From a virus: a stretch of DNA of 64,000 nucleotides. The position numbers were made by a program, and so were the translations under genes. The notes beneath the pieces were generated by a model, which did no database searches, had not been told where the DNA came from, and saw nothing but the letters and a program-made list of their open reading frames with translations. Within the stretch, counting starts at the first letter, position 1, and each line of letters starts with the position of its first letter. The stretch covers positions 77,984 to 141,983 of IMG/VR virus record IMGVR_UViG_3300028423_000861; one strand, written 5' to 3'. This document shows, in pieces, positions 1-64,000 of the stretch.

Positions 1-249
1 ACGACGCTTGTTGACTTTCGCCTCAACGTCTTTCATGAAATCTTTACGAGCACGTTCACTACCGCGCATTTCAACTTGGTTACCGCCATGCTTTTTGATA
101 GCTGCTGGAAGTTCACGTTTGGTAATTCCGTCCTTGTATTCACTATTAATTTTGTCAGCAACTTGTTGAACACGATCATCATATCCTTCAGTAATTGTAT
201 TTGCTTTTTCAATTGATTCTAAAAGATTACGCATATATTCACTTGACAT
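1..249 (-). CDS. hypothetical phage protein, runs off window edge
   Basis: ATG at 249 with GGAG upstream; open frame MSSEYMRNLLESIEKAN... to position 1. Confidence 0.7.
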   Translation of the reverse strand, partial: MSSEYMRNLLESIEKANTITEGYDDRVQQVADKINSEYKDGITKRELPAAIKKHGGNQVEMRGSERARKDFMKDVEAKVNKRR

Positions 250-331
250 AGAGTTTCTCCATTTTCAATTATTTATGATTTAATTAGAGAAAAAGCGCCG
301 TGTTTCCACGGCGCTTTCTAGTGTCATTGTA

Positions 332-925
332 TTACTTGTTATGTCCAGGGGCGCTGCCGCTTTTTCCACGATTGCCGCCCTTGTCATTTCCCTTGCCCTT
401 GCCTTTGCCTCCGTGCGCAGCGGATCCTTTGCCGCTGTTGCTGTCTCCATTTGCAGTGCCGTCGGTTTGGCCTCCGCCATGGTTTTCGGCATTGTTATTT
501 GGGCCACTGTTACCAGGACTATCCTGGTTTCCATTGCCCCAACCGTTATTTCCTTTTGGCCCACGGTCCTTGGGAGGATCTTTCGGATCTGGGTCTTTCG
601 GATCGGGATCTTTCGGATCTGGGTCTTTCGGATCGGGATTATCAGGATAATCAGGATCGCCAGGACTAACCGGAGTATCCAGGACTCCATCGCCATCACT
701 ATCAATCACAACAGTCCTGGATTTCTTACAAGGACCGTCAGTATACCAATAAATTAGATCTGGATGAACTAGCCAGTGTTTGCAACGAACAGTCACAGGC
801 CCATCTGCACCATACGGCACAACTACTGGATCTTCAAGAGCTGGATTAAAATTACCAGCTGTGGCACTGCCGGTCATTGCTACAGAAGCACCAACAAGTG
901 CAGTAACATAAAGCATTTTACGCAT
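332..925 (-). CDS. secreted low-complexity protein with DPDPK repeats and Gly/Asn-rich tail
   Basis: signal-peptide-like N-terminus; KGNNGWGNG motif; tandem DPDPK. Confidence 0.75.
   Translation of the reverse strand: MRKMLYVTALVGASVAMTGSATAGNFNPALEDPVVVPYGADGPVTVRCKHWLVHPDLIYWYTDGPCKKSRTVVIDSDGDGVLDTPVSPGDPDYPDNPDPKDPDPKDPDPKDPDPKDPPKDRGPKGNNGWGNGNQDSPGNSGPNNNAENHGGGQTDGTANGDSNSGKGSAAHGGKGKGKGNDKGGNRGKSGSAPGHNK
576..638. repeat. 15-bp tandem coding repeat (DPDPK, about 4 copies)
   Basis: repeated tctttcggatc(t/g)gg units. Confidence 0.85.
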
Positions 926-955
926 GATATTTCCTTAAAGGTTAAAGTTTGTTTG

Positions 956-1047
956 TGGCGGACAGGGTGGGATTCGAACCCACGGTTGATGTCACCACCA
1001 ACGCCGGTTTTCAAGACCGGAGCATTCGACCGCTCTGCCACCTGTCC
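956..1047 (-). tRNA. tRNA-Ser(UGA)
   Basis: cloverleaf, long variable arm, CCA encoded. Confidence 0.95.
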
Positions 1048-1074
1048 AATTTACTATTTTAAGTATATACTGTT

Positions 1075-1803
1075 TTATTCTGGATTGTCAACCTGTTTTT
1101 TTAATTTTGTGTTGATTTCATCTTGATTTAGTCGATACAAATATGCACCACCATCTTCGTGATTCGACAAATCATCTAAAAACTCAGATTCACTTTCAAA
1201 CCTGAATTTATTAAGGTCTTTTTCATCATCAAACACAACATATATTCTATCATCACTGTTGCTTGCGACTGTGTGATAAAATATCATTTTCCATTCATTT
1301 TCAAACAAGTAATCAACCATGGCTATTGTCAGTTCAACGGTTGATTGGCTAATGTCATAAAGCGAGTCGCTAACAGAATAATTTGAGAAGAATGGAAGAT
1401 GGAACGCTAGAAGACCATCAATACTAATATCCTTACTAGATAATGCTAGATATGCACATGCGCTAATGCAAGCATCTCCAGCTCTAATTTTTATTGGTAT
1501 TCCATATTTGCTAATTGATTTGGCAGGGTCACGAATTTCTACCATATTTCCACCAGGAGATGCAAGTTCTATGTGATTTAAACTCTTATGATATTTTGTA
1601 ATAAATGAATCCAACGCATATCCAGACATATATCCAATTTGACCTGAATAGCGAATAAACGTTGTTTGGTCGTCGATTTGGTATACAACAATCTGATAGG
1701 AATTCGGCATAACAATTTGTTCGATTATTTCTGGTTCATTTGCTTTTGAAATGCCAGAAGCAAATAATAGAAACAACGTAATATAGATGATGTTAATTCG
1801 CAT
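1075..1803 (-). CDS. secreted protein, COG3904-like ClpP/crotonase-fold
   Basis: signal peptide; LASPGG and CISAC motifs. Confidence 0.55.
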   Translation of the reverse strand: MRINIIYITLFLLFASGISKANEPEIIEQIVMPNSYQIVVYQIDDQTTFIRYSGQIGYMSGYALDSFITKYHKSLNHIELASPGGNMVEIRDPAKSISKYGIPIKIRAGDACISACAYLALSSKDISIDGLLAFHLPFFSNYSVSDSLYDISQSTVELTIAMVDYLFENEWKMIFYHTVASNSDDRIYVVFDDEKDLNKFRFESESEFLDDLSNHEDGGAYLYRLNQDEINTKLKKQVDNPE

Positions 1804-1837
1804 ACAACTATTTATAATATCAAAATATGGGTTTTAA

Positions 1838-2035
1838 ATTCAGGCCTTCCACCTGATTGCCGGGTTTGGTGTGTATGCGCCCACACAGGTCTGATGCTGT
1901 TACCAGCTTGGTAGCCTAAAACCGGACTATTGCGTCAGAGTCTTGACCGCCCTCTAATAACTAGGAATTATGCACATGTGCGCCTAGCCGTTTCTAACAG
2001 GGTTGGCATTCGGGCTCTGAGGCTCAATGCAAATT
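1838..2035 (-). ncRNA. unknown structured RNA (~200 nt)
   Basis: GC-richer intergenic region with nested stems: UCAGAG/CUCUGA, CUAGG/CCUAG, CCGGUUU/AAACCCGG, GCUG-GUAA-CAGC. Confidence 0.55.
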
Positions 2036-2046
2036 TCAGAGTGTTA

Positions 2047-2541
2047 TTAATCCTGTTCTTCTTCACTAAAGTAACGTTCGTGGTCGATGGGTCCTACTTT
2101 GATCATTTCTTCTGATCCATGATCGTCTGGAAAATGATCTTCTTCGAATCCATCTGTCTTCCAGAACTTGGTGTCAAACTTGTCAGCAAGACTTTCAAAC
2201 AGACCAAAGCTCGCCTCATTGACTTCTTCAATTGTTGCCTGCACATAATGAGAGCCAGTATCTTCAATCAGATGATACAGCATTTTTTGTGCAAGCTTTT
2301 CCTTGCGGTATTCTGGCTGCACAGCAATCTGCCATACAAAGAGTGTATCTGGTGCTTTCTTGAATTCGAATCCAGTGACAAAGGCAACAATTTCACCACC
2401 ATCTTCTACAACCATACACGTTTCCGAAAACAATTCAGCCATCATGAGATAGCTATAGCTTGAATTGAGATCAAGGCTGGTTTCTTTGGCGATGCGCCAC
2501 ATTTCACCAGCATCTTCAATAGTCGGATGTCTAAAATCCAT
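2047..2541 (-). CDS. ectA: L-2,4-diaminobutyrate acetyltransferase
   Basis: LDLNSSYSY, TLFVWQIAV, TI...N.AS..LF and HFPD.H motifs of EctA. Confidence 0.9.
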   Translation of the reverse strand: MDFRHPTIEDAGEMWRIAKETSLDLNSSYSYLMMAELFSETCMVVEDGGEIVAFVTGFEFKKAPDTLFVWQIAVQPEYRKEKLAQKMLYHLIEDTGSHYVQATIEEVNEASFGLFESLADKFDTKFWKTDGFEEDHFPDDHGSEEMIKVGPIDHERYFSEEEQD

Positions 2542-2837
2542 TAGTCTTCTATCTCCAAGTTTTCATGAAGTTTATCCATTACCTTTTGCCACCTTGTTCT
2601 TCGAGCGTGCTCGGTAAGATAGAACCGGTGACAAATTTCATAGACAACAGGGCCTTTAAAATCTTCGGGATTGTCAATATGCGCGCCAATAAAATTTTCA
2701 TTACGCGGACAATATGTAGATTGGAACCATCTACAAATATAGCAGTTATCATATTCAGTTGGTTCAACAGTTGGAAAAGTTCTATTCACCAAAATCCAAA
2801 CCTCGTTCTGTTTTTTCTCTGGTATCACTGGTTCCAT
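2541..2837 (-). CDS. hypothetical Cys-containing protein
   Basis: ORF coupled to the ectA start. Confidence 0.6.
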   Translation of the reverse strand: MEPVIPEKKQNEVWILVNRTFPTVEPTEYDNCYICRWFQSTYCPRNENFIGAHIDNPEDFKGPVVYEICHRFYLTEHARRTRWQKVMDKLHENLEIED

Positions 2838-3093
2838 CTAGCTTGCGCATAGTTAATATTTGCAAAGCTTCGTCTGCTTGTTCATCAGGAGTCCATTCAT
2901 CACAAGCACTCATTGAACTCCAGGGATGACAGTTGTATTTGTCCCCAGGCTCTGGTGCTTTAGGACAATCATACGTTTGAAACTTTATACAGTGACGACA
3001 GATCCGTGTCGACAAAAACATGAGTTCATAATCGCGTTTATCATTTAGATCCATTGTATTAGTATATATGATCAATTTTGGAAGGTCAATCAT
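2782..3093 (-). CDS. hypothetical Cys-rich protein
   Basis: CxxC...CP motif similar to neighbour. Confidence 0.55.
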   Translation of the reverse strand: MIDLPKLIIYTNTMDLNDKRDYELMFLSTRICRHCIKFQTYDCPKAPEPGDKYNCHPWSSMSACDEWTPDEQADEALQILTMRKLDGTSDTREKTERGLDFGE

Positions 3094-3119
3094 AAAAAAA
3101 CCCTGCACGATTGGCAGGG
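3094..3119 (-). terminator. Rho-independent terminator ending the RNA operon
   Basis: CCCUGC/GCAGGG stem followed by U7. Confidence 0.85.
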
Positions 3120-3134
3120 CATTTGTGTTGAAAA

Positions 3135-3388
3135 TTAGCAGACCATATTTCGAATTGCCCTATCCGGCCAGCACAAGTTGCTATCTTGTGCCTGGGCATG
3201 GCGGGTAACAAGTGTCTTCTGACAACCTTTATTAGCTAGATAAAAGTTATGCCTGTCAGTGCTAACCATCCGGGACAATAATAAATTTTCGACGCATTGG
3301 CCCCCTCCCGCCATGTCGTCCGACACGCTCCAAATGATCCCCAGCCCTCAGGCGGTCACCAAGTGTGGCGCTGTCTTTCCTGTGTTGG
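3135..3388 (-). ncRNA. unknown structured RNA, 3' part of RNA operon
   Basis: CAUGGCGGG/CCCGCCAUG, GCACAAG/CUUGUGC, CUGACA/UGUCAG, AUUGUCC/GGGCAAU pairings. Confidence 0.6.
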
Positions 3389-4132
3389 TTATTTTCTTCC
3401 CCGAACCCAACCATTCGGTATATCACTATCTTTCTGTATTCGTTTATTTTTAACACCATCTGTTATCCAAACAGAGCCATACGAATAATTATTTGCACCA
3501 GTCATTGCGTTCGAAATTTTTTGCTTTGTTTCAGTAGACAATTTATTGCCTTTTCTTGATTCACTCATCTTTTGTCGGGTTGCAGTCGATTTCTTTTTAC
3601 CTACCAACGCTTCTGACAATTTCTTACGATGCTCTTGAGTAATAACCCTTGGCTTTGGCTTCACTGATTTGTTATAGTATGGAATTCCTTGGCATCTTTT
3701 TGACATATAATGTTGCTCAAATGCCGAAACACTTATCTCATTCTGACATTTTAAGCAACATATTCTGTTATGCTTTTTTCCTTTAAATCCTGATGGTCGT
3801 TGTTTAGCTTTTTTACTTATTTTATCTCGAACTTCTGTAGTAAACAAGATTCCTGTATTAATTGAATTATTGTAAAAGGTATTTCCTTCAAATATTTCTT
3901 TTTTGTGTTCAGTTAATAACTGTCTTTCTAAATTTATTGCTTCATAAGCATTGTCAAAGACTTGAATGATCTCACGTTTCCATTTAATATCAGGATCTTT
4001 CCAGTCTTTCCAAAATTCCTCTGAGCTACTTGATGAAATATATCCATCGTCAGTAGTTCCTTTGTGATACCCTATATATCGTTTGCCTAGTGTATTAGAC
4101 CATTCATACACAAAATATTCAACACGTTTCAT
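3389..4132 (-). mobile_element. free-standing GIY-YIG (Seg-like) homing endonuclease with NUMOD3 repeats
   Basis: FVY...YIGYH, YISSS; repeated S.ETKQKIS-type motifs. Confidence 0.85.
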
Positions 4133-4179
4133 AAATAAGCCTTTTAACTGTATACTTATTTATGTTAATAAGATGGAAA

Positions 4180-5045
4180 TAGTGAGATTACCTAAATTTC
4201 CGCGGTTGCCTTTGGACCGTACCGTAAACCTTGCGAGTCTACGTTAATCCGTTATCCACTAAGCGCCTTTCAGCTGACTTAGTATCAACCAGTGCTGCCT
4301 AGTTTAAAGTGGTGGCATTTCCACTATCGTTACACGCTACTCGTCCTTTGATCTTCCGCCTGCCTTGCGAGCAGTTCAGAGTCGCTAAACCCTTACGTCT
4401 TCTCTCCGAACAAACACTTCCGCCTTGCGAGCTTCCATGCACGACATTCACCGTAGTGTGTCGTATTAAGCACCTTTAACGTGCAACTGAGGCAGTCTTT
4501 GCGTTTTTGCTATAATGCATCTGCAGGATTTGAACCCACACATTCAGTTCCTAAAGACTGACGCTCTACCATTGAGCTAAGTTGCTAACCTACCAAGACG
4601 TGCTGCCTCTTGTTGCTTCGCATCCTTTTGGGAAACGAAATACAACACGCCTAAATGCCTTTCTCCTTGCGGGATACTAAACGTCTTTTCAAGTATCCAG
4701 CTACCTCACTAGTCGGTAACTCTCAACTTTAAAGATAACAAGTTGCCCTCCTGCGCGAACAGTCGGACTATTTGTTTACCCGTTAACATTCTGTCTTCGC
4801 TAGATTGGAGTGCATAGCTTTGGCTCCCACCAAATTGTAACCTCGCCGGTTGGCCCTGGTTACTATCCTTTCGGGCATTTGCTCTAGCTTAGGACTTACC
4901 TCGCTCTTCACAAGGGGTGCGCTACGGCTTATAGGAATACATCCGTCTGCCACCTAGTCCGGGCTTGCGTAAATGGACCATTGCTGGCGCAAGTGCGTAG
5001 GCTTCCTTGCTTTGGCAGTGTTACCACTGTTATCCTCCTGGACGT
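4180..5045 (-). ncRNA. GOLLD-like giant ornate RNA with embedded tRNA-like element
   Basis: ~860 nt without a credible ORF; several GCAA tetraloop hairpins on minus strand; tRNA-like insert; phage tRNA context; family assigned from memory, no covariance search. Confidence 0.7.
4517..4585 (-). tRNA. tRNA-like element inside the giant RNA (8-nt anticodon loop CUUUAGGA, no CCA)
   Basis: D arm AGCUCAAUGGUAGAGC, T loop GGUUCAAAUCC, UCAGU/ACUGA stem. Confidence 0.7.
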
Positions 5046-5059
5046 CACGCCGCCCATGT

Positions 5060-5395
5060 TCTTGTCTTAGATGATGAGTGTGCAGACATGTTGGGATTTA
5101 ACCAACGAGTCGATTGCCTGGACATTTGTGTAAGCAAAGGGAAAGGAAATTGACAATCAACACCATCACCTTTGTCTGCACACACGACATCTAAGACCAT
5201 TTTACAATAATCGGCTTCTATGTTTTTATATACACACCACTCGCATTTTGATATTATCTCAACGTTTTGACTGCATGGATCTTCCATCGCGGCGCAGGAA
5301 ATTTCCTTTCAGGCCCGACGCAGCGGATTGTCCCGCGATTCCATGACCAGGCAGTGTGCATGTAAAAACATAGTTGCCTATGTTGGTCTGCTAAA
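5060..5395 (-). ncRNA. unknown structured RNA, 5' part of RNA operon
   Basis: 25-bp near-perfect stem 5064-5088/5173-5197; 11-nt pairing GAAAGGAAAUU/AAUUUCCUUUC. Confidence 0.6.
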
Positions 5396-5426
5396 TTTTT
5401 AAAGAGCGTGTTGAGCTTTGCTCAAC
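5395..5426 (-). promoter_or_regulatory. rrn-like boxB hairpin plus boxA antitermination element
   Basis: GTTGAGCAAAGCTCAAC hairpin followed by CGCTCTTTAAAAATTT. Confidence 0.7.
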
Positions 5427-5436
5427 TTGTTTTACC

Positions 5437-5465
5437 AATATAGTGGTTTTATTTATGTTCGTCAA
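5437..5465 (-). promoter_or_regulatory. sigma70-type promoter
   Basis: TTGACG-17-TATATT with A-rich upstream tract. Confidence 0.8.
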
Positions 5466-5483
5466 CCACTTTTTTCAACTTTT

Positions 5484-5807
5484 TTAGTTAAGCTTGCGAT
5501 TTTTGCTTTCGCCAGTCAGCTTTTCGAAAAAGAGCCCGACAAGCTCTTCATCACTCATTTCTTCAACAACATCTTCATCAAGATGGCTGAGGTCTTCAAG
5601 CATTTCGTTCAACGCTTGGAGTTCACGATCAGACATGTCATCCGGATCCAGCTTGTAAGGTTCAGCCTTTTCAAGGAGCGAACCATCATTGGCCATTTGT
5701 TCAAGCTCTGCAATGAACTCGTCAAGTTCTTCCTGGGTGCCATCAAATTCATCAAGAGCACCCGGTGCAAACGTAATCTTTATTTTATCTTCTTTGTCAT
5801 CTGTCAT
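5484..5807 (-). CDS. acidic hypothetical phage protein
   Basis: ORF track; FAPGALDEFDGTQEELD. Confidence 0.75.
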   Translation of the reverse strand: MTDDKEDKIKITFAPGALDEFDGTQEELDEFIAELEQMANDGSLLEKAEPYKLDPDDMSDRELQALNEMLEDLSHLDEDVVEEMSDEELVGLFFEKLTGESKNRKLN

Positions 5808-5845
5808 TGTTTAATCAATCTATACAAAAATCTCTAAAGAGTCAA

Positions 5846-6304
5846 TTATTGTGTTTTATCCAAGACGTTTTGATTATTTTGGATATTCCATGCAGGTTGG
5901 ATATAATTGATGAGGAAATTTTCTTCAACATCAATTAAACTCATCGTCTGAGACACGGCCCCAGAAAACAAATCAATATGTCTGACCTCACTGTTACAAC
6001 CATAAATCATCACTCGATCGTTTTCAAGGGTTTCGCGCAATTTATAGGCTTTGGTAATACCTGTAACGCTGTTGCCGCGCCACCCACCACGATGTTGTTT
6101 AAACCTCTGCTCAAGTCCTTTTCCGGCCTTGCCCACATAAATTACTTCATCATGGGCTACCCAAAGATAAACCTGTGGAATCTTTTGTTTGAATTTGTCT
6201 TCTTGGATAACAAAATCAACAAGATCTCGATCATTGATAAAGATTTCACCAGCATATTCAAAATATAATTTTTTTATTATTTCAGAAGCAGATTTTTGAT
6301 TCAT
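5846..6304 (-). CDS. GIY-YIG nuclease domain protein (endonuclease II-like)
   Basis: VYL...IYVGKA...L.QRF.QH. Confidence 0.7.
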   Translation of the reverse strand: MNQKSASEIIKKLYFEYAGEIFINDRDLVDFVIQEDKFKQKIPQVYLWVAHDEVIYVGKAGKGLEQRFKQHRGGWRGNSVTGITKAYKLRETLENDRVMIYGCNSEVRHIDLFSGAVSQTMSLIDVEENFLINYIQPAWNIQNNQNVLDKTQ

Positions 6305-6585
6305 TTGTTTTTCAGTTTAACAACAGGAAAACTCCAACCCCGGCTGGGATTTTCGTTCATGCCAACAGCATAACCATTAGCCAATTCAACCCAGTAGTGA
6401 ACATTCTTTTGCGGTCCAGGCCATGCCCGGGCATCGCCGCCAAAGAAGTTATACTGATTAATTACTTCAACATCAGCATATTTAAACGCCCGGCAATTAC
6501 TATGCTCGGTGGAAAATTCATGCGGCATGATATCAGCAAGAGTGGACATTTCAGGTTCCATTTTAGTCATAGTAGCGTTCTTCAA
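6301..6585 (-). CDS. hypothetical protein
   Basis: ORF in operon. Confidence 0.65.
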   Translation of the reverse strand: MKNATMTKMEPEMSTLADIMPHEFSTEHSNCRAFKYADVEVINQYNFFGGDARAWPGPQKNVHYWVELANGYAVGMNENPSRGWSFPVVKLKNK

Positions 6586-6850
6586 GGACTTCGCTCGTCT
6601 TCATATCAACAACAAGTCGAACACATGAAAAATCATAATCTTTAAAACGGAAAATAGCGCCGCCACCGATGCCCCAAAGATCACCACCAATGCCATACGG
6701 CGTGCTGGTTTTAAAACTGTTTTCAATGTCTGAGGAGATATCACGCTGCATCACTTCGCACTCGTATGGGCTAGTCAAGGGGCCGACACGAGTTACTTCT
6801 TCTCCATTGAGTGAAATGGCAACGAAAAAGGCAACTGTGGTCTTGAGCAT
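6563..6850 (-). CDS. hypothetical protein
   Basis: AAGGAG SD; first gene after promoter. Confidence 0.7.
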   Translation of the reverse strand: MLKTTVAFFVAISLNGEEVTRVGPLTSPYECEVMQRDISSDIENSFKTSTPYGIGGDLWGIGGGAIFRFKDYDFSCVRLVVDMKTSEVLEERYYD

Positions 6851-6861
6851 TAGTATCTCCT

Positions 6862-6904
6862 TTGCTTACATTATCAATATAAGCAATATGCCTTGGTTTG
6901 TCAA
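6862..6904 (-). promoter_or_regulatory. sigma70-type (early) promoter
   Basis: TTGACA-17-TATATT; downstream 20-mer shared with 38092-38111. Confidence 0.8.
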
Positions 6905-7141
6905 GTGATTTCTAGGATTGTTGTATTTTTCCTGTAATTTTTTTGGTTTCTGGTTCTGTCGTGTTTTTCCTGTGGATTTTTCTAGCATCCTTTAGCTGAC
7001 CTATTGCAAAATCCAAGAGGTAACCACTTTGGTCAAGTCCTCTAGTAAAGTCTTCCTCATACAGCCGCAAATTAACTCTTGCAGCATTAATCAGATCAAT
7101 AACATCGTCATCATTCTTAGGAATACTAAATTTGCCCATGA

Positions 7142-7681
7142 TTATACCTCAATTTCTGGAAATCTGCTGCGAACTTCTTCAAATTCAATCGGGCCGCAGT
7201 CTGTATGCTCGATTGAAACGTTTTCGTATCTAGTATCACGCTCATCATTAGGCAGTCTGACCAAATTACTGTGTGTATGGCCGTGAATAATGCCGCGACA
7301 CCAGACCGGAATACTTTCGGGATGCAATGGATAATGTGAGAGAATAACGTCGGCTAGCTTGTGTGTCCCGCGAATATCATCAAAATATTCAGCATAGTCT
7401 TTCATTTTAAAAATGTCGTGATTGCCCCTAATCAAGACCTTTCTTCCGTGCAATCCTTCCATGCATTTGAGGCCGCGGCGGGGGATCGCAACATCGCCAA
7501 GATGATACACCTTGTCTCCAGGCCTTACACGGGCATTCCAGGTCTCTTGCATGATCTCGTCGCCTTCTCGGGCTGATTGAGCCCAGGGGCGGATTGGTTC
7601 TCCAGTTCGAGAATCTACAAATTTAGTATAGCAGCTTTCATGACCAAAATGCGTGTCACTTATTAACCAGGTCTTTGTCAT
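7142..7681 (-). CDS. calcineurin-like metallophosphoesterase
   Basis: SDTHFGH, HLGD, GNHD, SHYP, HGHTH. Confidence 0.9.
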   Translation of the reverse strand: MTKTWLISDTHFGHESCYTKFVDSRTGEPIRPWAQSAREGDEIMQETWNARVRPGDKVYHLGDVAIPRRGLKCMEGLHGRKVLIRGNHDIFKMKDYAEYFDDIRGTHKLADVILSHYPLHPESIPVWCRGIIHGHTHSNLVRLPNDERDTRYENVSIEHTDCGPIEFEEVRSRFPEIEV

Positions 7682-8174
7682 AATAATCGATCTTTATCCC
7701 AAATTTTTCAAAATTTTCATGAACATGCTTGTTATGAATCCACTTGTGATCTGGTGCCCCGTATATAGTTCTTCGGTCTGAACCGCGTATCTTGAGAATT
7801 TCTCTAAACCTGTGCGAGTATCTTTCTTTGAATTGCAAGCGGGGATTATTTTTATAATGATGGCGTTCTTTATATGGAATATTCGAATCGACAGGCAACC
7901 ATATTTTGTTATGGACATTGCATTCAGAACATATGAATTCTGATTCTTCACATTCATAATGATAGTCACCCTCGGTGCAGCCACGAGGAGGTTCATATAG
8001 AAGTTCTTGAATGTAGACTAGATCACAAATCTGAAGAATTTCACCACAGTGAGCACACGGAATTGTTTGTTGGCCCATCGTCTTGTTTTTTTCTTCTATT
8101 AGAAAATCTAAAACAAGACGATGCTCTTGTATTTTTGATTCAAGCTGATCTAGTTGCTCTTCAATTGTCAACAT
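7656..8174 (-). CDS. hypothetical Zn-ribbon protein
   Basis: CAHC and CSEC pairs. Confidence 0.65.
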   Translation of the reverse strand: MLTIEEQLDQLESKIQEHRLVLDFLIEEKNKTMGQQTIPCAHCGEILQICDLVYIQELLYEPPRGCTEGDYHYECEESEFICSECNVHNKIWLPVDSNIPYKERHHYKNNPRLQFKERYSHRFREILKIRGSDRRTIYGAPDHKWIHNKHVHENFEKFGIKIDYYDKDLVNK

Positions 8175-8535
8175 CGACTTCTGTTAATCCATGCTCTCTA
8201 TCAAGATACTTGTATTCAATTTTTACTGGATCAAATTGTTCAAGTTGTTTGAATACCACTTGGGGATCGAAAGGACCACAAGTATATACATCAAGTTGCA
8301 TTAGACCAGGCTGTGCTTCGTCCCAGACATGAAGGGCGATATGACTGGTCTCGATAATTACGACTCCTGTGACACCACGATTTCCTGGCACTTCAACGTA
8401 ATCAGCAAATGGACCTTTTAACGCTTTCATGCCAATTTGATCAACAAGATTACTGAGCCAATCCTCAACAAAAACAGTGTCTGCAGGAGGCGAATTAACT
8501 TCAGCACGAACAATCAAGTGTTTGTGAACAATCAT
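8161..8535 (-). CDS. speD: S-adenosylmethionine decarboxylase proenzyme
   Basis: KHLI, TSHIALHVWDE, DVYTCG. Confidence 0.85.
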   Translation of the reverse strand: MIVHKHLIVRAEVNSPPADTVFVEDWLSNLVDQIGMKALKGPFADYVEVPGNRGVTGVVIIETSHIALHVWDEAQPGLMQLDVYTCGPFDPQVVFKQLEQFDPVKIEYKYLDREHGLTEVDVDN

Positions 8536-8546
8536 ATTTTTTCCTT

Positions 8547-9095
8547 TTATTTTTTGTTGTCGTGAATTTTACGAGCAGTGTTATGACTAATACGCTGGAA
8601 AACTCTTCCAAGGCTTTTGTAGGCATTATTCCAGACCCAGATGGCCGGCTTGCGTGAAACTTCCCAAGTTAAGCTAAATGGCCAGAGGCCAACCCATGTG
8701 CCTAGACGCTCTTTGTGATCTGATGCATTGAAATCATATGCTGAACTTTCAAGAAAGGCATCAAAACTATTATCTTGATTTGAGCCGCGTTGCATTGACC
8801 ATTGTTGATACGCAGACATAATTTTTTCCTGATTCTTGCGAATAAACTCTGGCCAGCGCCAGATCCCAGTATATGCGGCGCCAATGCCTACGTAAAAAAC
8901 CAACATTCCCACCGCCCATAATGGATTCGCTGCAATAACTGAAAAAACAGAAATTTTCAAAACAAATTCTAACAGTGCGAACCCACCAATAAATGTGAAT
9001 GCAGATGCAAAAGCACTATCGACTTCAGCTGAAATGAATCCTGCAATTAGAAACAAGATCACAGCAATAATTTCGATAAATCCAAATCCTAGCAT
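8547..9095 (-). CDS. membrane protein
   Basis: several hydrophobic segments. Confidence 0.7.
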   Translation of the reverse strand: MLGFGFIEIIAVILFLIAGFISAEVDSAFASAFTFIGGFALLEFVLKISVFSVIAANPLWAVGMLVFYVGIGAAYTGIWRWPEFIRKNQEKIMSAYQQWSMQRGSNQDNSFDAFLESSAYDFNASDHKERLGTWVGLWPFSLTWEVSRKPAIWVWNNAYKSLGRVFQRISHNTARKIHDNKK

Positions 9096-9107
9096 TGTTT
9101 TAACTCC

Positions 9108-10235
9108 TTAAAATGCATCAGGGTGGTATCTCCACCTATCAATAGGATCGTTCCGAGTGACATGCAGTTCAGCTTCCTCGCCATTTCGCTCGATACGATA
9201 AACAAAGCAATTGTTCGTTTGATCAAATTGCTTGATATGAGTAGGATTGAACACAAGGCATTCATCTCCAAACTCATTAGATCCCGCAACTTGTTCAATG
9301 GCATTCTTAACCGAATCTTCTTTGGCAAGATCTTTGGGCATGTCATCATCTGCCCAAATAAGATATTCAAAGTTATTGGGTTGGAAACGATCATAGGTAC
9401 GATCGACAACAAGTTTCTTACCACCAGCAACGATTTCAACTTTGTAAGTATCAGTGCTGCGATTTTCTGGCTTGATGTTAAGAACTTCAAGAACTTCGGC
9501 AAGGCTTTCCCCATAACGATTCATTTCTTCAACTGCGGCATTAAGCATGTCAAAATTAAAGAAACTGAATACCTTGGTATACTTGAGAATATCTTCGATC
9601 TGGCTCTGATCCTCAAGACGATCTTCAAGAAATTCACGAATAAAATCTTGACCAAGCGTATCAAAGGAGAAGTTGTAATAGATACGGCCCGGACGATTTT
9701 GCATGAATTCTGAAACATCACGCTCGGTATTCGTAGTCACGAGGAAAAGCTTGCGGCTAGGGAATACTCCATCAAAAAGAGTAAGAATTTTGCGTTGCGT
9801 CCCCCAATCATAAATCTTTTCAAACTCGTCAAACATCACGATTGCAGGCATGTTAATGCTCTGAATAAATGCATTAAACTCATCACCGTGCCAATCTCGA
9901 TTGATTACGATGGTAGGGATCTTCATATCACGTCCGCGCACTGCAACTTGCTTCGCAAGAAGAGTTTTCCCTGCGCCCTTGATGCCGCTAAGAAGAACAC
10001 CCGTGCTGCCAGAACGATCCTCAAAGGTTTTTAGGATACGGTCGGCGTAATTATTATTCTTTCCATAGATTTTATCCGGAAGATCGAAATTTTCAATCTG
10101 TTCAAGGAAAAACTCGCCTGCACGTTCATCAAACTTTACCGTGTAAGTTTCAGGAGGCAGATGATCATACGGCTTGATTTCTCCATCGTCACGAATTCGA
10201 ATCGTGTTACCGCTCTTAAGGAAAACTTTTTTCAT
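9108..10235 (-). CDS. AAA+ ATPase
   Basis: Walker A GIKGAGKT, Walker B MFDEFEK, NRPGRI. Confidence 0.9.
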   Translation of the reverse strand: MKKVFLKSGNTIRIRDDGEIKPYDHLPPETYTVKFDERAGEFFLEQIENFDLPDKIYGKNNNYADRILKTFEDRSGSTGVLLSGIKGAGKTLLAKQVAVRGRDMKIPTIVINRDWHGDEFNAFIQSINMPAIVMFDEFEKIYDWGTQRKILTLFDGVFPSRKLFLVTTNTERDVSEFMQNRPGRIYYNFSFDTLGQDFIREFLEDRLEDQSQIEDILKYTKVFSFFNFDMLNAAVEEMNRYGESLAEVLEVLNIKPENRSTDTYKVEIVAGGKKLVVDRTYDRFQPNNFEYLIWADDDMPKDLAKEDSVKNAIEQVAGSNEFGDECLVFNPTHIKQFDQTNNCFVYRIERNGEEAELHVTRNDPIDRWRYHPDAF

Positions 10236-10612
10236 TATTCATTCTCGCTTTGGTTTTTAAAGTTACAAGTCCATGACTCTTTTTCAAAATACTTTGATAC
10301 TTCTTGTTTGCATACAATAGCAGGCGGTTGTTCTGAAGTCAATAACAGATAAAGATATTCTGACTCCAAGTCTTCCAGTGATCGTTGATGTTCGCCACAT
10401 AGTGCCACAGCACCTTGTATTACAGTCCCGTCTTCTTTTTCGAGACCAAGAACAACTTTGCACTCATCATTAAATTTTTCAGTCTGAACATCCATTATTG
10501 CATAAAACCCGAACTGGACAAGAATGACAACGACTGATGATACAGTAATAATTACTTGAGTAGGCATGGGAACCATTAGGTAATGATACCATCGTTCTTC
10601 TGGTTGTATCAT
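10235..10612 (-). CDS. hypothetical membrane-anchored protein
   Basis: one TM segment; coupled ORF. Confidence 0.65.
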   Translation of the reverse strand: MIQPEERWYHYLMVPMPTQVIITVSSVVVILVQFGFYAIMDVQTEKFNDECKVVLGLEKEDGTVIQGAVALCGEHQRSLEDLESEYLYLLLTSEQPPAIVCKQEVSKYFEKESWTCNFKNQSENE

Positions 10613-11097
10613 TTTTCATCTACCTCTAGGACAGGACAAACACGGGTTTTAATTGACACGGCATATTCTTTAATTAATTTCCAAAATCCATGTGAATTTT
10701 CTTGATTCTCGTCTCCTGTGATATTGGATTTGTTTTTGTTCGAATAACGATATTTTTCATACAATTCAACCATAATAATGAAGACAGCTACAAAAAACAT
10801 GAGTAATAATATACCACCAAATGTCCACATGATACCTATTGAACCATTCAAGCTCGCTGGCACTACTATAAGTGCAAGGTATAATCCTCCAAATGGAATA
10901 ATATTGCTGATAATCGCCAATGGCCCCCAGACCAAAATAGTCCTCATATAAGGACATAGACCTATGCGTTTATTCTCGGGCTGTCCTGCATTGATATAAT
11001 TATAGTCTCTTAACCAAACTGCGAACCATTGTGACATAAAAACATAGAGTTTATAATGCCAACTGTTAGAACTAATCTGCATATTCAACTCTTTCAA
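10609..11097 (-). CDS. membrane protein
   Basis: hydrophobic segments. Confidence 0.65.
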   Translation of the reverse strand: MKELNMQISSNSWHYKLYVFMSQWFAVWLRDYNYINAGQPENKRIGLCPYMRTILVWGPLAIISNIIPFGGLYLALIVVPASLNGSIGIMWTFGGILLLMFFVAVFIIMVELYEKYRYSNKNKSNITGDENQENSHGFWKLIKEYAVSIKTRVCPVLEVDEK

Positions 11098-11377
11098 TTA
11101 TAGGCATGTCATAGTGGACAACTTCAAGTTTTTTAAGCCCGGCAAGTGGTAGGTAACGGTTGCGGCCTTCCACACTCACGCGGTAGTAACGCTGGCCCGG
11201 TTTGAGGTTGAGCCAACGGCTCGTTCTGTGAGTAAACATGGCGGGATGGGCTGTAAGCATCTTGAGCTCACGCAACACACCACCGATTTTGATCGAAAAC
11301 AATTTTTCTTTCTTTACGTCCCAGAAATAACCAGGACAGTTTGGAACAGGCGTTAGGGTGTCAGGAAAATAGATCAT
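11072..11377 (-). CDS. hypothetical protein
   Basis: coupled ORF. Confidence 0.65.
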   Translation of the reverse strand: MIYFPDTLTPVPNCPGYFWDVKKEKLFSIKIGGVLRELKMLTAHPAMFTHRTSRWLNLKPGQRYYRVSVEGRNRYLPLAGLKKLEVVHYDMPIIERVEYAD

Positions 11378-12015
11378 TTGAGTCTCTCGTATGTTTCAAG
11401 AACAGCTTGAGCAATATAACTTACATCTTCACAACCACTACGAATGTCACGCCAAACGCCATATTGTAAGTCTCTTTCAATATTGTATTCAGCAACTTTA
11501 TAGAATTCTTCCATGAAGTCAATAGTATTTTTTGCTGCTTGGATAAAATCAATACCATACAATTCTTTAGCTTCATCTACTATCAACCAAAAATTTTCAT
11601 ATCTTTGCTGTGTGTAAGAAAGATCTGTTGTATCTAGTCGAATTAGCCAAGGATCAATTTGTGGAATGTATTTGTGATTGATTGTGTTGAGAATCATCTC
11701 GTTTGCTGAGGAAACGATGACCCCTTCAAACCATTCAGGATATTCTTGTGCAGTTTCTTTGAGTAATTCTGCAGATCTAATTTCTTTATCTGGATGCTCG
11801 TCATAAACAACATCGTGCCATAGTATAGCAAGATCAAGCTTTGAATAATACGGAATATTAAGCAGATTGGCAATCTCATATAGTCTACGAACATGATTGA
11901 TATTGTGATATTTCCGTCGAGGATCATCCATGTATTCAGCTACGAACTCTCCCATTTCACTATGAAGCAATTTACTCCAACTAGCATCAATATCATGATT
12001 TTGTTCAATGTTCAT
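11374..12015 (-). CDS. HD-superfamily phosphohydrolase (COG4339-like)
   Basis: R.YHNINH and LAILWHDVVYD. Confidence 0.8.
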   Translation of the reverse strand: MNIEQNHDIDASWSKLLHSEMGEFVAEYMDDPRRKYHNINHVRRLYEIANLLNIPYYSKLDLAILWHDVVYDEHPDKEIRSAELLKETAQEYPEWFEGVIVSSANEMILNTINHKYIPQIDPWLIRLDTTDLSYTQQRYENFWLIVDEAKELYGIDFIQAAKNTIDFMEEFYKVAEYNIERDLQYGVWRDIRSGCEDVSYIAQAVLETYERLK

Positions 12016-12286
12016 TCCTGAACTCCTGCATTTTCTTTCGATGCACTTCAATTTCATGAATTCTGTTTTTCCAGGCTGTAACTTTTGTTTTATCCTCATC
12101 ATCAAGACGATCAAAATCCAAAATTGAAAGGCCTAGCTTTTCATCAAATTCAAGAAGTTCAAGGCAATTGATACACAGTGTAACATCGCCAGGCTCAGGA
12201 ACATGGGTCACATCTTCCAATCCTGTAGCTGCATCAAGCACATGACTACAAGCAGGGCATTTAGATTTTTTGACACGATAAGTCAT
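12005..12286 (-). CDS. small Zn-finger protein
   Basis: CPAC and CINC. Confidence 0.65.
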   Translation of the reverse strand: MTYRVKKSKCPACSHVLDAATGLEDVTHVPEPGDVTLCINCLELLEFDEKLGLSILDFDRLDDEDKTKVTAWKNRIHEIEVHRKKMQEFRNEH

Positions 12287-12560
12287 TTTCCTCCAACTGA
12301 GTATCTTCTCGGGCTTCCTGGAAACTCATTTCATCGATTAGGTTAAGATCAGCATGTGTTTCAATCCAAGCACGGGCACCACAGCGCAGTTGACGTCCAT
12401 CGTAGACCATTTTACTAGGGCCCAGGATTTCTACTTCACGTGCATAGCGTGTGGTGCCGTTATTCAATTTGATGGTATAAACAGGACGATTGCCGCCGTC
12501 GCTGGCATTCATACTGATATGTTGCCTGTTTACGTGTATAATGTGAGGTTTATTTTTCAT
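12261..12560 (-). CDS. hypothetical phage protein
   Basis: IHVN...CGARAWIET. Confidence 0.7.
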   Translation of the reverse strand: MKNKPHIIHVNRQHISMNASDGGNRPVYTIKLNNGTTRYAREVEILGPSKMVYDGRQLRCGARAWIETHADLNLIDEMSFQEAREDTQLEENDLSCQKI

Positions 12561-13809
12561 TTAAAATCTCAAGAACAGATTGTTCAACAATATCAAGACC
12601 ATCATACAACGATGGATATGTAATTGTCAATGGTGCAAGAACCTTTACAACTTCGTCATCAGCACCTGATGTTTCGATAATCAAGCCCTTTTCAAAACAA
12701 CGTGCGCAAATGCGTTCTGCTAGTTCTCCAGATCCTACGTCAATACCTTTCATCATATCACGACCTTTTACTTGGGCGCCAGGAATTAGGTCTGCAATTT
12801 CTTCTAGACGTTTGCCAAGTATTTCGCCTTTTCCACGAACCATTCGTGCAAACTTGTCATCAGACCAAAACTTTTCCAGTGCTACACGAGCAGTTACAAA
12901 GGCATGTGTGTTGCCGCGAAATGTTCCATTGTGTTCGGCGGGCTTCCAAATATCAAGTTTTGAATCCAGAAGAACCATAGCAAACGGAAGTCCATACCCA
13001 CTTAGCGATTTTGCCAGTGTGATAATATCAGGTTGGACACCCATGTAATCAAACGAAAAGAAGTTCCCAGTTCTTCCTACGCCTGCTTGAATGTCGTCAA
13101 CAATTAGCAGAGCTCCGTGCTGTTTTGCTAGCTGCTGAATACCTTGTAGCCATTCCTGTGATGCAGCGTTAAGTCCGCCTTCGCCTTGCACAGTCTCGAC
13201 GATAAACGCAGCCGGAGCATCAACGCCGCTGCTGGTGTTGTCGAGCATTGCCCGAGCAACTTCAAGTTCGCCGCCGCCTAGTGCACCATCGTAAGGCAAG
13301 TGTGCGACATCACTAAACGACACAGGTCCGGCACCACCGCGCTTGCTGGCGTTGCCTGTGAGTGCTAGCGAGCCCATTGTCATGCCGTGGAAGGCGTTGG
13401 TAAATGCAACAATGTTACGGCGCCCTGTAACCTTGCGAGCAAGCTTTACAGCCGCTTCTACAGCATTAGTTCCAGTAGGTCCAGTCATCATAATTTTGTG
13501 ATTCATACCGCGCGGTTCGAGAATCAAACGTTCGAAGGTTTCAATAAACTGGGCTTTTTGTGTAGTATACATGTCGAGCCCGTGCGCAATACCATCATTT
13601 GAAATATGTTCAACAAGCGCCGCTTTCATGTCTTTGTCATTATGACCATAATTGAGTGTTGAGCAGCCCGACAGAAAATCAAAATATTCATTGCCGTCTT
13701 CATCAAACAAAAATGTTCCATAAGCACTGGAAAAGACCTTGTCAAAATTACGGCAATAGCTGCGAACTTCTGATTCACGACTGGCAAAAATCTTTTTATC
13801 GGTTTTCAT
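12550..13809 (-). CDS. ectB: diaminobutyrate-2-oxoglutarate transaminase
   Basis: ESEVRSYCR, LNYGHN, GPTGTNAVEAA, DDIQAG.GRTG, W.PAEHNGTFRGN. Confidence 0.95.
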   Translation of the reverse strand: MKTDKKIFASRESEVRSYCRNFDKVFSSAYGTFLFDEDGNEYFDFLSGCSTLNYGHNDKDMKAALVEHISNDGIAHGLDMYTTQKAQFIETFERLILEPRGMNHKIMMTGPTGTNAVEAAVKLARKVTGRRNIVAFTNAFHGMTMGSLALTGNASKRGGAGPVSFSDVAHLPYDGALGGGELEVARAMLDNTSSGVDAPAAFIVETVQGEGGLNAASQEWLQGIQQLAKQHGALLIVDDIQAGVGRTGNFFSFDYMGVQPDIITLAKSLSGYGLPFAMVLLDSKLDIWKPAEHNGTFRGNTHAFVTARVALEKFWSDDKFARMVRGKGEILGKRLEEIADLIPGAQVKGRDMMKGIDVGSGELAERICARCFEKGLIIETSGADDEVVKVLAPLTITYPSLYDGLDIVEQSVLEILNEK

Positions 13810-14143
13810 TTCGTAAAAGTTCCTCATATTCTTTTATTTGTTGTTCTATTTCTTTGTCGCTTTCCCAACGACCTTCTTCGTAATTCCAATGCCGAACATC
13901 GTAGATATTGAAGTCAAAGAAATACCCAAACAGTTCAAGACTAATTCCTGGACCAGCGTGGTCATGTCCCCGCCAAGAGAGATCCAGATCAAATCTTAGA
14001 ATGCTTGGTGTTGCTGCTTTTGATAACTGAATGCACATTGCTTTACGACGAGAAATTTTCGGTTCTCGCCAAAAGTAATCGTGCTGAACTCTCCCGGGAT
14101 CTTTAGCCCAGGGGCTTTCAAACTTGAAAGAAAAATAAATCAT
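13796..14143 (-). CDS. hypothetical phage protein
   Basis: DHAGP...YD.RHW. Confidence 0.7.
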   Translation of the reverse strand: MIYFSFKFESPWAKDPGRVQHDYFWREPKISRRKAMCIQLSKAATPSILRFDLDLSWRGHDHAGPGISLELFGYFFDFNIYDVRHWNYEEGRWESDKEIEQQIKEYEELLRNENR

Positions 14144-14169
14144 AATTTCTTTTCGTGTTTGATGGAAAT

Positions 14170-14272
14170 TGGCGGACCGTTAGCCCGATAAGGTTGGACT
14201 CTTGTCTGTGGACCCATGCATTGCACGACTTTTTCGGCTCTCTTGTTCTAATAGCAAACTCCGCTACGGTCC
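14170..14272 (-). ncRNA. tRNA-like RNA with acceptor stem and CCA but no T arm
   Basis: GGACCGU/ACGGUCC-G-CCA. Confidence 0.55.
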
Positions 14273-14322
14273 TAGAGCGGTTCACCTATCAAATTATATG
14301 ACAGGCTGCTGTCGAAATTAAA

Positions 14323-14399
14323 TGGTCTCGGTGGTAGGATTCGAACCTACGGTCTCCTGGACCCAAACCAGGCGCTTTACCAGACTAAGCTACACCGAG
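14323..14399 (-). tRNA. tRNA-Pro(UGG)
   Basis: cloverleaf, CCA. Confidence 0.95.
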
Positions 14400-14583
14400 T
14401 TAATTATTTATAGATCTACTATAACACGTTTCAATCTAACAGTCGAGTCCCAGTGTCCTATTTCAAATAATTGCTCAATGTCTTTTTCAAAAGCCAAGAC
14501 GTCATCTTCATTATTGGGATTGAATTGTTCACTAAATTCATCTCCACTGTCTTCGAGGGTCACTTCAAATACATAGCTCTGTG

Positions 14584-15120
14584 TCATGTTTGTTGTTCTC
14601 CTTCAACTAATTCCATGATAGGAATGACACGTGGCCTCCCCAAATGATCAAAACCCATGACAACGCCTTGAACATTCTTGAGCATATGATCTGTAATGTA
14701 GCCTTCTTTTATAGACTCATAAGTGATTTCATGATTGCCTGGGTCGCGGCGTCGAATATAACGAACATGACGACCTGTAAGGCTGTTACCATTAACCTGT
14801 TCAATTTCACGAAACTTAGTGGCACTACTAGCCTTAACTTTGACGATCATTCCGGGCTTGAGATTTTCCTGGCACCACTTGGGAATAACTTGATCGCGAT
14901 ATTCCTTTCGTGACCGAGCGTTTTTTCGACGGGCGGCTGCTTGTGCCGCTTGAATCTCTTTTTGCTTTTGTTGCATCTGATTGTATTTTTCTTCAATCAA
15001 GGACACAACCGAAATCAATTGCATTTGTTGTGCTGTATCAAGACTGTCAAAATTCTTACAACGATCGACGATAACATCGAAAGCTTCGTCAAGAGACATT
15101 TCTGTATTTTGATCACTCAT
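14584..15120 (-). CDS. hypothetical protein
   Basis: ORF track. Confidence 0.7.
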   Translation of the reverse strand: MSDQNTEMSLDEAFDVIVDRCKNFDSLDTAQQMQLISVVSLIEEKYNQMQQKQKEIQAAQAAARRKNARSRKEYRDQVIPKWCQENLKPGMIVKVKASSATKFREIEQVNGNSLTGRHVRYIRRRDPGNHEITYESIKEGYITDHMLKNVQGVVMGFDHLGRPRVIPIMELVEGEQQT

Positions 15121-15197
15121 CTTTGTAAGGCCGTTGTTCAGTGTGCATACGACTTTGCATTACACGAAGAGCTCGATAATAGACATGACGAACTTCG

Positions 15198-15425
15198 TTA
15201 GAGTCCATTCTTTCGATCATGTCTATTAGATCTTCTCCGCTGGGTTTTGGGTTGGAGGTAGTTGCCATTTTTTACCCTTTCTGGGTCTGATAATGAGTCT
15301 AGAATAAACTTTTTTTCAGAGTCTGTCAATCGCGACCAAGCAGCGATTTCGTAAAGAGTTCTCCCACACCCAATACAGATGTCGTCTTGTATGCGACATA
15401 TGTTTTGGCATGGCGACTCAACCAC
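15198..15425 (-). CDS. DUF1289-like putative Fe-S protein
   Basis: SPC..IC....C.GCGRT..EI..W. Confidence 0.85.
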   Translation of the reverse strand: MVESPCQNICRIQDDICIGCGRTLYEIAAWSRLTDSEKKFILDSLSDPERVKNGNYLQPKTQRRRSNRHDRKNGL

Positions 15426-15643
15426 GCTGCCGACCTTTTAAGTTGCCCAGGTTCAATCGACAGACTCCTTGTTAGACAGCCTTGCAAGTTCACGTTCAAT
15501 TCGCTTTTTTTCTTGTATAAGAACAGCGAGCTTTATACGATAACTTGGCAAGTGCTTCTTTTCCTCAAATTGAGCTAACAGTTTTGACAATTTTTTCTCT
15601 ATTTGTTCCAAATATGTCATAGCTGTTACTCCTCTTTTGGCCT

Positions 15644-15841
15644 TTATTCGATTATGAAATTAAAGGACTCTAGTTCTTCTCGTAGAACAAAATCATCAGG
15701 CAACGCTCTTGGTGTTCCTTCAAGAACGTCGTCTACTATTTTTTTACTCTCTTTTAAGCCAATCCCGGAATGTTTGTTGATTGCTTGAGTAGCATCAATT
15801 TTTCTAGCGCCGGGTCGCCATCCACTGATAATCATTACCAT
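15644..15841 (-). CDS. ribosomal L7/L12 C-terminal-like small protein
   Basis: KI......SGIGLKESKKIVD. Confidence 0.55.
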   Translation of the reverse strand: MVMIISGWRPGARKIDATQAINKHSGIGLKESKKIVDDVLEGTPRALPDDFVLREELESFNFIIE

Positions 15842-15887
15842 CTCCTCAAGACAAAAATACTGGCTTCATGCCAGTATTTAACGTATT

Positions 15888-15964
15888 TGGTACGGGTGGT
15901 CGGATTCGAACCGACACTGAACAGGGTTTGAATCTGGTGCCTCTGCCAATTGGGCTACACCCGC
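15888..15964 (-). tRNA. tRNA-Leu(CAA), short variable arm
   Basis: cloverleaf, CCA. Confidence 0.85.
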
Positions 15965-15970
15965 ATATTT

Positions 15971-16061
15971 TGGTGGTAGACCTGGGTAACGATCCCAGCC
16001 GTGCACCCTAATCTGGGGCTACAAGTTTATAAATCTCGCCTGCACACCTGTGCTATCTACC
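15971..16061 (-). tRNA. atypical tRNA-Ile(UAU) with long variable arm
   Basis: acceptor GGUAGAU/GUCUACC, loop UUUAUAA, non-canonical T loop. Confidence 0.65.
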
Positions 16062-16081
16062 AAATAAAAAAATTTTTAATA

Positions 16082-16169
16082 TGGCACCCCCTGGAGGAAT
16101 TGAACCCCTTGGCTTCCATCCCACTATTTTACGCCGAGAGTTTAGAAGACTCTTGTGGGGTCAGGAGGC
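16082..16169 (-). tRNA. atypical tRNA-Arg(UCU), D arm absent, long variable region
   Basis: AGAGU-CUUCUAA-ACUCU; 8-bp acceptor; CCA. Confidence 0.7.
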
Positions 16170-16844
16170 AGAAATTACTTTTTTTGCCCATCTATACCAA
16201 TGACTCACAGCACCAGGATAACCCATTTCTTTTAGTGCTGCGTTTAAGCTACCTTTCTTTTTATAGAACTCTAATAGCTCTTGCTCTCTGCCATAGTATG
16301 AGGCTGTTTTTGTTCTTCTATCTTTACATTTTTTACTACATATACGCTCGTTCTTTTGAGGTCGAAAACTACCCCCACACTCTAAACATTTTACCTTTTC
16401 TTTAGGAACGTATCTGCCTTTAATCCATCCAATTTTAATATATACTTCTAATTCAGTTTTTGCAATCTTTTTATTTTGTAGAGTTATTGGATCGTATATC
16501 CAACAAGACCCGTATTGTGAATTTCTTACACCAAAAGAGTTGATCTTTGCCGCATTCTGATGCTGACGCTTGATCCATCCATAGCGTTTATTGCTTCGAA
16601 TTGCCTTACTTCCAGACACTGTCATCATATTAAGCGCAAAGATTAACTTGGCATTATCAGGATACATTTTAACTAACAGTTGGTGTGCTACATAATGTTC
16701 TTCTGGTGTTAGATTTACAATATTATTTTTACTATTATCCCCTCCCAAACAACGTGGAATAATGTGATGTTTTTCAAAATATCCTTCAAGTATCCGATTT
16801 TTAGCCTTTGACATAAGGCTGTTATAGTGAAAATAATAATCCAT
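16161..16844 (-). mobile_element. HNH homing endonuclease
   Basis: EKHHIIPRCLGG.N...N...LT.EEH..AH.LL. Confidence 0.9.
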
Positions 16845-16871
16845 GCTTATATTTATAGAGGCATGTATTAA

Positions 16872-16961
16872 TGGCGGAGGGCCCGAGAATCGAACTCGAT
16901 GCGCTTTCACGCACAATCGGTTTAGCAAACCGTTCCAGGCACCAGCCTGATTGTACCCTCC
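16872..16961 (-). tRNA. tRNA-Ser(GCU)
   Basis: cloverleaf, CCA. Confidence 0.9.
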
Positions 16962-16979
16962 AGGTATTCATATTTATTT

Positions 16980-17069
16980 TGGCGGATAGGGTGGGAGTCG
17001 AACCCACACGACGCTTTAAGTCCTAACTGATTTCAAATCAGCGGCCACCTCCAATTGGCTTGCCTATCC
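16980..17069 (-). tRNA. tRNA-Ser(UGA)
   Basis: cloverleaf, CCA. Confidence 0.9.
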
Positions 17070-17079
17070 ATATGTTGTG

Positions 17080-17160
17080 CGGAAGGTGGAGTAATCGAAA
17101 CCCGAACCTTTCGGTCCCCCTGGAGTTCGAATCCAGTTTGCCACCTTGACGGCACCTTCC
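17080..17160 (-). tRNA. tRNA-Ser(CGA), 8/4 fold, CCA not encoded
   Basis: GGAAGGUG/CACCUUCC acceptor, 4-bp T stem. Confidence 0.8.
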
Positions 17161-17501
17161 CCATATTCAAAATGCTGGTAGTCATACATGCATTCTCTTA
17201 GCTTGCCCGCCCTATGTCTTTGTATTTGACTTTGGCAAGTGCCAGCAATTTTATGGTCTCGGGATTGAAAATTGAACATCTTGAATGTTCTTGATGTCTT
17301 GGATTATCTGGTTACGCTCCATAGGTGTAGTTGTGGCAAAGAAACCTATTACCACACCAGCAACAACAATATAAGGAATCATTCCAATCATTCCAATCTC
17401 CTTACTGTATGTTGGCAATATACACTACTGCCAACATTGTTGTCAACGGAAACGTCGATGCAAATAATTTTTTCGTCGAATCTGTATACATCAATACCTC
17501 C

Positions 17502-18125
17502 TTATATGTGCATTTTTGAACGTATATTACTCACCCATTGACTTACGATCCACTCATCTGGGTCATCTTCATACCAGTCATCTTCGTCAATGTAACTTTC
17601 TTCTCGATGTTTGAATTTCTCATACATCTTATAATATTCTTCATTGGGCTTGAGCTCACGAAGATCATTTGCAGTGCAGCGAAGCTTGAACATTGTAAAT
17701 TCTTCATCACTATTAAATTCAGTAATGTAGAAGGTTGTGCTACATGCGCCGCCCACCGTTTTAATGCCTACATGTTTTAATCCATCACATGCCTCTCGTA
17801 GCTGTTTTCCATAAATTGTGATAACACGGATAACAACTTCTGGTTTATCAAGCCGTTGCTTGATTTCAGGCGTAAGTTCATTCAAGTGTGCAACATTATC
17901 ATCATCAATTACGAGATGACAATTCTTGATCTTGATGCTGCCTTTTGTGTGTGAATTTTTCGGGGTTTCCTTTGTAGACCATGGAACACTACATTCAACG
18001 TGTTCGACATAATAGCTTTCGCCTTTGGCCTTGATAACCCACATAGGAATCGTGGGGTCTTCCAAATGTTTTTTATTGAAGTGGAAAACTGCTTCTTTAC
18101 ATGCTAATTCAAAGTTCTAAGACAT
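17502..18125 (-). CDS. hypothetical phage protein with in-frame TAG at codon 3
   Basis: AAGGAG SD then ATG TCT TAG AAC..., in frame with ORF 17502-18065. Confidence 0.6.
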
Positions 18126-18144
18126 AATTAACTCCTTGATTGTC

Positions 18145-18549
18145 TTATGGAATATACTGCATATCGACTCCATTGTCAATATCATTATCGTTAGATTCAA
18201 TTTCGAATCCTAACTTTTGATACCAGTTGACAAGTTGCTCAGTGCTCATCATGTCATCACGATATGCTTTTGCTGTGAGTTTAAGAGTGACACCATGTTC
18301 TTTTGCGAGCTTTTGTAGCAACCTCATTGCTGCTGATGCATGTCCTTTTCGTGGATCAAGTGAAGTAATATCACTTATTCTTACGTTGCCGCCTTGGCGA
18401 CTTGCTTCAACGGCAGCGCCTCCAATAATACGAACACGATCATTGAAAGGGTGCTCTTCACTCATATCCAAGAAATCTTCCAAAAAGTCCTCAGCTGGAC
18501 CTTTGTTAACACTTCCTAGTTTGACACGGGCTACTTCTTTAACTCTCAT
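18145..18549 (-). CDS. GNAT-fold acetyltransferase
   Basis: RKGHAS..M..L and L.NWYQKLGF. Confidence 0.75.
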   Translation of the reverse strand: MRVKEVARVKLGSVNKGPAEDFLEDFLDMSEEHPFNDRVRIIGGAAVEASRQGGNVRISDITSLDPRKGHASAAMRLLQKLAKEHGVTLKLTAKAYRDDMMSTEQLVNWYQKLGFEIESNDNDIDNGVDMQYIP

Positions 18550-18562
18550 AAAAATATTTATC

Positions 18563-18641
18563 TGGTAGCCCCAGCGGGGTTCGAACCCGCACCCTCTGGC
18601 TTGAGAGGCCAGCGTCCAGATGCCACTTAGACCGTGGGGCC
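18563..18641 (-). tRNA. tRNA-Glu(CUC)
   Basis: cloverleaf, CCA. Confidence 0.9.
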
Positions 18642-18749
18642 ATTCGACATGAAAATTTTTTCATGTCTTATACAGGACTGTTTGTCCATCTGATGCACTG
18701 TTGGAGTCACCGGAGTGAACACGCTCGCTCGTTGCTCTCGTGGGGAAAT

Positions 18750-18828
18750 TGGTCGGCCAAGCCAGGACGCCACTTCCTGCATCTCACCCCCTTTCACCGG
18801 GGCTACTCGCGATTTTGAGTTATTGGCC
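18750..18828 (-). ncRNA. degenerate tRNA-like RNA ending in CCA
   Basis: four arms pair but T and anticodon loops are non-canonical. Confidence 0.55.
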
Positions 18829-18868
18829 TCTCTAATGCCTACGTATGGTAGCTACGTGGCAAGCTTTT

Positions 18869-18954
18869 TGGTAGGGCAAACTGGTATCCACCCAGTATCT
18901 ACGGGCCCAGCGCCCGGTGTCCTGATTTTCTAAAGTTTATTAGACGATCGCCCC
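18869..18954 (-). ncRNA. degenerate tRNA-like RNA ending in CCA
   Basis: GGGGCGA/UUGCCCU-A-CCA; T loop GUGGAUA. Confidence 0.55.
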
Positions 18955-18960
18955 GAAATT

Positions 18961-19037
18961 TGGTGCCCAGGAGAGGACTCGAACCTCCAACACCTACGCC
19001 CTCAACGTAGTGCGTCTGCCAATTGCGCCACCTGGGC
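18961..19037 (-). tRNA. tRNA-Leu(GAG)
   Basis: cloverleaf, CCA. Confidence 0.9.
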
Positions 19038-19333
19038 ATAAACACTTAACTTCATCCCTGGATTCATAGTCCAGGCCGGCTCCAAGACCGCATTCTGATT
19101 TAGATACTTCGTTATTGTGTTTGTTTACATTCAATCTTTATTTCAAGAACATCTGGGGAAATATACCTATATTCCTGAAATGGAAAAATTTGATTTAAAG
19201 TAGTTCTTCCACTCAAATAGCAACCAGTTAGGGATCTAAAAGTATAGTTATCAACTTCAATACGTTGAGCCCTTTGTTCTCCAGATTGCATTGTAAGAAT
19301 GAGGATGATTGCTAATTTGAACATGTATATCCT

Positions 19334-19408
19334 TGGTGGGCAAGGAGGGATTCGAACCCCCAACCTAATGCGTGTAAAGCACCCGCGCTACCGTTGCGCC
19401 ACTCGCCC
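19334..19408 (-). tRNA. tRNA-Val(UAC)
   Basis: cloverleaf, CCA. Confidence 0.95.
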
Positions 19409-19587
19409 TTTTAATAATCTTCATCAATATCAAAAATATGAACTAAAGGAATCTTTTTAACTGGATAGTCTTTGCCACGAAAAATACAATAAAGAGGCCC
19501 TTTCGTGTATGTTGACACTACGTTGTCAAATTCAAGTGCTTGGCTGTTTTCATATAACCTTACTTTGACTTTCATTGTGTATCCTTT

Positions 19588-19662
19588 TGGTGGGTCCTAC
19601 TAGGATCGAACTAGTGACCTCCACGATGTCAACGTGATGCTCTACCTCTGAGCTAAGGACCC
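19588..19662 (-). tRNA. tRNA-Val(GAC)
   Basis: cloverleaf, CCA. Confidence 0.95.
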
Positions 19663-19669
19663 AAAAACA

Positions 19670-19745
19670 TGGAGGCGTAGGAAGGACTCGAACCTTCATA
19701 AAACCGGGTTGCAGCCGGTGACGTCGCCGTTCCGCCCACTACGCC
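19670..19745 (-). tRNA. tRNA-Cys(GCA)
   Basis: cloverleaf, U73, CCA. Confidence 0.9.
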
Positions 19746-19755
19746 AATAATTTTA

Positions 19756-19830
19756 TGGAGCGGGCGAGGAGGGTCGAACTCCCGACCTTCTGGATGGCAA
19801 CCAGACGCTCTACCACTGAGCTACACCCGC
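19756..19830 (-). tRNA. tRNA-Gly(GCC)
   Basis: cloverleaf, CCA. Confidence 0.95.
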
Positions 19831-19862
19831 ATTATAAATATTTATATAGGAGTTTTTATTTA

Positions 19863-20666
19863 ATGTTCAAATATATTACTATAATTTTGCTATTTCTGTC
19901 AACCAGTGTTTATGCTGGTGACCCAAGTATTTTACGTGTTGATGATCACCGCGGACCTTGGATGGATACAATTGACGAAGATGCAAGAGACTATGCATAT
20001 CAACGTGTCAATAATCATACATATCGTGGACCAACTGCACTTCGTTTTGAATTGCGCGATGGTGATTGCTACACTGCATATCCAGAATCGCCTTCAAGTG
20101 GCTGGGATGATTGCACCCGTGACCGTGAAAGATCTGAAGTGCGCGAGCGTTGGTCTGCACCACTAGATACTAGCATGTGGTATCAAATCAGCATGTTTAT
20201 TCCTGAAGATTATGAACCAATGTATCCCAAGCAAATCTTTTGGCAATGGCACAATGGTGACTGGGGACCAAATCTATATTTCCATTTAAACGAAAATAAA
20301 TTTCATATCGACATCCTAACAAGACGTCATCAAACAACTACACAATATACCTTTGGGCGTGAGATTTTAAAATTGGGCTATTGGCATGAAATCACAGTAA
20401 ATGCTGTATGGTCTGCAGATCCTGAACGTGGACGTCTGTTGGTTTTCGTAGACAACCAACTAATAGTTGAACATTTTGGACCAACGCTTGATCTAGAAAC
20501 ATATTTTTCAGGAACAGGACCACATGTAAAATATGGAATATACCGCAGTCACTTATACCGTTATAATGAGCCAGGCCCACATCCTACACATGTATTATTC
20601 TTTGATGAGTATCGTCGTGGATTTGATTTTGAATCAGTAGATGTTGGAAATTATCCAGGAGATTAA
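19863..20666 (+). CDS. secreted polysaccharide lyase-like protein
   Basis: signal peptide; RFELR.GD, RERSE, QWH, K.GIYR motifs; TATAAATA and AGGAG upstream. Confidence 0.75.
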   Translation: MFKYITIILLFLSTSVYAGDPSILRVDDHRGPWMDTIDEDARDYAYQRVNNHTYRGPTALRFELRDGDCYTAYPESPSSGWDDCTRDRERSEVRERWSAPLDTSMWYQISMFIPEDYEPMYPKQIFWQWHNGDWGPNLYFHLNENKFHIDILTRRHQTTTQYTFGREILKLGYWHEITVNAVWSADPERGRLLVFVDNQLIVEHFGPTLDLETYFSGTGPHVKYGIYRSHLYRYNEPGPHPTHVLFFDEYRRGFDFESVDVGNYPGD

Positions 20667-21103
20667 TTTTTTCTTGAATCATAGAATGCTGATCGTGTTT
20701 CCCACAACCAACCACCATAACAGTCGTGGTAAACAAATGCCTTGCTGTCTTCAATTACTAATCTTGGGTCTTCAATGTTTACAGCTAGCCTATTGAATTC
20801 ATGATAACCTTCATCACGAATTTCAGGTTTATCTTCAAAACGGGCAAGGACAGGAACACGTTCTACTTCCGTGGCTGGATCTAAAATGAACCATTCAATT
20901 CCTTTATAAACACAATTTCTTTTCTTGTGAAAAGATCCACTAAGATGAAGCCAACCTGAAGTTCTTTCATCATGAATTCTAATATCATTCTGTTCAATTT
21001 TTGCTATCTCAGTGACCGGGAATACCTTGCCATCATAACGATAAGCAAGCGCGGTTAGAATTAATAGCAACCATGGCAGGACAAAAAACAAAAAATATCT
21101 CAT
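20663..21103 (-). CDS. membrane-anchored hypothetical protein, paralog of 21692-22213
   Basis: shared F.K.RNC and VYH.C.G.WLW.T.S.FY. Confidence 0.7.
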   Translation of the reverse strand: MRYFLFFVLPWLLLILTALAYRYDGKVFPVTEIAKIEQNDIRIHDERTSGWLHLSGSFHKKRNCVYKGIEWFILDPATEVERVPVLARFEDKPEIRDEGYHEFNRLAVNIEDPRLVIEDSKAFVYHDCYGGWLWETRSAFYDSRKN

Positions 21104-21133
21104 ATGCTTATTTATATAACTGTCAAATGATCA

Positions 21134-21221
21134 TGGCGGATAGCGGGTGAATCGAACACCACGGATTTCTCCGCGCACCGCTTTCCAGGCGGCCGTCTGC
21201 ACCAGCTAGACATCACTATCC
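21134..21221 (-). tRNA. tRNA-Ser(GGA), 8/4 fold
   Basis: 8-bp acceptor, 4-bp T stem, CCA. Confidence 0.85.
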
Positions 21222-21695
21222 ACAACTTTTATACCCGTGACTTTTTACAAGGTCTTTTCCTGAAAGTATGGCCCATTGATCTTCCTGTGTATCTCGCCAT
21301 ACTTTTTCAAACCATTCAGCAAGTGAGTCACTGTAATGACTCTTCAGGGTATATACTGCAAACAGCTTGGTAACATAAAGTTCTGGCACTTTTGAATCTT
21401 TTGCTTTTCTCGGTGCGTGAAAATAAAAATCAACACCAGGATCCACACACTCTGCAACCTTCAAATACATCGTGCAGGCACTATAACATGTCTGATCTAA
21501 AATAATGGTTTCGTTGTTTTCCTGCATTTTTGATATATTTGCACGGTGTGAATAAATTTCACCACCAAACCAAGAAAATTTTGCCGGATCAACCATGATA
21601 TCGGATCCCGAATAAATCATAAACATCGTTGTAAGAAAGGTTATTGCTGGCGAAGCAGCCAGAGCCAATAACACTATTCTTAAAATTTTAATCAC
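21216..21695 (-). CDS. hypothetical protein related to 1075-1803
   Basis: CYSAC and FH motifs. Confidence 0.6.
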   Translation of the reverse strand: MIKILRIVLLALAASPAITFLTTMFMIYSGSDIMVDPAKFSWFGGEIYSHRANISKMQENNETIILDQTCYSACTMYLKVAECVDPGVDFYFHAPRKAKDSKVPELYVTKLFAVYTLKSHYSDSLAEWFEKVWRDTQEDQWAILSGKDLVKSHGYKSCG

Positions 21696-22213
21696 GGGTG
21701 TGGATTCCTGGTTTTCTTTAACCTCGTTTTTTGTATCTCACTGCTATAAAACAGGCTCTTCGTTTTCCACAGCCATTCCCCATGGCATTTGTGATACACA
21801 TATGCGTAACTTTCAGTTACAATTAAATCTGGACTTAACCTTACTCTTAAGTAACTAGATTTTTGGTGGCCTGGTTCACGTACAATTGGCATTTTTTCTT
21901 TTAAAGATGGATCTGGACCAAGTAAAACCGGAACATTTACTGAATCAAGTTTTGAAAAAGATCTGCGCGTTCCATAATACCATCTTATTTCTTCTAATGA
22001 ACAATTCCTGAGCTTATCAAACTCACCTACAACTCTTGTCCAATCGTCAGTTCGATCTAGTCGCATCGACGTTATTTCTGGAGGTGTGACTACAGGATTT
22101 AATCTACCATCAAGCAATGCATATAGCATGGTTCCGATAGTTAATGACCAGACCAAAATGCCAAGATAGATAGCATTTTTGAATCTGTTCAATTTTTTTT
22201 CATTCCATGCCAT
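21692..22213 (-). CDS. membrane-anchored hypothetical protein
   Basis: paralog of 20663-21103; AGGAG SD. Confidence 0.7.
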   Translation of the reverse strand: MAWNEKKLNRFKNAIYLGILVWSLTIGTMLYALLDGRLNPVVTPPEITSMRLDRTDDWTRVVGEFDKLRNCSLEEIRWYYGTRRSFSKLDSVNVPVLLGPDPSLKEKMPIVREPGHQKSSYLRVRLSPDLIVTESYAYVYHKCHGEWLWKTKSLFYSSEIQKTRLKKTRNPHP

Positions 22214-22321
22214 GACAATCTCCTTAATGAATATTTATTCATACTGGAGATTTTTTTATGTAGCATGTTAATAAAATTGTTACCCCTGATCGTATTCAAA
22301 CCGACACTGGAAAAGTAACTT

Positions 22322-22404
22322 TGGTGGGCACGGCGGGACTCGAACCCGCAAGCCGAAGCAGAAGATTTTAAGTCTCCCGTGTATACCAATTCCACCACGT
22401 GCCC
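22322..22404 (-). tRNA. tRNA-Leu(UAA)
   Basis: cloverleaf, CCA. Confidence 0.95.
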
Positions 22405-22852
22405 AAATTTCTAAATTATGTTATTTCGTCAAAGTCTACGCTTCATAAAATATCCCATACTGGTTATGCCAGCAAGATATGCCCTAAACAGTGCTTCTTC
22501 GGCATCGGTTTTTAATAGTTCAGCAAGTTCGTCTTGATTCTCGCGGAACCAGGCCTTCCAAGTTGTGTCGTCGTCAGTCATGTGTCGGATATACCCTTGT
22601 TATTTTCCAGTCACTGAATTCGTGATATAAGTTGTGCTTAGATTTACACTGCTTCAATACTACTAGTATAGACTCAAAATCTTCTCCGGACAATATTGCC
22701 GGCACTTCGCGGCAATCCTGATAATGCAACATTTGAAAATGTCTTCCATCATCAGTATGAAAATTGATCACTGTTCGATCAATATTAAAATTAACATCTT
22801 CCAATGTCATGCCAATTAAATCAGAAACATGTGTCATTTTTTCACTTTAATT

Positions 22853-22939
22853 TGGTGCTAGCTGAAGGATTCGAACCTTCGACGGGCAATCGCCAACGGC
22901 TTACAAGACCGTTCCCTTCGTCCACTCGGGCAAGCTAGC
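22853..22939 (-). tRNA. tRNA-Thr(UGU) with long variable arm
   Basis: ACGGU-CUUGUAA-GCCGU; class II-type body. Confidence 0.85.
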
Positions 22940-22949
22940 ATATATATTC

Positions 22950-23040
22950 AAACAGTATTTACGACGGGACTCGAACCCGCACCTCCGGATTTCCAAAACG
23001 CTGCAATGCTGTTCCGGTGAACTACCACTTATTCTACGCG
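22950..23040 (-). ncRNA. tRNA-like RNA with 23-nt expanded anticodon loop, no CCA
   Basis: D arm, CCGGA/UCCGG stem, canonical T arm. Confidence 0.55.
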
Positions 23041-23278
23041 CCTACTGCTCGGTCCGCTCCTACGTCAAGTTCTTATAGCATCGTCTCCCTGTAGTGTCAA
23101 CACTTCTGATCAGTTTTCACTTCGCTTTCGCATTGTGCCTGTCTGGCCCTTCCCCAGCTCACGGTTTTTATAGCTTTGCAACGTGTTACACAATGTTTCC
23201 GCTCCGTTTCCACATCACCTCCGTGATGTCTTACAGTTTGGCTCAACTATCGCCCCGTGACGCGGTGGCTTGCGATTC

Positions 23279-23365
23279 TGGTGCTAACTGAAGGATTTGA
23301 ACCTTCGATGGGCTTGTGCCAACGGCTTACGAAACCGTTCCCTTCGTCCGCTCGGGCAAGCTAGC
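23279..23365 (-). tRNA. tRNA-Thr(CGU) with long variable arm, paralog of 22853
   Basis: near-identical body, different wobble base. Confidence 0.85.
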
Positions 23366-23371
23366 AATTTT

Positions 23372-23447
23372 TGGTGGAACCCCGCGGAATCGAACCGCAG
23401 TCTCCTGGGCTTCAACCAGGCGTGAGCACCAGCCTCACCAGAGTTCC
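23372..23447 (-). tRNA. tRNA-Phe(GAA)
   Basis: cloverleaf, CCA. Confidence 0.9.
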
Positions 23448-23818
23448 AATTGTTCAAAATCTAGGTTCTCAACTATCAAGAACCTTTTATCTGTATGTTG
23501 ATTGATAACAGCATTCATTTTCTGTCTGTCATTACCCCCTGTCGCTCTACCAGTGATCTACAGAAGCGTTATTCTTACTCGCCTGGATCCTGGTCTCCTG
23601 GAAAATCCCAAGAAGGCAAATCTCCGATTTCTTTTAGTGTAACCGTTGCTTCATGAAGATCAATTACTTCAATTCCTGACTCATTATCAAAAATATCCGG
23701 ACGATCTCGTCTTGCTGAACGTTCTGCATGTGCAGGATTTTCTGCAACAATTACAAACTGTTGATCATAATAATTTTCGGTTTGAACTAAAAATATTTTC
23801 ATCTTACACCTAAAATCT

Positions 23819-23894
23819 TGGTGGCCTATCATGGACTCGAACCATGTAACCCTTCCTTATGAGAGAAGTGCGTGAACCCTTTCGCCTATAGGCC
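23819..23894 (-). tRNA. tRNA(CAU), Met or Ile2
   Basis: cloverleaf, CCA. Confidence 0.85.
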
Positions 23895-23895
23895 G

Positions 23896-24040
23896 TAAAT
23901 CTTTACTATCAAAAATACCTTTTCGTATCTTGTTTATTTCTTCTTCAGTAATAATGCAGATATTGTCCTTTACAGTAATCCATTTAGCAATATCTCGTTC
24001 TTGTATATAACCTTTTACTTCAACATACATTCCATTTGTT
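23896..24040 (-). pseudogene. remnant of PD-(D/E)XK-type endonuclease
   Basis: YVEVKGY...RD..KW fragment lacking an N-terminus. Confidence 0.5.
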
Positions 24041-24070
24041 ATAGAATGACATATTTTGTCATAATGTCAA

Positions 24071-24144
24071 TGGTGGAGCACCGGGGAATCGAACCCCGTG
24101 ACGCCGATCTTGCAAGGATCAGCCGTGACCCATCAACGTGCCCC
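24071..24144 (-). tRNA. tRNA-Ala(UGC), reduced D arm
   Basis: G3-U70, CCA. Confidence 0.85.
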
Positions 24145-24359
24145 AAAAATCTTGTTAGGCAGTTTAACAACAACAATTCTGAATGCCTAGGTTGGGCGTG
24201 TTAAGAGCTCGTCCCCTTCTCACATACAGTATTTAACGTTTCGCTTTCAACGTTTGGGGATGCATGTTCACCCGCTGCCTATTTCTGCCCGCCTGGGATT
24301 CGAACCCATATTCATTTTTTCTAAGGCGCAGACCACGCTACCGGCCAGCAGATTAACTT

Positions 24360-24479
24360 TGGTGGGCTGTCCAGGATTCGAACCCGTTTTCTAAAGACTC
24401 ACGCTATTCCACTCATTGACTACGGGGTGTGTAGTATGTTGGACGTGTAGCAGCATAACCAATACCACAAAAACAGCCC
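24360..24479 (-). ncRNA. 120-nt tRNA-like RNA with intact acceptor and T loop, replaced anticodon domain
   Basis: GGGCUGU/ACAGCCC-A-CCA; GGUUCGAAUCC. Confidence 0.65.
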
Positions 24480-24593
24480 GAAAAAATTTGATACTATCGC
24501 TTGCCTTACCGGTGTATCAAACCGGCGCCAGTTTAAGGTACGGCGCTGCATACCACGTGCCTTTTCTCACGCTATCGTGGAGTTACCTATCAG

Positions 24594-25007
24594 TTAGTTG
24601 TATAGTTTATGAACCATTTCTAACAATTCTTGGTTATCATCTATACATCCGGTATAAATTTCATCAACCTCACAGTCTGTGCAATCAAGACTGTCGATAA
24701 TAAACTGTGCTGGAATTTTGCGATCATTACAAAACTCTTCGAATTCCGCAGTAGCAAGTTCGCCACCACTATCACTCACAACAACCAATTTTTTATTATC
24801 AACATCAAAAACGTTTGTTATGGTTCCTGATTCACAGTATTCATCTACATCTGGTTCCATGCAGATAGATTCAAATTGTTTGACCCATTCATTGAGTTGT
24901 TCATCATTCATGACAGCAACAACACTATCGCAACATTCAAGCAGCGATTCGGCTGTGCTATAATCATCAAAAACAAAATATTTAGAATAGCTTGGTTGGA
25001 TTTTCAT
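24594..25007 (-). CDS. acidic hypothetical protein
   Basis: ORF track. Confidence 0.65.
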   Translation of the reverse strand: MKIQPSYSKYFVFDDYSTAESLLECCDSVVAVMNDEQLNEWVKQFESICMEPDVDEYCESGTITNVFDVDNKKLVVVSDSGGELATAEFEEFCNDRKIPAQFIIDSLDCTDCEVDEIYTGCIDDNQELLEMVHKLYN

Positions 25008-25037
25008 TCTATTACCATGTTAAGTTAAAATTAATTT

Positions 25038-25105
25038 TGGCAGGGGGTAAAGGAGTCGAACCTTTTATGTTCTGATTTGGACCCAGCCCATTTGACAACC
25101 CCCCT
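25038..25105 (-). tRNA. D-armless tRNA-Trp(CCA)
   Basis: acceptor, anticodon and T arms present; D arm replaced by short linker. Confidence 0.65.
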
Positions 25106-25111
25106 ATATTC

Positions 25112-25185
25112 TGGCGACCCATGGGAGAATCGAACTCCCGACCTCGGATAGACAATCCGGTATGATACCACTTCATCAATGGGCC
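25112..25185 (-). tRNA. tRNA-Asp(GUC)
   Basis: cloverleaf, CCA. Confidence 0.9.
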
Positions 25186-25191
25186 ATAATC

Positions 25192-25267
25192 TGGTCCTGC
25201 GCTGAGGAATCGAACCTCATCCTCCCGGGCCACAACCGAGCGTGACAACCTTTTTCACCTACGCAGG
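25192..25267 (-). tRNA. tRNA-His(GUG), no G-1, A73
   Basis: CCUGCGU/GCGCAGG-A-CCA. Confidence 0.9.
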
Positions 25268-25336
25268 ATATTCGTATAACCTGAAGACATCTGGATATTT
25301 TTTTATCCTCTCACTCGTCATTTAATAAAACATGCT

Positions 25337-25423
25337 TCTTTGAAAGGTGGACTCCATCATCAAGATAATTTACAATATCTTACCGCTACTGAAAACAGAG
25401 CCAAAGGTGATAAATTAATTTAG
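25337..25423 (+). pseudogene. C-terminal remnant of HNH endonuclease
   Basis: KGGLHHQDNLQYLTATENRAKGDK*. Confidence 0.65.
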
Positions 25424-25425
25424 CT

Positions 25426-25501
25426 TGGCGGTTTTATCTTGACTTGAACAAGAAACTCTGGTTTAGGAGACCAGTGTGATATCCAGTTTCACCATAAAAC
25501 C
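25426..25501 (-). tRNA. tRNA-Arg(CCU)
   Basis: cloverleaf, CCA. Confidence 0.9.
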
Positions 25502-25676
25502 AATCCAGTCGGACAGGACATTTATTCTCGTGGTTCTTGTGGTGCTGTCCACTACCACCATCGGCTCCTGATACTTTTTACGGAGGTTGTGTCCCTCGGA
25601 CAAATTTAACCACGGCGATCTTTTAAAGTTGAGTATTTTATACTACAAATCTCTAAACGTAGATCGCACAACGTAT

Positions 25677-25751
25677 TGGCGCCCCTAGTAGGATTCGAAC
25701 CCACAACACACGGTTTCGAAGACCGTTGCTCTTCCGTTGAGCTATAGAGGC
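25677..25751 (-). tRNA. tRNA-Arg(UCG)
   Basis: cloverleaf, CCA. Confidence 0.95.
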
Positions 25752-25756
25752 ATATA

Positions 25757-25781
25757 TGGACCTCCGGGTTGGGTTCGAACC
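25757..25781 (-). pseudogene. 3' fragment of split tRNA (probably Gln)
   Basis: GGUUCGAACCCAAC-CCGGAGG-U-CCA; pairs with 26529-26535. Confidence 0.75.
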
Positions 25782-25782
25782 T

Positions 25783-26493
25783 TTAAAAGTTGGATGCGCG
25801 ACTAGGACTCGAACCTAGATTAGCTGGCTCAGAACCAGTTTTCCTACCATTAGAAGACCGCGCAGCATTTGTTTTGCAATTATCAAAATGCCATCTTTTC
25901 ATGTTATTCGGAGACCCTTCTTTCTCGCAATGCGGACATGTTATCTTAGGTTTAGGCTTTCCTTTTGGCCAGCCACCTTCATTGGAATTAAGGGCATAAT
26001 ATTCTTTCATCACTTTAGAATGATTTTGTTTATATTTTTCGCTCTTCTCTCTTCCTTTAAGAGCTGCAGAACGCTTCTTTCTTTCTACATCAGGCATAGG
26101 GCCGATTAACTTACCTTTATTCCAAGGAGTGCGACTAGATGTCGCTATACCAATTTTTTCTTTTGCCTCTGGTGAATGTTGTCTTCCGAGAAACGCCGTT
26201 TTTGCTTTAACCGGATCCCAACCGCCATTGCCACCAACACAAAGGTTGTAATTGGTTTCTTGCAGCACAAATTCTTCAGTTACTAATTCAGCTTCTTTAG
26301 CATTCATGTCATCTTCATTATCAAATATGTGTAGTATTTCCTTTTGAAAATTCTCTATACCATATTTGTTAATTGCGCGTTGAATCAATAATCCTGATCC
26401 TAAATATCCGTCATCTAAATTTGAAGTTTTATGCTTACCAATATAAATCATATTGGTAATTTGGTTAGTAATTTTATAAACAGTGTGAAACAT
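25783..26493 (-). mobile_element. GIY-YIG (Seg-like) homing endonuclease
   Basis: VYKITN..T.MIYIGKH.T...DDGYLGSG, YNL..GG.GG. Confidence 0.9.
25791..25864 (-). tRNA. tRNA-Gln(CUG), nested in 3' end of endonuclease ORF
   Basis: cloverleaf, U73, CCA. Confidence 0.9.
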
Positions 26494-26504
26494 ATTCTTA
26501 TTTA

Positions 26505-26535
26505 TCAGACGTCCAACCAATTAGACCGCCGGAGG
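26505..26535 (-). pseudogene. 5' fragment of split tRNA (probably Gln)
   Basis: CCUCCGG plus D arm GGUCUAAUUGGUUGGAC, similar to tRNA-Gln(UUG) at 29042. Confidence 0.75.
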
Positions 26536-26542
26536 ATTATTC

Positions 26543-26617
26543 TGGTGCTCCCAAGAGGAATCGAACCTCTAACTGATCCGTACCAAGGATCTGTGTTCCC
26601 GTTATCACCATAGGAGC
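26543..26617 (-). tRNA. tRNA-Thr(GGU)
   Basis: cloverleaf, CCA. Confidence 0.9.
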
Positions 26618-26619
26618 AA

Positions 26620-26702
26620 TGGAGCGGATAGGCGGAATCGAACCGCTTGCTCACAGCTTGGAAGGCTGCTGATAACACCAGTTACCATGAAGCTCTACCC
26701 GC
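26620..26702 (-). tRNA. tRNA-Gly(UCC) with extra nucleotides before the D arm
   Basis: GCAGC-CUUCCAA-GCUGU, CCA. Confidence 0.8.
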
Positions 26703-26968
26703 TCAGTTATAAATGTAGACAATACGAGATGTATAACCAAACTCATTGTCTAGTATTCTTTGCATGAGTTCTGCTTTTTGTGTTGCAGCTTGCTCTGTTC
26801 TAGCATCAACATAATCTCGCCCTAGCGAGAAGCTCTTAAGCAGCCTCTGACGTAATTTAGTTAGTATTTGATCACTGTAACTACGACGGACTTCATATCT
26901 TATACGATACTTTTCGTTCTCGCCCTGTGCGTATATAATAAAATCTGTATCTGCTGTAACAACCATGA

Positions 26969-27448
26969 TTATCTGCTTACATAAAAGCCCGCACCGCCCC
27001 AGGATGTGCCACTAACTTTACCGTAAAATACTCGAACACCATCGCTGGTCATGAAAGAATGACTGTCTGTGACGTCTATTTGTCCATCCGTATATACGCT
27101 TATTGTTTCTTCAAAATCACTGATAATATCACGACGTGTGCTGAGATCAATATCTGATCCGATCTTGAGAAAAGCAATATAACGACGATCGAATTGTCCT
27201 TGAGGAATGTCGATATTGTATTCTGGTTCGATCATGCTATAGCTACGAGCGATGAATTTTCCAGTATCCGGGCCACTTGGACGTTCTTTATAGCCGGCTC
27301 CAGCTTCGCTTTCCCAAGTTCGAGCAACGTCCGCCGTTACTCTCATTAAACGACTTTCAAGACTGTCAAAGTTCATGTCGATTTCTTGTATATTATTCAC
27401 AGCCTCAATCAATGACATGATCTCTCTCATCTCTCGCCCATCTGACAT
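26969..27448 (-). CDS. hypothetical protein
   Basis: AGGAG SD and TATAAATA upstream. Confidence 0.7.
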   Translation of the reverse strand: MSDGREMREIMSLIEAVNNIQEIDMNFDSLESRLMRVTADVARTWESEAGAGYKERPSGPDTGKFIARSYSMIEPEYNIDIPQGQFDRRYIAFLKIGSDIDLSTRRDIISDFEETISVYTDGQIDVTDSHSFMTSDGVRVFYGKVSGTSWGGAGFYVSR

Positions 27449-27493
27449 TATCAATACTCCTACATTATCAGTATTTATATGTCAACATAATAA

Positions 27494-27568
27494 TGGAGGA
27501 CCGTCTGGGGTTCGAACCCAGGACACGAGGATTAAAAGTCCCCTGCTCTACCACTGAGCTAACGGTCC
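27494..27568 (-). tRNA. tRNA-Lys(UUU)
   Basis: cloverleaf, CCA. Confidence 0.95.
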
Positions 27569-27586
27569 ACCGTTGTTTCATGATAT

Positions 27587-27664
27587 TGGTAGACCGGGTG
27601 GGGTTCGAACCCACGTTGACAGGGATTAAGAGTCCCTCGCTAAACCAAACTCAGCTACCGGTCC
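27587..27664 (-). tRNA. tRNA-Lys(CUU)
   Basis: cloverleaf, CCA. Confidence 0.95.
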
Positions 27665-27684
27665 ACGAATATCACGAAAGTATA

Positions 27685-27772
27685 TGGAGGACCGGGTGGG
27701 ATTCGAACCCACGATGGGCTTGCGCCACTGGATTAAAAGTCCAGTCTCTTCGACCGCTCGAGTCACCGGTCC
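27685..27772 (-). tRNA. tRNA-Lys(UUU) with long variable arm
   Basis: class II-type D loop and GGC-GCAA-GCC arm. Confidence 0.85.
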
Positions 27773-27878
27773 AGGTGAAATGCAACTATATTGTCATCCC
27801 ATCCTGGACCGCTGCGTTGTCCAGGACAGTTAGGTTTTCTTGGCCTTGCGTTTCATTGCTCTGTCCTTTCTGTTTCAA

Positions 27879-28595
27879 TTAGAGCTGAACCTTACTGGTT
27901 CGATTAATCATAAAAGCGGCTTCGCCGTTTTCTTCAAGTAGTTTGCCCATGTCTTCAAATGTGATATAGCAATCTCCATCTATACCCCATGTTCGACCCC
28001 ATGAATTGCGCAATGTAAAGTATCCTTTCTTTACATTCACCGCGCGGGCCAGGAGTGCATGGCCTCCCATAATACTTCCAGATGGTTGGATAAATCCATT
28101 TTCATCTGGCTTATACATTCCTTCATACCATCTAACACCCAACACTGCTGGACCGTTGTAACCTACACCCAAAACTAGATCTTCAAGTCCAAATGCCCAG
28201 CGATATGATTTAAAGAACCCAATCTTTTTCATAACTTTGATCCCAGCCAGAACACTTGTTCCTTCATACTGTGGATCTCCGCCTGGATAAACGCCACCTG
28301 GCCACGGGTCTATTTTTTGAGCTTCATGGTATACATTTTCAACCAAATAGTCAAATGTTAAACCTTTAAATTCAGCTGGTCTTGACGCTGCCTCATGTCC
28401 AAGTGCAAATCCAACACATGCGCCCTCGCGGCCTTGGTCAAACCATTCATTGCAACGCCAGGTATATGATCTTGGAAACTTATCAGAAACAAGTTCACTA
28501 ATTGGATATTCACGGCTTCTTTCATCGAAGTTTTCTAGTCTTGTCAGTCGTGAATCCTGTGTTACGGTGCCATTTTTTAATTTTACGGATGTCAT
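27879..28595 (-). CDS. papain-like (C1) cysteine peptidase
   Basis: DQGREGACVGF, GGHA, RNSWGRTWG. Confidence 0.9.
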   Translation of the reverse strand: MTSVKLKNGTVTQDSRLTRLENFDERSREYPISELVSDKFPRSYTWRCNEWFDQGREGACVGFALGHEAASRPAEFKGLTFDYLVENVYHEAQKIDPWPGGVYPGGDPQYEGTSVLAGIKVMKKIGFFKSYRWAFGLEDLVLGVGYNGPAVLGVRWYEGMYKPDENGFIQPSGSIMGGHALLARAVNVKKGYFTLRNSWGRTWGIDGDCYITFEDMGKLLEENGEAAFMINRTSKVQL

Positions 28596-28623
28596 ATCAA
28601 ATCTCCCTTTACGGAGATATTTA

Positions 28624-28699
28624 TGGTCAGGGTGGAGGGTCTCGAACCCCCGTTCTCCTGGCTCCAAACCAGGCGACTTACCAACTAGCCCACACCCTG
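28624..28699 (-). tRNA. tRNA-Pro(UGG)
   Basis: cloverleaf, CCA. Confidence 0.9.
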
Positions 28700-28705
28700 A
28701 AAAAC

Positions 28706-28760
28706 TGGAGCAAAGATTCGGACTGTTTACCGCCAGACAATTCTGATTAATACTCTTTGC
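28706..28760 (-). ncRNA. 55-nt minihelix-like RNA ending in CCA
   Basis: GCAAAGA/UCUUUGC-U-CCA. Confidence 0.4.
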
Positions 28761-28783
28761 CAATATTATCTGGATATTATATT

Positions 28784-28860
28784 TGGTAGGCGGTGGCGGA
28801 ATTGAACCCCAAACCGACGCGATCTTGTAAGGATCGCCGACTACACCATAGCTGCCGCCT
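28784..28860 (-). tRNA. atypical tRNA-Val(UAC)
   Basis: CGAUC-CUUACAA-GAUCG; anticodon arm resembles tRNA-Ala at 24071. Confidence 0.7.
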
Positions 28861-28869
28861 ATAAAAACT

Positions 28870-28945
28870 TGGTCTGGATGGCTGGATTCGAACCAGCGTT
28901 CAATCCTTCCGAGGGATTGCGATGCGTCCACTCTCTTACACCCAG
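28870..28945 (-). tRNA. tRNA-Pro(CGG)
   Basis: cloverleaf with weak D arm, CCA. Confidence 0.8.
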
Positions 28946-28950
28946 TAATA

Positions 28951-29027
28951 TGGTGGGCCTCCTTGGATTCGAACCAAGACTCTCAACCGTTATGAGCGGC
29001 GCGTGTTAACCGTTACACCAGAAGCCC
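28951..29027 (-). tRNA. tRNA(CAU), probably Ile2
   Basis: cloverleaf, CCA. Confidence 0.85.
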
Positions 29028-29041
29028 GAAAACATTCATAT

Positions 29042-29116
29042 TGGATCTCCCTGCTGGATTCGAACCCGCAACTCCGGAACCAAACTCCGACGTCCTGCCA
29101 ATTAGACCAAGGGAGA
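29042..29116 (-). tRNA. tRNA-Gln(UUG)
   Basis: cloverleaf, U73, CCA. Confidence 0.9.
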
Positions 29117-29210
29117 ACAAATTATTAACATAGCTAGCCCCTCCACTCCTTCCGGCACCCCGTGTGCGCTGCTATGTTGAACGACTTTCTCGTTCTTAAC
29201 CACGGATCTT

Positions 29211-29298
29211 TGGTTGGGGAGGTGGGATTCGAACCCACTCACCGTTTCCGGAACGGGGTTACAGCCCGCCGCAGCTCTCCAAACTCTACCGCTCCCCA
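29211..29298 (-). tRNA. tRNA-Tyr(GUA)
   Basis: cloverleaf, long arm, CCA. Confidence 0.9.
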
Positions 29299-29320
29299 AT
29301 GAAACTTTATATTTGACTTT

Positions 29321-29400
29321 TGGTGGAGATAGGGAAGGCGTGTAGTCTCTCCTAGGCGGCCCCAACTGGCCCCGCAGTTATACACTCTGCGCATATCCCC
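29321..29400 (-). ncRNA. tRNA-like RNA with alanine identity elements, non-canonical T and anticodon loops
   Basis: GGGGAUA/UAUCUCC-A-CCA (G3-U70, A73). Confidence 0.65.
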
Positions 29401-29410
29401 ATACTTGATT

Positions 29411-29487
29411 TGGTATCCGAGGTGAGATTCGAACTCACACTGTATAGGTTCTAAGCCTACTGCCTCTGCCAGTTGGGCTACTCGGAC
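29411..29487 (-). tRNA. tRNA-Leu(UAG)
   Basis: cloverleaf, CCA. Confidence 0.9.
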
Positions 29488-29493
29488 ACATAT

Positions 29494-29569
29494 TGGTAGC
29501 GGGTGCCGGATTCGAACCGACGACCTAGTGGTTATGAGCCACTCGAGCTGCCCACTGCTCCAACCCGCA
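29494..29569 (-). tRNA. tRNA-Met(CAU), initiator-like
   Basis: 1-72 mismatch, GCGGG acceptor. Confidence 0.85.
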
Positions 29570-29656
29570 ACTGTTTGCTGGACTCTTTGTAAGGTTGCGA
29601 ACCTTTTATTTGTTTACGCATCTATCATAACAACCCAGATGCAACCAGCTAATTCA

Positions 29657-29741
29657 TGGTGGGAGAGTGTGGAATCGAACCACGCGCTTTTACACTCCAG
29701 TTTTACAGACCTTCTGTAGGGACCACCTACTGAACTCTCCC
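29657..29741 (-). tRNA. atypical tRNA-Tyr(GUA), 8/4 fold, poorly paired anticodon stem
   Basis: GGGAGAGU/ACUCUCCC, CCA. Confidence 0.6.
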
Positions 29742-29750
29742 ATGTATTTT

Positions 29751-29827
29751 TGGTAGTCGAGGAAGGAATCGAACCTTCATAAGACGGTTATCGGCCGCCC
29801 GCAATTGACCAACTCTGCCACACGACT
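29751..29827 (-). tRNA. tRNA-Ile(GAU)
   Basis: cloverleaf, CCA. Confidence 0.85.
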
Positions 29828-29833
29828 ATATTC

Positions 29834-29912
29834 TGGTGCCTCTGGGAAGAGTCGAACTTCCGACAGACAAGCCTTATCAGGACTCCGCTCTAACCAACTG
29901 AGCTACAGAGGC
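29834..29912 (-). tRNA. tRNA-Ile(GAU)
   Basis: cloverleaf, CCA. Confidence 0.9.
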
Positions 29913-29918
29913 AAATAT

Positions 29919-29997
29919 TGGTAGCGGGAGTGGGATTTGCACCCACGTCGATCGGCTTATGAGACCGATGCTGGCAACTACTCCAGTCCATCCCGAC
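29919..29997 (-). tRNA. tRNA-Met(CAU)
   Basis: UCGGU-CUCAUAA-GCCGA, CCA. Confidence 0.8.
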
Positions 29998-30107
29998 ATG
30001 ATTCTTTAAAACGGGCAGCGAGGGGATTTGCACCAGGTCCCTAAACCCTCTCCTCTTTTTCACTGACTAGGGAATCAGCTACTCTAGCGCCTTGCACTGC
30101 CACTAAC

Positions 30108-30183
30108 TGGCGGATGTGAAGGGATTCGAACCCTCGCATGGCGGATCGACAATCCGCTGTGTTAACCACTTCACCACACATCC
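30108..30183 (-). tRNA. tRNA-Asp(GUC)
   Basis: cloverleaf, CCA. Confidence 0.95.
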
Positions 30184-30204
30184 AAATCTTCTTGCTCAAC
30201 GACA

Positions 30205-30276
30205 ATTTACATACAGGAATCGAACCTGTGTCCCCCGGTTTTTGGCCGGGCGGCATATCCACTAGCCCAATGTAGC
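30205..30276 (-). pseudogene. pseudo-tRNA (loop CCAAAAA, no CCA)
   Basis: D, anticodon and T arms pair. Confidence 0.6.
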
Positions 30277-30455
30277 ACAAACATGTTCCGTGTTGCAGAA
30301 CAGAACACATAAGGGTCTTTGAGCAAAGGTGCTGCAACACACCTATTCAAATTCAGCCGGAAGTTTCTTTTAACGTGCTGCCGGATCAGACACACAATTG
30401 CAATGGATGTGTAGTATTCGTTGGCGCCCCACCCATCTTATTGCAAAATGGTATT

Positions 30456-30528
30456 TGGCACCCTCGAGAAGAATCGAACTTCTGTAAGCTGGCTTCGTAG
30501 ACCTGCCACCGGATCCACCGGCGAGGGT
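30456..30528 (-). tRNA. tRNA-Arg(ACG)
   Basis: loop CUACGAA, CCA. Confidence 0.8.
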
Positions 30529-30718
30529 GTTATAGTAATTCTTTACTCTGGAATATTTCGTAATTTACTTGTTCATCTAAACGATCACTCACTAAATTTT
30601 TAGGTTGGTTACGCTCGGCCTCTTCCCGCGTTTCGAACGGGCCATGAACTCGACTGTAATACCATCCGTTTTCTTTTACATACCACAACATCAAGCTCTC
30701 CTTTCTTTATAAAATTTT

Positions 30719-30795
30719 TGGCAAGGGTGGAGGGAATCGAACCCCCGTCGCAAGGTTTTGGAGACCCGCAGCTTATCCAATTAGAACACACCCCC
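30719..30795 (-). tRNA. tRNA-Trp(CCA)
   Basis: cloverleaf, CCA. Confidence 0.9.
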
Positions 30796-30802
30796 ATTAT
30801 TT

Positions 30803-30880
30803 TGGCTGGCAGAGTGGGACTCGAACCCACCTTATTCTCGGTTAACAGCCGAGCGCGATCACCTGGATTGCTTTCTGCCA
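30803..30880 (-). tRNA. tRNA-Asn(GUU)
   Basis: cloverleaf, CCA. Confidence 0.9.
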
Positions 30881-30994
30881 ATAATCTCTAGGTCCAGTAT
30901 GGCCGTTACCACGTGGGTCTGCCGCCACTTGAATACTGGACTTCTGGCCCTTGCAGAACAAGCTATCCACTAGAGGGCATGTTGGTTTATAATT

Positions 30995-31090
30995 TGGCTG
31001 AGCCTAGCCCGGATTCGAACCGTGCTTCCTATGCTCGAGATACTGTGCACCTCTCTCAAGTTTGCTTTACCCTGTCTAAGCTATAAGCCC
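30995..31090 (-). ncRNA. tRNA-like RNA with expanded anticodon loop
   Basis: D arm, CUUGAGA/UCUCGAG stem, T loop, CCA. Confidence 0.5.
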
Positions 31091-31171
31091 ATAATTATTA
31101 TGTGATTGGCTCTTGACCCTTCATCGGGCGACTTAGCCTTGCGGTGTCTTATAGACTACAAGGCACCATGT

Positions 31172-31246
31172 TGGCTGCGCAGGTAGGATTCGAACCTACG
31201 ACCAAGTGATTAACAGTCACCTGCTCTGCCACTGAGCTACTGCGCA
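31172..31246 (-). tRNA. tRNA-Asn(GUU)
   Basis: cloverleaf, CCA. Confidence 0.95.
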
Positions 31247-31286
31247 ATAATTTCTTGCGACTTACGGGTTCTTCACCCTGCGCTAG

Positions 31287-31781
31287 TATTCTGATCACAA
31301 CTGCTATAAAGTGCTCTGCCTGGTTTCGAACCTTCGGCCAGCATCAGGCCTACAACCTACCGCACTGCTGTATGGGAAGCAGGAGATTTATAGCATGTGA
31401 AATCAGAATAGCTTTTTAGTTAATGTATAAGATATCATCGCCGTTTTGTCTCTGTACAGGCGTAATCCTGCACAGAGGAACTTAGATATCTTATACAATA
31501 ACCAACTCTACTTTCAGCTGCACTATTTGTCAAAGGCGGTCTCGAACCGTCCCGACAACAGTGACAATCTGCCATCGGTGCTCCATATGCAATCCTATAG
31601 TGCATGTGAAAGTAAACTCTACTTTCATCTGCTGATACATGATGGAGTCGAACCATCTCGGCGGGCCGTCGCCCTATTCGCTACACCGCGTATAAAGAAG
31701 GAATCGAACCTTCGCACAGTCACCAAGACCCTAGTCCGGAATCGAACCGGATTACCTTACCACGTGCATCAGCATATGAAA
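31287..31781 (-). ncRNA. tandem array of end-closed RNAs carrying tRNA T loops
   Basis: units 31287-31410, 31424-31497, 31509-31614, 31623-31781; shared UUUCAYAUGC...GCAG stem; five GGUUCGA hairpins. Confidence 0.7.
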
Positions 31782-31799
31782 ACAGAATCAGTCTTCACT

Positions 31800-31985
31800 A
31801 CCATTCGGTCTTCTGCGGGCATTTCAGCCGACATTCTCTCGTGCTAGAAGGAAGTCCTGGGCAACTGGGCCCTCTAGCAGTTGAAAGGAGCACTCCCGGG
31901 GTGGTTAGTCCCATTATGGCGAGCTGATATGTCGCTACTTGGCGACGCTCCTGTGTTTCGTAACAACCAACTGTGTCGCTTGCTA
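31800..31985 (-). ncRNA. unknown GC-rich structured RNA
   Basis: GGAGC/GCUCC, GUCGC/GCGAC, UGCUAGAGGG/CCUUCUAGCA stems just after a promoter. Confidence 0.5.
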
Positions 31986-31993
31986 CATGTTCT

Positions 31994-32022
31994 AAAGTAA
32001 GACATCTTGGTTTAAATGTCAA
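31994..32022 (-). promoter_or_regulatory. sigma70-type promoter
   Basis: TTGACA-17-TACTTT with A-tract upstream. Confidence 0.6.
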
Positions 32023-32074
32023 CTACTTTTTTAAAAAATTTCTTCTTTTTTTGAAACTTTATAAAACAGTAGTT

Positions 32075-32152
32075 TGGTATCCCCGACTGGATTCGAACCA
32101 GCACCCTCCAGAGTGAAAATCTGGCGTCCAAGACCATTTAGACCGCGGGGAC
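32075..32152 (-). tRNA. tRNA-Glu(UUC)
   Basis: cloverleaf, CCA. Confidence 0.95.
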
Positions 32153-32215
32153 ATCTTTCTTCGTCTTCTTCGTCTTCTTCTTCGTGTTCGTCTTCCATTA
32201 CATTGCTCCTAGACT

Positions 32216-32249
32216 AAAAAACCCTCCTAAGCTTTTTGCTTGGAGGGTT
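32216..32249 (-). terminator. attenuator terminator hairpin
   Basis: CCCUCCAAGC-AAAAA-GCUUAGGAGGG followed by U6. Confidence 0.85.
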
Positions 32250-32278
32250 GCTTGAGTATACTATCTGATCTAGTTCAG

Positions 32279-32428
32279 CTAGTCTCTTGCACCCTCCCCA
32301 ATAGGCTCAAAGCGATCTCCATCGAGGCGTGACTGCATAATGCCATAATTCAACGCCCAGCTTTGTTCGCTGGTATTCAGACCTTTGACGGCCTTGTTGA
32401 ATATGATATGTGACATTGTTGTTTGCAT
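32279..32428 (-). CDS. 49-aa leader peptide (putative attenuator uORF)
   Basis: MQTTMSHIIFNKAVKGLNTSEQSWALNYGIMQSRLDGDRFEPIGEGARD*; 3' end contains antiterminator strand GGAGGGUGC. Confidence 0.7.
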   Translation of the reverse strand: MQTTMSHIIFNKAVKGLNTSEQSWALNYGIMQSRLDGDRFEPIGEGARD

Positions 32429-32487
32429 TACTATCTCTGTTTGATGTAGCAGCTTTTGCTGTTACGTTTATTTATCTCTTGTTAATC

Positions 32488-32516
32488 AACATACGCTAAA
32501 AAATCTAACTCGTCAA
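32488..32516 (-). promoter_or_regulatory. sigma70-type promoter (proximal)
   Basis: TTGACG-17-TATGTT with A-rich UP-like tract. Confidence 0.75.
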
Positions 32517-32568
32517 CAACTTTTTTTGTTTTTTTTGACGGCAACATGTCGTCGCCGCCATGTTCTTC

Positions 32569-32597
32569 AATATAGTGCTTGGTGACACAAAGGTCAA
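32569..32597 (-). promoter_or_regulatory. sigma70-type promoter (distal)
   Basis: TTGACC-17-TATATT. Confidence 0.75.
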
Positions 32598-32622
32598 GAA
32601 CTTTTTTAAAATAATTTTTGCT

Positions 32623-33774
32623 TCACATATAATTGCTGTTAATCATTTTACGAACACGCTCGGAATCAATGGGTTGTGTCTCGCACAGGCCATCAATGAT
32701 CCGCACACACGATGTTTTCCACATAGTGTTGTAATCTACTCCCTGCCGCCGCCAGTCATGATAACCTTCTTTCCTAGCAGCTTCCATCGCTAGATCGTTT
32801 TGTTTGATAAATTCTTGGAGTGGGTACAGAACACCGTTTTGATCATAGTATCTTGCTGAGTCGGGACCCACAAGAAAATATTTGTCTTTGCCGATCTTGG
32901 GTAGTGATTCCCCCCTTGCAATGATTTTTTTCACTTGCATCTTGCTTTTACGGAAATCAATTTCATTATCAACATTAACATATTTTGCAAATCTCTCTTC
33001 AAGACTCACTTGTTTGTAGATATGCATTGGTCCTACGTTTCGGCCTTCGAGATGATCCGGAACAATCTTATAAAATTCACGTTCAACATGTTTCTCAAAA
33101 TCTTCAGGATTATCCGAGAAAAAACTAAGGAAACCATTACGCGGAACGCTTATTGTGCCGCGTTCGGCCGTTAGTTTTTCGTCAATTACACGCTCACCAA
33201 TTGGAATGATATATTCAACATTATAATATCCAATATACAACCAATCTCCCCACGTATTGGAAACCACATCACCAGGTTGATGATCTAGTGTGGTTTTTTG
33301 CTTTTTCTTGTCATGTTTTTTGACTTCACTCTTGGCTTTTTCAAATGCTTTATCTGCTGAACGAATCAAACGGTTATTCGCACCATCTCGAATCCAGACC
33401 AATTCGTCTTTGATTTTTCCGTGATTGATTTCACAGTTAAGAATTAGATCAACAAGATTGGGAATATAAATTTCCAGTTCAAACCCACGAGGATCAACTA
33501 CTCTTACAACTTTATTATCAGTTACATAACGACCAGACCACCCAACAATTTCAAACCCGGTCATAGGCTTGTTATCATAAACCTTTCCTTCTCGTCCAGC
33601 CCAACGACGAGCCGTAGCTTTTCTTTTCTTAGCACCGCTATCGTCACCATCTGGGACAGCAAATGCTAGAGGTTTTCCACTACAGGTATCTGATTTACCG
33701 GTAGTGATATAATATTTGTCAAAATATTTAGGATTCGAGAGCTTCATCACCAGACTCCAGGTCTTTGTTGCCAT
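32623..33774 (-). CDS. hypothetical jumbo-phage protein
   Basis: DN.P..GF and DPRGFELEI motifs. Confidence 0.8.
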   Translation of the reverse strand: MATKTWSLVMKLSNPKYFDKYYITTGKSDTCSGKPLAFAVPDGDDSGAKKRKATARRWAGREGKVYDNKPMTGFEIVGWSGRYVTDNKVVRVVDPRGFELEIYIPNLVDLILNCEINHGKIKDELVWIRDGANNRLIRSADKAFEKAKSEVKKHDKKKQKTTLDHQPGDVVSNTWGDWLYIGYYNVEYIIPIGERVIDEKLTAERGTISVPRNGFLSFFSDNPEDFEKHVEREFYKIVPDHLEGRNVGPMHIYKQVSLEERFAKYVNVDNEIDFRKSKMQVKKIIARGESLPKIGKDKYFLVGPDSARYYDQNGVLYPLQEFIKQNDLAMEAARKEGYHDWRRQGVDYNTMWKTSCVRIIDGLCETQPIDSERVRKMINSNYM

Positions 33775-34066
33775 TCAATCTATCTTGAATTTCTGATACT
33801 GGAACAATACTATGAGCACTGTGCACTGATGATTGCTGTTGCTCATAAAGCCACTCGGTAACCTTGTGGGTGGGCCAGAGTGCTATTTGTCCAATCGTGT
33901 CTGCAACATGAACAATGCCGATCATAATCAAACCAAACAGCACGAATGGTAAGAACAAAACAAATGTCATGATCGAAGCCAATTTGATTAGATAAACTTG
34001 TCTAACATATTGACGAATTTCAGGACATTTACGATAAACTTCGATGTCTTTAAATATTTTTTTCAT
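33728..34066 (-). CDS. membrane protein
   Basis: TM segment; start after tRNA-Cys. Confidence 0.6.
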   Translation of the reverse strand: MKKIFKDIEVYRKCPEIRQYVRQVYLIKLASIMTFVLFLPFVLFGLIMIGIVHVADTIGQIALWPTHKVTEWLYEQQQSSVHSAHSIVPVSEIQDRLNGNKDLESGDEALES

Positions 34067-34079
34067 GATATACCTGCAA

Positions 34080-34165
34080 TGGAGTTGCGGGCGAGAGTCG
34101 AACTCGCTAGGTGTTAGCCTGCCTTGGATTTGCAATCCAGCCCCTTACCGTCCGGGCCCCGCAAC
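34080..34165 (-). tRNA. tRNA-Cys(GCA) with long variable arm
   Basis: loop UUGCAAA, U73, CCA. Confidence 0.85.
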
Positions 34166-34405
34166 ATCTGCCAGGAGTTAAAACTCCTGGCATTTGGGTG
34201 TTTAACCGCCCCAACCTTCAATGGCGCTTTCGCGACATGAACAGTCAGGACCACATTTGCATGATTCACCACATGGGCAAACATCAAGCAAACTGTCTCT
34301 ATAACCTTCTCTAAACATGTTAGTCTCCTGTTGCTGGCTATTTATCAGCAACATCATTATGATGCATTTTGATATGATGCATTTTGATAAAGAATTTGTC
34401 AACTG

Positions 34406-35176
34406 TTATTTGTTATACTCGGTAAGTTCTTGATCACCAAATGCTAGCTTGAACATAGTGGCATGTTCAGGGTTGCTAAATCCCAAGGTAAAATCATTAC
34501 CGAACTTGCTGAAAATTTGATATTCATGGCTACTGGTATTATCTTGTAACCATTCAATGGTCTTTGCAAAATTAAGTTCATTCAACAAAAACAAATCTCT
34601 AGGAACGCGAGTCCAGAGTATTTGTTTTGCAATGCGACGCGGGTTGAGTGAACTAATATTTTTAAGCCCCAAGGCATGTTTTTCGATTTTAGTTGCTGTC
34701 ATGTATCCAAGAGACTGCGACTTACATTTAACTTCAATAACATATTTGGATAAACATTTGTTCGTCGGAGACAAAGGACTCGGTTTAAAAACGACCTTGA
34801 TACTAGGAACACTTTCCGAAAAATCAAATGGATTATCAGTCAGTCCATACATATCACAATACATTTTTTCGATAAACCGTGATGTTTTTTTATAATACAT
34901 TTTGAGTGGTGGATAACCACTACCAAAAATAGAATCTAGGCGTTTTGTAGGAATCCGGATTTCATAAGACATGTTATTATCAGATGTTACTCTTTTTCTT
35001 GGATTTCGCTTTTTCGGAAAATTTTTCTTTTTTATACTAGAGGACCTTGTAAAAAGATCCTCTAGTTGTTTTTCACGCTCACGTGCTCTTTTGAGAGCGT
35101 TGTGAACCCACTGTTTTCGATTAGCTTCGTTCAAACCGACCATGCGCTGCCGCATCTGCTCCAAAACTAGCTGCAA
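34406..35176 (-). CDS. hypothetical protein
   Basis: ORF track; C-terminal ATMFKL motif shared with other ORFs here. Confidence 0.65.
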   Translation of the reverse strand: MQLVLEQMRQRMVGLNEANRKQWVHNALKRAREREKQLEDLFTRSSSIKKKNFPKKRNPRKRVTSDNNMSYEIRIPTKRLDSIFGSGYPPLKMYYKKTSRFIEKMYCDMYGLTDNPFDFSESVPSIKVVFKPSPLSPTNKCLSKYVIEVKCKSQSLGYMTATKIEKHALGLKNISSLNPRRIAKQILWTRVPRDLFLLNELNFAKTIEWLQDNTSSHEYQIFSKFGNDFTLGFSNPEHATMFKLAFGDQELTEYNK

Positions 35177-35609
35177 AACTTTCAGGCTTGAGCTTGATCT
35201 GTTCTTCAGGAAGACCTGTTACACCAAGAACATATCCAGCCGCTTCGCTAGCAGCACAGTTTGAACCGTGCTTGGGATCAGTGTTGATATCCAAGTGAAC
35301 TTCGATATCAAACTCATCAATAAATGGAATTAGCTGTGTGTAAAGTTCACATACCTTTTGAACTTCTTTCATCATCCGCATCTTGGGACGGTTGATTTTA
35401 AGATCATAATCGGGTTCTGTGCTGATGTGACTGAACAAGCGGCATCCATTCTTTCCATTCATATGGATAATGAATACTGTCGCATAGTTTGCATACCAGC
35501 GACCATTCTTGCGTGTTCTCACACTGTCACAACCGAAATATATTTTGGTGTTTGTATCTAACGTAGACAGCAATTCTACGATTTCTTCAACTTGATCCTG
35601 ACTGAACAT
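35121..35609 (-). CDS. RNase H-like YkuK/DUF458 family protein
   Basis: IYFGCDS, EVHLDIN, AD. Confidence 0.8.
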   Translation of the reverse strand: MFSQDQVEEIVELLSTLDTNTKIYFGCDSVRTRKNGRWYANYATVFIIHMNGKNGCRLFSHISTEPDYDLKINRPKMRMMKEVQKVCELYTQLIPFIDEFDIEVHLDINTDPKHGSNCAASEAAGYVLGVTGLPEEQIKLKPESFAASFGADAAAHGRFERS

Positions 35610-35724
35610 TTTCTATCTCATTTCTACTTTTCCTGTTGTGCGTTTTAGAAAATAATTTTACAATTGTTACATACTCTGAATGTTTGTCAACACATTTTTA
35701 TTTAGTGTGTAATCCCAAGGTTAT

Positions 35725-36057
35725 CTAAAGAATGTTGTTTTTTATAAACTCTCGCTCGTCTTCAGTGAGAACTACGTAACAATATGTTTGGAGACGTTGT
35801 GGTGTTTGCCACCATTTATCAGGATAGGTATAATCCCCAAGTGGCAACGCGCCAATTTTTCCATTACCTTCATGTCCGTCAAACTTCCCAATGTTCTTTG
35901 GTCCGATACTTGCATTGTGTGACCAAGACCAAATCCAGTCATCCGTTGCAAGATTGTCAGGAGGTAAAGTATCCCAAACGAGACGTTCGCGCATGGTGTC
36001 ACGATATTCTTTTGACCACATCCACTTCCCGTCTTTACGTTGTGTAAATTTTTCCAT
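35725..36057 (-). CDS. hypothetical protein
   Basis: coupled ORF. Confidence 0.6.
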   Translation of the reverse strand: MEKFTQRKDGKWMWSKEYRDTMRERLVWDTLPPDNLATDDWIWSWSHNASIGPKNIGKFDGHEGNGKIGALPLGDYTYPDKWWQTPQRLQTYCYVVLTEDEREFIKNNIL

Positions 36058-36353
36058 TAGTAGATCTTGACCTTATTTGGTTTAAATTTACGATCAAAGC
36101 GGTTGGTGGTTCCCATGAGGGCAAAGTGATCATTCTCATCAACTGCATAGACCATTGCTGCTCTGACACGTGGAAGATGTTGATCATCATACACGGTCTC
36201 AGCAAAATTTACAACTTCTTCAAAATTTTCGTTAGAATAGTAAACACGGCTGTTCTTTTGAGGAACGTGCAAAACCACATTGTAATACACTGCGTTCTTA
36301 CGAACTACCTCGTCAGCTGCATCTTGATCACTCATCTGTCCTTTGCGCGGCAT
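36057..36353 (-). CDS. hypothetical protein
   Basis: coupled ORF. Confidence 0.6.
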   Translation of the reverse strand: MPRKGQMSDQDAADEVVRKNAVYYNVVLHVPQKNSRVYYSNENFEEVVNFAETVYDDQHLPRVRAAMVYAVDENDHFALMGTTNRFDRKFKPNKVKIY

Positions 36354-37008
36354 GGCTCAAGTTCTCCCTATGGAATTTGTTTGCACACTCAACACCACAA
36401 AAATAAACATCAGCATTCATGGGCTCTGTTGGTTTTGCACCAAAATAGTATAGTGGCCATTCGCCCAGGAATTCTCCTTTATGTCCGATATAACTTCCTG
36501 TTTCACGGATGTCAAGTGTTCCGCACTGTGCACATTGAATATCTCTCATAACCATCTCAATTTAAAAATCACTGCATCTTCTTGATCTCTGAATGCAAAA
36601 ACATCTCCTGCCCAGCTATAATTGTCGATACCAATTTTTTCACGACACCATCTATGAATTTCCTGCCATGATGACTGTTTGCGGCTCATGTCCAAATTAA
36701 CAAGATAACACAGATTCCTACTCCAGAAAACGGCAGATGCAGGATGACCAAGATTGAATCTTTTTACATCGTTGTTGTATTGTTCTCTTGTTATCATTAT
36801 CTCGTTGTATTAAATACCAAGAATACGCGAGACACGCTCATCGAGCCCTTTCTCTGGGTGTCTTTGGAGGTGTTCAGCTAACTGTTCGAAATAAAACGCG
36901 GCTGACTCGTCGCCGCCTTCTTCTAGTAGACGAGCGGCTTCTGATGCAAACTCTTTCAGCCTTTGAACGTTGATTGATCCTTCACCAGGCATTGCCGCAC
37001 GGTATGTC

Positions 37009-37212
37009 TTAGCTGGACGTTGATTCATTACAGTTTCCTTTGTATCTCATATTCCATTGTTTGCCGTGATCAAATGTTTCACCGGTTTCTAGAATGCACC
37101 CACACCAGAGGCAAGCATATATCGTGCTTTGACGTCTGTCGCCATATCGTTGGATTTCGGCCTCACCACCACAGAAAGGACAAGGGTCAAGTTCTATCAC
37201 GACGTTCACCAA
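37009..37212 (-). CDS. Lar-like zinc-binding protein
   Basis: L.PCPFCGGEA...C..C...WN.R. Confidence 0.65.
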   Translation of the reverse strand: MVNVVIELDPCPFCGGEAEIQRYGDRRQSTIYACLWCGCILETGETFDHGKQWNMRYKGNCNESTSS

Positions 37213-37640
37213 CTAGTATCTTGGCTTGTTCTTGCCAGGAAAAACAAGAAATTGGGTGACATGGGTCAATCAAATGCTGTGCTTGCTTGACAAGATCTTC
37301 AAGCAAGAAAATCCTGAATTTTAATTCTTCAAGATCGTCTTCTGCACTTACCGGTTCTTCCTTAGCCATTCTGGCACATCCTCATGTGTTCCATTCAACA
37401 TACGTTCAAGGTCACTTTCTGGGCGACTATTGAATTCATTGAGTTTGCTAATAAAGAATTCTTGCCTATTGCTGTTTACTGCGTCAATAGCTTCAGACGA
37501 AAGCTTTGCCAGACGAATATAAGCAGCGGCCCTGACAGGGTCACTGTCCTTATAACGTCCAGCCATATAAGCTTGTTTAAATCCAAAAAGCATTAGTCTT
37601 GCTTTTTGGAACGGGACTTTGCGTAACTTCATTCTACCTC

Positions 37641-38066
37641 CTATGCGGCGTATTCATTCAGCCCATATTCTTCACACACAAGGACAAGGAAACGCTCGTA
37701 TTCCGACATGGGGATTTCCTGCTTCCACAGGTAAAACTCGATCTCTTGCTTGGCAGTGCCATACTCCGCAAGGGCTTTCTGGACATCTACATCGAAAGAT
37801 TCCATGTCCCAGCGAAGAGCAGTAGCAAGCGAGATTCCATATTCTTCAACCATGCCATTTAGGCGGGCTTCGAATTCCTCAAGTGCAATGTTCTCGTAAC
37901 GCTGACGACGGGCTTCACGATCCTCAAGCTCTTCGCAAAGGTTATTCCAGGTTTCTTGCTTCTGGGCTTGGGTCATATCATGGAACATCATCATGAAACC
38001 CTCGGTCGGCTTGACACCGCGAGCGTCTTTGTGAAGTTCGGAAATAAGTTCAAAACCACGAGCCAT
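37641..38066 (-). CDS. hypothetical early protein
   Basis: SELHKDARGVKP; follows early promoter. Confidence 0.75.
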   Translation of the reverse strand: MARGFELISELHKDARGVKPTEGFMMMFHDMTQAQKQETWNNLCEELEDREARRQRYENIALEEFEARLNGMVEEYGISLATALRWDMESFDVDVQKALAEYGTAKQEIEFYLWKQEIPMSEYERFLVLVCEEYGLNEYAA

Positions 38067-38091
38067 TGCTGAATCCTTTCATCAAAGCGTC

Positions 38092-38134
38092 TTGCTTACA
38101 ATATCAATATAGTATTAATGATGCTGTTTGTCAA
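38092..38134 (-). promoter_or_regulatory. sigma70-type (early) promoter
   Basis: TTGACA-17-TATATT. Confidence 0.8.
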
Positions 38135-38819
38135 CGTTTGATTGATATTTTTCCGAGGCTCTGAGGAAATTCTTTCCAATTGAATGTATAAGATCTGTGC
38201 TCATTACAATTTCATAGTGGGTAGCTTGAATATATTTGGTATATAGGTCTTTGCGGGCAGTCATGCTAGATACAGTGAGAACACAGTCATTGTTTTCTCC
38301 CATTCCTGGAGCACCGCCTCGTGTGCTTACATAATTGGTCCATCGACCTGGAAGATCAAATGTTCTTGCTGCTTGGATAATTTCTGATCGGGTTCCCACT
38401 TCACGGTATAGCCTATGATTCGGAACCATATATTTGGCCCAGTCTGCTGCTTTGCTCCCGCCCCAAGGCGAAGCAATGGTTGCTCCCCCAATACACTCAA
38501 CCATTTGTGACATGTGTGCAGCATAAATCCCGCCCATGCTATGACCGACAATATAAAGTGGCCCGCGCTTTTTAACCGCTGAAACCATTTCTTCAAGGTT
38601 ATTGTGGAATCCTCCATCAACACTCCATTCGATATTGATATATTCAAATCCTGGCAAAGCATGACGGAGATATTCAAATGTAACGTTTGACTGGTAGGCA
38701 CCGTGTATTAGGACAATACTAGGAAGCGGCGCATGTTCTTCATGGACATGCGGGTGATCAATTTCGACCTGAACCGGGGCTCTGTTGAACCATTTCCAAG
38801 GACGCAAGTTCATATACAT
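38115..38819 (-). CDS. alpha/beta hydrolase
   Basis: IHGA, GHSMGG, NDCV, terminal His. Confidence 0.85.
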   Translation of the reverse strand: MYMNLRPWKWFNRAPVQVEIDHPHVHEEHAPLPSIVLIHGAYQSNVTFEYLRHALPGFEYINIEWSVDGGFHNNLEEMVSAVKKRGPLYIVGHSMGGIYAAHMSQMVECIGGATIASPWGGSKAADWAKYMVPNHRLYREVGTRSEIIQAARTFDLPGRWTNYVSTRGGAPGMGENNDCVLTVSSMTARKDLYTKYIQATHYEIVMSTDLIHSIGKNFLRASEKYQSNVDKQHH

Positions 38820-38881
38820 ACCATCATTATTTATAGTTGTATTGGACTAACCATGGTCCAATACGGAGTTATTTCTGGCTC

Positions 38882-39280
38882 TCACCCCCCTCTAATATCC
38901 TGTAACAATTCATGCGACTGTATTACAGGTATTTCTCTTTTTTCTGCTTGTTCACACATGTTAGCAGTTCCGTCGCCTCCAGGAAATGCTAGAACCAGGT
39001 CGACAACTAACAAATCAATCATCAATTGATTGCGTATAGGACCGGCTGCCCGATTGTATTTTGTCCAGTTGGCAGGTATTTTAACTTGGTCTATTCCTAC
39101 TTCTTTACAAACTTTATTGGCTGTGGTGTCTGCGCCTGGTGCATCACCATGAACTACAACCAAGTGATCGTATTCAGTATCAAGATACACGAGACAGTCA
39201 AAAACCGATGCAACATCACAGAATGTTCTACCCCCGGTCACCAGAACTATAGTCGAGGAGTTGTGCGATTTCCTGTGCAA
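38882..39280 (-). CDS. SLOG/YspA-like (DUF2493) protein
   Basis: VTGGR, HGDA.GAD, AGPIRN, AFPGG.GT. Confidence 0.85.
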   Translation of the reverse strand: MHRKSHNSSTIVLVTGGRTFCDVASVFDCLVYLDTEYDHLVVVHGDAPGADTTANKVCKEVGIDQVKIPANWTKYNRAAGPIRNQLMIDLLVVDLVLAFPGGDGTANMCEQAEKREIPVIQSHELLQDIRGG

Positions 39281-39715
39281 GTATCTGTCTCACTTCTTGT
39301 GGTGTAATGTGTGTCTGGAAATCATTAATTCTTCGAAAGAGTTTTAATTTCAATTCTTTCAAATCATCGTCAATCCAAACAAAAAATCTGGCATTTTCAT
39401 TATCTTGCCATGTCATTGATATGGTGTATTCAACACCATCCACTTCAACGCGCATATATCACCCGCTAATGTAAGGACCTGATTTGGGTCTATACCAAGA
39501 TTTTTGGTTATGAAGACGACCCAGGAGTTCATTTAACTCCTGGATCTCTTGGTCAATTTCTTTCACACGAGGAAGATCACTAACAGGTTTTATAGTGCTT
39601 TCCACATGTGTTAGACGCAATTTAGATAGACGACTTACTTTGTCGTGAAGTGCATTTTCTATGAGTTCGATGTCTTTAATGTCTAATTCGAAATTCTTAT
39701 TATAGCTCATTTACA

Positions 39716-40108
39716 CTAGTGTTTCCATCTGTTGCGTTTTTGCCAGTATTGTTTCCATTTACGATAACCACCTTTGCGATCGAAAGAAAGATTGTATTCT
39801 GCTTTTTTAATACGCTCTTCCAGTCTGTCTATCGCATCTTTTATCAGTTGTTGTTCATACGAAACTTCTGGCTTGTAGGCGAGTTTACTACCTTTTTTAT
39901 TGTTACATTCAAAACATGCTACAACACAATTACTTGATGTATGATATCCACTTGTATGACTTCGAGGTATCACATGATCCATTGTAGCTGTTTTTTTAGT
40001 AAGTAGGCGTTTACAATAGTAACACCTATAATTTTGTTTTTGGAGAATTCGTTCTCGATCTAGTTTATAAAAAGCTCTAGCGAGTCTTTTCTTGTTTTTT
40101 CTTTTCAT
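39716..40108 (-). CDS. HNH endonuclease
   Basis: CYYC, T.DHVIP, N...AC..CN..K. Confidence 0.85.
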   Translation of the reverse strand: MKRKNKKRLARAFYKLDRERILQKQNYRCYYCKRLLTKKTATMDHVIPRSHTSGYHTSSNCVVACFECNNKKGSKLAYKPEVSYEQQLIKDAIDRLEERIKKAEYNLSFDRKGGYRKWKQYWQKRNRWKH

Positions 40109-40157
40109 GAAAGGTGTCCTTCTGTTTCGAGGACTGCCCCAATTTTTATTGTTATTA

Positions 40158-40450
40158 TGGAGGGATTCTGTTTCTAGGCTCCCTCCGGGCCCAGCTGATT
40201 ATGCCGCTAGGGCAACCTCAGCAGGTGCTGCGTTTGTGTTTGCAGTTATTAAGATGCGACTATTTCGCGTTCGCCTCCGACTAACTCCACTTCCCTACAA
40301 CGTGCATCGATCCTATGTCGCCCCCATCAAAACATTACTTGCTGTTACACTATGGCCATTAACCTATTTGGTCACAAGTAACGTTATGGTGGAGGCGTCC
40401 GGTACTGCCCCGGAGTCTACTACGCTTTCAAGTTGCTTCCTCGTTAGCAT
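40158..40450 (-). ncRNA. ssrA: circularly permuted two-piece tmRNA; tag ANTNAAPAEVALAA (40199-40243)
   Basis: T arm plus CCUCCACCA (ends 40387) precedes GGGGGCG 5' piece (starts 40325); resume codon GCA. Confidence 0.9.
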
Positions 40451-40607
40451 GTTTATTTATACAGAAATCCCAGGGCATTGTCAACTGATTTGCAAACGGA
40501 AGTAGACAAGAACCACAGTCATAATCATCTTGTACAAGTCTTTCAAGTAATTCCTCTTCAGTTGCATAATCTTTTGTGCTAATGCCCCTGCATTGACATA
40601 TTATCAT

Positions 40608-40730
40608 TTATTGAATCCATTCAACTTCAACGTTAGTGCTGCCACCACCACGCAAAAATCTCTCACTGCTTGATCCGGTCGCATAAAATTCAGGTTTATA
40701 AGGAAGTCTAGAAATAACGTTGGCACCCAT
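40608..40730 (-). CDS. 40-aa ORF resembling the C-terminus of 40768-41643
   Basis: ends VEVEWIQ vs FEVEWIA; own SD and TATAAATA. Confidence 0.45.
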   Translation of the reverse strand: MGANVISRLPYKPEFYATGSSSERFLRGGGSTNVEVEWIQ

Positions 40731-40767
40731 GCCATTAATTCTCCGTTATTGTTGTATTTATATGGTT

Positions 40768-41643
40768 TCAAGCAATCCATTCAACTTCAAAAGTGGTGTT
40801 ACTGTAACCACTGTTCAGTGTTCTGTCACCACTGTCACCGTTCGCATACCATTCAGATACCATGCTAGCAACACCATCAAGAGGAAAGACGTTGCTTGTT
40901 TTGCACGACTGCCAGCGGTTATCGCCATTGTTAACCCAGGACTGGTGTTCGTATCTAATAAGAGTTCCACCGCTGTCATACAGGGCGACACGGGCTCTAC
41001 CGAGCGTCGTCTGTCGGTTAGGACAATCTCCACTTGTTCTCACAACTGCGGCGTTTGCATCAGCTGGAACGTCTACACGTTTGGTTGTTGAATTGTATGC
41101 ACTCAGTGTATCAAAATCAACGTCCCAATTTGGTAGTTCAGTCCAAGTGCTTGAAGGCACAGTATATCTAGATGATAGATGTATATGCAAGAAGCCTATG
41201 CGTCCTAATGTTGCAAAGCCAAGTGATGTATAATCCGGATCCCATTGCATATCCGAACCGAATGTTCTACGACTTGTCATAAAGATTTCGTCACCCAAAT
41301 TTGCTATAAAAGGACGTGTTCTGAATCCAAATGCGGCGCGGCCATCGTAACGGTCAAACGTTCCTTCTAGCATTTCAACTCCGCTTCCGTCCGTTGGATC
41401 ACGTTTAACCTGTATGTCATAATCCACAGAATAGTTTGAGGAATTGAAAAATGTAGTCCCAAATACCTGTATGGGTTTTCCGTCTGCTGATGGAGGGAGA
41501 ACCATTCTTGTCCCTCCAGCATCCAAAATAGCATTACTGTTAATGTTTGAAGAAGATCCAAAATATCTCCATGCAAGTTCTTGTGTGGAGGTTGTATGTG
41601 TGTTTAATGGTGAATTTTGTGCTCTAAGATATGCCCAGGTCAT
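40768..41643 (-). CDS. putative virion/tail-fibre-associated protein
   Basis: Ser/Thr/Gly-rich beta-type sequence in late cluster. Confidence 0.55.
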   Translation of the reverse strand: MTWAYLRAQNSPLNTHTTSTQELAWRYFGSSSNINSNAILDAGGTRMVLPPSADGKPIQVFGTTFFNSSNYSVDYDIQVKRDPTDGSGVEMLEGTFDRYDGRAAFGFRTRPFIANLGDEIFMTSRRTFGSDMQWDPDYTSLGFATLGRIGFLHIHLSSRYTVPSSTWTELPNWDVDFDTLSAYNSTTKRVDVPADANAAVVRTSGDCPNRQTTLGRARVALYDSGGTLIRYEHQSWVNNGDNRWQSCKTSNVFPLDGVASMVSEWYANGDSGDRTLNSGYSNTTFEVEWIA

Positions 41644-41652
41644 GTTTTGTCC

Positions 41653-42150
41653 TTATGAATAGTCGTAACCCACTGCGCTCATGAATGTGTTGCTCAATCC
41701 GGGTTGCACGTATTTGGTTCTTGCATGATAAATTCTTATCTCAAGATAGTCATCTTGTACAACAGGTATGATGTTGGTCGTTCCCACAGCACCTTTTTCT
41801 TCCTTGTATTCACCAGGCTGGTCAGCAACAATGCCACCTGACCTAAAGATCTGTAGGCGGTGATATCCATCGCCCGTGTAGTTACTCGGAAACATAGCCC
41901 ATGTTAAAGTAACATAGTTAATACCCGAAGGAACGTATAGTCGTCTTGAACTGAGATCTGGACGGAACCAGGGTTCTGTCGACGAAGTGTCTTCATGCAA
42001 TGTATTAAAAGCTAGCCATGTGTATGCACGACCACTTAATGTTTGTGAGCTTCCGGAACGATAAATTGTTGCATATGAAACAACATTTATTGAATCACTA
42101 AACTGACTTCCACTTCCACTAGCAATTGAACCAGGTATAGGCATGATCAT
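41653..42150 (-). CDS. putative virion protein
   Basis: late cluster; similar beta domain. Confidence 0.5.
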   Translation of the reverse strand: MIMPIPGSIASGSGSQFSDSINVVSYATIYRSGSSQTLSGRAYTWLAFNTLHEDTSSTEPWFRPDLSSRRLYVPSGINYVTLTWAMFPSNYTGDGYHRLQIFRSGGIVADQPGEYKEEKGAVGTTNIIPVVQDDYLEIRIYHARTKYVQPGLSNTFMSAVGYDYS

Positions 42151-42162
42151 GGTGGATTCTCC

Positions 42163-43143
42163 TTATGACGACTCTACGCCAATTTCGGCCGCTTTGGCTT
42201 CTGCTACTGTCCATGCTACACCAGTTGCTGGATTTACGTCCCAATAATCACGAAATTGTTGATATGCAATTGTTAGCGTATTTGAAGTTTTTACATCATC
42301 AGTGGTGCCAGAACGGATCATTAGACTTATGCTTTGGACTGGTTCTGCTGCTTTTTTCGCTCTGACCGATAGACCATAACCAATTACGTCCCAGCCAGTA
42401 TCAAAGTCGGTTGTAAGAGTTGCCGGTGTAAAAGTTGCCTTGTTTCCAGCACTCTGGGTTTCAATAGTGTCAGTATCATTACGTCCATTTTCATCTACAT
42501 CTGTATAAGCGCCGGTCCATGCTGTATAATTTCCAGCGCCGCCGGGTTTTGTTTGGACATATTCCATTGAAGTAGTAAGTTCATCACAAACAAAAACTCC
42601 TGAAAATGTTGTTTGTTTATCAAAAAATCTTCTTCCACCTAAACGAAATGATTTAATCTGACTTCCTGTTCGAAAAATAGTATCGCCACTGTAAGTATAA
42701 ACAGAAACGCCGTCCTTCCAAAATTCAATTGAACCACTTACATCATCCAAAACAAATTTCATGTCCCAGCGATTTTTTATGCCTGAGCCTGTAAATTCAA
42801 AAGTACTTCCTGCTTGTATCCAAGATGTTCCATCATTATACTCGACAGTGGTTGTATTGTCATCTTGTGGTTTATTAACACGCCATATTGCTTCGTCATT
42901 TTCATTATAAAGCAAAACAGTATTTGCTGAGTTCATATCCCAGTTATCCAAGTAAACATTAAAAGCCAAATATATAGTTGCTGAGGGAGTTGCGAGGTCA
43001 AGAATGTCTGTCAATCCATCTACCCCAGCACCCTCCGTAACATAAGGTGCAATTTCACTTGCGGCTGTAACAGAAGAACTTTCACTTGATGGTGTACCTT
43101 CCCAAAAGTCGTTGATAGATGTTCCTGTAAAAAGCAAAGCCAT
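42163..43143 (-). CDS. putative virion structural protein
   Basis: NPATGVAWT motif; Thr/Ser-rich. Confidence 0.6.
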   Translation of the reverse strand: MALLFTGTSINDFWEGTPSSESSSVTAASEIAPYVTEGAGVDGLTDILDLATPSATIYLAFNVYLDNWDMNSANTVLLYNENDEAIWRVNKPQDDNTTTVEYNDGTSWIQAGSTFEFTGSGIKNRWDMKFVLDDVSGSIEFWKDGVSVYTYSGDTIFRTGSQIKSFRLGGRRFFDKQTTFSGVFVCDELTTSMEYVQTKPGGAGNYTAWTGAYTDVDENGRNDTDTIETQSAGNKATFTPATLTTDFDTGWDVIGYGLSVRAKKAAEPVQSISLMIRSGTTDDVKTSNTLTIAYQQFRDYWDVNPATGVAWTVAEAKAAEIGVESS

Positions 43144-43167
43144 TTTTATCTCCATTAAATTTTAAAT

Positions 43168-43602
43168 TTATGCAAGCCCACCAACCAAAGTATAGGTATC
43201 AGACCCCTTGGGTACCACAGTAGCAACTGAATACTGGTCTGTTAGTGTTAGAACACCATTCCTTGCATTTACTGTTGATGTGCCATCACCTTGGAAAGTT
43301 ACAACATTTGATCCTGTATTTTCGAAAGATGGTGGAATTCCGTCAAGGCCAACGGGCACAGTAATTGTGATATTACCACCACTTGTGTCAACATCTTTGT
43401 AAACACCACCCGCAAAGTCTGCTGAAGTAAGTGTATAATTTGAGCTTATGGTAGTGCCGCGAGTGAACAGTGTATCGTTTGTTGCCCCTGATTCAATACC
43501 TGATAATTTGGTTTTTTCTGCATCAGTGTAGGCGTTTGTATCTGATTCACCCTCGTATGCAGTTTTAATTACTGAACCTAATGTGCTTAGTTCTACGCTC
43601 AT
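43168..43602 (-). CDS. tail-fibre-like protein
   Basis: AYTDAEKTKLSGIESGAT motif. Confidence 0.6.
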   Translation of the reverse strand: MSVELSTLGSVIKTAYEGESDTNAYTDAEKTKLSGIESGATNDTLFTRGTTISSNYTLTSADFAGGVYKDVDTSGGNITITVPVGLDGIPPSFENTGSNVVTFQGDGTSTVNARNGVLTLTDQYSVATVVPKGSDTYTLVGGLA

Positions 43603-44254
43603 TATCCTATTCCAATCCTGTTTAGCGATATGCTATTTTAATTTACAGTATTTATAGGATTTTAGGAGTGATCGTCAAAATCACCCAAGCGCATTTCAAG
43701 AACAAAATTGGCTACCACGAGATTAATCGCAGTAGCCAACAGAATAAGTTCTCGAGACTCGCTCGAATCAGATGACTGAATGCGTTCTAAAACACTCATA
43801 GCAAGCATGTTATAAACAGCATCACGGTCAAGATTAAGACCATCCCATTTGATTGGATCGTCTTTTTCAATCTCTTTTGCTAGATCTATAAGTTGTTTTG
43901 AATCTATCATTATTTGAAAATGTCAAGCGCCTGGAGTATTACAATTCCGAAAACCAAGAATACTGCTCCAACCGCAATCAACCCAGCCAATGTCAACCGA
44001 GCCAACTCCTATGCAAAAAGGGCCAATCCTGTTAGCAATATACCAAACACGATGGCCCAAAATATCAATTGCCCAAGCTCATGCTTGAGTTTTTTGTATG
44101 TGCCTGGTTTAGGCATCGCTGCCTTTAAACCAGCTCACTACACGATCATAAATTGCTTTGACCCAAGCTGGTTGTGGAAGTAGATTCCAACCAATAATGA
44201 GTCCTACACCAATCCAAAATAAAATGTCCAACATGATACATCTCCTTTATGTCT

Positions 44255-44686
44255 TTAAGACTGAGTATTTATCATGCTTTTCTGAAACCACGTTTCTAGA
44301 TCAGCCTGAAAAACCTGCTTAACTTTTTCTTGATTCAATTTTTGATCATGAACTCTTGTTCTATCTTTAACATATATTATTTTATTTTTTTCAAGTCTCA
44401 CGATTATGTTTGCAGAAATTATTAATTCAAACGGTAAAGTTTTATTTCTTGAGCGGGTGCTGAGTAAAACAAGATTTTCAGATTTACAAAAATTAGCACT
44501 CAAACGCAATGATTCACATCTATCAATAAGAAGCTTTCGCGGTCGTGTGTCTTGGTTAACAAAGGTTTTATAAAATTCATCTTGATACATCAAGATAACA
44601 AAATCTGGTTGCCAGGGAATATATCCTCCATATTCCCTGGCTAGAACCAACTCTTTATTATGCAATGGCATCTTCAACCATTTCAT
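44255..44686 (-). CDS. hypothetical protein
   Basis: ORF track. Confidence 0.55.
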   Translation of the reverse strand: MKWLKMPLHNKELVLAREYGGYIPWQPDFVILMYQDEFYKTFVNQDTRPRKLLIDRCESLRLSANFCKSENLVLLSTRSRNKTLPFELIISANIIVRLEKNKIIYVKDRTRVHDQKLNQEKVKQVFQADLETWFQKSMINTQS

Positions 44687-44855
44687 TAATTTCTACATAT
44701 TGTGTGTTTTCTTCTTTTCGCGCACGGAAGAAGATGCACTCTGCCTGCATTTCACTCAATGCATCATATGTTTCTGTAGTTCCGTCAGATTTGATAATAA
44801 CAACTTCAAACATCATTTCCTCCTTGTTAATTGAAAACGACATGTAACATGCTGT

Positions 44856-45404
44856 TTATAAACTGTCAACTGTATCTAAAAGCTTATCTGTTTTATGCTG
44901 TGCGGCAAGATGTATTGCAAATTCCCAATAAGCTTCACGATCAAGTTCTTGAAAAAGGAAATCACTCTCGAAATCCACAACAGTCCACATGCCGGCTTTG
45001 ACTTCTTTTTTCAATTGTCCTGGCTGCCATGAACAATATCCAGTTACTAATAGATATTGATTGGGACCAACACCACGATTGATGTCACTTACAATATATT
45101 TTCCACCTGTATAAGCAATACTGTCATTCAAAACAATGCTAGTTTCTCTTGCATAGTCAGCGGTGTGAAGAACATACCCAAGGTGGCGATCAACAGGACC
45201 TCCCATGTGAATACGCTCTGGATACGGCCATCCAATTTCTTCAGACCACTTACTAGCAATATCATAATCCATTGGAACATTCAAAATAACACCAATTGCA
45301 CCAGCGGTGTCATCTGTGTGAACATAGATCACTGTTTGCCGAAATGTATCTGTATTCAGTTTGGGCGTTGCGATTAAAATCTGGCCCTCAATATTATTTG
45401 ACAT
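44856..45404 (-). CDS. YqgE/AlgH (DUF179) family protein
   Basis: LIATP...F...VI, GGPV, GY.SW..GQL..E. Confidence 0.85.
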   Translation of the reverse strand: MSNNIEGQILIATPKLNTDTFRQTVIYVHTDDTAGAIGVILNVPMDYDIASKWSEEIGWPYPERIHMGGPVDRHLGYVLHTADYARETSIVLNDSIAYTGGKYIVSDINRGVGPNQYLLVTGYCSWQPGQLKKEVKAGMWTVVDFESDFLFQELDREAYWEFAIHLAAQHKTDKLLDTVDSL

Positions 45405-45717
45405 ACCATCCTCGTTTGTTACGACAAATATACTTATCTATTTGAGGTTTGTCAAAAAAAGAGTGAGCAATTAACGCTCACTCTCTAGTTCTTTTGCTTG
45501 CTTATATAAAGTATCAGCTAGGTCGGGGTAGCCCATTCGCTGCATTTCGCTTGCGGCGCGCAAGTAGCCCAAGCGTTCAAAAGTTTTCAAAATGATTTTC
45601 ATTATATCACTCCTGCTTGTTTTAGTTCTTTGATGCGTTTTTGGATCTCATCAGGATCTCTAACGCCTTCAAGATAACGTGAAGCAGTAACAGCATTTGA
45701 AAATGCACTGACAATGT

Positions 45718-45885
45718 TTACCATTTGAAATATCCCATGCGCTCTAGTTCACGTTCACGACGCTCTAGATCGCAACGATCGACACTCTGCGCGAGATAAT
45801 CTTCAATTTCTCGCTGGCGTCGAGTCATAATACGTTGGTTATCTTTATCATTGAAGTTGAAAAAATCAACTACTGAATTAAACAT
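45718..45885 (-). CDS. small DUF3563-like protein
   Basis: YLAQSVDRCDLERRER; one of several tiny ORFs at 45470-46025. Confidence 0.55.
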   Translation of the reverse strand: MFNSVVDFFNFNDKDNQRIMTRRQREIEDYLAQSVDRCDLERRERELERMGYFKW

Positions 45886-46148
45886 ATTGATCATAGTCCT
45901 GCCTCCTTGAGTAGGCGATCATAAGCCTGTTCACGGTCTTCGATCCCATATTCCATTTCTACATAACGACGTAGACCTTTACGGTATTCGTTTCTATAAA
46001 ATAAATTTTTAATAAATTTTTTCATTACAAAGCCCTCTCGAATCAAGAAAAATGCAGGTACTTGCTGCACCTGCACAATAATATTTACAATATTTCGGGG
46101 CTGATCACAACTGCATTCTACGTAATCACGTCATGCATTGAATGCATA

Positions 46149-47534
46149 TCATTTTTCCATTTTGAAACCAATGCGTCCTTTGTTGCCGGTTGCAAAATAA
46201 GTTTTGTTATAGACAAATGGTTTGTTGTTGTCTGGAAGTTTTGCATAATATGTGAACGTTACATTATTACCCTGCAAACCAACTTTGGTCAAGATTTGTA
46301 TGTAACCAGTTTCGCGCAGTGTTGCATTAATAACATCTACAAATTCTTCCTCTGCATTGATTCGTGCCACCAAACGGTTGATAATAGCACTGAGCAAATG
46401 ATTATGAAGTGAATATTCAGGTCTTTCAAGTGTTCCTTGATCAACGTTCTGATTTGTGATTAATTGTTTTAAGTTATCGCTTTTAAGAACTTCAGGATTC
46501 TGTTCGTTACGATCCAGTGATTCCATCTCTTCAATATCTTGCTGGTTGATAATTTTCATTCTTCTTGCAAGAACTACTGGGCCGAGTTCGCCTGCTCGTC
46601 TGGGATCACTGGAATACGCAGGAAGAGTTGCTAGGTCTTTGACAATAGTTGCACCCTTGGGATAACGACGTGCTACATCCTGGGGCATTTCTTTGTAGAT
46701 ACCAAGCAAACTACTTGCTGCGCCACCTGCTTTATACATCTTGCTTGAAACACCAATGCGATTGTCTTCTGGAGTTACTACGTAACTATCAACCAACATA
46801 GCTGCTGTGTCTTGTGGGAAAATCACCTTGCTTCTTGACAAATCACTCGTATTGTATCTTTCCTGGATTTCTTCAATGTTGATATTTTGAATGTTGTCAC
46901 TCATCAAAGCAATTACGCCAGCATATTCACCTGCGTATTTGGCAATAATACCTGCTTGAGATCTTTTTTCAAAATGAATTGGTTCGTTATTTCCAGCGGC
47001 GGACTGTATAACCTGCTCGATAAGTTCGCCTACGTGTTCATATTGCGTGCCTTCAAGAGATTTTGATAGATTGCTATGTATTGTTTTGATCAGTTCTTGG
47101 ATCGTTCTTGGGTTTTCATCTGGAATGAGGTCGCTGGGTTTGATTGGCAGGCTCTCTGATTCAATGGCAGCTTGGAATTTATAACCGTCAAAGGTCTTCC
47201 ATTTATTATGGATTCCTTTAAGATCTTGAACGTAGCGAACCCAGTATTCTCTTTTGCCACGTGAAGTTTCAACTTCTGCGACAATTGCTGCTCGGCTTGC
47301 TGATGTTGGAGTATTATCTTCTATGCGACGACCTATCTTGGGAATTACTTGATCAAGAGCAAGTTGCAATTCTTCAAGGTTGTCAAAGGCATAATCGTCT
47401 TGTGGACGAACAAATTTAATATCAATAATGGTGAGAGTATCTTCTGGATTGTTTACACTAACATAAACATCACCAGGTTGACGGGCGCTAACGCCTCTTG
47501 ATTCATTCAAAAAGATTAATTCATTGGCTCGCAT
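46149..47534 (-). CDS. hypothetical phage protein
   Basis: 461-aa ORF behind late-type promoter. Confidence 0.8.
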   Translation of the reverse strand: MRANELIFLNESRGVSARQPGDVYVSVNNPEDTLTIIDIKFVRPQDDYAFDNLEELQLALDQVIPKIGRRIEDNTPTSASRAAIVAEVETSRGKREYWVRYVQDLKGIHNKWKTFDGYKFQAAIESESLPIKPSDLIPDENPRTIQELIKTIHSNLSKSLEGTQYEHVGELIEQVIQSAAGNNEPIHFEKRSQAGIIAKYAGEYAGVIALMSDNIQNINIEEIQERYNTSDLSRSKVIFPQDTAAMLVDSYVVTPEDNRIGVSSKMYKAGGAASSLLGIYKEMPQDVARRYPKGATIVKDLATLPAYSSDPRRAGELGPVVLARRMKIINQQDIEEMESLDRNEQNPEVLKSDNLKQLITNQNVDQGTLERPEYSLHNHLLSAIINRLVARINAEEEFVDVINATLRETGYIQILTKVGLQGNNVTFTYYAKLPDNNKPFVYNKTYFATGNKGRIGFKMEK

Positions 47535-47555
47535 AGTAATATTTATGCGATTAAA

Positions 47556-47855
47556 TTATTCTTCTTCAAGCGTGATCTTTAGTGCCATTCCAGACAACCG
47601 TATAAGAACTTGTGCTTCGGAAAATTTTTGTTCGGCAATTTCGTAAGGATAAACACCTGCAATGCCTTTGCCTTGAAAATGCACAAGCATCGTGATCTCT
47701 GTAGCTTCTTCCTGGCTCTTTCCAAAAACATAATGAAGCAATTCAATTACAAAGTCCATTGGCGTTACATCGTCATTGTGCAACACCACAGCCCATTTTT
47801 TAGGCTCTTTGATTTCAACTTCTTCTTTTTCGATTGTATCTGGGTTTGTAGACAT
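47556..47855 (-). CDS. clpS: Clp protease adaptor ClpS
   Basis: LHNDD.TPMDFV, VH..GKGIAGVY..EIAE.K. Confidence 0.95.
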   Translation of the reverse strand: MSTNPDTIEKEEVEIKEPKKWAVVLHNDDVTPMDFVIELLHYVFGKSQEEATEITMLVHFQGKGIAGVYPYEIAEQKFSEAQVLIRLSGMALKITLEEE

Positions 47856-47900
47856 GAAATCCTCTTGTAATAAGGGAGGGTAACCCCTCCCTTATTTTCT

Positions 47901-48341
47901 TTAGCTTTGTGTGATTTCGATCTTTTTGGGCTGTAGTTCTTCAGGAACCACGTTTACACACTTGATAGAAAGCATACCTTGCTTCAAGGATACACCTTCG
48001 ACCTCAACGGTGTCAGCAAGTGTAAACTTGCGTTCAAAGTTGCGTGTTGCAATGCCTTTATAAAGATAATGTGTGTTGTCATCTGATTCACCGATGTCTG
48101 CACGAACAGTGAGAATACCTTTGTGCAGTTCGATTTCAAAATCATCTTCATCAAAACCGGCAACAGCAATTTCAATCATGAACGTGTTGTCGTCGAGTTT
48201 GATAATATTGTATGGGGGATAACCGTGCGATGTTGTATTCTGAAAAACCTGTTCCATATCTTTGAACAGTCTGTCAAAACCGATTCCACGCTCGGTAAGA
48301 AATGTAGGTAGATTTGTTGTGTTAATTGTGCTTTTGTTCAT
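47901..48341 (-). CDS. small heat-shock protein (Hsp20/IbpA-like)
   Basis: GFDRLF, YPPYNI, IAVAGF, GIA.RNF.RKF.L. Confidence 0.95.
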   Translation of the reverse strand: MNKSTINTTNLPTFLTERGIGFDRLFKDMEQVFQNTTSHGYPPYNIIKLDDNTFMIEIAVAGFDEDDFEIELHKGILTVRADIGESDDNTHYLYKGIATRNFERKFTLADTVEVEGVSLKQGMLSIKCVNVVPEELQPKKIEITQS

Positions 48342-48409
48342 TTTGATCTCCTTTTAAAGCAAGATTAATGTGGATCCCGTTATGGCAATCCACTCCTATT
48401 TATGACAAC

Positions 48410-48646
48410 TCAATCAAGATTTTTAGACTTGTCTTTGAGATGTCTCTTACGTGCCGCCGCTTTTGCCTTTTTGCGTTTTTCGCTAGGCTTTTCATAATAG
48501 CGACGTTCACGCAATTCCTTGAACACGCCTTCGCCCTGCATGATTTTCTTTAGGCGGCGCATTGCTTGATTCACATTGTTATCTCTAACTTCTACTCGTG
48601 TGCCACGAGGTCCTTCTTTTTTCTCGTTAGGGTTCTTACGAGCCAT
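48410..48646 (-). CDS. rpsU: 30S ribosomal protein bS21
   Basis: [21 protein letters not shown]. Confidence 0.95.
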
Positions 48647-49157
48647 CTTTTTTACCTCTTAAATTTGCTGTAATTCGGTTGCCACTGAACTGTGGCTTGC
48701 CGTCAAGTTCAGACATTTCAACAGTATCAAGAACACGATTTATAATATCATATCCGATATCTGTATGCTGCCTCTCACGTCCGCGAAACTGGACTAGAAT
48801 TTTAACCTTGTTTCCTTTTTTTAGAAAACGTTCAATATTTCGGCATTTGGTTTCAAAGTCATGATCGTCAATATTGGGCTTGAACTGAACTTCCTTTGTC
48901 GTTACACGGCTTTCTCTTTGTGCACGTTCGGCTTCTTTTTGTTTTTGTTTTTGCTCATAACGATATTTGCCGAGCTCTAAAATTTTACAAATAGGAGGAT
49001 CAGTTTGCTCATTGATCATGACCAAATCTAATCCAGCCGCTTCTGCTTGATCCAATGCCTTTTTTGTAGGAAGCACCGAAGCCCCTGATTCAGTTACAAG
49101 ACGCACATTTGGATGGCGTATGTCCTGATTGGCCAAAATACGTGACCCTTTTTTCAT
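48636..49157 (-). CDS. infC: translation initiation factor IF3
   Basis: [27 protein letters not shown]. Confidence 0.95.
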
Positions 49158-49202
49158 GCTGATATGTTTGAACCTTTCATGTGGATATATTTAGTCAATA
49201 TA

Positions 49203-49637
49203 TTATGATTTTTCAAGTTCGTCAACCAAGAATTTTTCAATACTTTCAAGTGAATCAAATATCTGTATTTGATAACTGTTAAGCAAAGAAATCATAGCAG
49301 TGCAGTTTTTGCTTTCTGATACCCAGAACACAAGAGAACGATTGTTGTATTCAACTTGCATTGCAAGAAACACCTCCTCAATGGTAACACGATCAAGATT
49401 AACAATAACCGTGCTGGCAATATCAGTCACAGCTCTATACCAAGCCGCATCTGGTTCAGTAAACCCATTTTCACCAACAAAGAATGTAATTTCCACTTCA
49501 GGAAAAAGTTTTTCATACATATCAATGTAATGTTCAGAATCTTCCAATCCCATTCCAAGTAGTAAAACACTCGGTCCGATCGTGGTAAGTCGCAGGTCAG
49601 GCGGAGTGACCGTGTAAACAGTGTTTTTGTCTGTCAT
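49203..49637 (-). CDS. hypothetical protein
   Basis: ORF track. Confidence 0.7.
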   Translation of the reverse strand: MTDKNTVYTVTPPDLRLTTIGPSVLLLGMGLEDSEHYIDMYEKLFPEVEITFFVGENGFTEPDAAWYRAVTDIASTVIVNLDRVTIEEVFLAMQVEYNNRSLVFWVSESKNCTAMISLLNSYQIQIFDSLESIEKFLVDELEKS

Positions 49638-49647
49638 TCAATAACCT

Positions 49648-51054
49648 TTAAGAATTGTTTTTTCCTGGGCGGCGGCCAGGAATTGTTGCAACACCAGCTG
49701 CCGGTCGTTGAACAGGCTGTTCTGTTTTGTCTTCGGTGTTATCAGAAATTTCTTTTTCTACAGTTATATCATCCGAATCATCATCGGATGAGTTTTCGGG
49801 CTCAACTGCATCGGTCTCTTCAACCGTCTGATCTTTGCTAATTGTTTGTTCATTATGAGTATTTTCATCTTGATTGTCAACGTTTTCTTCACAATGCAAC
49901 AGACGAATACCTGCAAGAACTAGAACAACAGCAAGCGGATCAAACACAAACACGAGAATGATAATAACCCAACGAACTGCCTTTTCAAGCAATTCAGTAT
50001 TGGTTTCACCATATACAAGCTCTGCAATATATTTTACAGGACCAACTTCAACTTCTAAAACTCGCAGTTGGCTTTCCAAATCAAATTTGTCAGTCAACAA
50101 AGTATCAATTTCATCATTTGTCTGGTCAATTATCTGCTGTTGTTCCTGGATATCATTAGAATTATCTTGAGTGGTGACGCTTACGAGTTGGTTTCTAAAC
50201 GCATTAATAGCTTCTTGTGCTCGTTCAATTTCTGCATTTGCAGATTGCTGTAATCTCTGTATTTCTTCTCTTGCTTGTTGAACAACTTGATTATCAGATT
50301 GCTGTAGACGCTCGAGCTCTTGCAATATATCTGTTCTACGATTGGAAAGTTCTTGTTCAAATTCATTTGCGAGACGAGAGGTATTCGGCCCAAAAACACC
50401 ATCAGGCTCGGCGCCAATTAGCCGCTGCAACTCCACAATGTCATCATTAGCGACAAGCTCTTCGAAACGCTCTCTGCGTTGTTCCAGACGTGAGAGTTCG
50501 TTTTGTAAAGGCTCAAGGACACCCTGTTCTTGGGAAATAATCTCTTGCTGAACTGCAATATCTCTTTCCAATCGATCTTGTATGTTGTCGATTATTTCTT
50601 CTTGTGTTTGAATCCTGGCTTGGATGTCTTGATCTGCTCTTGAAACACGGGTGTCAAAACTTTCAATAGCAAGATTAGCACGTTCAATTGTCTCTTGTCG
50701 GCGCTGTATTTCCTGGTCAATTCGTTCGATTCTAGCAGAAAGCTCACTGGATCCTGCACTTTGTTCAATGTGTGCTTTACTAAGGAAACCAAAAATACCC
50801 ATGCTAGTAATTAACATCAGAACCACAGTGGCGCTGGTTAAATAGGTTTTCATTAATGCTGGTGCTTCAGACCAGAAACTGTGCAGCCAAATAGCTGTTG
50901 TGATTTTTGCAACTTCTAGTGCAGTCCCCATGATAATCACAGGAATAACAGCCGCCGCAAAAATAGCAGTCAAACCAATGATACTGTAATATGCGGCAAC
51001 TGCGCTTACCGTTAGTGCAACGGTAACTGTCCATAATCCAAATAAAAATCTCAT
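49648..51054 (-). CDS. membrane coiled-coil protein with peptidoglycan-binding motif
   Basis: N- and C-terminal TM segments; LQRLIG...DGVFGPNT. Confidence 0.75.
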   Translation of the reverse strand: MRFLFGLWTVTVALTVSAVAAYYSIIGLTAIFAAAVIPVIIMGTALEVAKITTAIWLHSFWSEAPALMKTYLTSATVVLMLITSMGIFGFLSKAHIEQSAGSSELSARIERIDQEIQRRQETIERANLAIESFDTRVSRADQDIQARIQTQEEIIDNIQDRLERDIAVQQEIISQEQGVLEPLQNELSRLEQRRERFEELVANDDIVELQRLIGAEPDGVFGPNTSRLANEFEQELSNRRTDILQELERLQQSDNQVVQQAREEIQRLQQSANAEIERAQEAINAFRNQLVSVTTQDNSNDIQEQQQIIDQTNDEIDTLLTDKFDLESQLRVLEVEVGPVKYIAELVYGETNTELLEKAVRWVIIILVFVFDPLAVVLVLAGIRLLHCEENVDNQDENTHNEQTISKDQTVEETDAVEPENSSDDDSDDITVEKEISDNTEDKTEQPVQRPAAGVATIPGRRPGKNNS

Positions 51055-51359
51055 GAGTTATACTTTAAAGCGGCACCTTGTTCTATCAATAATTCATTGA
51101 TATTTATTAAGTGTCCTTGGTCGTCATATTTGTAGATATATCCCAAAACACGACCTATTTTGCCTTTTTTGTTATAAATTGTTTGGCAAATAAATTCTTT
51201 TGGCAGTAGTTTGATTAATGCCTGACGAGCTTCTTCTGTATTATCGATCCCGTAAAGACGAATTTTTTGTTTGATCGAAATGCCGAAGCCGAGATCAATC
51301 TCGGCTTCGATGGTATTGCCATTAATCACCCTAATCATACGACAGGAATATTCATACAT
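51051..51359 (-). CDS. thermonuclease (SNase)-like protein, catalytic motif altered
   Basis: NGNT for DGDT; RLYGID; GK.GRVLG; IN..LI.QG.A. Confidence 0.7.
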   Translation of the reverse strand: MYEYSCRMIRVINGNTIEAEIDLGFGISIKQKIRLYGIDNTEEARQALIKLLPKEFICQTIYNKKGKIGRVLGYIYKYDDQGHLININELLIEQGAALKYNS

Positions 51360-51455
51360 AGTTGGTCTGGCCTCTTTATTATTGTTTTCTTTAAATTATT
51401 TATGCCATAACCGCCTTTAAACAATCCTATTGTCAGAATTTGGGTTGTAAAAATA

Positions 51456-51992
51456 TTAATTATGCACGTAAAACTTGTGGTCTCCTAGCTGTGCAACCTC
51501 TGTGTAGACTTTATTCCAGAACGGATCTACATAATCGGCATGATAGTAAGTGCTACCATGGGTGAAATCCTGAACTTCGCCACGCAGCAATAGTTCTGCA
51601 ATAATCTCACTAAATGCCCAAGCCCGTTGTTCGAGAATATTATCGCTCGGCTTGTCACTTTTGCCATCACAATAATAACTGAACTGGCAGCGGTGTAGTG
51701 TCATTTTAGAACCATCAAGTGGTCCCTGGTGCACAACATCACAGACAGAATCGGGGAAATCTTCGTTGGCGGCGCGATTAAGAATAACGTTGCCAATTGC
51801 AGCAATACTCACACCGTCCTGGTTGCGACCTTCCCAATACAAGGCTTCAGTCATACAATACAGTTCAGACGGATCAATTTCAACTTGTGCAACAGCTGGT
51901 CGGATTTCAATACGGAGGGGTTCAGCACGGCCAGCCATTGCGACAGCCACAATAGCGGCACACTGAGCGATAAAGAATACAAACCGTAACAT
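51456..51992 (-). CDS. SleB-like cell wall hydrolase
   Basis: ALYWEGR, VILNR, FP.SVC.VV.Q, QFS, YHADYV.P.W. Confidence 0.9.
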   Translation of the reverse strand: MLRFVFFIAQCAAIVAVAMAGRAEPLRIEIRPAVAQVEIDPSELYCMTEALYWEGRNQDGVSIAAIGNVILNRAANEDFPDSVCDVVHQGPLDGSKMTLHRCQFSYYCDGKSDKPSDNILEQRAWAFSEIIAELLLRGEVQDFTHGSTYYHADYVDPFWNKVYTEVAQLGDHKFYVHN

Positions 51993-52071
51993 TTCTGCCT
52001 CGTTTTTTTGTTTCAACAAAATTAACTTAGCAAGACGTCTTGGCAAGGTCAATACTTATATCTGCAATTTA

Positions 52072-52557
52072 TCAAGTATTGTTTTTCTGCAACGAAATGT
52101 CTCGGAAAACATTCACTGTCAGAGGAATCGGGTCGGCAGATCCCATCAGTTCAGCCATGGTAATATCATAATCTTCGTCATATGGAATATATGTTATGTG
52201 TCCAAAGATATGATCTTTTTCTTCTTCCTCTAACATACAATTGTAAATCCAATCAATGATGCGTTTGCGCGGATCCCGTTCACAGTTTGAAATCCAGTAA
52301 TACCATGCTGGAGATTTTCGCGATGCGACGTAACACAATGCAATAGGAACATCATTATCAAAAATCATACTCCAGCCAACGTCGGTATCAGTGCAAGTCC
52401 ATTGAATTAGACCAACTTCACGAAATTTGCCTGCGGCATGGTTGTAGTGATCAAAATTGACAGGAAAATCAAAATCTCCACTATCAAGCAGTGCTTCCAT
52501 ATCAGGAACCCTGCCAGGCTGCTTTCGTGCCCACTCAATAATCTCTTGAAATTTCAT
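52072..52557 (-). CDS. hypothetical protein
   Basis: W.CTDT.VG motif. Confidence 0.7.
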   Translation of the reverse strand: MKFQEIIEWARKQPGRVPDMEALLDSGDFDFPVNFDHYNHAAGKFREVGLIQWTCTDTDVGWSMIFDNDVPIALCYVASRKSPAWYYWISNCERDPRKRIIDWIYNCMLEEEEKDHIFGHITYIPYDEDYDITMAELMGSADPIPLTVNVFRDISLQKNNT

Positions 52558-52876
52558 CTCGAACCTCTAGATATTTCCTGAGAAGTTTTTCGATATTATC
52601 ACGACCTACTGGATTCTGACTGTGAACATAGAAATCAAACCCGCGTGGTAGACGAAATTCATCGTCACCATCTAGGTCAAGATCAACAAGAAATTTGGCA
52701 ATATCATAACCAGTGTGGATATCTTCACCAAGATCATGATCAAAACTAATAAACCCAGGCATGCCATGGACACGCAATGCCGTCATAACGTCACGCCAAT
52801 CGCGAGCAACAATCCAATACCTGCCATCATTACGAGGCGGATCTCGCTCGTCATCTATAAACAAACTGTATCGCAT
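52535..52876 (-). CDS. cyclic-phosphate-processing receiver domain protein
   Basis: LFIDDER, ISFDHDLG, TGYD, HSQNPVG. Confidence 0.85.
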   Translation of the reverse strand: MRYSLFIDDERDPPRNDGRYWIVARDWRDVMTALRVHGMPGFISFDHDLGEDIHTGYDIAKFLVDLDLDGDDEFRLPRGFDFYVHSQNPVGRDNIEKLLRKYLEVRDEISRDY

Positions 52877-52887
52877 GATTTGCTCTG

Positions 52888-53295
52888 TTATAAGGTTGCT
52901 ACAAAGAAAACAATTGTGGCAAGTATTGCCCATCCAGCAAAAATTTGAATCTTTATATTACGTAAAGTCCGTTCAGAATCTTTTTTGATTTGTTCTTTTT
53001 CTTGTTCGGATTTTTCAAGTTTTTGCTCTAGAACGGAAAGATCATTTAATGCTTGTTGCTTTTCCCGGTTGGTTTTTGCATTTTGGTGGTTGATTTCTGC
53101 AACCTTTTTTTCATGCTCTTCCAATGTGATAGCATCTGGTTGCTCTTGTGTCTTGGTCGATTTTTCCACACGAGGCAAAACCAATTCGCCTTGTCCTCGG
53201 TAAATTTTCTTTGCTTGATCAAGACAAGCAAGCCTTTCGCGATCATCCGAAGATTGCATCGCTCTTTCAATTAGAGTTACCACGACGTTTGGCAT
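52888..53295 (-). CDS. coiled-coil membrane-anchored protein
   Basis: C-terminal TM segment. Confidence 0.65.
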   Translation of the reverse strand: MPNVVVTLIERAMQSSDDRERLACLDQAKKIYRGQGELVLPRVEKSTKTQEQPDAITLEEHEKKVAEINHQNAKTNREKQQALNDLSVLEQKLEKSEQEKEQIKKDSERTLRNIKIQIFAGWAILATIVFFVATL

Positions 53296-53319
53296 AACTT
53301 TCCCTTCTAGTAAAACTAT

Positions 53320-53634
53320 TTAGTCTACTTCAGGAAATAGCATTTTCACATGTTCGGTAGCACGTGAAATCTGTCGTGGTGTCCACATTTTAGTTGCAAT
53401 TTTATCAGCAACGTCAAGGCTGTCTCCTCGCAGTGCAACACTTTCCTTTGCAACATTAAAAAGCTGACGCTTGTTCAGATTTTCAAAATCATTCATTGCC
53501 TCAGGCAGAACAGCCTGGTCATTGTGGAACCGTGGATTCGCAAGTGCAAACAAGGTGATTTCCTGTTGACCCATTGGAACAACCACTTTTGCCAGAATGC
53601 GATGCTTACCATCATCACAGAGTTTAGAACGCAT
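53320..53634 (-). CDS. hypothetical protein
   Basis: GAGG SD; sigma70-like promoter at ~53670-53697. Confidence 0.65.
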   Translation of the reverse strand: MRSKLCDDGKHRILAKVVVPMGQQEITLFALANPRFHNDQAVLPEAMNDFENLNKRQLFNVAKESVALRGDSLDVADKIATKMWTPRQISRATEHVKMLFPEVD

Positions 53635-53707
53635 GTCAATATTCCTCTTGGAGTTTGTTAATACCAAGACTATATGGCAATAAGCTTCGGTTGTCAATCA
53701 AGAAAGT

Positions 53708-55324
53708 TTACTCGTATCCAATCACACTAAGATACGTGAATCTTGTAGTCCATACCGTCTCGTCGTCCTCACCACGAACTCTGAATAGCAAGCGATTATT
53801 GTCAATAGTGATCGATACGTCATACTCATCATTCTGTGTATTTTGGTTATAGACTTTCGTAGGTTCAAGATAAAGATTGAGCCCAGGGTCTTCATCTTCA
53901 CGCTGAACCAGCCCTTCAATTTTGAATGCAATTGAATTATCATTTGAATCATCATCCCTTGCGACTGCGGTAAATTCGAAAAACCAAGTGGTATATTGAT
54001 CTGGTTTTAATCGTTCGCTTGCAAATTCAACCTCTGTCCAATTATTTTCATCTGCTTTGAAGGTCTTTATGTACTTTCCTTCATTATTAGAAGAACTTGT
54101 TGTCGTAGATGTTTGATTCGTTGTGCTGCTATCAACATTTGTAATTTCAACAGTAACAGGCTGGCCAGTTTCTGCTGCCTCTGCTTCGGCCTGTGCTGTT
54201 GTAGTTGGATTGGTCGGAAGACCGCCTGCGTTATAGCCAGGCTGATCGATATTTTCAGGAACAGAACCCACACTCGTATTCTGGTCTTCTTGCGATACTA
54301 CTTTTGTAAATCCTATTACTTCACCACAATAGTTATACACTGGTTGACGTTCTGAAACTTCAGGAGTAGGATCAGGTGTTCTGCGCAAAATACGCATGAG
54401 GTCATCATCTACAAAAAGTTCAAAGATGTTATTGTAAACATTGCCATCGTTGTCTTCAACTTGGTAACTTCCCAATTGCTGATATGATGCCCAAAGACTG
54501 CTACCACCTGCAACTGCGCCGCTGATGCCCTCATCATTTGCGTTGAAGAGAACGCCTATTCCTGTGTTTGTGCTTCTTGGCTGCTCTGCTAGGTCAGAAC
54601 CACCATTATTATAAGATGTTTGCACATTGTTTTCACGGTCAATCAGATCATTTAGATCATTTGCAATGCTCTCGGCTTCAACAATGATTGAATTGACAAA
54701 AGATTCACTTGCTGTTCCATTGATAACATTATTGTAATTGTCTGCAATGCTTTTCATAATACCGCTTTGCCAAACACCTGTATTGAATGCGCCATCTATC
54801 AAACAGCCGCCTATTTCATCAGGAACAATTGTTCCGATGCGATCAATCAATGATTTGCCCGCACCCAAGAACGTTTCCATGGCATTTTCAAGAACATTGG
54901 GTATTTGCACTGGGTCAACAGGTGACGAACAAAAATTAATCATGTTTGCGATATTCGTAACCTCAGCAAGCACATTGTTTACTCGTCCAAGAACCGAGTC
55001 CAATTTGGTGTGATCAAGAAAACTATCCATGGCACTATCAAGACTACTCAAGGCATCATAGAGAGTCTGCTGCATTGAGCTAATTCCTGCGCCAAGCAAT
55101 TGCTTGAGATTAAGACTAATACAAATCTGTATATTAGGCAGTTTTAAGCCCCGGCCTGCTAGCAGCGAGCAAATAATTTCTTTCAGTGAAGAATCCAATT
55201 CTGCACTAACTACGAAACGACCAATATCTGCTGCGCTTCCTGACAATTGTGCGTTAAGTGAGTTTTGTGAACTCAAATACTGGGTTGCGTCTGTCAAACC
55301 ATTTGGAAAATCTGTAAATGCCAT
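53708..55324 (-). CDS. putative virion/baseplate-associated protein
   Basis: coupled to PAAR gene; composition. Confidence 0.55.
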   Translation of the reverse strand: MAFTDFPNGLTDATQYLSSQNSLNAQLSGSAADIGRFVVSAELDSSLKEIICSLLAGRGLKLPNIQICISLNLKQLLGAGISSMQQTLYDALSSLDSAMDSFLDHTKLDSVLGRVNNVLAEVTNIANMINFCSSPVDPVQIPNVLENAMETFLGAGKSLIDRIGTIVPDEIGGCLIDGAFNTGVWQSGIMKSIADNYNNVINGTASESFVNSIIVEAESIANDLNDLIDRENNVQTSYNNGGSDLAEQPRSTNTGIGVLFNANDEGISGAVAGGSSLWASYQQLGSYQVEDNDGNVYNNIFELFVDDDLMRILRRTPDPTPEVSERQPVYNYCGEVIGFTKVVSQEDQNTSVGSVPENIDQPGYNAGGLPTNPTTTAQAEAEAAETGQPVTVEITNVDSSTTNQTSTTTSSSNNEGKYIKTFKADENNWTEVEFASERLKPDQYTTWFFEFTAVARDDDSNDNSIAFKIEGLVQREDEDPGLNLYLEPTKVYNQNTQNDEYDVSITIDNNRLLFRVRGEDDETVWTTRFTYLSVIGYE

Positions 55325-56259
55325 TATGTTCCTCGATAATACTGATTAATACTGTCAACAGTGATTGGCCCAGAGCCACTTGCTGAGCGCCATCCTGGAT
55401 TTTGATCCCAGGCCGGTGTTCCAATACCATATACCACTTCTCCACCGCTGCGACTTGCATAGGCAGGAGCGGCTTGCATCATTCCTAGTGAATTTTCTGA
55501 GTTGTAGTTCCAACGGTCAAGATATTTGCCGTATGTGTTGAGCTGTTGTGCCGGTGTTTGTGCACGAATCTGATCTGTGCTATAACCAATTTCTCTTGCA
55601 CTGTCAGGCATCAACTGGAATAGTCCTGTTGCTCCACTTGAATTCTGTACTTGAGGATCAAAGTTACTTTCACCATTGATAATCTGATAGAGCTCTGTGC
55701 GGTCAAGATTAGGATAGCGTGATTCAAGTTCGGCCAGTTCACGCTGCCATTCTGGATCATTCTCTAGTGCGTCAATGCGCTCCAAATCTTCATCGCTAAA
55801 TGCAGATCTATCAAATCCATCTTGACCAGCTGGATCAGTATACTCGTCAGCAAGTTCTTCTTGTGTTTGAGCATTGGGGTCTGGCTCAGAAGGTGCTGCA
55901 CTCACTGTTTCTGTAGGTGCACTTGATGATGGCGGTTGGCTTCCTCCTGTGCCACCTGAGCTAGACCCATTACATGCAAACACATTTGAGCTTGCCCCCA
56001 CACTTTTTGGATTGCAATGAGGCGGACGGGGACAGTATGAATCAGGGCTGGCTGAACTACCACGCAGAACAACTTTCCTATTGTTTATGTAAACTGTTCC
56101 ATCATTTACCGTCGCACCTAGAGAACCACCACCATGCGAGTTTGGATCTCCTTGCACACTGGCAAGAAGATTATTCACATAAACATTACTTTGTCCTCGA
56201 ACTATGGTTGATGCACCACATGATCTAGAGTCACTGTGACGGTGAACAGGAACATTCAT
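55324..56259 (-). CDS. PAAR-like spike tip fused to lytic transglycosylase domain
   Basis: N-terminal VHR..D...CG / NV.VN repeats; C-terminal ESNF.P, ATGLFQLMP. Confidence 0.8.
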   Translation of the reverse strand: MNVPVHRHSDSRSCGASTIVRGQSNVYVNNLLASVQGDPNSHGGGSLGATVNDGTVYINNRKVVLRGSSASPDSYCPRPPHCNPKSVGASSNVFACNGSSSGGTGGSQPPSSSAPTETVSAAPSEPDPNAQTQEELADEYTDPAGQDGFDRSAFSDEDLERIDALENDPEWQRELAELESRYPNLDRTELYQIINGESNFDPQVQNSSGATGLFQLMPDSAREIGYSTDQIRAQTPAQQLNTYGKYLDRWNYNSENSLGMMQAAPAYASRSGGEVVYGIGTPAWDQNPGWRSASGSGPITVDSINQYYRGT

Positions 56260-56280
56260 TACTATCTCCTACAGAGATAT

Positions 56281-56616
56281 TTATGTAGTGATCAAACCAG
56301 GATTTGTGTTCTGTCCTGCTGAAAAATCAAATCCGCTAGTTTGTTTCATATAGACATCACGGAATTGATCACTTGTTTTCATTACAGAAATAACAGTGAC
56401 TTTATTGAAAGAGATATTGTCATTTGCATCATGCAGATAATTACTAGACATCACAAATGGAGCAAGTCCAATACCTTGTTCCATTGGCACAGGAACAACT
56501 GGCTTTCGTAATGTAAGCTCGTTGTCGTTATCTTCAACAAAATATCCAATAACTTCTTCACCTGATACTAATTTTGCTGTTACTACTGTGTTTGGTTGGT
56601 GTTTGGTTTTAAGCAT
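56281..56616 (-). CDS. hypothetical phage protein
   Basis: KLVSGEEVI. Confidence 0.7.
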   Translation of the reverse strand: MLKTKHQPNTVVTAKLVSGEEVIGYFVEDNDNELTLRKPVVPVPMEQGIGLAPFVMSSNYLHDANDNISFNKVTVISVMKTSDQFRDVYMKQTSGFDFSAGQNTNPGLITT

Positions 56617-56627
56617 AACTTTCCTTT

Positions 56628-56885
56628 TTAAATTGATGAGCTTCCAGTAAACATATTATGATCTTCATAATAGTTATAGAGTTCATTGTATCCGCCTACG
56701 TATTCTCCATTAAGGAAAATCTGAGGGACAGTTCTCGCGCCCGGGACCGCCTCAAGTAACTGTTCTTTTGACCATTCTTCAGACATAATATTTCGCTCTT
56801 CATATTTAATCCCATTGTTTTCAAGCAATGCTTTTGCCTTATCACAATAAGGGCAGCCGTTCATACTCCATACGATTGCTGTCAT
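56628..56885 (-). CDS. glutaredoxin
   Basis: CPYC, TVPQIF, GGY. Confidence 0.95.
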   Translation of the reverse strand: MTAIVWSMNGCPYCDKAKALLENNGIKYEERNIMSEEWSKEQLLEAVPGARTVPQIFLNGEYVGGYNELYNYYEDHNMFTGSSSI

Positions 56886-56894
56886 TTTATACTC

Positions 56895-57326
56895 CTATAT
56901 TTCATAAACAAAAACTTCATAATCTTTTAGAAGCTCTTCTACTAGAACTTTTACTTGTTCCCACTTTAATCCACCAAGTCCGCATCCAATTTTTGGCATT
57001 GCGATACTCTGGTAGTTATTATTTTCCATAAAATCACCAATTTCCGCTAAACAATATCCTACCGCCGTGAGATCAGCATATTGTTTCCCATCATATCCAT
57101 AGTTTTGTTGTGTAAACGCATTGACCCAAATATGTCCTGCATGGGCAACAAACTGGCAAGTGCCTAGAACTTTTGGTTCATGTGCCAGATATGCTTCACG
57201 TATTTCAGGATATTTACGACGAATGGCACCTGCCACACCGCTCCCAAAGCCACCAGAACAATTGCATCCATGTGCAATTAACTCCTGATTTGCTTGAGTA
57301 ACATCACCTTTCACATAATGAATCAT
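56895..57326 (-). CDS. macro domain protein
   Basis: GD, HGCNC.G.FGSGVA, PKIGCGLGG. Confidence 0.9.
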   Translation of the reverse strand: MIHYVKGDVTQANQELIAHGCNCSGGFGSGVAGAIRRKYPEIREAYLAHEPKVLGTCQFVAHAGHIWVNAFTQQNYGYDGKQYADLTAVGYCLAEIGDFMENNNYQSIAMPKIGCGLGGLKWEQVKVLVEELLKDYEVFVYEI

Positions 57327-58110
57327 GTGTTGCTTTTATCCTTTCTTGAATAATATCGCAATAGTCCTGATCAATTTCACTTATCACAAAATTTCTATTC
57401 AATCGTATTGCAGCCTCTGCCGTTGTGCCACTGCCACCAAATGGATCGTATACTAGATCATTTTCATTACTCCACGAACGGATTTGGTCTTGGGCAAATT
57501 CAAGACTGAACATAGCAGGGTGCCCCCATTTTTTAGCCGTGCGTTCTTGGCCTGCTGTGTTAACAATCCAAACATTATGTCGCATTCCGTATTCTCTGTT
57601 AATTTTTTGTTTACGAATACTTTTGCTTCCGTCACGATTGGTTACCGTGTTCTCACCAAATGAACCAGGCTTTCCTCCGTATACGTTTTTACGATCAATA
57701 ATTGGATTGAACGTCTTGGGTTGACCCTTGCTTAGAATAAAAACGTATTCAAATACCTGGTGATAGCGATTACGGCTTGGATTACTAAAATTGCTTTTTT
57801 GCCAAATCATAGTATCATGGAGATTTAGTCCATATTTGTCCATAAAATGCAAAGCTTGTCGAAAACTATTTCCTGTTTCACTGCCCTTTACTGTTTGGTC
57901 ACCAATATTCCATACTATAACACCGCCAGGCTTGAGGACCCTTGTCAATTCACTCGCTGTCTGGTCAAAAACTTCCCATCCCCACCTAATCGAATCATTA
58001 TATGTTCGTAAATCATCATAAGGAGGACTAGTTAAAACCATATCAACAGAATCATCTGCTAAATTTTCTTTCATTGCTGTTACAGCATCATTATGTATTA
58101 TATCAGTCAT
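57304..58110 (-). CDS. DNA N4/N6 methyltransferase (beta class)
   Basis: TSPPY, HPA.F, DPFGGSGTT. Confidence 0.9.
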   Translation of the reverse strand: MTDIIHNDAVTAMKENLADDSVDMVLTSPPYDDLRTYNDSIRWGWEVFDQTASELTRVLKPGGVIVWNIGDQTVKGSETGNSFRQALHFMDKYGLNLHDTMIWQKSNFSNPSRNRYHQVFEYVFILSKGQPKTFNPIIDRKNVYGGKPGSFGENTVTNRDGSKSIRKQKINREYGMRHNVWIVNTAGQERTAKKWGHPAMFSLEFAQDQIRSWSNENDLVYDPFGGSGTTAEAAIRLNRNFVISEIDQDYCDIIQERIKATHDSLCER

Positions 58111-58384
58111 CAAAAGTCTTGGTTTCTTGTTTACCACCAAACATCATTTTAAACATGGTAGCGTGTTCATCATCTTTAAAAAAATATGTCCATTTTGCAA
58201 AAGCAGGATGGCATTCGGCTTGAAATGGAATATCCTGAGTATCATACCACAAGTGTATTTCATTGATTTGATTTATTGCCTCAAGCATAGAAAGTGTTAC
58301 CCTATATGGAAACACCGAACTCAATTCCGCATATCTTTGAAGCCTATTAGGATGATCAATGTGAGTCAATAGAACAGTCTCCAT
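58103..58384 (-). CDS. hypothetical protein
   Basis: ATMFKM C-terminal motif. Confidence 0.55.
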   Translation of the reverse strand: METVLLTHIDHPNRLQRYAELSSVFPYRVTLSMLEAINQINEIHLWYDTQDIPFQAECHPAFAKWTYFFKDDEHATMFKMMFGGKQETKTFDD

Positions 58385-58612
58385 CAGGATTGATTGGCAT
58401 TGGAAACTTCTCCCATTTCCATTTACCAAATTTATATACCATGCACATACGTCCTTTTTTTATTTCCAACGTAACAGGGCATATATAATTTCTTTTGAAT
58501 GTGAATGGACTACGAAAAGTCCAGAAGGTGGATCGGTCGTTAACAACACGACGGATCCAAGCCTCCTGGTGTTCCTCGCCAAGATCATTTCTGATATTCG
58601 CGAATAGTTTCA

Positions 58613-60400
58613 TTAAATTTCACAACCTCCTGCTGCACATGCTACCGCACCCATTGTATCAATATCAGTATATGTCTTTTTGCTCAATCCATTCTTGAAA
58701 TCAACAGGCTTCATGTTTTGCTGGATCTTGGTCCATTTGTGTAGCAAATGAACATCTTTAAGACAATATTCTGCCATTTTGGTATTGCCATTAAAGTAAT
58801 TCTTGGCAAACTTTTCAAATCGGCGAATCCACTCTGCTCCTAGGTCGTTTTGCTCACCACTTGGACGATCCTTTTCTTCTTGCTGTGCAATGAATGTTGC
58901 AGTCCAAAGATCGCCAAAACCCTTGGTGCTTTCAACAATCAAGCCACTTGCAAACACCGCAGCACGACCGTATTTTTCAACCAACTGTTCTTCTGTCAAA
59001 ACTTCGGTAAATGGTGCTTGATTAAAGTCCTTGTCGCCGCTAACTGAAAGGAAACTAATCCCCGCAAAACTATCACGATTTTCGAACAAGAATTCTTCAA
59101 CATCGTCCCATTGATCGTCCGCAACCTGAACGGTATTTGATACGTTGTGGCGAACTGATGGATCAACACAAAGGTCTTTATCTGTGCCATGTTCAACCCA
59201 ACTGTTCTGGACCAATTTGACCTTTTCAAGAAGATTTGTGCCGTATAGCTCGCTCTTGAATAGTGAATCTTCAGGCGGAATTACTGGGAAGGCGATCTGA
59301 TAGTCTGTTCCATTTGTTGACCAAACACTTTCTTCGACCATGTATGGATTTTGTTCTTGCAATAGCTGGGCAACTTCTTGTTCCTTGTTCATTTGAACAT
59401 GACGGATGTATCTTGGGCTATGATCACCATGAATACCGCTGGATGTTCCAAGAAGAACACTTGCATTACCAGCTGGCTTAACACAAGTTGTCCTTGCTGC
59501 TGGATTGATTCCAATAAGAGCAGCGACTTCTTTGTTCACACGCTTGACAAGTTCTGCTCCTTCTTTGAGGATTTCTTCATCAAAAAGAATGTCAGGATTA
59601 TTCATCCAGCCTGTTAAACTAACGCCAATAAGAGCTTCACGATCGAAAATCTTTTTACTGACATCATCTAGGAATTTGAAATCAGTATATCCTGCCTGCA
59701 ATGTTCCTAGAATAGCAGCGGCTCGACAAACCTTGAAAAATTCCTCTTTGCTTGTGCATTTTGCGCCGTTGCCTTCACTGAGATTACAACCTTGCCAGCC
59801 AGAAGTTTTCTTCTTGGTTTTTGGATCAATCCACACAGGGTATTTGCCGATCTCAACACAGGGATTGTATGTGTGTTCGGTTGATTCAGTAAACACAAAA
59901 CCCGGCTCACCAAATTGACGAATACTTTTCATAATCTCTGCAAATTGATCACGATCTGCTTCCTTGCGTACGATCACGGCCGAGTTGTTTGATCGTCCAC
60001 GTTGTGGGTTGTTGATATACCAATCCCCTGTTTTTGCCTGGATCATTTCGATATCATCCGGGCTGAACAGACAGATCGTTGCACTACGACGAACGCCGCC
60101 CGCAAGAACAGCATCAGCGGCGTGCATACAAATATCGTAAACTTCAATAGGCTTCAGTTTATCCCGACTAGCTAAAACTGCACCTTGAATCAAATGTTCG
60201 ATTTTATCCAATGCCTTACGCAATGGCTCAGGGCCTGGTGCTTTGAATCCACCAGAAATCATTGAGCCTTTTGGACGAATTTTATTGAGATCAAAATATA
60301 CGCGACGACCTGAATATTCAGGATGCTTGCCACCATTTTCAAAGAAACTAGACATAAGAACATCAAGTGCCGTCGCCCAGCCTTCGATAGAATCTTCTAC
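58613..60400 (-). CDS. nrdJ: class II ribonucleotide reductase, C-terminal part of broken gene
   Basis: VEDSIEGW, GGVRRSA, NPCVEI, GCNL, CVKPAG, terminal CAAGGCEI. Confidence 0.85.
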   Translation of the reverse strand, partial: VEDSIEGWATALDVLMSSFFENGGKHPEYSGRRVYFDLNKIRPKGSMISGGFKAPGPEPLRKALDKIEHLIQGAVLASRDKLKPIEVYDICMHAADAVLAGGVRRSATICLFSPDDIEMIQAKTGDWYINNPQRGRSNNSAVIVRKEADRDQFAEIMKSIRQFGEPGFVFTESTEHTYNPCVEIGKYPVWIDPKTKKKTSGWQGCNLSEGNGAKCTSKEEFFKVCRAAAILGTLQAGYTDFKFLDDVSKKIFDREALIGVSLTGWMNNPDILFDEEILKEGAELVKRVNKEVAALIGINPAARTTCVKPAGNASVLLGTSSGIHGDHSPRYIRHVQMNKEQEVAQLLQEQNPYMVEESVWSTNGTDYQIAFPVIPPEDSLFKSELYGTNLLEKVKLVQNSWVEHGTDKDLCVDPSVRHNVSNTVQVADDQWDDVEEFLFENRDSFAGISFLSVSGDKDFNQAPFTEVLTEEQLVEKYGRAAVFASGLIVESTKGFGDLWTATFIAQQEEKDRPSGEQNDLGAEWIRRFEKFAKNYFNGNTKMAEYCLKDVHLLHKWTKIQQNMKPVDFKNGLSKKTYTDIDTMGAVACAAGGCEI

Positions 60401-60690
60401 TTAGTACAGTTGTACATACGCATCTGGTGCTTTAATATCTGGTCGCCGCCAAATTGAAGAGCTCTCTGTGCACCCAAAACATATTTAAGTTTGTAAAGTG
60501 CTTCTGCTTCGTCGATCAACAAGGATAGATCGTCTGACATTTTGTCCTTGTAAAATGTGCGATGCATATCCATAACACGGGCAACACTTTCTTCCCATGT
60601 CTCATAGCGTTCAGTATCATCATTCCAACGGCTGTATGATTCGTAAAATTTAGCTTCACCCATCAGGGCGCGGGTATCAACATCTTTCAT
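60397..60690 (-). CDS. nrdJ: class II ribonucleotide reductase, N-terminal part of broken gene
   Basis: YSR, ETWEE.V.RV, RALQFGG, YNC then stop. Confidence 0.85.
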   Translation of the reverse strand: MKDVDTRALMGEAKFYESYSRWNDDTERYETWEESVARVMDMHRTFYKDKMSDDLSLLIDEAEALYKLKYVLGAQRALQFGGDQILKHQMRMYNCTK

Positions 60691-60702
60691 TGCGTTCTCC
60701 TG

Positions 60703-61218
60703 TTAGTATTGATTATTCATGAGAGCTTGTTTTATGTCCCAAGACTCTCTTTTTTCCAATGAATCAACACTGTGGAGTTTGATGACTGGTCCGTGTAAAG
60801 AATTTAATGCGTATTTGTCACCATAATTGGCAATCATATATTCGTCATTAAATTCATGGTCATAGACTCTATCAAGGGTGATGCGAACATCTTGATCTAT
60901 GTAATGCATGTTATACGCCATCGCGAGACCCCTGCTATATTTACAGCATTCACCTTGATAGATGATTTCCCAGACAGTTGGCCAACCTTCTGAATTGAAC
61001 GGATCAATTGCAACACTAACAACTGGTGCTTGATGCCACCAAGTGCTTATTGCTTCAAGACATGACAGTAGTATTTCTTGATCGTCTCTGCTGCCGTTAC
61101 ATTCGTAATACTCATACGAATGCTGAAGTTCAATTCTGAATTCTCTCCAACCTGCTAGACGTTCATCGGGTGAACGCAACCACAAATTTCGTAACTGACT
61201 AATATTCAGCTGTTCCAC
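60703..61218 (-). CDS. hypothetical phage protein
   Basis: RL..WREFR, WPT.WE. Confidence 0.75.
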   Translation of the reverse strand: MEQLNISQLRNLWLRSPDERLAGWREFRIELQHSYEYYECNGSRDDQEILLSCLEAISTWWHQAPVVSVAIDPFNSEGWPTVWEIIYQGECCKYSRGLAMAYNMHYIDQDVRITLDRVYDHEFNDEYMIANYGDKYALNSLHGPVIKLHSVDSLEKRESWDIKQALMNNQY

Positions 61219-61304
61219 AGTGTTTGACTATAAATTGTTTTACAACGTATAGTGCGCTTTTATAGTATGTTATATACTATATGTTGCGTCTATCCCGCTC
61301 ATTT

Positions 61305-61982
61305 TTATTTATCGAGTTCGTAAAATTCGGCTACTCTTTCGGCCCATTTTTTACTATACTCGTTGAACTCATCTCTGCTAAGTTCAAATAATTGAAACTC
61401 GCAATCCCTACTACACATAAAAATTGCTACATTTTCAATTTCAGTTTCAAATAATGCATTGTGTGCCATACCATATGCTGCACCCTGCATGAAATAATCG
61501 TCTATCCACTCACGCTTTTTGGGTTTATTGGTTTGTTTGAAATCAATAATTGTAGGACGGCCTTTCCAGACTCCGACCAGGTCAGTGGTTCCAGCATACA
61601 ATCCCGGATAGTAAAGACCTATTTCTGTCCCCCAGGCTTCGTCCAAATACGGCTCCACATTCTCAATAACCTTTTCAGCCATCCTTTTAGCAACGATATT
61701 AGGAAGATTTGAGCCAGCTTCGAAATTACCCACCGTAAGCCAATCTTCAAGAAAACCATGCATAAGTGTGCCAACATTCGCTGCCTCATTCGTAATACGC
61801 TGAGCTTCCTTCTGTCCTACTCGCCGACGCCAATTGTTAAGAGCTTCAACAGCTTCCTTTGGCTTGGTGCGATCAAGTATCGTTGTAACACTGGGCAGAA
61901 ATCCAGACTCAGTATCATAAAGGCGCTTGCCTTCTACACGCTTACGTTTGATTTCCCTATAAGGAAATTTTTCAATAATCAT
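61305..61982 (-). CDS. PD-(D/E)XK exonuclease
   Basis: PSVTTIL, GT.MH, YAGTTD, IIDFK, Q..AY. Confidence 0.9.
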   Translation of the reverse strand: MIIEKFPYREIKRKRVEGKRLYDTESGFLPSVTTILDRTKPKEAVEALNNWRRRVGQKEAQRITNEAANVGTLMHGFLEDWLTVGNFEAGSNLPNIVAKRMAEKVIENVEPYLDEAWGTEIGLYYPGLYAGTTDLVGVWKGRPTIIDFKQTNKPKKREWIDDYFMQGAAYGMAHNALFETEIENVAIFMCSRDCEFQLFELSRDEFNEYSKKWAERVAEFYELDK

Positions 61983-62056
61983 AGAATGATATTACACTGA
62001 ACCCATTGAAAAGTCTAGAAAAAATTATTATCTAGTTGCTTGTGTGTCAGAACATA

Positions 62057-62332
62057 TTAATCGTCAAAAAAATCTTTACCGAGAATACTTTGAACATCGC
62101 TGCGTATACGATTAATCTTTTCTACTTCTTCGACCCCGTGGTTACGCATTCCTGAGAGTCTATAAGCTTCGAAAGTTTCTTTGGCTGCAATTTTAAGTGC
62201 CTCGTCGGCCTTCCAAACTGCACCACCAAAAGATTCGGAAACTTCTTGTTCTTCTTCTTGAACTTCTTCTTGCGCTGGTTCTTCAATGCTTTCGTTAAGC
62301 CCTGAAAGTTTTTTTAAACGATCGATATCCAT
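62057..62332 (-). CDS. hypothetical protein, paralog of 62337-62564
   Basis: MDI.RLK.L.G start, SILG end. Confidence 0.7.
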   Translation of the reverse strand: MDIDRLKKLSGLNESIEEPAQEEVQEEEQEVSESFGGAVWKADEALKIAAKETFEAYRLSGMRNHGVEEVEKINRIRSDVQSILGKDFFDD

Positions 62333-62336
62333 GTGA

Positions 62337-62564
62337 TTATCCTAAAATGCTTTTTAATTCTTCTGCAAAACCGGAAATTTGACCGCTCACTTGAACACCT
62401 TCTTCTTCCATTCCAGCCATGGTATAGGCATTGTGCGCTTCGGCTGCGGCATTTTCGATTGCTTCGACAGCATTAAGAACGGCTGCTTCCATGCTTTCAG
62501 GTCCGGCTTCATCCATTTGCTGGGTTAGATTACCAGCAAGCTCTTTTAATCTTTCAATATCCAT
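62337..62564 (-). CDS. hypothetical protein
   Basis: paralog of neighbour. Confidence 0.7.
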   Translation of the reverse strand: MDIERLKELAGNLTQQMDEAGPESMEAAVLNAVEAIENAAAEAHNAYTMAGMEEEGVQVSGQISGFAEELKSILG

Positions 62565-63196
62565 CACCAGTAAACCTCCCATTTAAATGTTGTTGTGTCT
62601 GATGTTACATTCTTTTTAATAACAATGTTATATCCAAGTGACTGAAAATGTTTCATTACTTGTTCAATTTCGTATGATTTTTTACGATCCGCTGATGTTC
62701 CTGACCAAACACTATAATAATCAACTGATTCAGGATTTGTTGATAGTGATGTAGATCCGGCTGTAAAACCCAGCTCGCTTAATCCGCCTGAACCTTCTGA
62801 CAATGCAAGTGCCCATGACCCCTGTGGTGCTTCATAGGACAAAGTAATTTCCGATCCATCATTTGTTGCTGTAAGTCCGGAAATATCTGCATTATTAATA
62901 TCGGTAGTTGCCTGATCGATGTTTGTACCATCATTCGGACCGCTACTCAACGTAACAGTTTCGCCAGCAATTGCGAGTGTTGCACCTGGTGTCCACCCGT
63001 CTGAATATCCTGAGCTGGTCACTGTAACAACAGGTGTGCTTTCTGTCATTGTGGTTCCATCATTTACAACAGTTGAAAGGTTTCCGAGTAATGCAGCGTC
63101 TATAATTGCACGGCTGATAGTGTCAATTTCATTATAAATGACTTTGTCTGATGTTGATAAAATTCTTGCTTGGGTTGCGGTTAAATCACTTGCCAT
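62564..63196 (-). CDS. putative virion protein
   Basis: Thr/Ser/Gly-rich; late cluster. Confidence 0.55.
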   Translation of the reverse strand: MASDLTATQARILSTSDKVIYNEIDTISRAIIDAALLGNLSTVVNDGTTMTESTPVVTVTSSGYSDGWTPGATLAIAGETVTLSSGPNDGTNIDQATTDINNADISGLTATNDGSEITLSYEAPQGSWALALSEGSGGLSELGFTAGSTSLSTNPESVDYYSVWSGTSADRKKSYEIEQVMKHFQSLGYNIVIKKNVTSDTTTFKWEVYW

Positions 63197-63534
63197 TATA
63201 AGTCCTTGTCTATATCTTTTGTTGCTTGGTCAGTTGCTAAATTATCAACACGATCAGCTTCAATTTCGTCAGCCTCGGCCCCAACCAGGGCATCTGTGTC
63301 ACTTGTAGAAATTTGAATCGTGTCTGCACTTGCTGTTGCAACAATATCGAGACCATTGAGAATACCTAGCAAGCTTTGGTTATCAACTGCAAAACCCTGC
63401 TGACTTAAATCATTGAGAAGATTTTTTGTATCAACCTCCTCAATTCCTTCAGCACTTACGGCTGTTAGAAGATTGATTATTTCAGAACGGAGATCATCAT
63501 TATAATCGCCTTCAAACAGCTCGTATGCTCTCAT
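63196..63534 (-). CDS. acidic hypothetical protein
   Basis: coupled ORF. Confidence 0.7.
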   Translation of the reverse strand: MRAYELFEGDYNDDLRSEIINLLTAVSAEGIEEVDTKNLLNDLSQQGFAVDNQSLLGILNGLDIVATASADTIQISTSDTDALVGAEADEIEADRVDNLATDQATKDIDKDL

Positions 63535-64000
63535 TACATCTCGTCTTTCATTTCACGGCCTGTTGGCTCATCATCACCAACTGTGGCTTCATCACCTGCA
63601 AATTCATCATCGATTTCCATATCGTCGTCTTGGTCATCCATATCGACGTCCAACTCTGATCCCAGGTCTTCATCATCACCGTCCATGTCGAAATTATCCA
63701 TGTCAGTTGCTGGCTCTTGGCCCTGTGCTGCGGCGATCGCGTTGTCGTATTCCTCTTTGCTGCTCTTGAGTGTTTCAACTAGGTTGGCAAGTGCAGCGTC
63801 AGCGGCATCTGAAAATGCATCTGCTTCTTCTGTTCCGAGCTCGCTTTTCATTGCATCGACAATAGGAAGTAGATCTTGAACTTGCATTTTAGCAGCGTCT
63901 TCAATCATTCCTTGAATTTTGTCGCTAAGTTCACGAGCAGCAAGAATAACTTTTGCTTCTTCCATGCTTTCGTCATCGAGTCCCTCAGCAACCATATCAG
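63534..64000 (-). CDS. acidic protein, 5' end outside window (possibly head assembly)
   Basis: open frame, Asp/Glu-rich tail. Confidence 0.6.
   Translation of the reverse strand, partial: DMVAEGLDDESMEEAKVILAARELSDKIQGMIEDAAKMQVQDLLPIVDAMKSELGTEEADAFSDAADAALANLVETLKSSKEEYDNAIAAAQGQEPATDMDNFDMDGDDEDLGSELDVDMDDQDDDMEIDDEFAGDEATVGDDEPTGREMKDEM

Follow-up and report, generated by a model that had tools for sequence, protein, structure and literature searches.

The region at positions 3094-5465 of an uncultured large phage is likely to be a self-contained transcription unit for a stable RNA, with GOLLD RNA as its product, and the explanation that fits it best includes the loading of Nus factors at its head and a clamp on the ends of its transcript. 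That the unit has an rRNA-style leader is well supported by sequence comparison, and the phage probably borrows the termination-resistant rRNA transcription machinery of its host for GOLLD. The sequence features described below, the identity to rrn leaders and the recurrence at GOLLD loci are direct observations. In the window, by which we mean the whole 64-kb stretch of DNA that was analysed, the unit lies on the minus strand and reads, in order, a sigma-70 promoter, a hairpin, a boxA, leader domains A and B, GOLLD, a homing endonuclease gene, a GC-rich tail and a terminator; the transcript that we folded is 2,343 nt long. All the features named in the original prediction were located on this strand, at the coordinates that it had given. 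Its claim of an rrn-like layout also stood: the unit is arranged as an rrn operon is at its beginning, and sequence identity, geometry and recurrence identify the leader as a true rrn-type boxA module. The further idea of a "multi-RNA assembly" is not supported beyond GOLLD and two leader hairpin domains. A sensitive Rfam scan of 2900-5700 matched GOLLD and a tRNA-like element only, which speaks against a group I intron or other known RNA around the endonuclease gene. The phage contig, which is 60% complete, encodes neither NusB nor RNase III, so host factors would be needed.

The Leader Module

The leader of an rrn operon comprises the P2 promoter, the boxB hairpin, boxA and boxC, and the antitermination complex consists of NusA, NusB, NusE, NusG, SuhB and S4. 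The GOLLD unit likewise has a sigma-70 promoter, a hairpin, a boxA 1-2 nt further on and, after these, a long untranslated structured RNA. The promoter, TTGACG-17-TATATT (5437-5465, minus strand), is present as predicted and matches the consensus at 10 of 12 positions. Directly 5' of the -35 element is an A-tract, AAAAAAGTG (5467-5475, minus strand), which we take to resemble the proximal subsite of an UP element; of 41 GOLLD leader promoters, 17 have a similar AAAAAAGT-N2-TTGACA. From the -35 element to boxA there are 58 nt, as in those bacterial rrn leaders that share its boxA (58-60 nt; 58-67 nt across rrn leaders), the corresponding distance in other GOLLD loci being 55-61 nt. The hairpin in the boxB position, GTTGAGC-AAA-GCTCAAC (5410-5426, minus strand), is the anticipated one; it has a 7-bp stem and an AAA loop, and ends 2 nt before boxA. 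In a set of 63 unique GOLLD leaders, 47 carry a hairpin of at least 5 bp that ends at most 5 nt from boxA, whereas 32% of control windows do, and 34 carry a stem of at least 6 bp before boxA, against 15% of controls (p = 8e-13); the stems have 32 different sequences, the hairpin itself being kept.

The boxA with its flank, CGCTCTTTAAAAATTTAG (5391-5408, minus strand; core GCTCTTTAAAAA at 5407-5396), is identical to real rrn leaders: the 18-mer occurs exactly in those of several gamma- and betaproteobacteria (L224, L240, L231, L235 and L221), and in two of these bacterial leaders 16S starts 141-165 nt downstream of it. The host of the phage is probably itself a gamma- or betaproteobacterium. 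The likeness to the E. coli rrn leader that had first been noticed amounts to 20 of 23 positions, CGCTCTTTAAAAATTTAGCAGAC (5408-5386) against TGCTCTTTAACAATTTATCAGAC of rrnB, the E. coli sequence being taken from NC_000913 and from the edges of enteric proviruses. The 13-mer GCTCTTTAAAAAT has seven copies in E. coli K-12, at locations that fit its seven rrn operons, and in rrnB, the copy inspected, it is the boxA of the 16S-23S spacer. Since the boxA of the phage is this E. coli spacer boxA, the unit is directly testable in E. coli though the phage is uncultured. Within the 64-kb window the boxA 13-mer is present in a single copy; elsewhere in the phage boxA is not enriched, and its tRNA arrays lack a leader of this kind. 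Unlike an rrn leader, the unit has a single promoter, as far as found, where rrn has tandem P1 and P2, and a boxC-like word (UGUGUGGG) is absent from the 60 nt after boxA, whereas the rrn leaders of bacteria retrieved for comparison do contain boxC. The cargo differs as well, being no rRNA but a phage GOLLD RNA with a protein-coding hitchhiker.

Of 116 non-redundant GOLLD loci, 56 have a strict boxA in their immediate leader and 67 have one no more than 3 kb upstream; among the first 98 loci, 44 had a strict boxA, against 0.018 expected per window. The tRNA-GOLLD-tmRNA operons of the cultured phages MD18, XacN1 and X1 are headed by boxA. The commonest boxA word in the GOLLD set is GTTCTTTGAAA, and sigma-70-type relatives have words of the G[CT]TCTTTGA type. 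The conservation of boxA looked for across GOLLD loci is a recurrence in about half of them. The other half of the 116 loci have no strict boxA, some with a promoter abutting GOLLD, and the leader is therefore not obligatory for GOLLD. No literature linking GOLLD to boxA was found in the papers searched, a set that did not reach the original 2009 GOLLD paper.

GOLLD and Its Neighbors

GOLLD is among the largest non-coding RNAs of bacteria or phages and forms an RNA-only cage; it was reportedly first described by Weinberg in 2009. GOLLD env-38 assembles as a homo-14-mer nanocage (PMC12286853). In the phage unit, the GOLLD 3' domain (4179-4653, minus strand) matches RF02032 over model positions 1-416 with 181.9 bits (E = 7e-51) against a gathering score of 150, which makes the RNA previously called GOLLD-like a genuine GOLLD. 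The 5' domain (4654-5058, minus strand) shows 60-66% identity over ~400 nt to its counterparts in 82 GOLLD loci. The linker carries a tRNA-like insert (4515-4586, minus strand; Rfam tRNA, 50.1 bits) whose anticodon loop has 8 nt and whose acceptor stem is mismatched; ARAGORN calls it "tRNA-???" with anticodon ttag. The full 3' domain, the homologous 5' domain and the linker insert are shared with known GOLLD, as is the context of a large phage rich in tRNAs and with a tmRNA. What sets this GOLLD apart is that it has its own boxA-led, terminated unit, with a homing endonuclease downstream and with two extra leader hairpin domains in the 351 nt between boxA and GOLLD.

The proposed structured 5' RNA (5436-5050) proved strongly structured (z = -5.15). 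It includes a small hairpin, AACAUAG-GCAA-CUAUGUU plus a U-run (5364-5384, minus strand), a weak terminator-like or transient folding hairpin whose hairpin-plus-U5 arrangement is also seen in L178 and L130. Domain A (5210-5381, minus strand) is closed by a ~20-bp helix (5381-5354 x 5237-5210) around an interior of 116 nt that contains the palindrome AGGAAAUUUCCU; this closing-helix architecture is common to L178, L130 and L181, with differing sequences. Domain B (5064-5197, minus strand) is a hairpin of the stem-clamp type UUAGAUG...CAUCUAA, with 25-nt arms that are 88% paired, and related stem cassettes flank GOLLD on both sides in L047, L108, L037, L041 and others. The interiors of the two domains and the tail had no match among the GOLLD loci compared, 180 from viruses and 2 from metagenomes, and similarity to GenBank phages was confined to GOLLD, with none to these parts; a search for relatives through flanking proteins returned three loci, all without GOLLD, or nothing.

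Downstream of GOLLD, an AT-rich spacer of 46 nt (4178-4133) precedes a free-standing ORF of 247 aa (3389-4132, minus strand), whose matches to NUMOD3 (E = 3e-12) and PHROG 314 (E = 1.8e-17) support the homing endonuclease recognized earlier. Unlike GIY-YIG/NUMOD homing endonucleases, the ORF shows these two matches only: the GIY-YIG Pfam domain was below threshold, and a PDB sequence search gave no useful match. The GC content is 0.33 in the ORF and 0.22 in the spacer, compared with 0.47-0.51 in the flanking RNA, a contrast that makes the ORF look like an insertion. In T4, segB is a free-standing endonuclease gene in a phage tRNA cluster, and the present ORF resembles it as an AT-rich endonuclease gene inserted among stable-RNA genes and predicted to be co-transcribed with them. 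The tail that follows (3146-3388, minus strand) is GC-rich (0.51) and non-coding, its small ORFs having no match in a PHROG search. The structured 3' RNA of the original prediction did not hold up, since the part in question (3392-3125) folds no better than shuffles (MFE z = -0.59). The intrinsic terminator expected after the trailer arm is there (3094-3120, minus strand), with a 7-bp GC-rich stem (3120-3100) and U7; it is the sole minus-strand terminator within the unit, and the next promoter, at 3089-3061, is past it.

The Proposed End-to-End Helix

The two ends of the unit are complementary, as had been claimed: UUAGCAGACCA (5394-5384) is a perfect 11-nt complement of UGGUCUGCUAA (3145-3135), and if one mismatch is allowed the match grows to 15 nt (5398-5384 x 3145-3131). 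The leader arm, S1 (5384-5398, minus strand; perfect core 5394-5384), begins 13 nt past the first boxA base, an offset that is 14 nt for the arm of the 16S helix in E. coli rrnB, and the trailer arm, S1' (3131-3145, minus strand), ends 10 nt upstream of the terminator stem. In the predicted fold of the full transcript, the helix is part of the MFE structure, with pair probabilities of 0.62-1.0 and an ensemble probability of about 1, and it is the sole strong long-range helix. A 22-mer of the rrn-type leader that includes the stem arm has an exact match in none of the genomes searched. RNase III acts on the 16S leader-trailer helix (Young & Steitz; PMC10250234). S1/S1' resembles that helix in having one arm right after boxA and the other past the cargo, with the whole structured cargo enclosed; it differs in being 11-15 bp long, below the 25-40 bp of rrn helices (PMC10250234) and short of the two or so helical turns expected of an RNase III stem, in enclosing a protein gene too, and in being unseen in the other GOLLD operons of the set. 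Complementarity, position and ensemble probability speak for the predicted end-to-end stem, whereas its shortness and the lack of such a pairing in 61 other GOLLD leaders speak against it, and as a modelled structure we regard S1/S1' as plausible but unproven.

In those 61 other boxA-led loci, complementarity between leader and downstream sequence was not above controls. Across GOLLD loci, the longest leader complement measured 8.28 nt (controls, 8.13-8.17 nt), and leader/trailer duplex energies were equal for matched and mismatched loci; a general leader/trailer pairing in GOLLD operons is not supported by these two measures. Of the GOLLD loci compared for arm covariation, 180 from viruses and 2 from metagenomes, none shares the tail. 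Three other candidate pairings were discarded. A 13-nt leader complement at L106 went back to a spurious boxA within a coding region; a second, nested pairing (5353-5341 x 3201-3189), which would have made a split outer RNA, had an ensemble probability of 0, its leader arm pairing locally; and the pairing of leader UUAUCC with the conserved GUGGAUAA of the 3' domain was limited to 8 bp in one subclade, with no extension into the flanks. An 11-mer complement anywhere within 3 kb is not rare, and it is the position alone that is striking.

It is a serious possibility, somewhat short of even, that the end-to-end complementarity arose by chance, in which case the unit would amount to a GOLLD gene led by boxA, with an inserted endonuclease gene and its 3' untranslated region behind it. 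A perfect 11-nt complement to the leader is reached in 11 of 2835 real genome windows, shuffled and reversed controls for the other loci give complements of 10-13 nt inside 3 kb, and the arms are not conserved, all of which is consistent with coincidence. Yet the position is specific, directly after boxA and just before the terminator, and 5000 dinucleotide shuffles, comparing the 99-nt leader with the last 100 nt of the unit, put the chance of such a pairing at P = 0.0028 for 11 perfect positions and P = 0.0002 for 15 with one mismatch. Furthermore, the GC core of S1 (GACC) was created by a 4-nt insertion that is derived and lineage-specific, being absent from the closest leaders (L178, L130, L180 and L153).

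At the other extreme, the mimicry of an rRNA operon might be complete, as originally predicted, with the helix acting as an RNase III stem that excises the enclosed RNAs, and with an antitermination complex that keeps the leader arm at the RNA exit channel until the trailer has come out and that chaperones the closure of a multi-RNA particle. We are doubtful of this. The near-identical offset of S1 from boxA and the lack of any competing strong long-range pair in the fold would suit it, and an rrnTAC and a boxA-anchored looping model have been published for rrn (PMC10250234). The helix is, however, far shorter than its rrn counterparts and not conserved across the other leaders, the tail is without detectable structure, and the nested pairing has no probability in the ensemble. 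From the modelled folds, the stems of leader domains A and B (20-25 bp) are better candidates for RNase III than S1/S1'.

boxA in Other Systems

We think it improbable that the boxA-like word is something other than a Nus site, that is, a word kept with the GOLLD/promoter architecture for other reasons, or part of a lambda-type nut served by a phage N-like protein. The many GOLLD loci without the word and the missing boxC would agree with such a reading. The word lies, however, outside the region of GOLLD homology, it stands in front of tRNA and tmRNA genes too where these precede GOLLD, and it varies among GOLLD loci, the version found here being exactly that of gamma- and betaproteobacterial rrn leaders. 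In the nut site of lambda, boxA is followed by the boxB hairpin and bound by N protein. A phage boxA and a hairpin close to the promoter are common to both systems, but the GOLLD leader has the hairpin first and then boxA, as in rrn and opposite to nut, and its boxA is the rrn version.

Host-type boxA is also said to occur at CRISPR arrays and at suhB, in work by Stringer in 2020 and Baniulyte in 2017. Behind the early promoters of T7, a host-type boxA is mentioned in the part of PMC3709561 that cites Savalia 2010. The GOLLD boxA resembles these cases in that no phage N protein is invoked and host RNA polymerase would be carried through an untranslated or termination-prone stretch; unlike them, it stands not before mRNAs or CRISPR arrays but before a giant structured RNA, and with the full rrn-like geometry.

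It is very improbable that GOLLD and the endonuclease gene travel in a mobile DNA cassette with the 11-15-nt arms as its terminal inverted repeats: the arms do bracket a 2.25-kb segment containing the endonuclease gene, but there is no transposase and no second copy in the contig, the promoter and boxA would fall outside the element, and GIY-YIG/NUMOD3 homing endonucleases do not, to our knowledge, use terminal inverted repeats.

A Model for the Unit and Its Implications

Overall, we favor a stable-RNA unit that loads Nus factors and clamps its ends. Host RNA polymerase would initiate at the strong sigma-70 promoter and, within about 30 nt, transcribe the small hairpin and then boxA, whose sequence is that of the host-type rrn boxA. 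As in rRNA operons, this boxA would recruit NusB-NusE(S10), together with NusA, NusG and SuhB, to the polymerase, which would thereby become fast and Rho-resistant across ~1.3 kb of untranslated, highly folded RNA, the two leader domains and then GOLLD. The endonuclease gene, inserted behind GOLLD, would be carried along on the same antiterminated transcript, and the GC-rich tail and the intrinsic terminator would close the unit. The S1/S1' helix would most likely clamp the ends of the precursor, for folding or for protection from exonucleases, rather than serve as an efficient RNase III site.

The frequent placement of GOLLD behind a faithful copy of the rRNA promoter, hairpin and boxA offers a testable handle on GOLLD biogenesis: it predicts transcription that is Nus-dependent, Rho-resistant and fast, possibly with chaperoned folding, and the leader module would tie GOLLD to the ribosome-production programme of the host. 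More tentatively, the phage may use the ribosome-biogenesis route of its host from end to end, the boxA-bound complex holding the leader arm while ~2.2 kb loops out and then handing it to the trailer arm before termination. Were this true, the subunit of the GOLLD nanocage would be folded and closed co-transcriptionally, like pre-16S rRNA; phage stable-RNA operons, with their tRNA, tmRNA and GOLLD genes, would rely on host Nus factors, and this reliance would be a point of host dependency and a possible target of defence.

Layout of the GOLLD transcription unit

The window forms the final 64 kb of a 141,983-nt IMG/VR viral contig (completeness estimate 60%), and all elements of the unit that carries GOLLD, a large phage non-coding RNA (Rfam RF02032), lie on its minus strand. 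An A-tract and then the promoter TTGACG-17-TATATT (5465-5437) are followed by a hairpin with a 7-bp stem (5426-5410), boxA with its flank, CGCTCTTTAAAAATTTAG (5408-5391), two long hairpin domains, A (5381-5210) and B (5197-5064), and GOLLD itself (about 5058-4179). Beyond GOLLD come a 46-nt AT-rich spacer, a 247-aa ORF (4132-3389), a GC-rich tail of 243 nt, and a trailer arm (3145-3131) ending 10 nt before the only minus-strand intrinsic terminator in the unit (3120-3094). Given its own promoter, this sole terminator and, beyond it, a new promoter serving the next genes (3089-3061), we regard the GOLLD unit as a discrete transcription unit. The sequence statements of the original prediction, which had described the region as organized like an rRNA operon, all hold on re-check, and its "GOLLD-like RNA" is a true GOLLD: the full-length Rfam match scores 181.9 bits (gathering score 150), and the 5' domain shares 60-66% identity with 82 further GOLLD loci. 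The GOLLD linker contains a tRNA-like element (4515-4586, minus strand) whose anticodon loop has 8 nt, CUUUAGGA, and whose acceptor stem has two mismatches. It lacks CCA, and ARAGORN could not assign its identity (anticodon 'ttag'). Elsewhere on this strand lie about 40 tRNA genes in arrays (14326-32152), among them a tRNA-Sec model match (16876-16961; 53.4 bits, gathering score 47), a permuted (two-piece) phage tmRNA (40156-40505; alpha_tmRNA 105.8 bits, tmRNA_permuted 98.4 bits) and a GNAT acetyltransferase ORF (2047-2541).

An rrn-type boxA module

Four lines, namely sequence identity, geometry, recurrence and operon logic, argue that the phage leader is a genuine rrn-type boxA module. The predicted likeness to the E. 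coli rrn leader amounts to 20 of 23 identical positions (E. coli rrnB in NC_000913; also at enteric provirus edges). The 13-mer GCTCTTTAAAAAT has seven copies in E. coli K-12, at places fitting its seven rrn operons (control word, one copy), and the copy inspected, in rrnB, is the 16S-23S spacer boxA. Across 185,579 species genomes scanned, the 18-mer boxA found 30 matches, at least five of which are plain gamma-/beta-proteobacterial rrn leaders with promoter, hairpin, 18-mer and boxC-like word; in two of these, 16S starts 141-165 nt downstream of the 18-mer. The -35 to boxA distance is 58 nt in the phage and 58-60 nt in four 18-mer-bearing rrn leaders; for E. coli rrnB P2 and another rrn leader it is 66-67 nt. 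No boxC follows the phage boxA; no other such boxA site was found in this phage, and its tRNA arrays have no boxA leader.

The module recurs among the 180 GOLLD loci from IMG/VR compared, 116 of them non-redundant with sufficient upstream sequence. The word G[CT]TCTTT[AG]A occurs in the immediate leader of 56/116 and within 3 kb upstream in 67/116; among the first 98 loci the boxA word was present in 44, against an expectation of 0.018 per window. Loci bearing boxA place it 55-61 nt from the -35. In 47 of 63 unique leaders, a hairpin with a stem of 5 bp or more ends within 5 nt of boxA (32% of control windows), and stems reach at least 6 bp in 34 of 63 (15% of controls; p = 8e-13), with 32 different stem sequences represented. 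The boxA word itself differs among loci, being GCTCTTTAAAAA in the window and most commonly GTTCTTTGAAA in the set, and G[CT]TCTTTGA-type words are found in the sigma-70-type relatives nearest this GOLLD. In several loci the promoter abuts GOLLD without boxA. The module is common but not universal at GOLLD loci. At loci with tRNA or tmRNA genes ahead of GOLLD, boxA heads the entire stable-RNA operon, as in one compared contig (G004: boxA, three tRNAs, GOLLD, many tRNAs), Phaeobacter phage MD18 (L207: GCTCTTTGACAA, six tRNAs, GOLLD, tmRNA), Xanthomonas phage XacN1 (L209: GTTCTTTAACAA, tmRNA, GOLLD, tRNAs) and Xanthomonas phage X1 (L210: GTTCTTTAAAAA, tRNA array, GOLLD). In these three cultured phages, an rrn-type boxA leads stable-RNA operons combining tRNAs, GOLLD and permuted tmRNA. 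None of the five cultured-phage records examined (MD18, XacN1, X1, Caulobacter Magneto and Sinorhizobium Phosso) annotates GOLLD.

Leader domains A and B

The predicted structured 5' RNA is folded far more stably than shuffled sequence (z = -5.15). In the closest leaders (loci L178, L130, L180/L181 and L153), boxA is followed by UUUAG/UUUGG and then a small hairpin carrying a U-run. The 3' arm of this hairpin can alternatively pair with a remote copy of the 5' arm and so close a 100-180-nt domain immediately before GOLLD. Domain A shares this design: directly past boxA, a weak-terminator-like 7-bp AU-rich hairpin (5364-5384, minus strand) has a loop of GCAA, a run of five U and a 3' arm able instead to close domain A, as in L178 and L130. 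This hairpin might act as an attenuator gated by boxA, or as a helix that forms transiently during folding. Domain B is an additional second domain, of a UUAGAUG...CAUCUAA stem-clamp type that related contigs carry repeatedly, both before and after GOLLD as well as between tRNAs. A long stem of this type, ACUUAUUAGAUGA...UUCUUCUAAUAAGU, flanks GOLLD in nine loci (L037, L041, L047, L107, L147, L155, L195, L204, L205), wrapping very different inserts of 60-120 nt, some with tRNA T-arm-like motifs. No GOLLD locus of the comparison set contains a homologue of the domain A or domain B interior. The two interiors are mutually complementary (11/11 at 5310-5300 with 5151-5141; 10/11 at 5353-5343 with 5125-5115) and, since the order of the segments is compatible, this suggests a kissing contact between the two domains. 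Domain A also holds a 12-nt palindrome, AGGAAAUUUCCU, which could pair two RNA copies.

The proposed end-to-end helix

The proposed 11-nt complement between leader (5394-5384) and trailer (3145-3135) is exact and lengthens to 15 nt with one mismatch. When the 99-nt leader is set against the final 100 nt ahead of the terminator, the chance probability estimated by dinucleotide shuffling is P = 0.0028 for 11 perfect pairs and falls to P = 0.0002 for the 15-nt complement with its single mismatch; in the genome itself, 11 of 2835 other 110-nt windows contain an 11-mer complement to the leader. The leader arm starts 13 nt past the first boxA base, close to E. coli rrnB, where the 16S leader-trailer helix has an 18-nt perfect leader arm starting at 14 nt. 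A partition-function fold computed for the full-length transcript (2,343 nt) gives the 11 helix pairs probabilities of 0.62-1.0, and the helix, the sole strong long-range one in this fold, is also present in the MFE structure. A second, nested pairing spotted by eye has probability 0 in the same fold. The GC core of the end-to-end leader arm has four extra bases (GACC) relative to the closest leaders, so this arm is derived rather than inherited. Conversely, at 11-15 bp the helix is short beside rrn leader-trailer helices of 25-40 bp (PMC10250234). Among the contigs compared, no relative shares the tail for covariation of the arms. For the 61 other boxA-led GOLLD leaders there is no excess of complementary sequence in the 3 kb downstream (mean longest match 8.28 nt; controls 8.13-8.17 nt), and leader/downstream duplex energies are equal for matched and mismatched GOLLD loci. 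The chances that the helix is functional seem about even; an end clamp would then be its most likely role. Cleavage by RNase III is less probable than function itself, and the 20-25-bp stems of domains A and B look the better candidates for that enzyme.

The endonuclease gene and the tail

The 247-aa ORF is, as predicted, a homing endonuclease, matching NUMOD3 and PHROG 314. Its GC content is 0.33; that of the tail is 0.51, near the RNA parts. The gene and its AT-rich spacer appear to have been inserted later, between GOLLD and the tail. The supposed structured 3' RNA is not supported: the tail folds no better than shuffles (z = -0.59), although its GC content is RNA-like. Between trailer arm and terminator, 12 nt (3125-3136, minus strand) are 11/12 complementary to endonuclease codons 3-6 (4114-4125), which may reflect translational control or chance. 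Just upstream of the GOLLD unit, a small ORF (5846-6304, minus strand) has weak GIY-YIG matches (E about 2e-4 to 9e-4), slightly under Pfam cut-offs, and endonuclease-type genes may therefore flank the GOLLD region on both sides.

Proposed mechanism

GOLLD, boxA antitermination, leader-trailer helices and free-standing homing endonucleases are each already known. The combination proposed here is an rrn-type promoter-hairpin-boxA module that would drive GOLLD, accompanied here by a candidate end clamp and an apparent endonuclease hitchhiker; boxA module and GOLLD were not found combined in the literature searched, which did not include the original 2009 GOLLD description. Fast, Rho-resistant transcription by Nus-modified polymerase at boxA is established for rrn (PMC10250234), and a host-type boxA functions behind T7 early promoters (PMC3709561). 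By analogy, we infer that NusB-NusE, with NusA, NusG and SuhB, would modify host RNA polymerase at the phage boxA, and that the modified polymerase would transcribe the long untranslated RNA fast and without Rho-dependent termination. Host factors would be used, since the contig (60% complete by estimate) has no NusB or RNase III gene. The need for antitermination would explain why a giant untranslated RNA bears a boxA signal, and may also make an endonuclease gene expressible 1.3 kb into an untranslated transcript.

Follow-up and report, generated by a model that had tools for sequence, protein, structure and literature searches.

A conserved leader ahead of tRNA genes in a large uncultured phage resembles a ribosome-mediated transcription attenuator

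Large phage tRNA sets pose an open question: why they are carried and how they are regulated. We analyzed a 64,000-nt stretch of a large uncultured phage, hereafter the window (positions 77,984-141,983 of the 142-kb record IMGVR_UViG_3300028423_000861), and found on its minus strand a structured leader that is probably a ribosome-mediated transcription attenuator, like those of whiB7 or ilv, gating phage tRNA genes. The anatomy of this leader, its conservation, selection on its central motif, its alternative folds and a match in composition between leader ORFs and tRNA genes in sister classes are established here. Our literature search found no description of leader-peptide attenuation for tRNA genes. 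The features on which the argument rests are as follows.

32569..32597, minus strand: promoter P1, TTGACC-17-TATATT (10/12), with an A-rich tract upstream; homologous promoters in L003 and L004
32488..32516, minus strand: promoter P2, TTGACG-17-TATGTT (9/12); predicted transcript start a few nt before AGAUAAAUAAA
32467..32477, minus strand: single-stranded 5' motif AGAUAAAUAAA, invariant in 14/14 class A leaders and present in classes B and C too
32446..32465, minus strand: two-tier 5'UTR hairpin, an outer GUAAC/GUUAC-type helix and an inner helix of variable sequence
32429..32445, minus strand: purine-rich, unstructured putative ribosome-loading region (..CAGAGAUAGUA) 5' of the AUG; Shine-Dalgarno match weak
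32279..32428, minus strand: leader ORF (uORF), 49 codons, stop TAG at 32279-32281
32344..32405, minus strand: three-way junction within the uORF (MFE fold), closing helix CAUA-UUCAAC / GUUGAA-UAUG and two hairpins (AGGCC/GGUCU and CCAGC/GCUGG)
32319..32336, minus strand: segment 1, candidate protector, pairing with segment 2 in the terminator-state MFE
32289..32304, minus strand: segment 2, antiterminator 5' strand, core GGAGGG at 32292-32297, 10 nt 5' of the stop
32254..32286, minus strand: hairpin over the stop codon and spacer, enclosed by the antiterminator helix in the folds
32216..32249, minus strand: intrinsic terminator, 5' arm AACCCUCCAAGC (segment 3), loop, 3' arm GCUUAGGAGGGUU (segment 4), U6
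32153..32210, minus strand: AGGAG ribosome-binding site and Glu-rich part (MEDEHEEEDEEDEER, 9 GAA) of mini-ORF 32031-32198; the mini-ORF extends into tRNA-Glu
32075..32152, minus strand: tRNA-Glu(UUC), the sole gene here strictly needing terminator read-through
31994..32022, minus strand: promoter P3, TTGACA-17-TACTTT, putative independent driver of the remaining array

An earlier note on this DNA, made from the sequence alone, had described tandem sigma70 promoters, a 49-codon ORF and a strong terminator. All the features it listed lie where it had placed them. Both promoters are present, and P2 is kept in L002, L003, L004, L055, L056 and L057. The terminator is likewise present, at about -18 kcal/mol in the MFE fold; its stem is AACCCUCC+AAGC / GCUU+A+GGAGGGUU, followed by U6, and the bulged A hid it from a simple terminator scan. 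The leader is highly structured, with a fold z of -4.8 over 276 nt. The 5'UTR hairpin and the three-way junction are at most candidates for a polymerase pause that would synchronize transcription with the leading ribosome.

Which of these elements persist among relatives? From a MAFFT alignment, RNAalifold recovered the terminator and the outer 5' helix but nothing else; because the inner helices were misaligned there, we judged them sequence by sequence. The inner helix of the 5'UTR hairpin keeps its pairing in relatives despite changed sequence. In 14/14 class A 5'UTR folds the ribosome-loading region is unpaired; its AGAGA-type motif and the AUG are conserved. Segments of the three-way junction are conserved as nucleotides, while its hairpin sequences differ in relatives. 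The stop-spanning hairpin is retained with other sequences (AGUGU..ACACU and others). The position of segment 1 (codons ~32-36) recurs across class A, and its sequence conservation is poor. We also considered the 5' end as a more widespread element: GATAAATAA has 7 copies in the genome and is not a general motif there, and GATAAATAAA was rejected as a general phage promoter, having just 7 copies in the 142-kb record.

The relatives were collected in several ways. By its terminator motif the leader was found on 48 phage contigs (8 from IMG/VR and 40 metagenome loci), and gene synteny or uORF sequence added eight further contigs. Protein synteny, used without the terminator motif, led to the same leader in L002-L005, L056 and L057 and to a diverged leader in L055; the terminator stem is identical in relatives found through protein synteny alone. 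A pattern search with class B uORFs returned mostly unrelated coding sequence and five useful variants (L181, L186, L197, L205 and L206). Searches of the phage collection with the region (blastn) and the 49-aa peptide (tblastn) gave no usable match, and the adjacent 383-aa protein gave remote partial matches only. IMG/VR searched with back-translated patterns of that protein and with an exact tRNA-Glu 26-mer yielded nothing. The 80 loci carrying the pattern AGATAAATAANNGTAACA were rejected as relatives; the leader profile matched none of the new ones, and we therefore regard them as chance occurrences.

The heart of the leader is a competition for the 5' arm of the terminator. As the earlier note had claimed, GGAGGGUGC at 32289-32297, at the end of the uORF, is complementary to GCAACCCUCC, and the two folds are mutually exclusive. 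The duplex has an energy of -14.5 kcal/mol, a value attained by 2% of local 40-nt shuffles and 0.4% of the genome's 40-nt windows. This attenuator geometry was seen in every related copy found. In MFE folds of the nascent transcript, CCCUCC was paired with segment 2 in all 35 copies having the motif (35/35). In class B, GCUUGGAGGG is a perfect 10-nt complement of CCCUCCAAGC, and L055 retains the antiterminator fold with altered arms. Over the whole leader, antiterminator minus terminator energy averaged +1.8 kcal/mol in class A, +2.4 in class B and +4.9 in class C. The terminator state is thus usually slightly the more stable, and the two states are near-isoenergetic.

Does selection act on this strand as RNA or as coding sequence? 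The Glu codon within GGAGGG is GAG in 35/36 copies, compared with 24% in the genome. The codon before it ends in G in 35/36 copies, using 11 different codons, compared with 16% third-position G in the genome. In L181, GGAGGG is displaced by one nucleotide relative to the frame and encodes SGGV rather than LEGA. Fixation at synonymous sites together with this displacement shows selection on the RNA motif. We conclude from these comparisons that segment 2 is under nucleotide-level selection, as RNA.

The earlier note had proposed looking in relatives for a uORF with covarying antiterminator and terminator. The uORF and the alternative pairings are indeed found upstream of tRNA genes, but three-way covariation is not: among the terminator variants found, segments 2, 3 and 4 never changed together. 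The outer terminator pair is changed in L206 (U-A), in L013 of class C (G-C) and in L055 (A-U), with segment 2 still GGAGGG-like; in L013 the unchanged segment 2 costs one mismatch. Covariation in the ungapped inner extension of the antiterminator helix was no better than with permuted partners (P=0.93).

We then considered the uORF itself. A recount of 32279-32428 gave the same figures as the earlier note: 49 codons, 37 of them distinct, encoding 19 amino acids and no Cys, with all the codon pairs it had named. How unusual is this diversity? Among 49-codon windows from this genome's genes, the uORF lies at the 99.7th percentile. However, stop-free sequence of its own base composition has a mean of 33.4 distinct codons (sd 2.2), against which the observed 37 is ordinary (P=0.075). 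Compared with composition-matched expectation, diversity is slightly higher in class A, higher in class B and lower in class C, and it was rejected as a selected feature. The codons of the window's uORF match the phage tRNAs no better than those of ordinary genes of this genome. Its 19 amino acids stand ahead of a near-complete tRNA set, with no excess over composition-matched chance.

The frame itself is persistent. It is open in 39/39 distinct copies, at 23-57 codons (90 codons in L055), and the other reading frames in those copies hold 1.3-3.2 stops. The stop codon varies (TAA in 22 of the 39, TAG in 11, TGA in 6); it lies 10 or 13 nt past GGAGGG in the 35 motif-bearing copies (9 nt in L181). 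Pairwise identity is flat over the three codon positions, about 0.5-0.6 at each, as against 0.6/0.7/0.35 in the adjacent 383-aa gene. This lack of codon-periodic conservation agrees with the expectation of the earlier note that the peptide would not be conserved as a protein. A frame open in 39/39 copies, a variable stop identity and no codon periodicity together suggest that translation matters and the peptide does not. A Pfam search with the 49-aa peptide gave no match. A TnaC-like fixed spacing from Trp to stop was rejected: the conserved Trp lies 23-28 residues from the stop in four class A peptides compared by eye.

If diversity follows base composition in the window, is there any reason to think that the uORF samples codons? 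The two sister classes, B and C, have shorter uORFs than the window's class A. In class B, 86-100% of the uORF core falls within {A,D,G,L,N,P,Q,S,T,V,W}, which is the set of the downstream tRNA block. In class C, 70-93% falls within {C,E,F,H,I,K,M,R,Y}, again the set of the downstream block. Composition-matched shuffles gave about 0.60 for class B and about 0.45 for class C (each P<=0.01). The alphabets fit the downstream block, not the upstream one, in either block order. Where alignment columns vary, most residue types still belong to the alphabet (66/77 for class B and 23/34 for class C), and 9/11 copies have at least one codon for every downstream tRNA specificity. Of the in-set degenerate codons, 138/168 are readable by downstream anticodons, compared with 118.7 expected. 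Hence, the idea of a codon panel finds strong, if indirect, support in the sequences of classes B and C, whereas the diversity of the window's own uORF, on which the earlier note had relied, reflects base composition.

What would such a leader control? The earlier note had placed it at the head of the tRNA array. This is only partly so: tRNA-Glu and the array lie downstream, but a tRNA-Cys, scored by Rfam as a tRNA at 34083-34165, lies upstream. No promoter lies between the terminator and the unit of mini-ORF and tRNA-Glu. The tRNA-Glu occupies the same position in L010, L012, L015/L029, L049/L052 and L054, and a promoter-less tRNA-Glu follows the terminator at seven distinct loci, including the window; in L033 it follows directly. 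A conserved structured RNA and tRNAs, promoter-less, follow the terminator in L051, L056, L007, L037, L038 and L013. Past tRNA-Glu the situation changes. P3 begins 53 nt beyond it and recurs with the same spacer motif in L002, L003, L004, L039 and L057. The caveat of the earlier note, that a promoter-like site at 31994-32022 could drive most of the array, was thus well placed: the promoter is conserved, and only tRNA-Glu precedes it. Because the conserved P3 follows tRNA-Glu, read-through is dispensable for most of the array, and control over the whole array does not hold in the window, where tRNA-Glu alone lacks its own promoter.

Three other explanations of the leader were weighed. It might be an ordinary short unit, a small gene or RNA with its own promoters and an efficient terminator, in which the GGAGGG complementarity is non-regulatory and downstream genes are transcribed from promoters of their own or through leakage. 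The strong terminator has a slight thermodynamic advantage, a conserved promoter follows in the window, most class B copies have one or two near-consensus promoters downstream, and triple covariation was not found; all of this fits such a unit. However, the synonymous-site fixation of GGAGGG and its shift in L181 show selection at the RNA level, the peptide lacks a protein-like pattern of conservation, and promoter-less tRNA-Glu or RNA genes stand after the terminator in many loci. Nor would a free-standing gene account for uORF alphabets that track the downstream tRNAs. We consider an ordinary unit improbable. We likewise give little credence to an RNA-only switch, in which the leader would bind a ligand, protein or tRNA directly, as riboswitches or T-boxes do, and the frame would be untranslated. 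Such a switch would suit the elaborate structure, maintained in alignment and per-sequence folds as stem sequences differ (and the z of -4.8), the flat conservation over codon positions and the weak Shine-Dalgarno match. Against it, the frame is open in every copy despite sequence turnover, over a range of 23-90 codons; the place of the stop is kept, although the codon used there differs between copies; and the AUG is conserved after an unpaired purine tract. Moreover, the alphabet of the frame matches the downstream tRNAs, a match that makes sense only if the frame is decoded. The Rfam results also speak against it. On the leader (32216-32477) no Rfam 15 family, T-box or other, reaches its gathering threshold; the tRNAs, GOLLD and tmRNA that score in the window all lie outside it. 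Below threshold, the switch region gave a single match, to the PyrR binding site, which is insignificant at 20.4 bits (threshold 54 bits; E=3.4), and the T-box covariance model finds no match even at E<=1 in the window or E<=10 in L056.

The remaining explanation is translational control. Here the 3' arm AGGAGGG would be the ribosome-binding site of the next gene, masked by CCCUCC and unmasked by the upstream GGAGGG, and the output would be translation of a small ORF or pausing at the uORF stop. The cores GGAGG / CCUCC / GGAGG do not vary, not even in copies with another outermost pair; an ATG lies 7-9 nt past the 3' arm in many copies (e.g., L008, L010, L018 and L030); and GGAGGG stands 7 or 10 nt ahead of the last sense codon, a Shine-Dalgarno-like spacing. 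These are points in favor of translational control, but a U6-7 tract always lies 3' of the terminator in loci found without requiring one, the window has no start codon properly spaced from the 3' arm and its mini-ORF has an AGGAG of its own, and an RNA gene rather than an ORF comes next in many loci. As a replacement for attenuation it is unlikely; it is compatible with attenuation and could operate alongside it.

How might a ribosome-mediated attenuator work here? Transcription from host-type P1 and P2 would produce a structured leader of about 260 nt with the 49-codon uORF inside it. Segment 2 (GGAGGG) could pair with segment 3 (CCCUCC); otherwise segment 3 would pair with segment 4 (GGAGGG), followed by U6. 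A ribosome at the stop codon would cover segment 2, the terminator would form and transcription would end; the spacing would allow the 3' end of 16S to pair with the Shine-Dalgarno-like segment 2. A ribosome lagging or stalled earlier in the uORF would leave segment 2 free to capture the emerging segment 3, and read-through would follow. In the window, read-through would yield the Glu-rich mini-ORF and tRNA-Glu(UUC) and then add to promoter-driven transcription of the array. That the uORF is translated, which way the switch turns and what it senses physiologically are inferences. Since the homologous uORFs of classes B and C are written in the amino acids of the downstream tRNAs, the uORF most likely reports how efficiently the codons of those tRNAs are decoded. 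The use, in more than 40 related phage contigs, of amino acids whose tRNAs lie downstream makes it probable that the phage makes more tRNA when ribosomes decode slowly. Such a sensor would provide negative feedback on phage tRNA supply and, given 19 amino acids and a near-complete tRNA repertoire, the window's uORF would be a broad one.

The proposed attenuator has familiar elements. Among enterobacterial leaders, trpL, hisL, leuL and pheL each sense a single amino acid, the ilvGMEDA leader senses Leu/Val/Ile and the thr leader Thr/Ile. With these the phage leader shares a short leader ORF, antiterminator and terminator hairpins that exclude one another and, presumably, a fold set by ribosome position; codons cognate to the regulated product are seen in classes B and C. 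However, the enterobacterial leaders contain runs made up of one to three amino acids and govern enzymes of biosynthesis, whereas the phage uORFs draw on 9-11 amino acids in classes B and C and 19-20 in the window's class, mostly with one to three codons each, and the products there are tRNAs. A 1:2 protector hairpin is only a candidate in the phage. The bacterial pheM leader of pheST is an attenuator on phenylalanyl-tRNA synthetase that uses only Phe codons; like the proposed phage attenuator, it governs a decoding component through the reading of cognate codons, but its product is a synthetase. T-boxes are leader RNAs as well, in which a terminator and an antiterminator compete according to tRNA status, as they may in the phage; but their ligand is uncharged tRNA, bound directly, and they lack a translated ORF, whereas the phage leader has an ORF.

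Another close parallel is whiB7; leader-peptide attenuation is known for whiB7 as well as for amino-acid operons. There, a uORF translated efficiently leads to the terminator and stalled ribosomes to the antiterminator, and the kind of shortage that is detected depends on the amino acids that the uORF encodes; in M. smegmatis it contains all amino acids but Cys (PMC10274678). The window likewise has a long, amino-acid-diverse uORF before a rho-independent terminator, and Cys is absent from both uORFs. The two also differ. In mycobacteria, whiB7 leader control acts on a transcription factor on a bacterial chromosome and is tuned to alanine, whereas the phage leader stands before phage tRNA genes, comes in several classes within a phage lineage, their alphabets fitting separate tRNA blocks, has switch strands that are Shine-Dalgarno- and anti-Shine-Dalgarno-like, and shows no sequence homology to whiB7.

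If the proposal is correct, leader-peptide attenuation can control tRNA genes themselves, and these phages gauge decoding capacity codon by codon and replenish only what is short. It would also link phage tRNAs, host tRNA depletion (by starvation, host shut-off or tRNA-cleaving defenses) and phage gene expression. A more ambitious version can be offered only tentatively: a lineage of large aquatic phages may carry self-tuning tRNA operons, each block gated by its own uORF, a codon panel for exactly the tRNAs that follow it, with the 5' arm of the terminator acting as an anti-Shine-Dalgarno mimic that competes with the terminating ribosome for the Shine-Dalgarno-like strand at the uORF end. The 19-amino-acid version in the window might then be the general form, raising tRNA output on any host tRNA depletion, which could include that caused by anticodon nucleases, and thereby serving as a counter-defense sensor. 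Classes B and C, with disjoint amino-acid alphabets before disjoint tRNA blocks, amount to natural swap experiments within the family.

The window covers 64 kb at the right-hand end of an IMG/VR record of 141,983 bp (GC 41.6%) that CheckV rates as 60% complete; hence, the record represents only part of a large phage. Around the leader, nearly everything is encoded by the minus strand. By ARAGORN the window has 42 tRNAs, to which Rfam contributes two close by (34083-34165 and 30722-30795). Rfam also detects:

4179-4653, minus strand, GOLLD RNA (182 bits), enclosing a tRNA-like gene at 4515-4586
40156-40505, minus strand, permuted alpha-type tmRNA (106 bits)

We recovered every element of the leader that the earlier note had described, each in its place, and reproduced its codon count:

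32597-32569, minus strand, promoter P1, promoter-like (10/12 match)
32516-32488, minus strand, promoter P2, promoter-like (9/12 match)
32279-32428, minus strand, upstream open reading frame (uORF) of 49 codons; 37 distinct codons, 19 amino acids, no Cys
32289-32297, minus strand, GGAGGGUGC, complementary to the terminator 5' arm
32216-32249, minus strand, bulged terminator hairpin AACCCUCC-AAGC / GCUU-A-GGAGGGUU + U6, about -18 kcal/mol

The duplex of GGAGGGUGC with the terminator 5' arm is predicted at -14.5 kcal/mol, a value matched in 2% of local shuffles and reached in 0.4% of the genome's 40-nt windows. The leader had been placed at the head of the tRNA array; the array does lie downstream, but a tRNA (Cys) at 34083-34165 lies upstream, so the leader is not its absolute head. 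The P1-P2 interval holds only a short GGCGGC..GCCGUC hairpin (32537-32559, minus strand) and then an A-run; in relatives it is GC-rich and 100-190 nt long (L003:7927-8127, L004:7170-7260).

Nothing resembling the leader was found in the phage collection. The upstream 383-aa gene has metagenome homologues at 36-52% identity, on contigs that are syntenic: an RNaseH-like gene, tRNA-Cys, the 383-aa gene, sometimes more genes, and then an array opening with tRNA-Asn. Three of these contigs (L002, L003 and L004) carry the same leader between the 383-aa gene and the tRNA array, with a promoter, AGAUAAAUAAA, a 5' hairpin and an AUG-CAA ORF of 47-51 codons, followed by GGAGGG or GGGGGGC near the stop, a hairpin and an identical CCCUCCAAGC...GCUUAGGAGGG-U6-7 terminator. 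A terminator-motif search yielded 8 IMG/VR and 40 metagenome loci, and further synteny look-ups added L056, L057 and a diverged copy in L055. Split by their ORF, the leaders form three classes, which have the 5' motif and the 3' switch in common:

Class A, 46-52 codons, includes the window copy
Class B, about 29 codons, MTLSLAISLAWTPGQSNPGVDLCLEGARD type
Class C, about 29 codons, MT.MFKHMFIKSIRECCEYRFGVSEGYGG type

Classes B and C co-occur on one contig in L007 and L009.

Is the uORF peptide itself conserved? All 39 distinct copies have an open frame that starts at a conserved AUG, while the other two frames average 1.3-3.2 stops; the stop codon is TAA in 22, TAG in 11 and TGA in 6, and falls 10 or 13 nt past GGAGGG in the 35 motif-bearing copies. 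In L055 the same layout persists around an unrelated frame of 90 codons. When the window is compared with L002-L004, protein-like codon periodicity is absent from the uORF, with identities of 0.48-0.68 at the first codon position, 0.46-0.68 at the second and 0.40-0.61 at the third; the comparison gene, the 383-aa neighbour, gives about 0.6, 0.7 and 0.35. The unconserved peptide foreseen in the earlier note is thus what the relatives display. Much of the seeming peptide conservation is RNA pairing: QHI and LNY pair at the RNA level (UUCAAC and GUUGAA), and a CCAGC/GCUGG hairpin has the Trp codon as its 3' strand. The 5'UTR folds as a two-tier hairpin, whose inner helix changes in sequence while its pairs are kept; next come an unpaired tract rich in purines and then the AUG. 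Since the frame is open in all copies and lacks codon periodicity, we infer that selection acts on an open, decodable frame and not on its product.

The GGAGGG ahead of the stop is under nucleotide-level selection. Its Glu codon is GAG in 35/36 copies, compared with 24% GAG genome-wide, and the preceding codon ends in G in 35/36 copies, across 11 codons, against a genome third-position G of 16%. In L181 the motif has moved one nucleotide against the frame and encodes SGGV, not LEGA. In every motif-bearing copy, the minimum free energy fold of the transcript, taken as far as the terminator loop, pairs the CCCUCC of the terminator 5' arm with this GGAGGG; in class B, GCUUGGAGGG is complementary to CCCUCCAAGC over 10 nt without a mismatch. 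When the full leader is folded, the antiterminator is less stable than the terminator state by a mean of only 1.8 (A), 2.4 (B) and 4.9 (C) kcal/mol, and the local antiterminator fold of the window is predicted at -29.2 kcal/mol versus -28.6 with the motif masked. By established ribosome geometry, with the stop codon in the A site GGAGGG would lie 7-10 nt upstream of the P site, inside the ribosome footprint, at the spacing that lets a Shine-Dalgarno sequence pair with the 3' end of 16S rRNA.

The alternative folds of an attenuator are predicted in every motif copy. The covariation evidence is the weak point. The outer terminator pair is altered by compensatory double changes to U-A (L206), G-C (the L013 class C copy) and A-U (L055). 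Segment 2, the GGAGGG strand, remains GGAGG-like in all three, with one mismatch in L013; hence, triple covariation of segment 2 with both terminator arms was not seen in these variants. Nor did the ungapped inner extension of the antiterminator helix covary. The invariant GGAGG/CCUCC/GGAGG cores fit a three-way constraint. They would fit a Shine-Dalgarno masking role, too.

Perhaps the terminator merely ends a transcription unit? The genes behind it argue otherwise. In the window, as in six other distinct loci, what comes after the terminator, without a promoter, is a ribosome binding site and a 13-16-codon mini-ORF (40-60% Glu, almost all GAA) running into tRNA-Glu:

32031-32210, minus strand, ribosome binding site and Glu-rich mini-ORF region; also in L010, L012, L015, L029, L049 and L054

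In L033, tRNA-Glu itself comes next. In L051, L056, L007, L037, L038 and the L013 class C copy, element X, a conserved RNA of about 175 nt, and then tRNAs lie directly behind the terminator. Such promoter-less genes would need read-through, which favors an attenuator over the end of a transcription unit. A master-switch role is disfavored, because a conserved promoter (TTGACA-17-TACTTT) stands ahead of the main array in the window and several class A loci, and class B copies have near-consensus promoters downstream. The earlier caution about a downstream promoter was well placed: between the terminator and that promoter, P3 (32022-31994, minus strand), lies tRNA-Glu (32075-32152) alone. P3 has homologous sites in L002, L003, L004, L039 and L057; its unusual -10, TACTTT, and conserved spacer, AAACCAAGA.., suggest that it is regulated and not simply a sigma-70 promoter.

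The mini-ORF always extends 4-40 codons into the tRNA-Glu gene, and in L012 that tRNA is Glu(CUC) though the mini-ORF codons are GAA. Element X, which is located between the leader terminator or P3 and the block's first tRNA, was seen at L056:9690-9888, L004:7746-7937, L051:682-863, L037:4792-4906 and about 25 other loci. It carries AUGCGGAACG.GACUGC, AAUGGGCG, GAUGGA and AUAGGACC, shows compensatory changes in 17/26 predicted pairs, and is absent from Rfam. It has no match within the window, where the 740 nt between P3 and tRNA-Asn (31250-31990, minus strand) hold five T-arm-like hairpins (stem-GGTTCGAnnCC-stem), called as tRNA by neither ARAGORN nor Rfam.

On these sequence comparisons, a ribosome-mediated attenuator is the best-supported reading of the leader. 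Completion of the uORF would mask segment 2, so that the terminator could form; if the ribosome lagged or stalled, segment 2 would stay available for pairing with CCCUCC, and polymerase would read into the tRNA genes. The outcome would be negative feedback on the supply of tRNAs whose codons the uORF contains. The ilv and thr leaders are multivalent and follow the same attenuation logic as that proposed here. The whiB7 leader shares this logic too; there, it has been shown by experiment, and the amino acid content of the uORF decides what is sensed (PMC10274678). Against Rfam, the phage leader matched neither T-box nor any other family, and full-text literature searches returned no description of phage tRNA genes being controlled by attenuation.

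Which tRNAs would be sensed? Every leader lies upstream of a tRNA block on the same strand. The class B block comprises Asn, Ser, Val, Trp, Ser, Asp, Gly, Thr, Leu, Gln, Pro and sometimes Ala; the class C block comprises Lys, Glu, Ile, Tyr, Cys, Met, Arg, Phe and His. We compared these sets with uORF cores, leaving out the start codon and the last seven, switch-constrained codons. Class B cores fall 86-100% within their block's set (composition-matched stop-free shuffles, about 0.60; each P<=0.006) and class C cores 70-93% (shuffles, about 0.45; each P<=0.01). The pooled table reads 343/27 versus 25/100; its P values are inflated because the leaders are related, but the per-sequence shuffles and a variable-column test are independent of pooling. 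In the latter, variable alignment columns keep to the alphabet for 66/77 (B) and 23/34 (C) residue types. The match is with the downstream block under either block order (L013 versus L035), and 9 of 11 copies have at least one uORF codon for every tRNA specificity of the block. Synonymous choices favor block-readable codons (138/168 versus 118.7 expected), as in CUA with tRNA-Leu(UAG). In L038, whose block includes two tRNA-Leu and one tRNA-Asp, the uORF has acquired five codons, three for Leu and two for Asp.

The earlier note had read the uORF as a codon-sampling sensor of general tRNA depletion. Its diversity does stand out from the genome's gene windows (37 codons versus a mean of 29.3, sd 2.8; 0.34% of windows reach 37), but not from stop-free sequence of its own base composition (33.4 +/- 2.2, P=0.075), and no class A copy exceeds composition-matched chance (P 0.075-0.88). 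Class C uORFs are less codon-diverse than chance, so the family's principle is not maximal sampling but a match to the downstream tRNA set. Class A leaders, with near-complete arrays downstream and 18-20 amino acid types in the uORF, are consistent with such a panel, a breadth that is not diagnostic. In the window, the 46 tRNAs of the record can read 38/49 uORF codons, versus 39.7 +/- 3.0 in gene windows.

Two other stretches of the window have a short ORF ahead of tRNA genes. At 34083-34402 (minus strand), a promoter, a GATAAATA motif and an AGGAG-type site precede a 38-codon ORF with 7 Cys, which ends ..IEGWGG like class C leaders. Behind it come a hairpin without a U-tract and a tRNA whose anticodon loop is of the Cys type, GCA (34083-34165), called by Rfam only (39.9 bits). 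At about 27833-27856 (minus strand), an 8-codon ORF, MKRKAKKT-stop, with 4 Lys and then a hairpin, lies just upstream of three tRNA-Lys genes (27494-27772).
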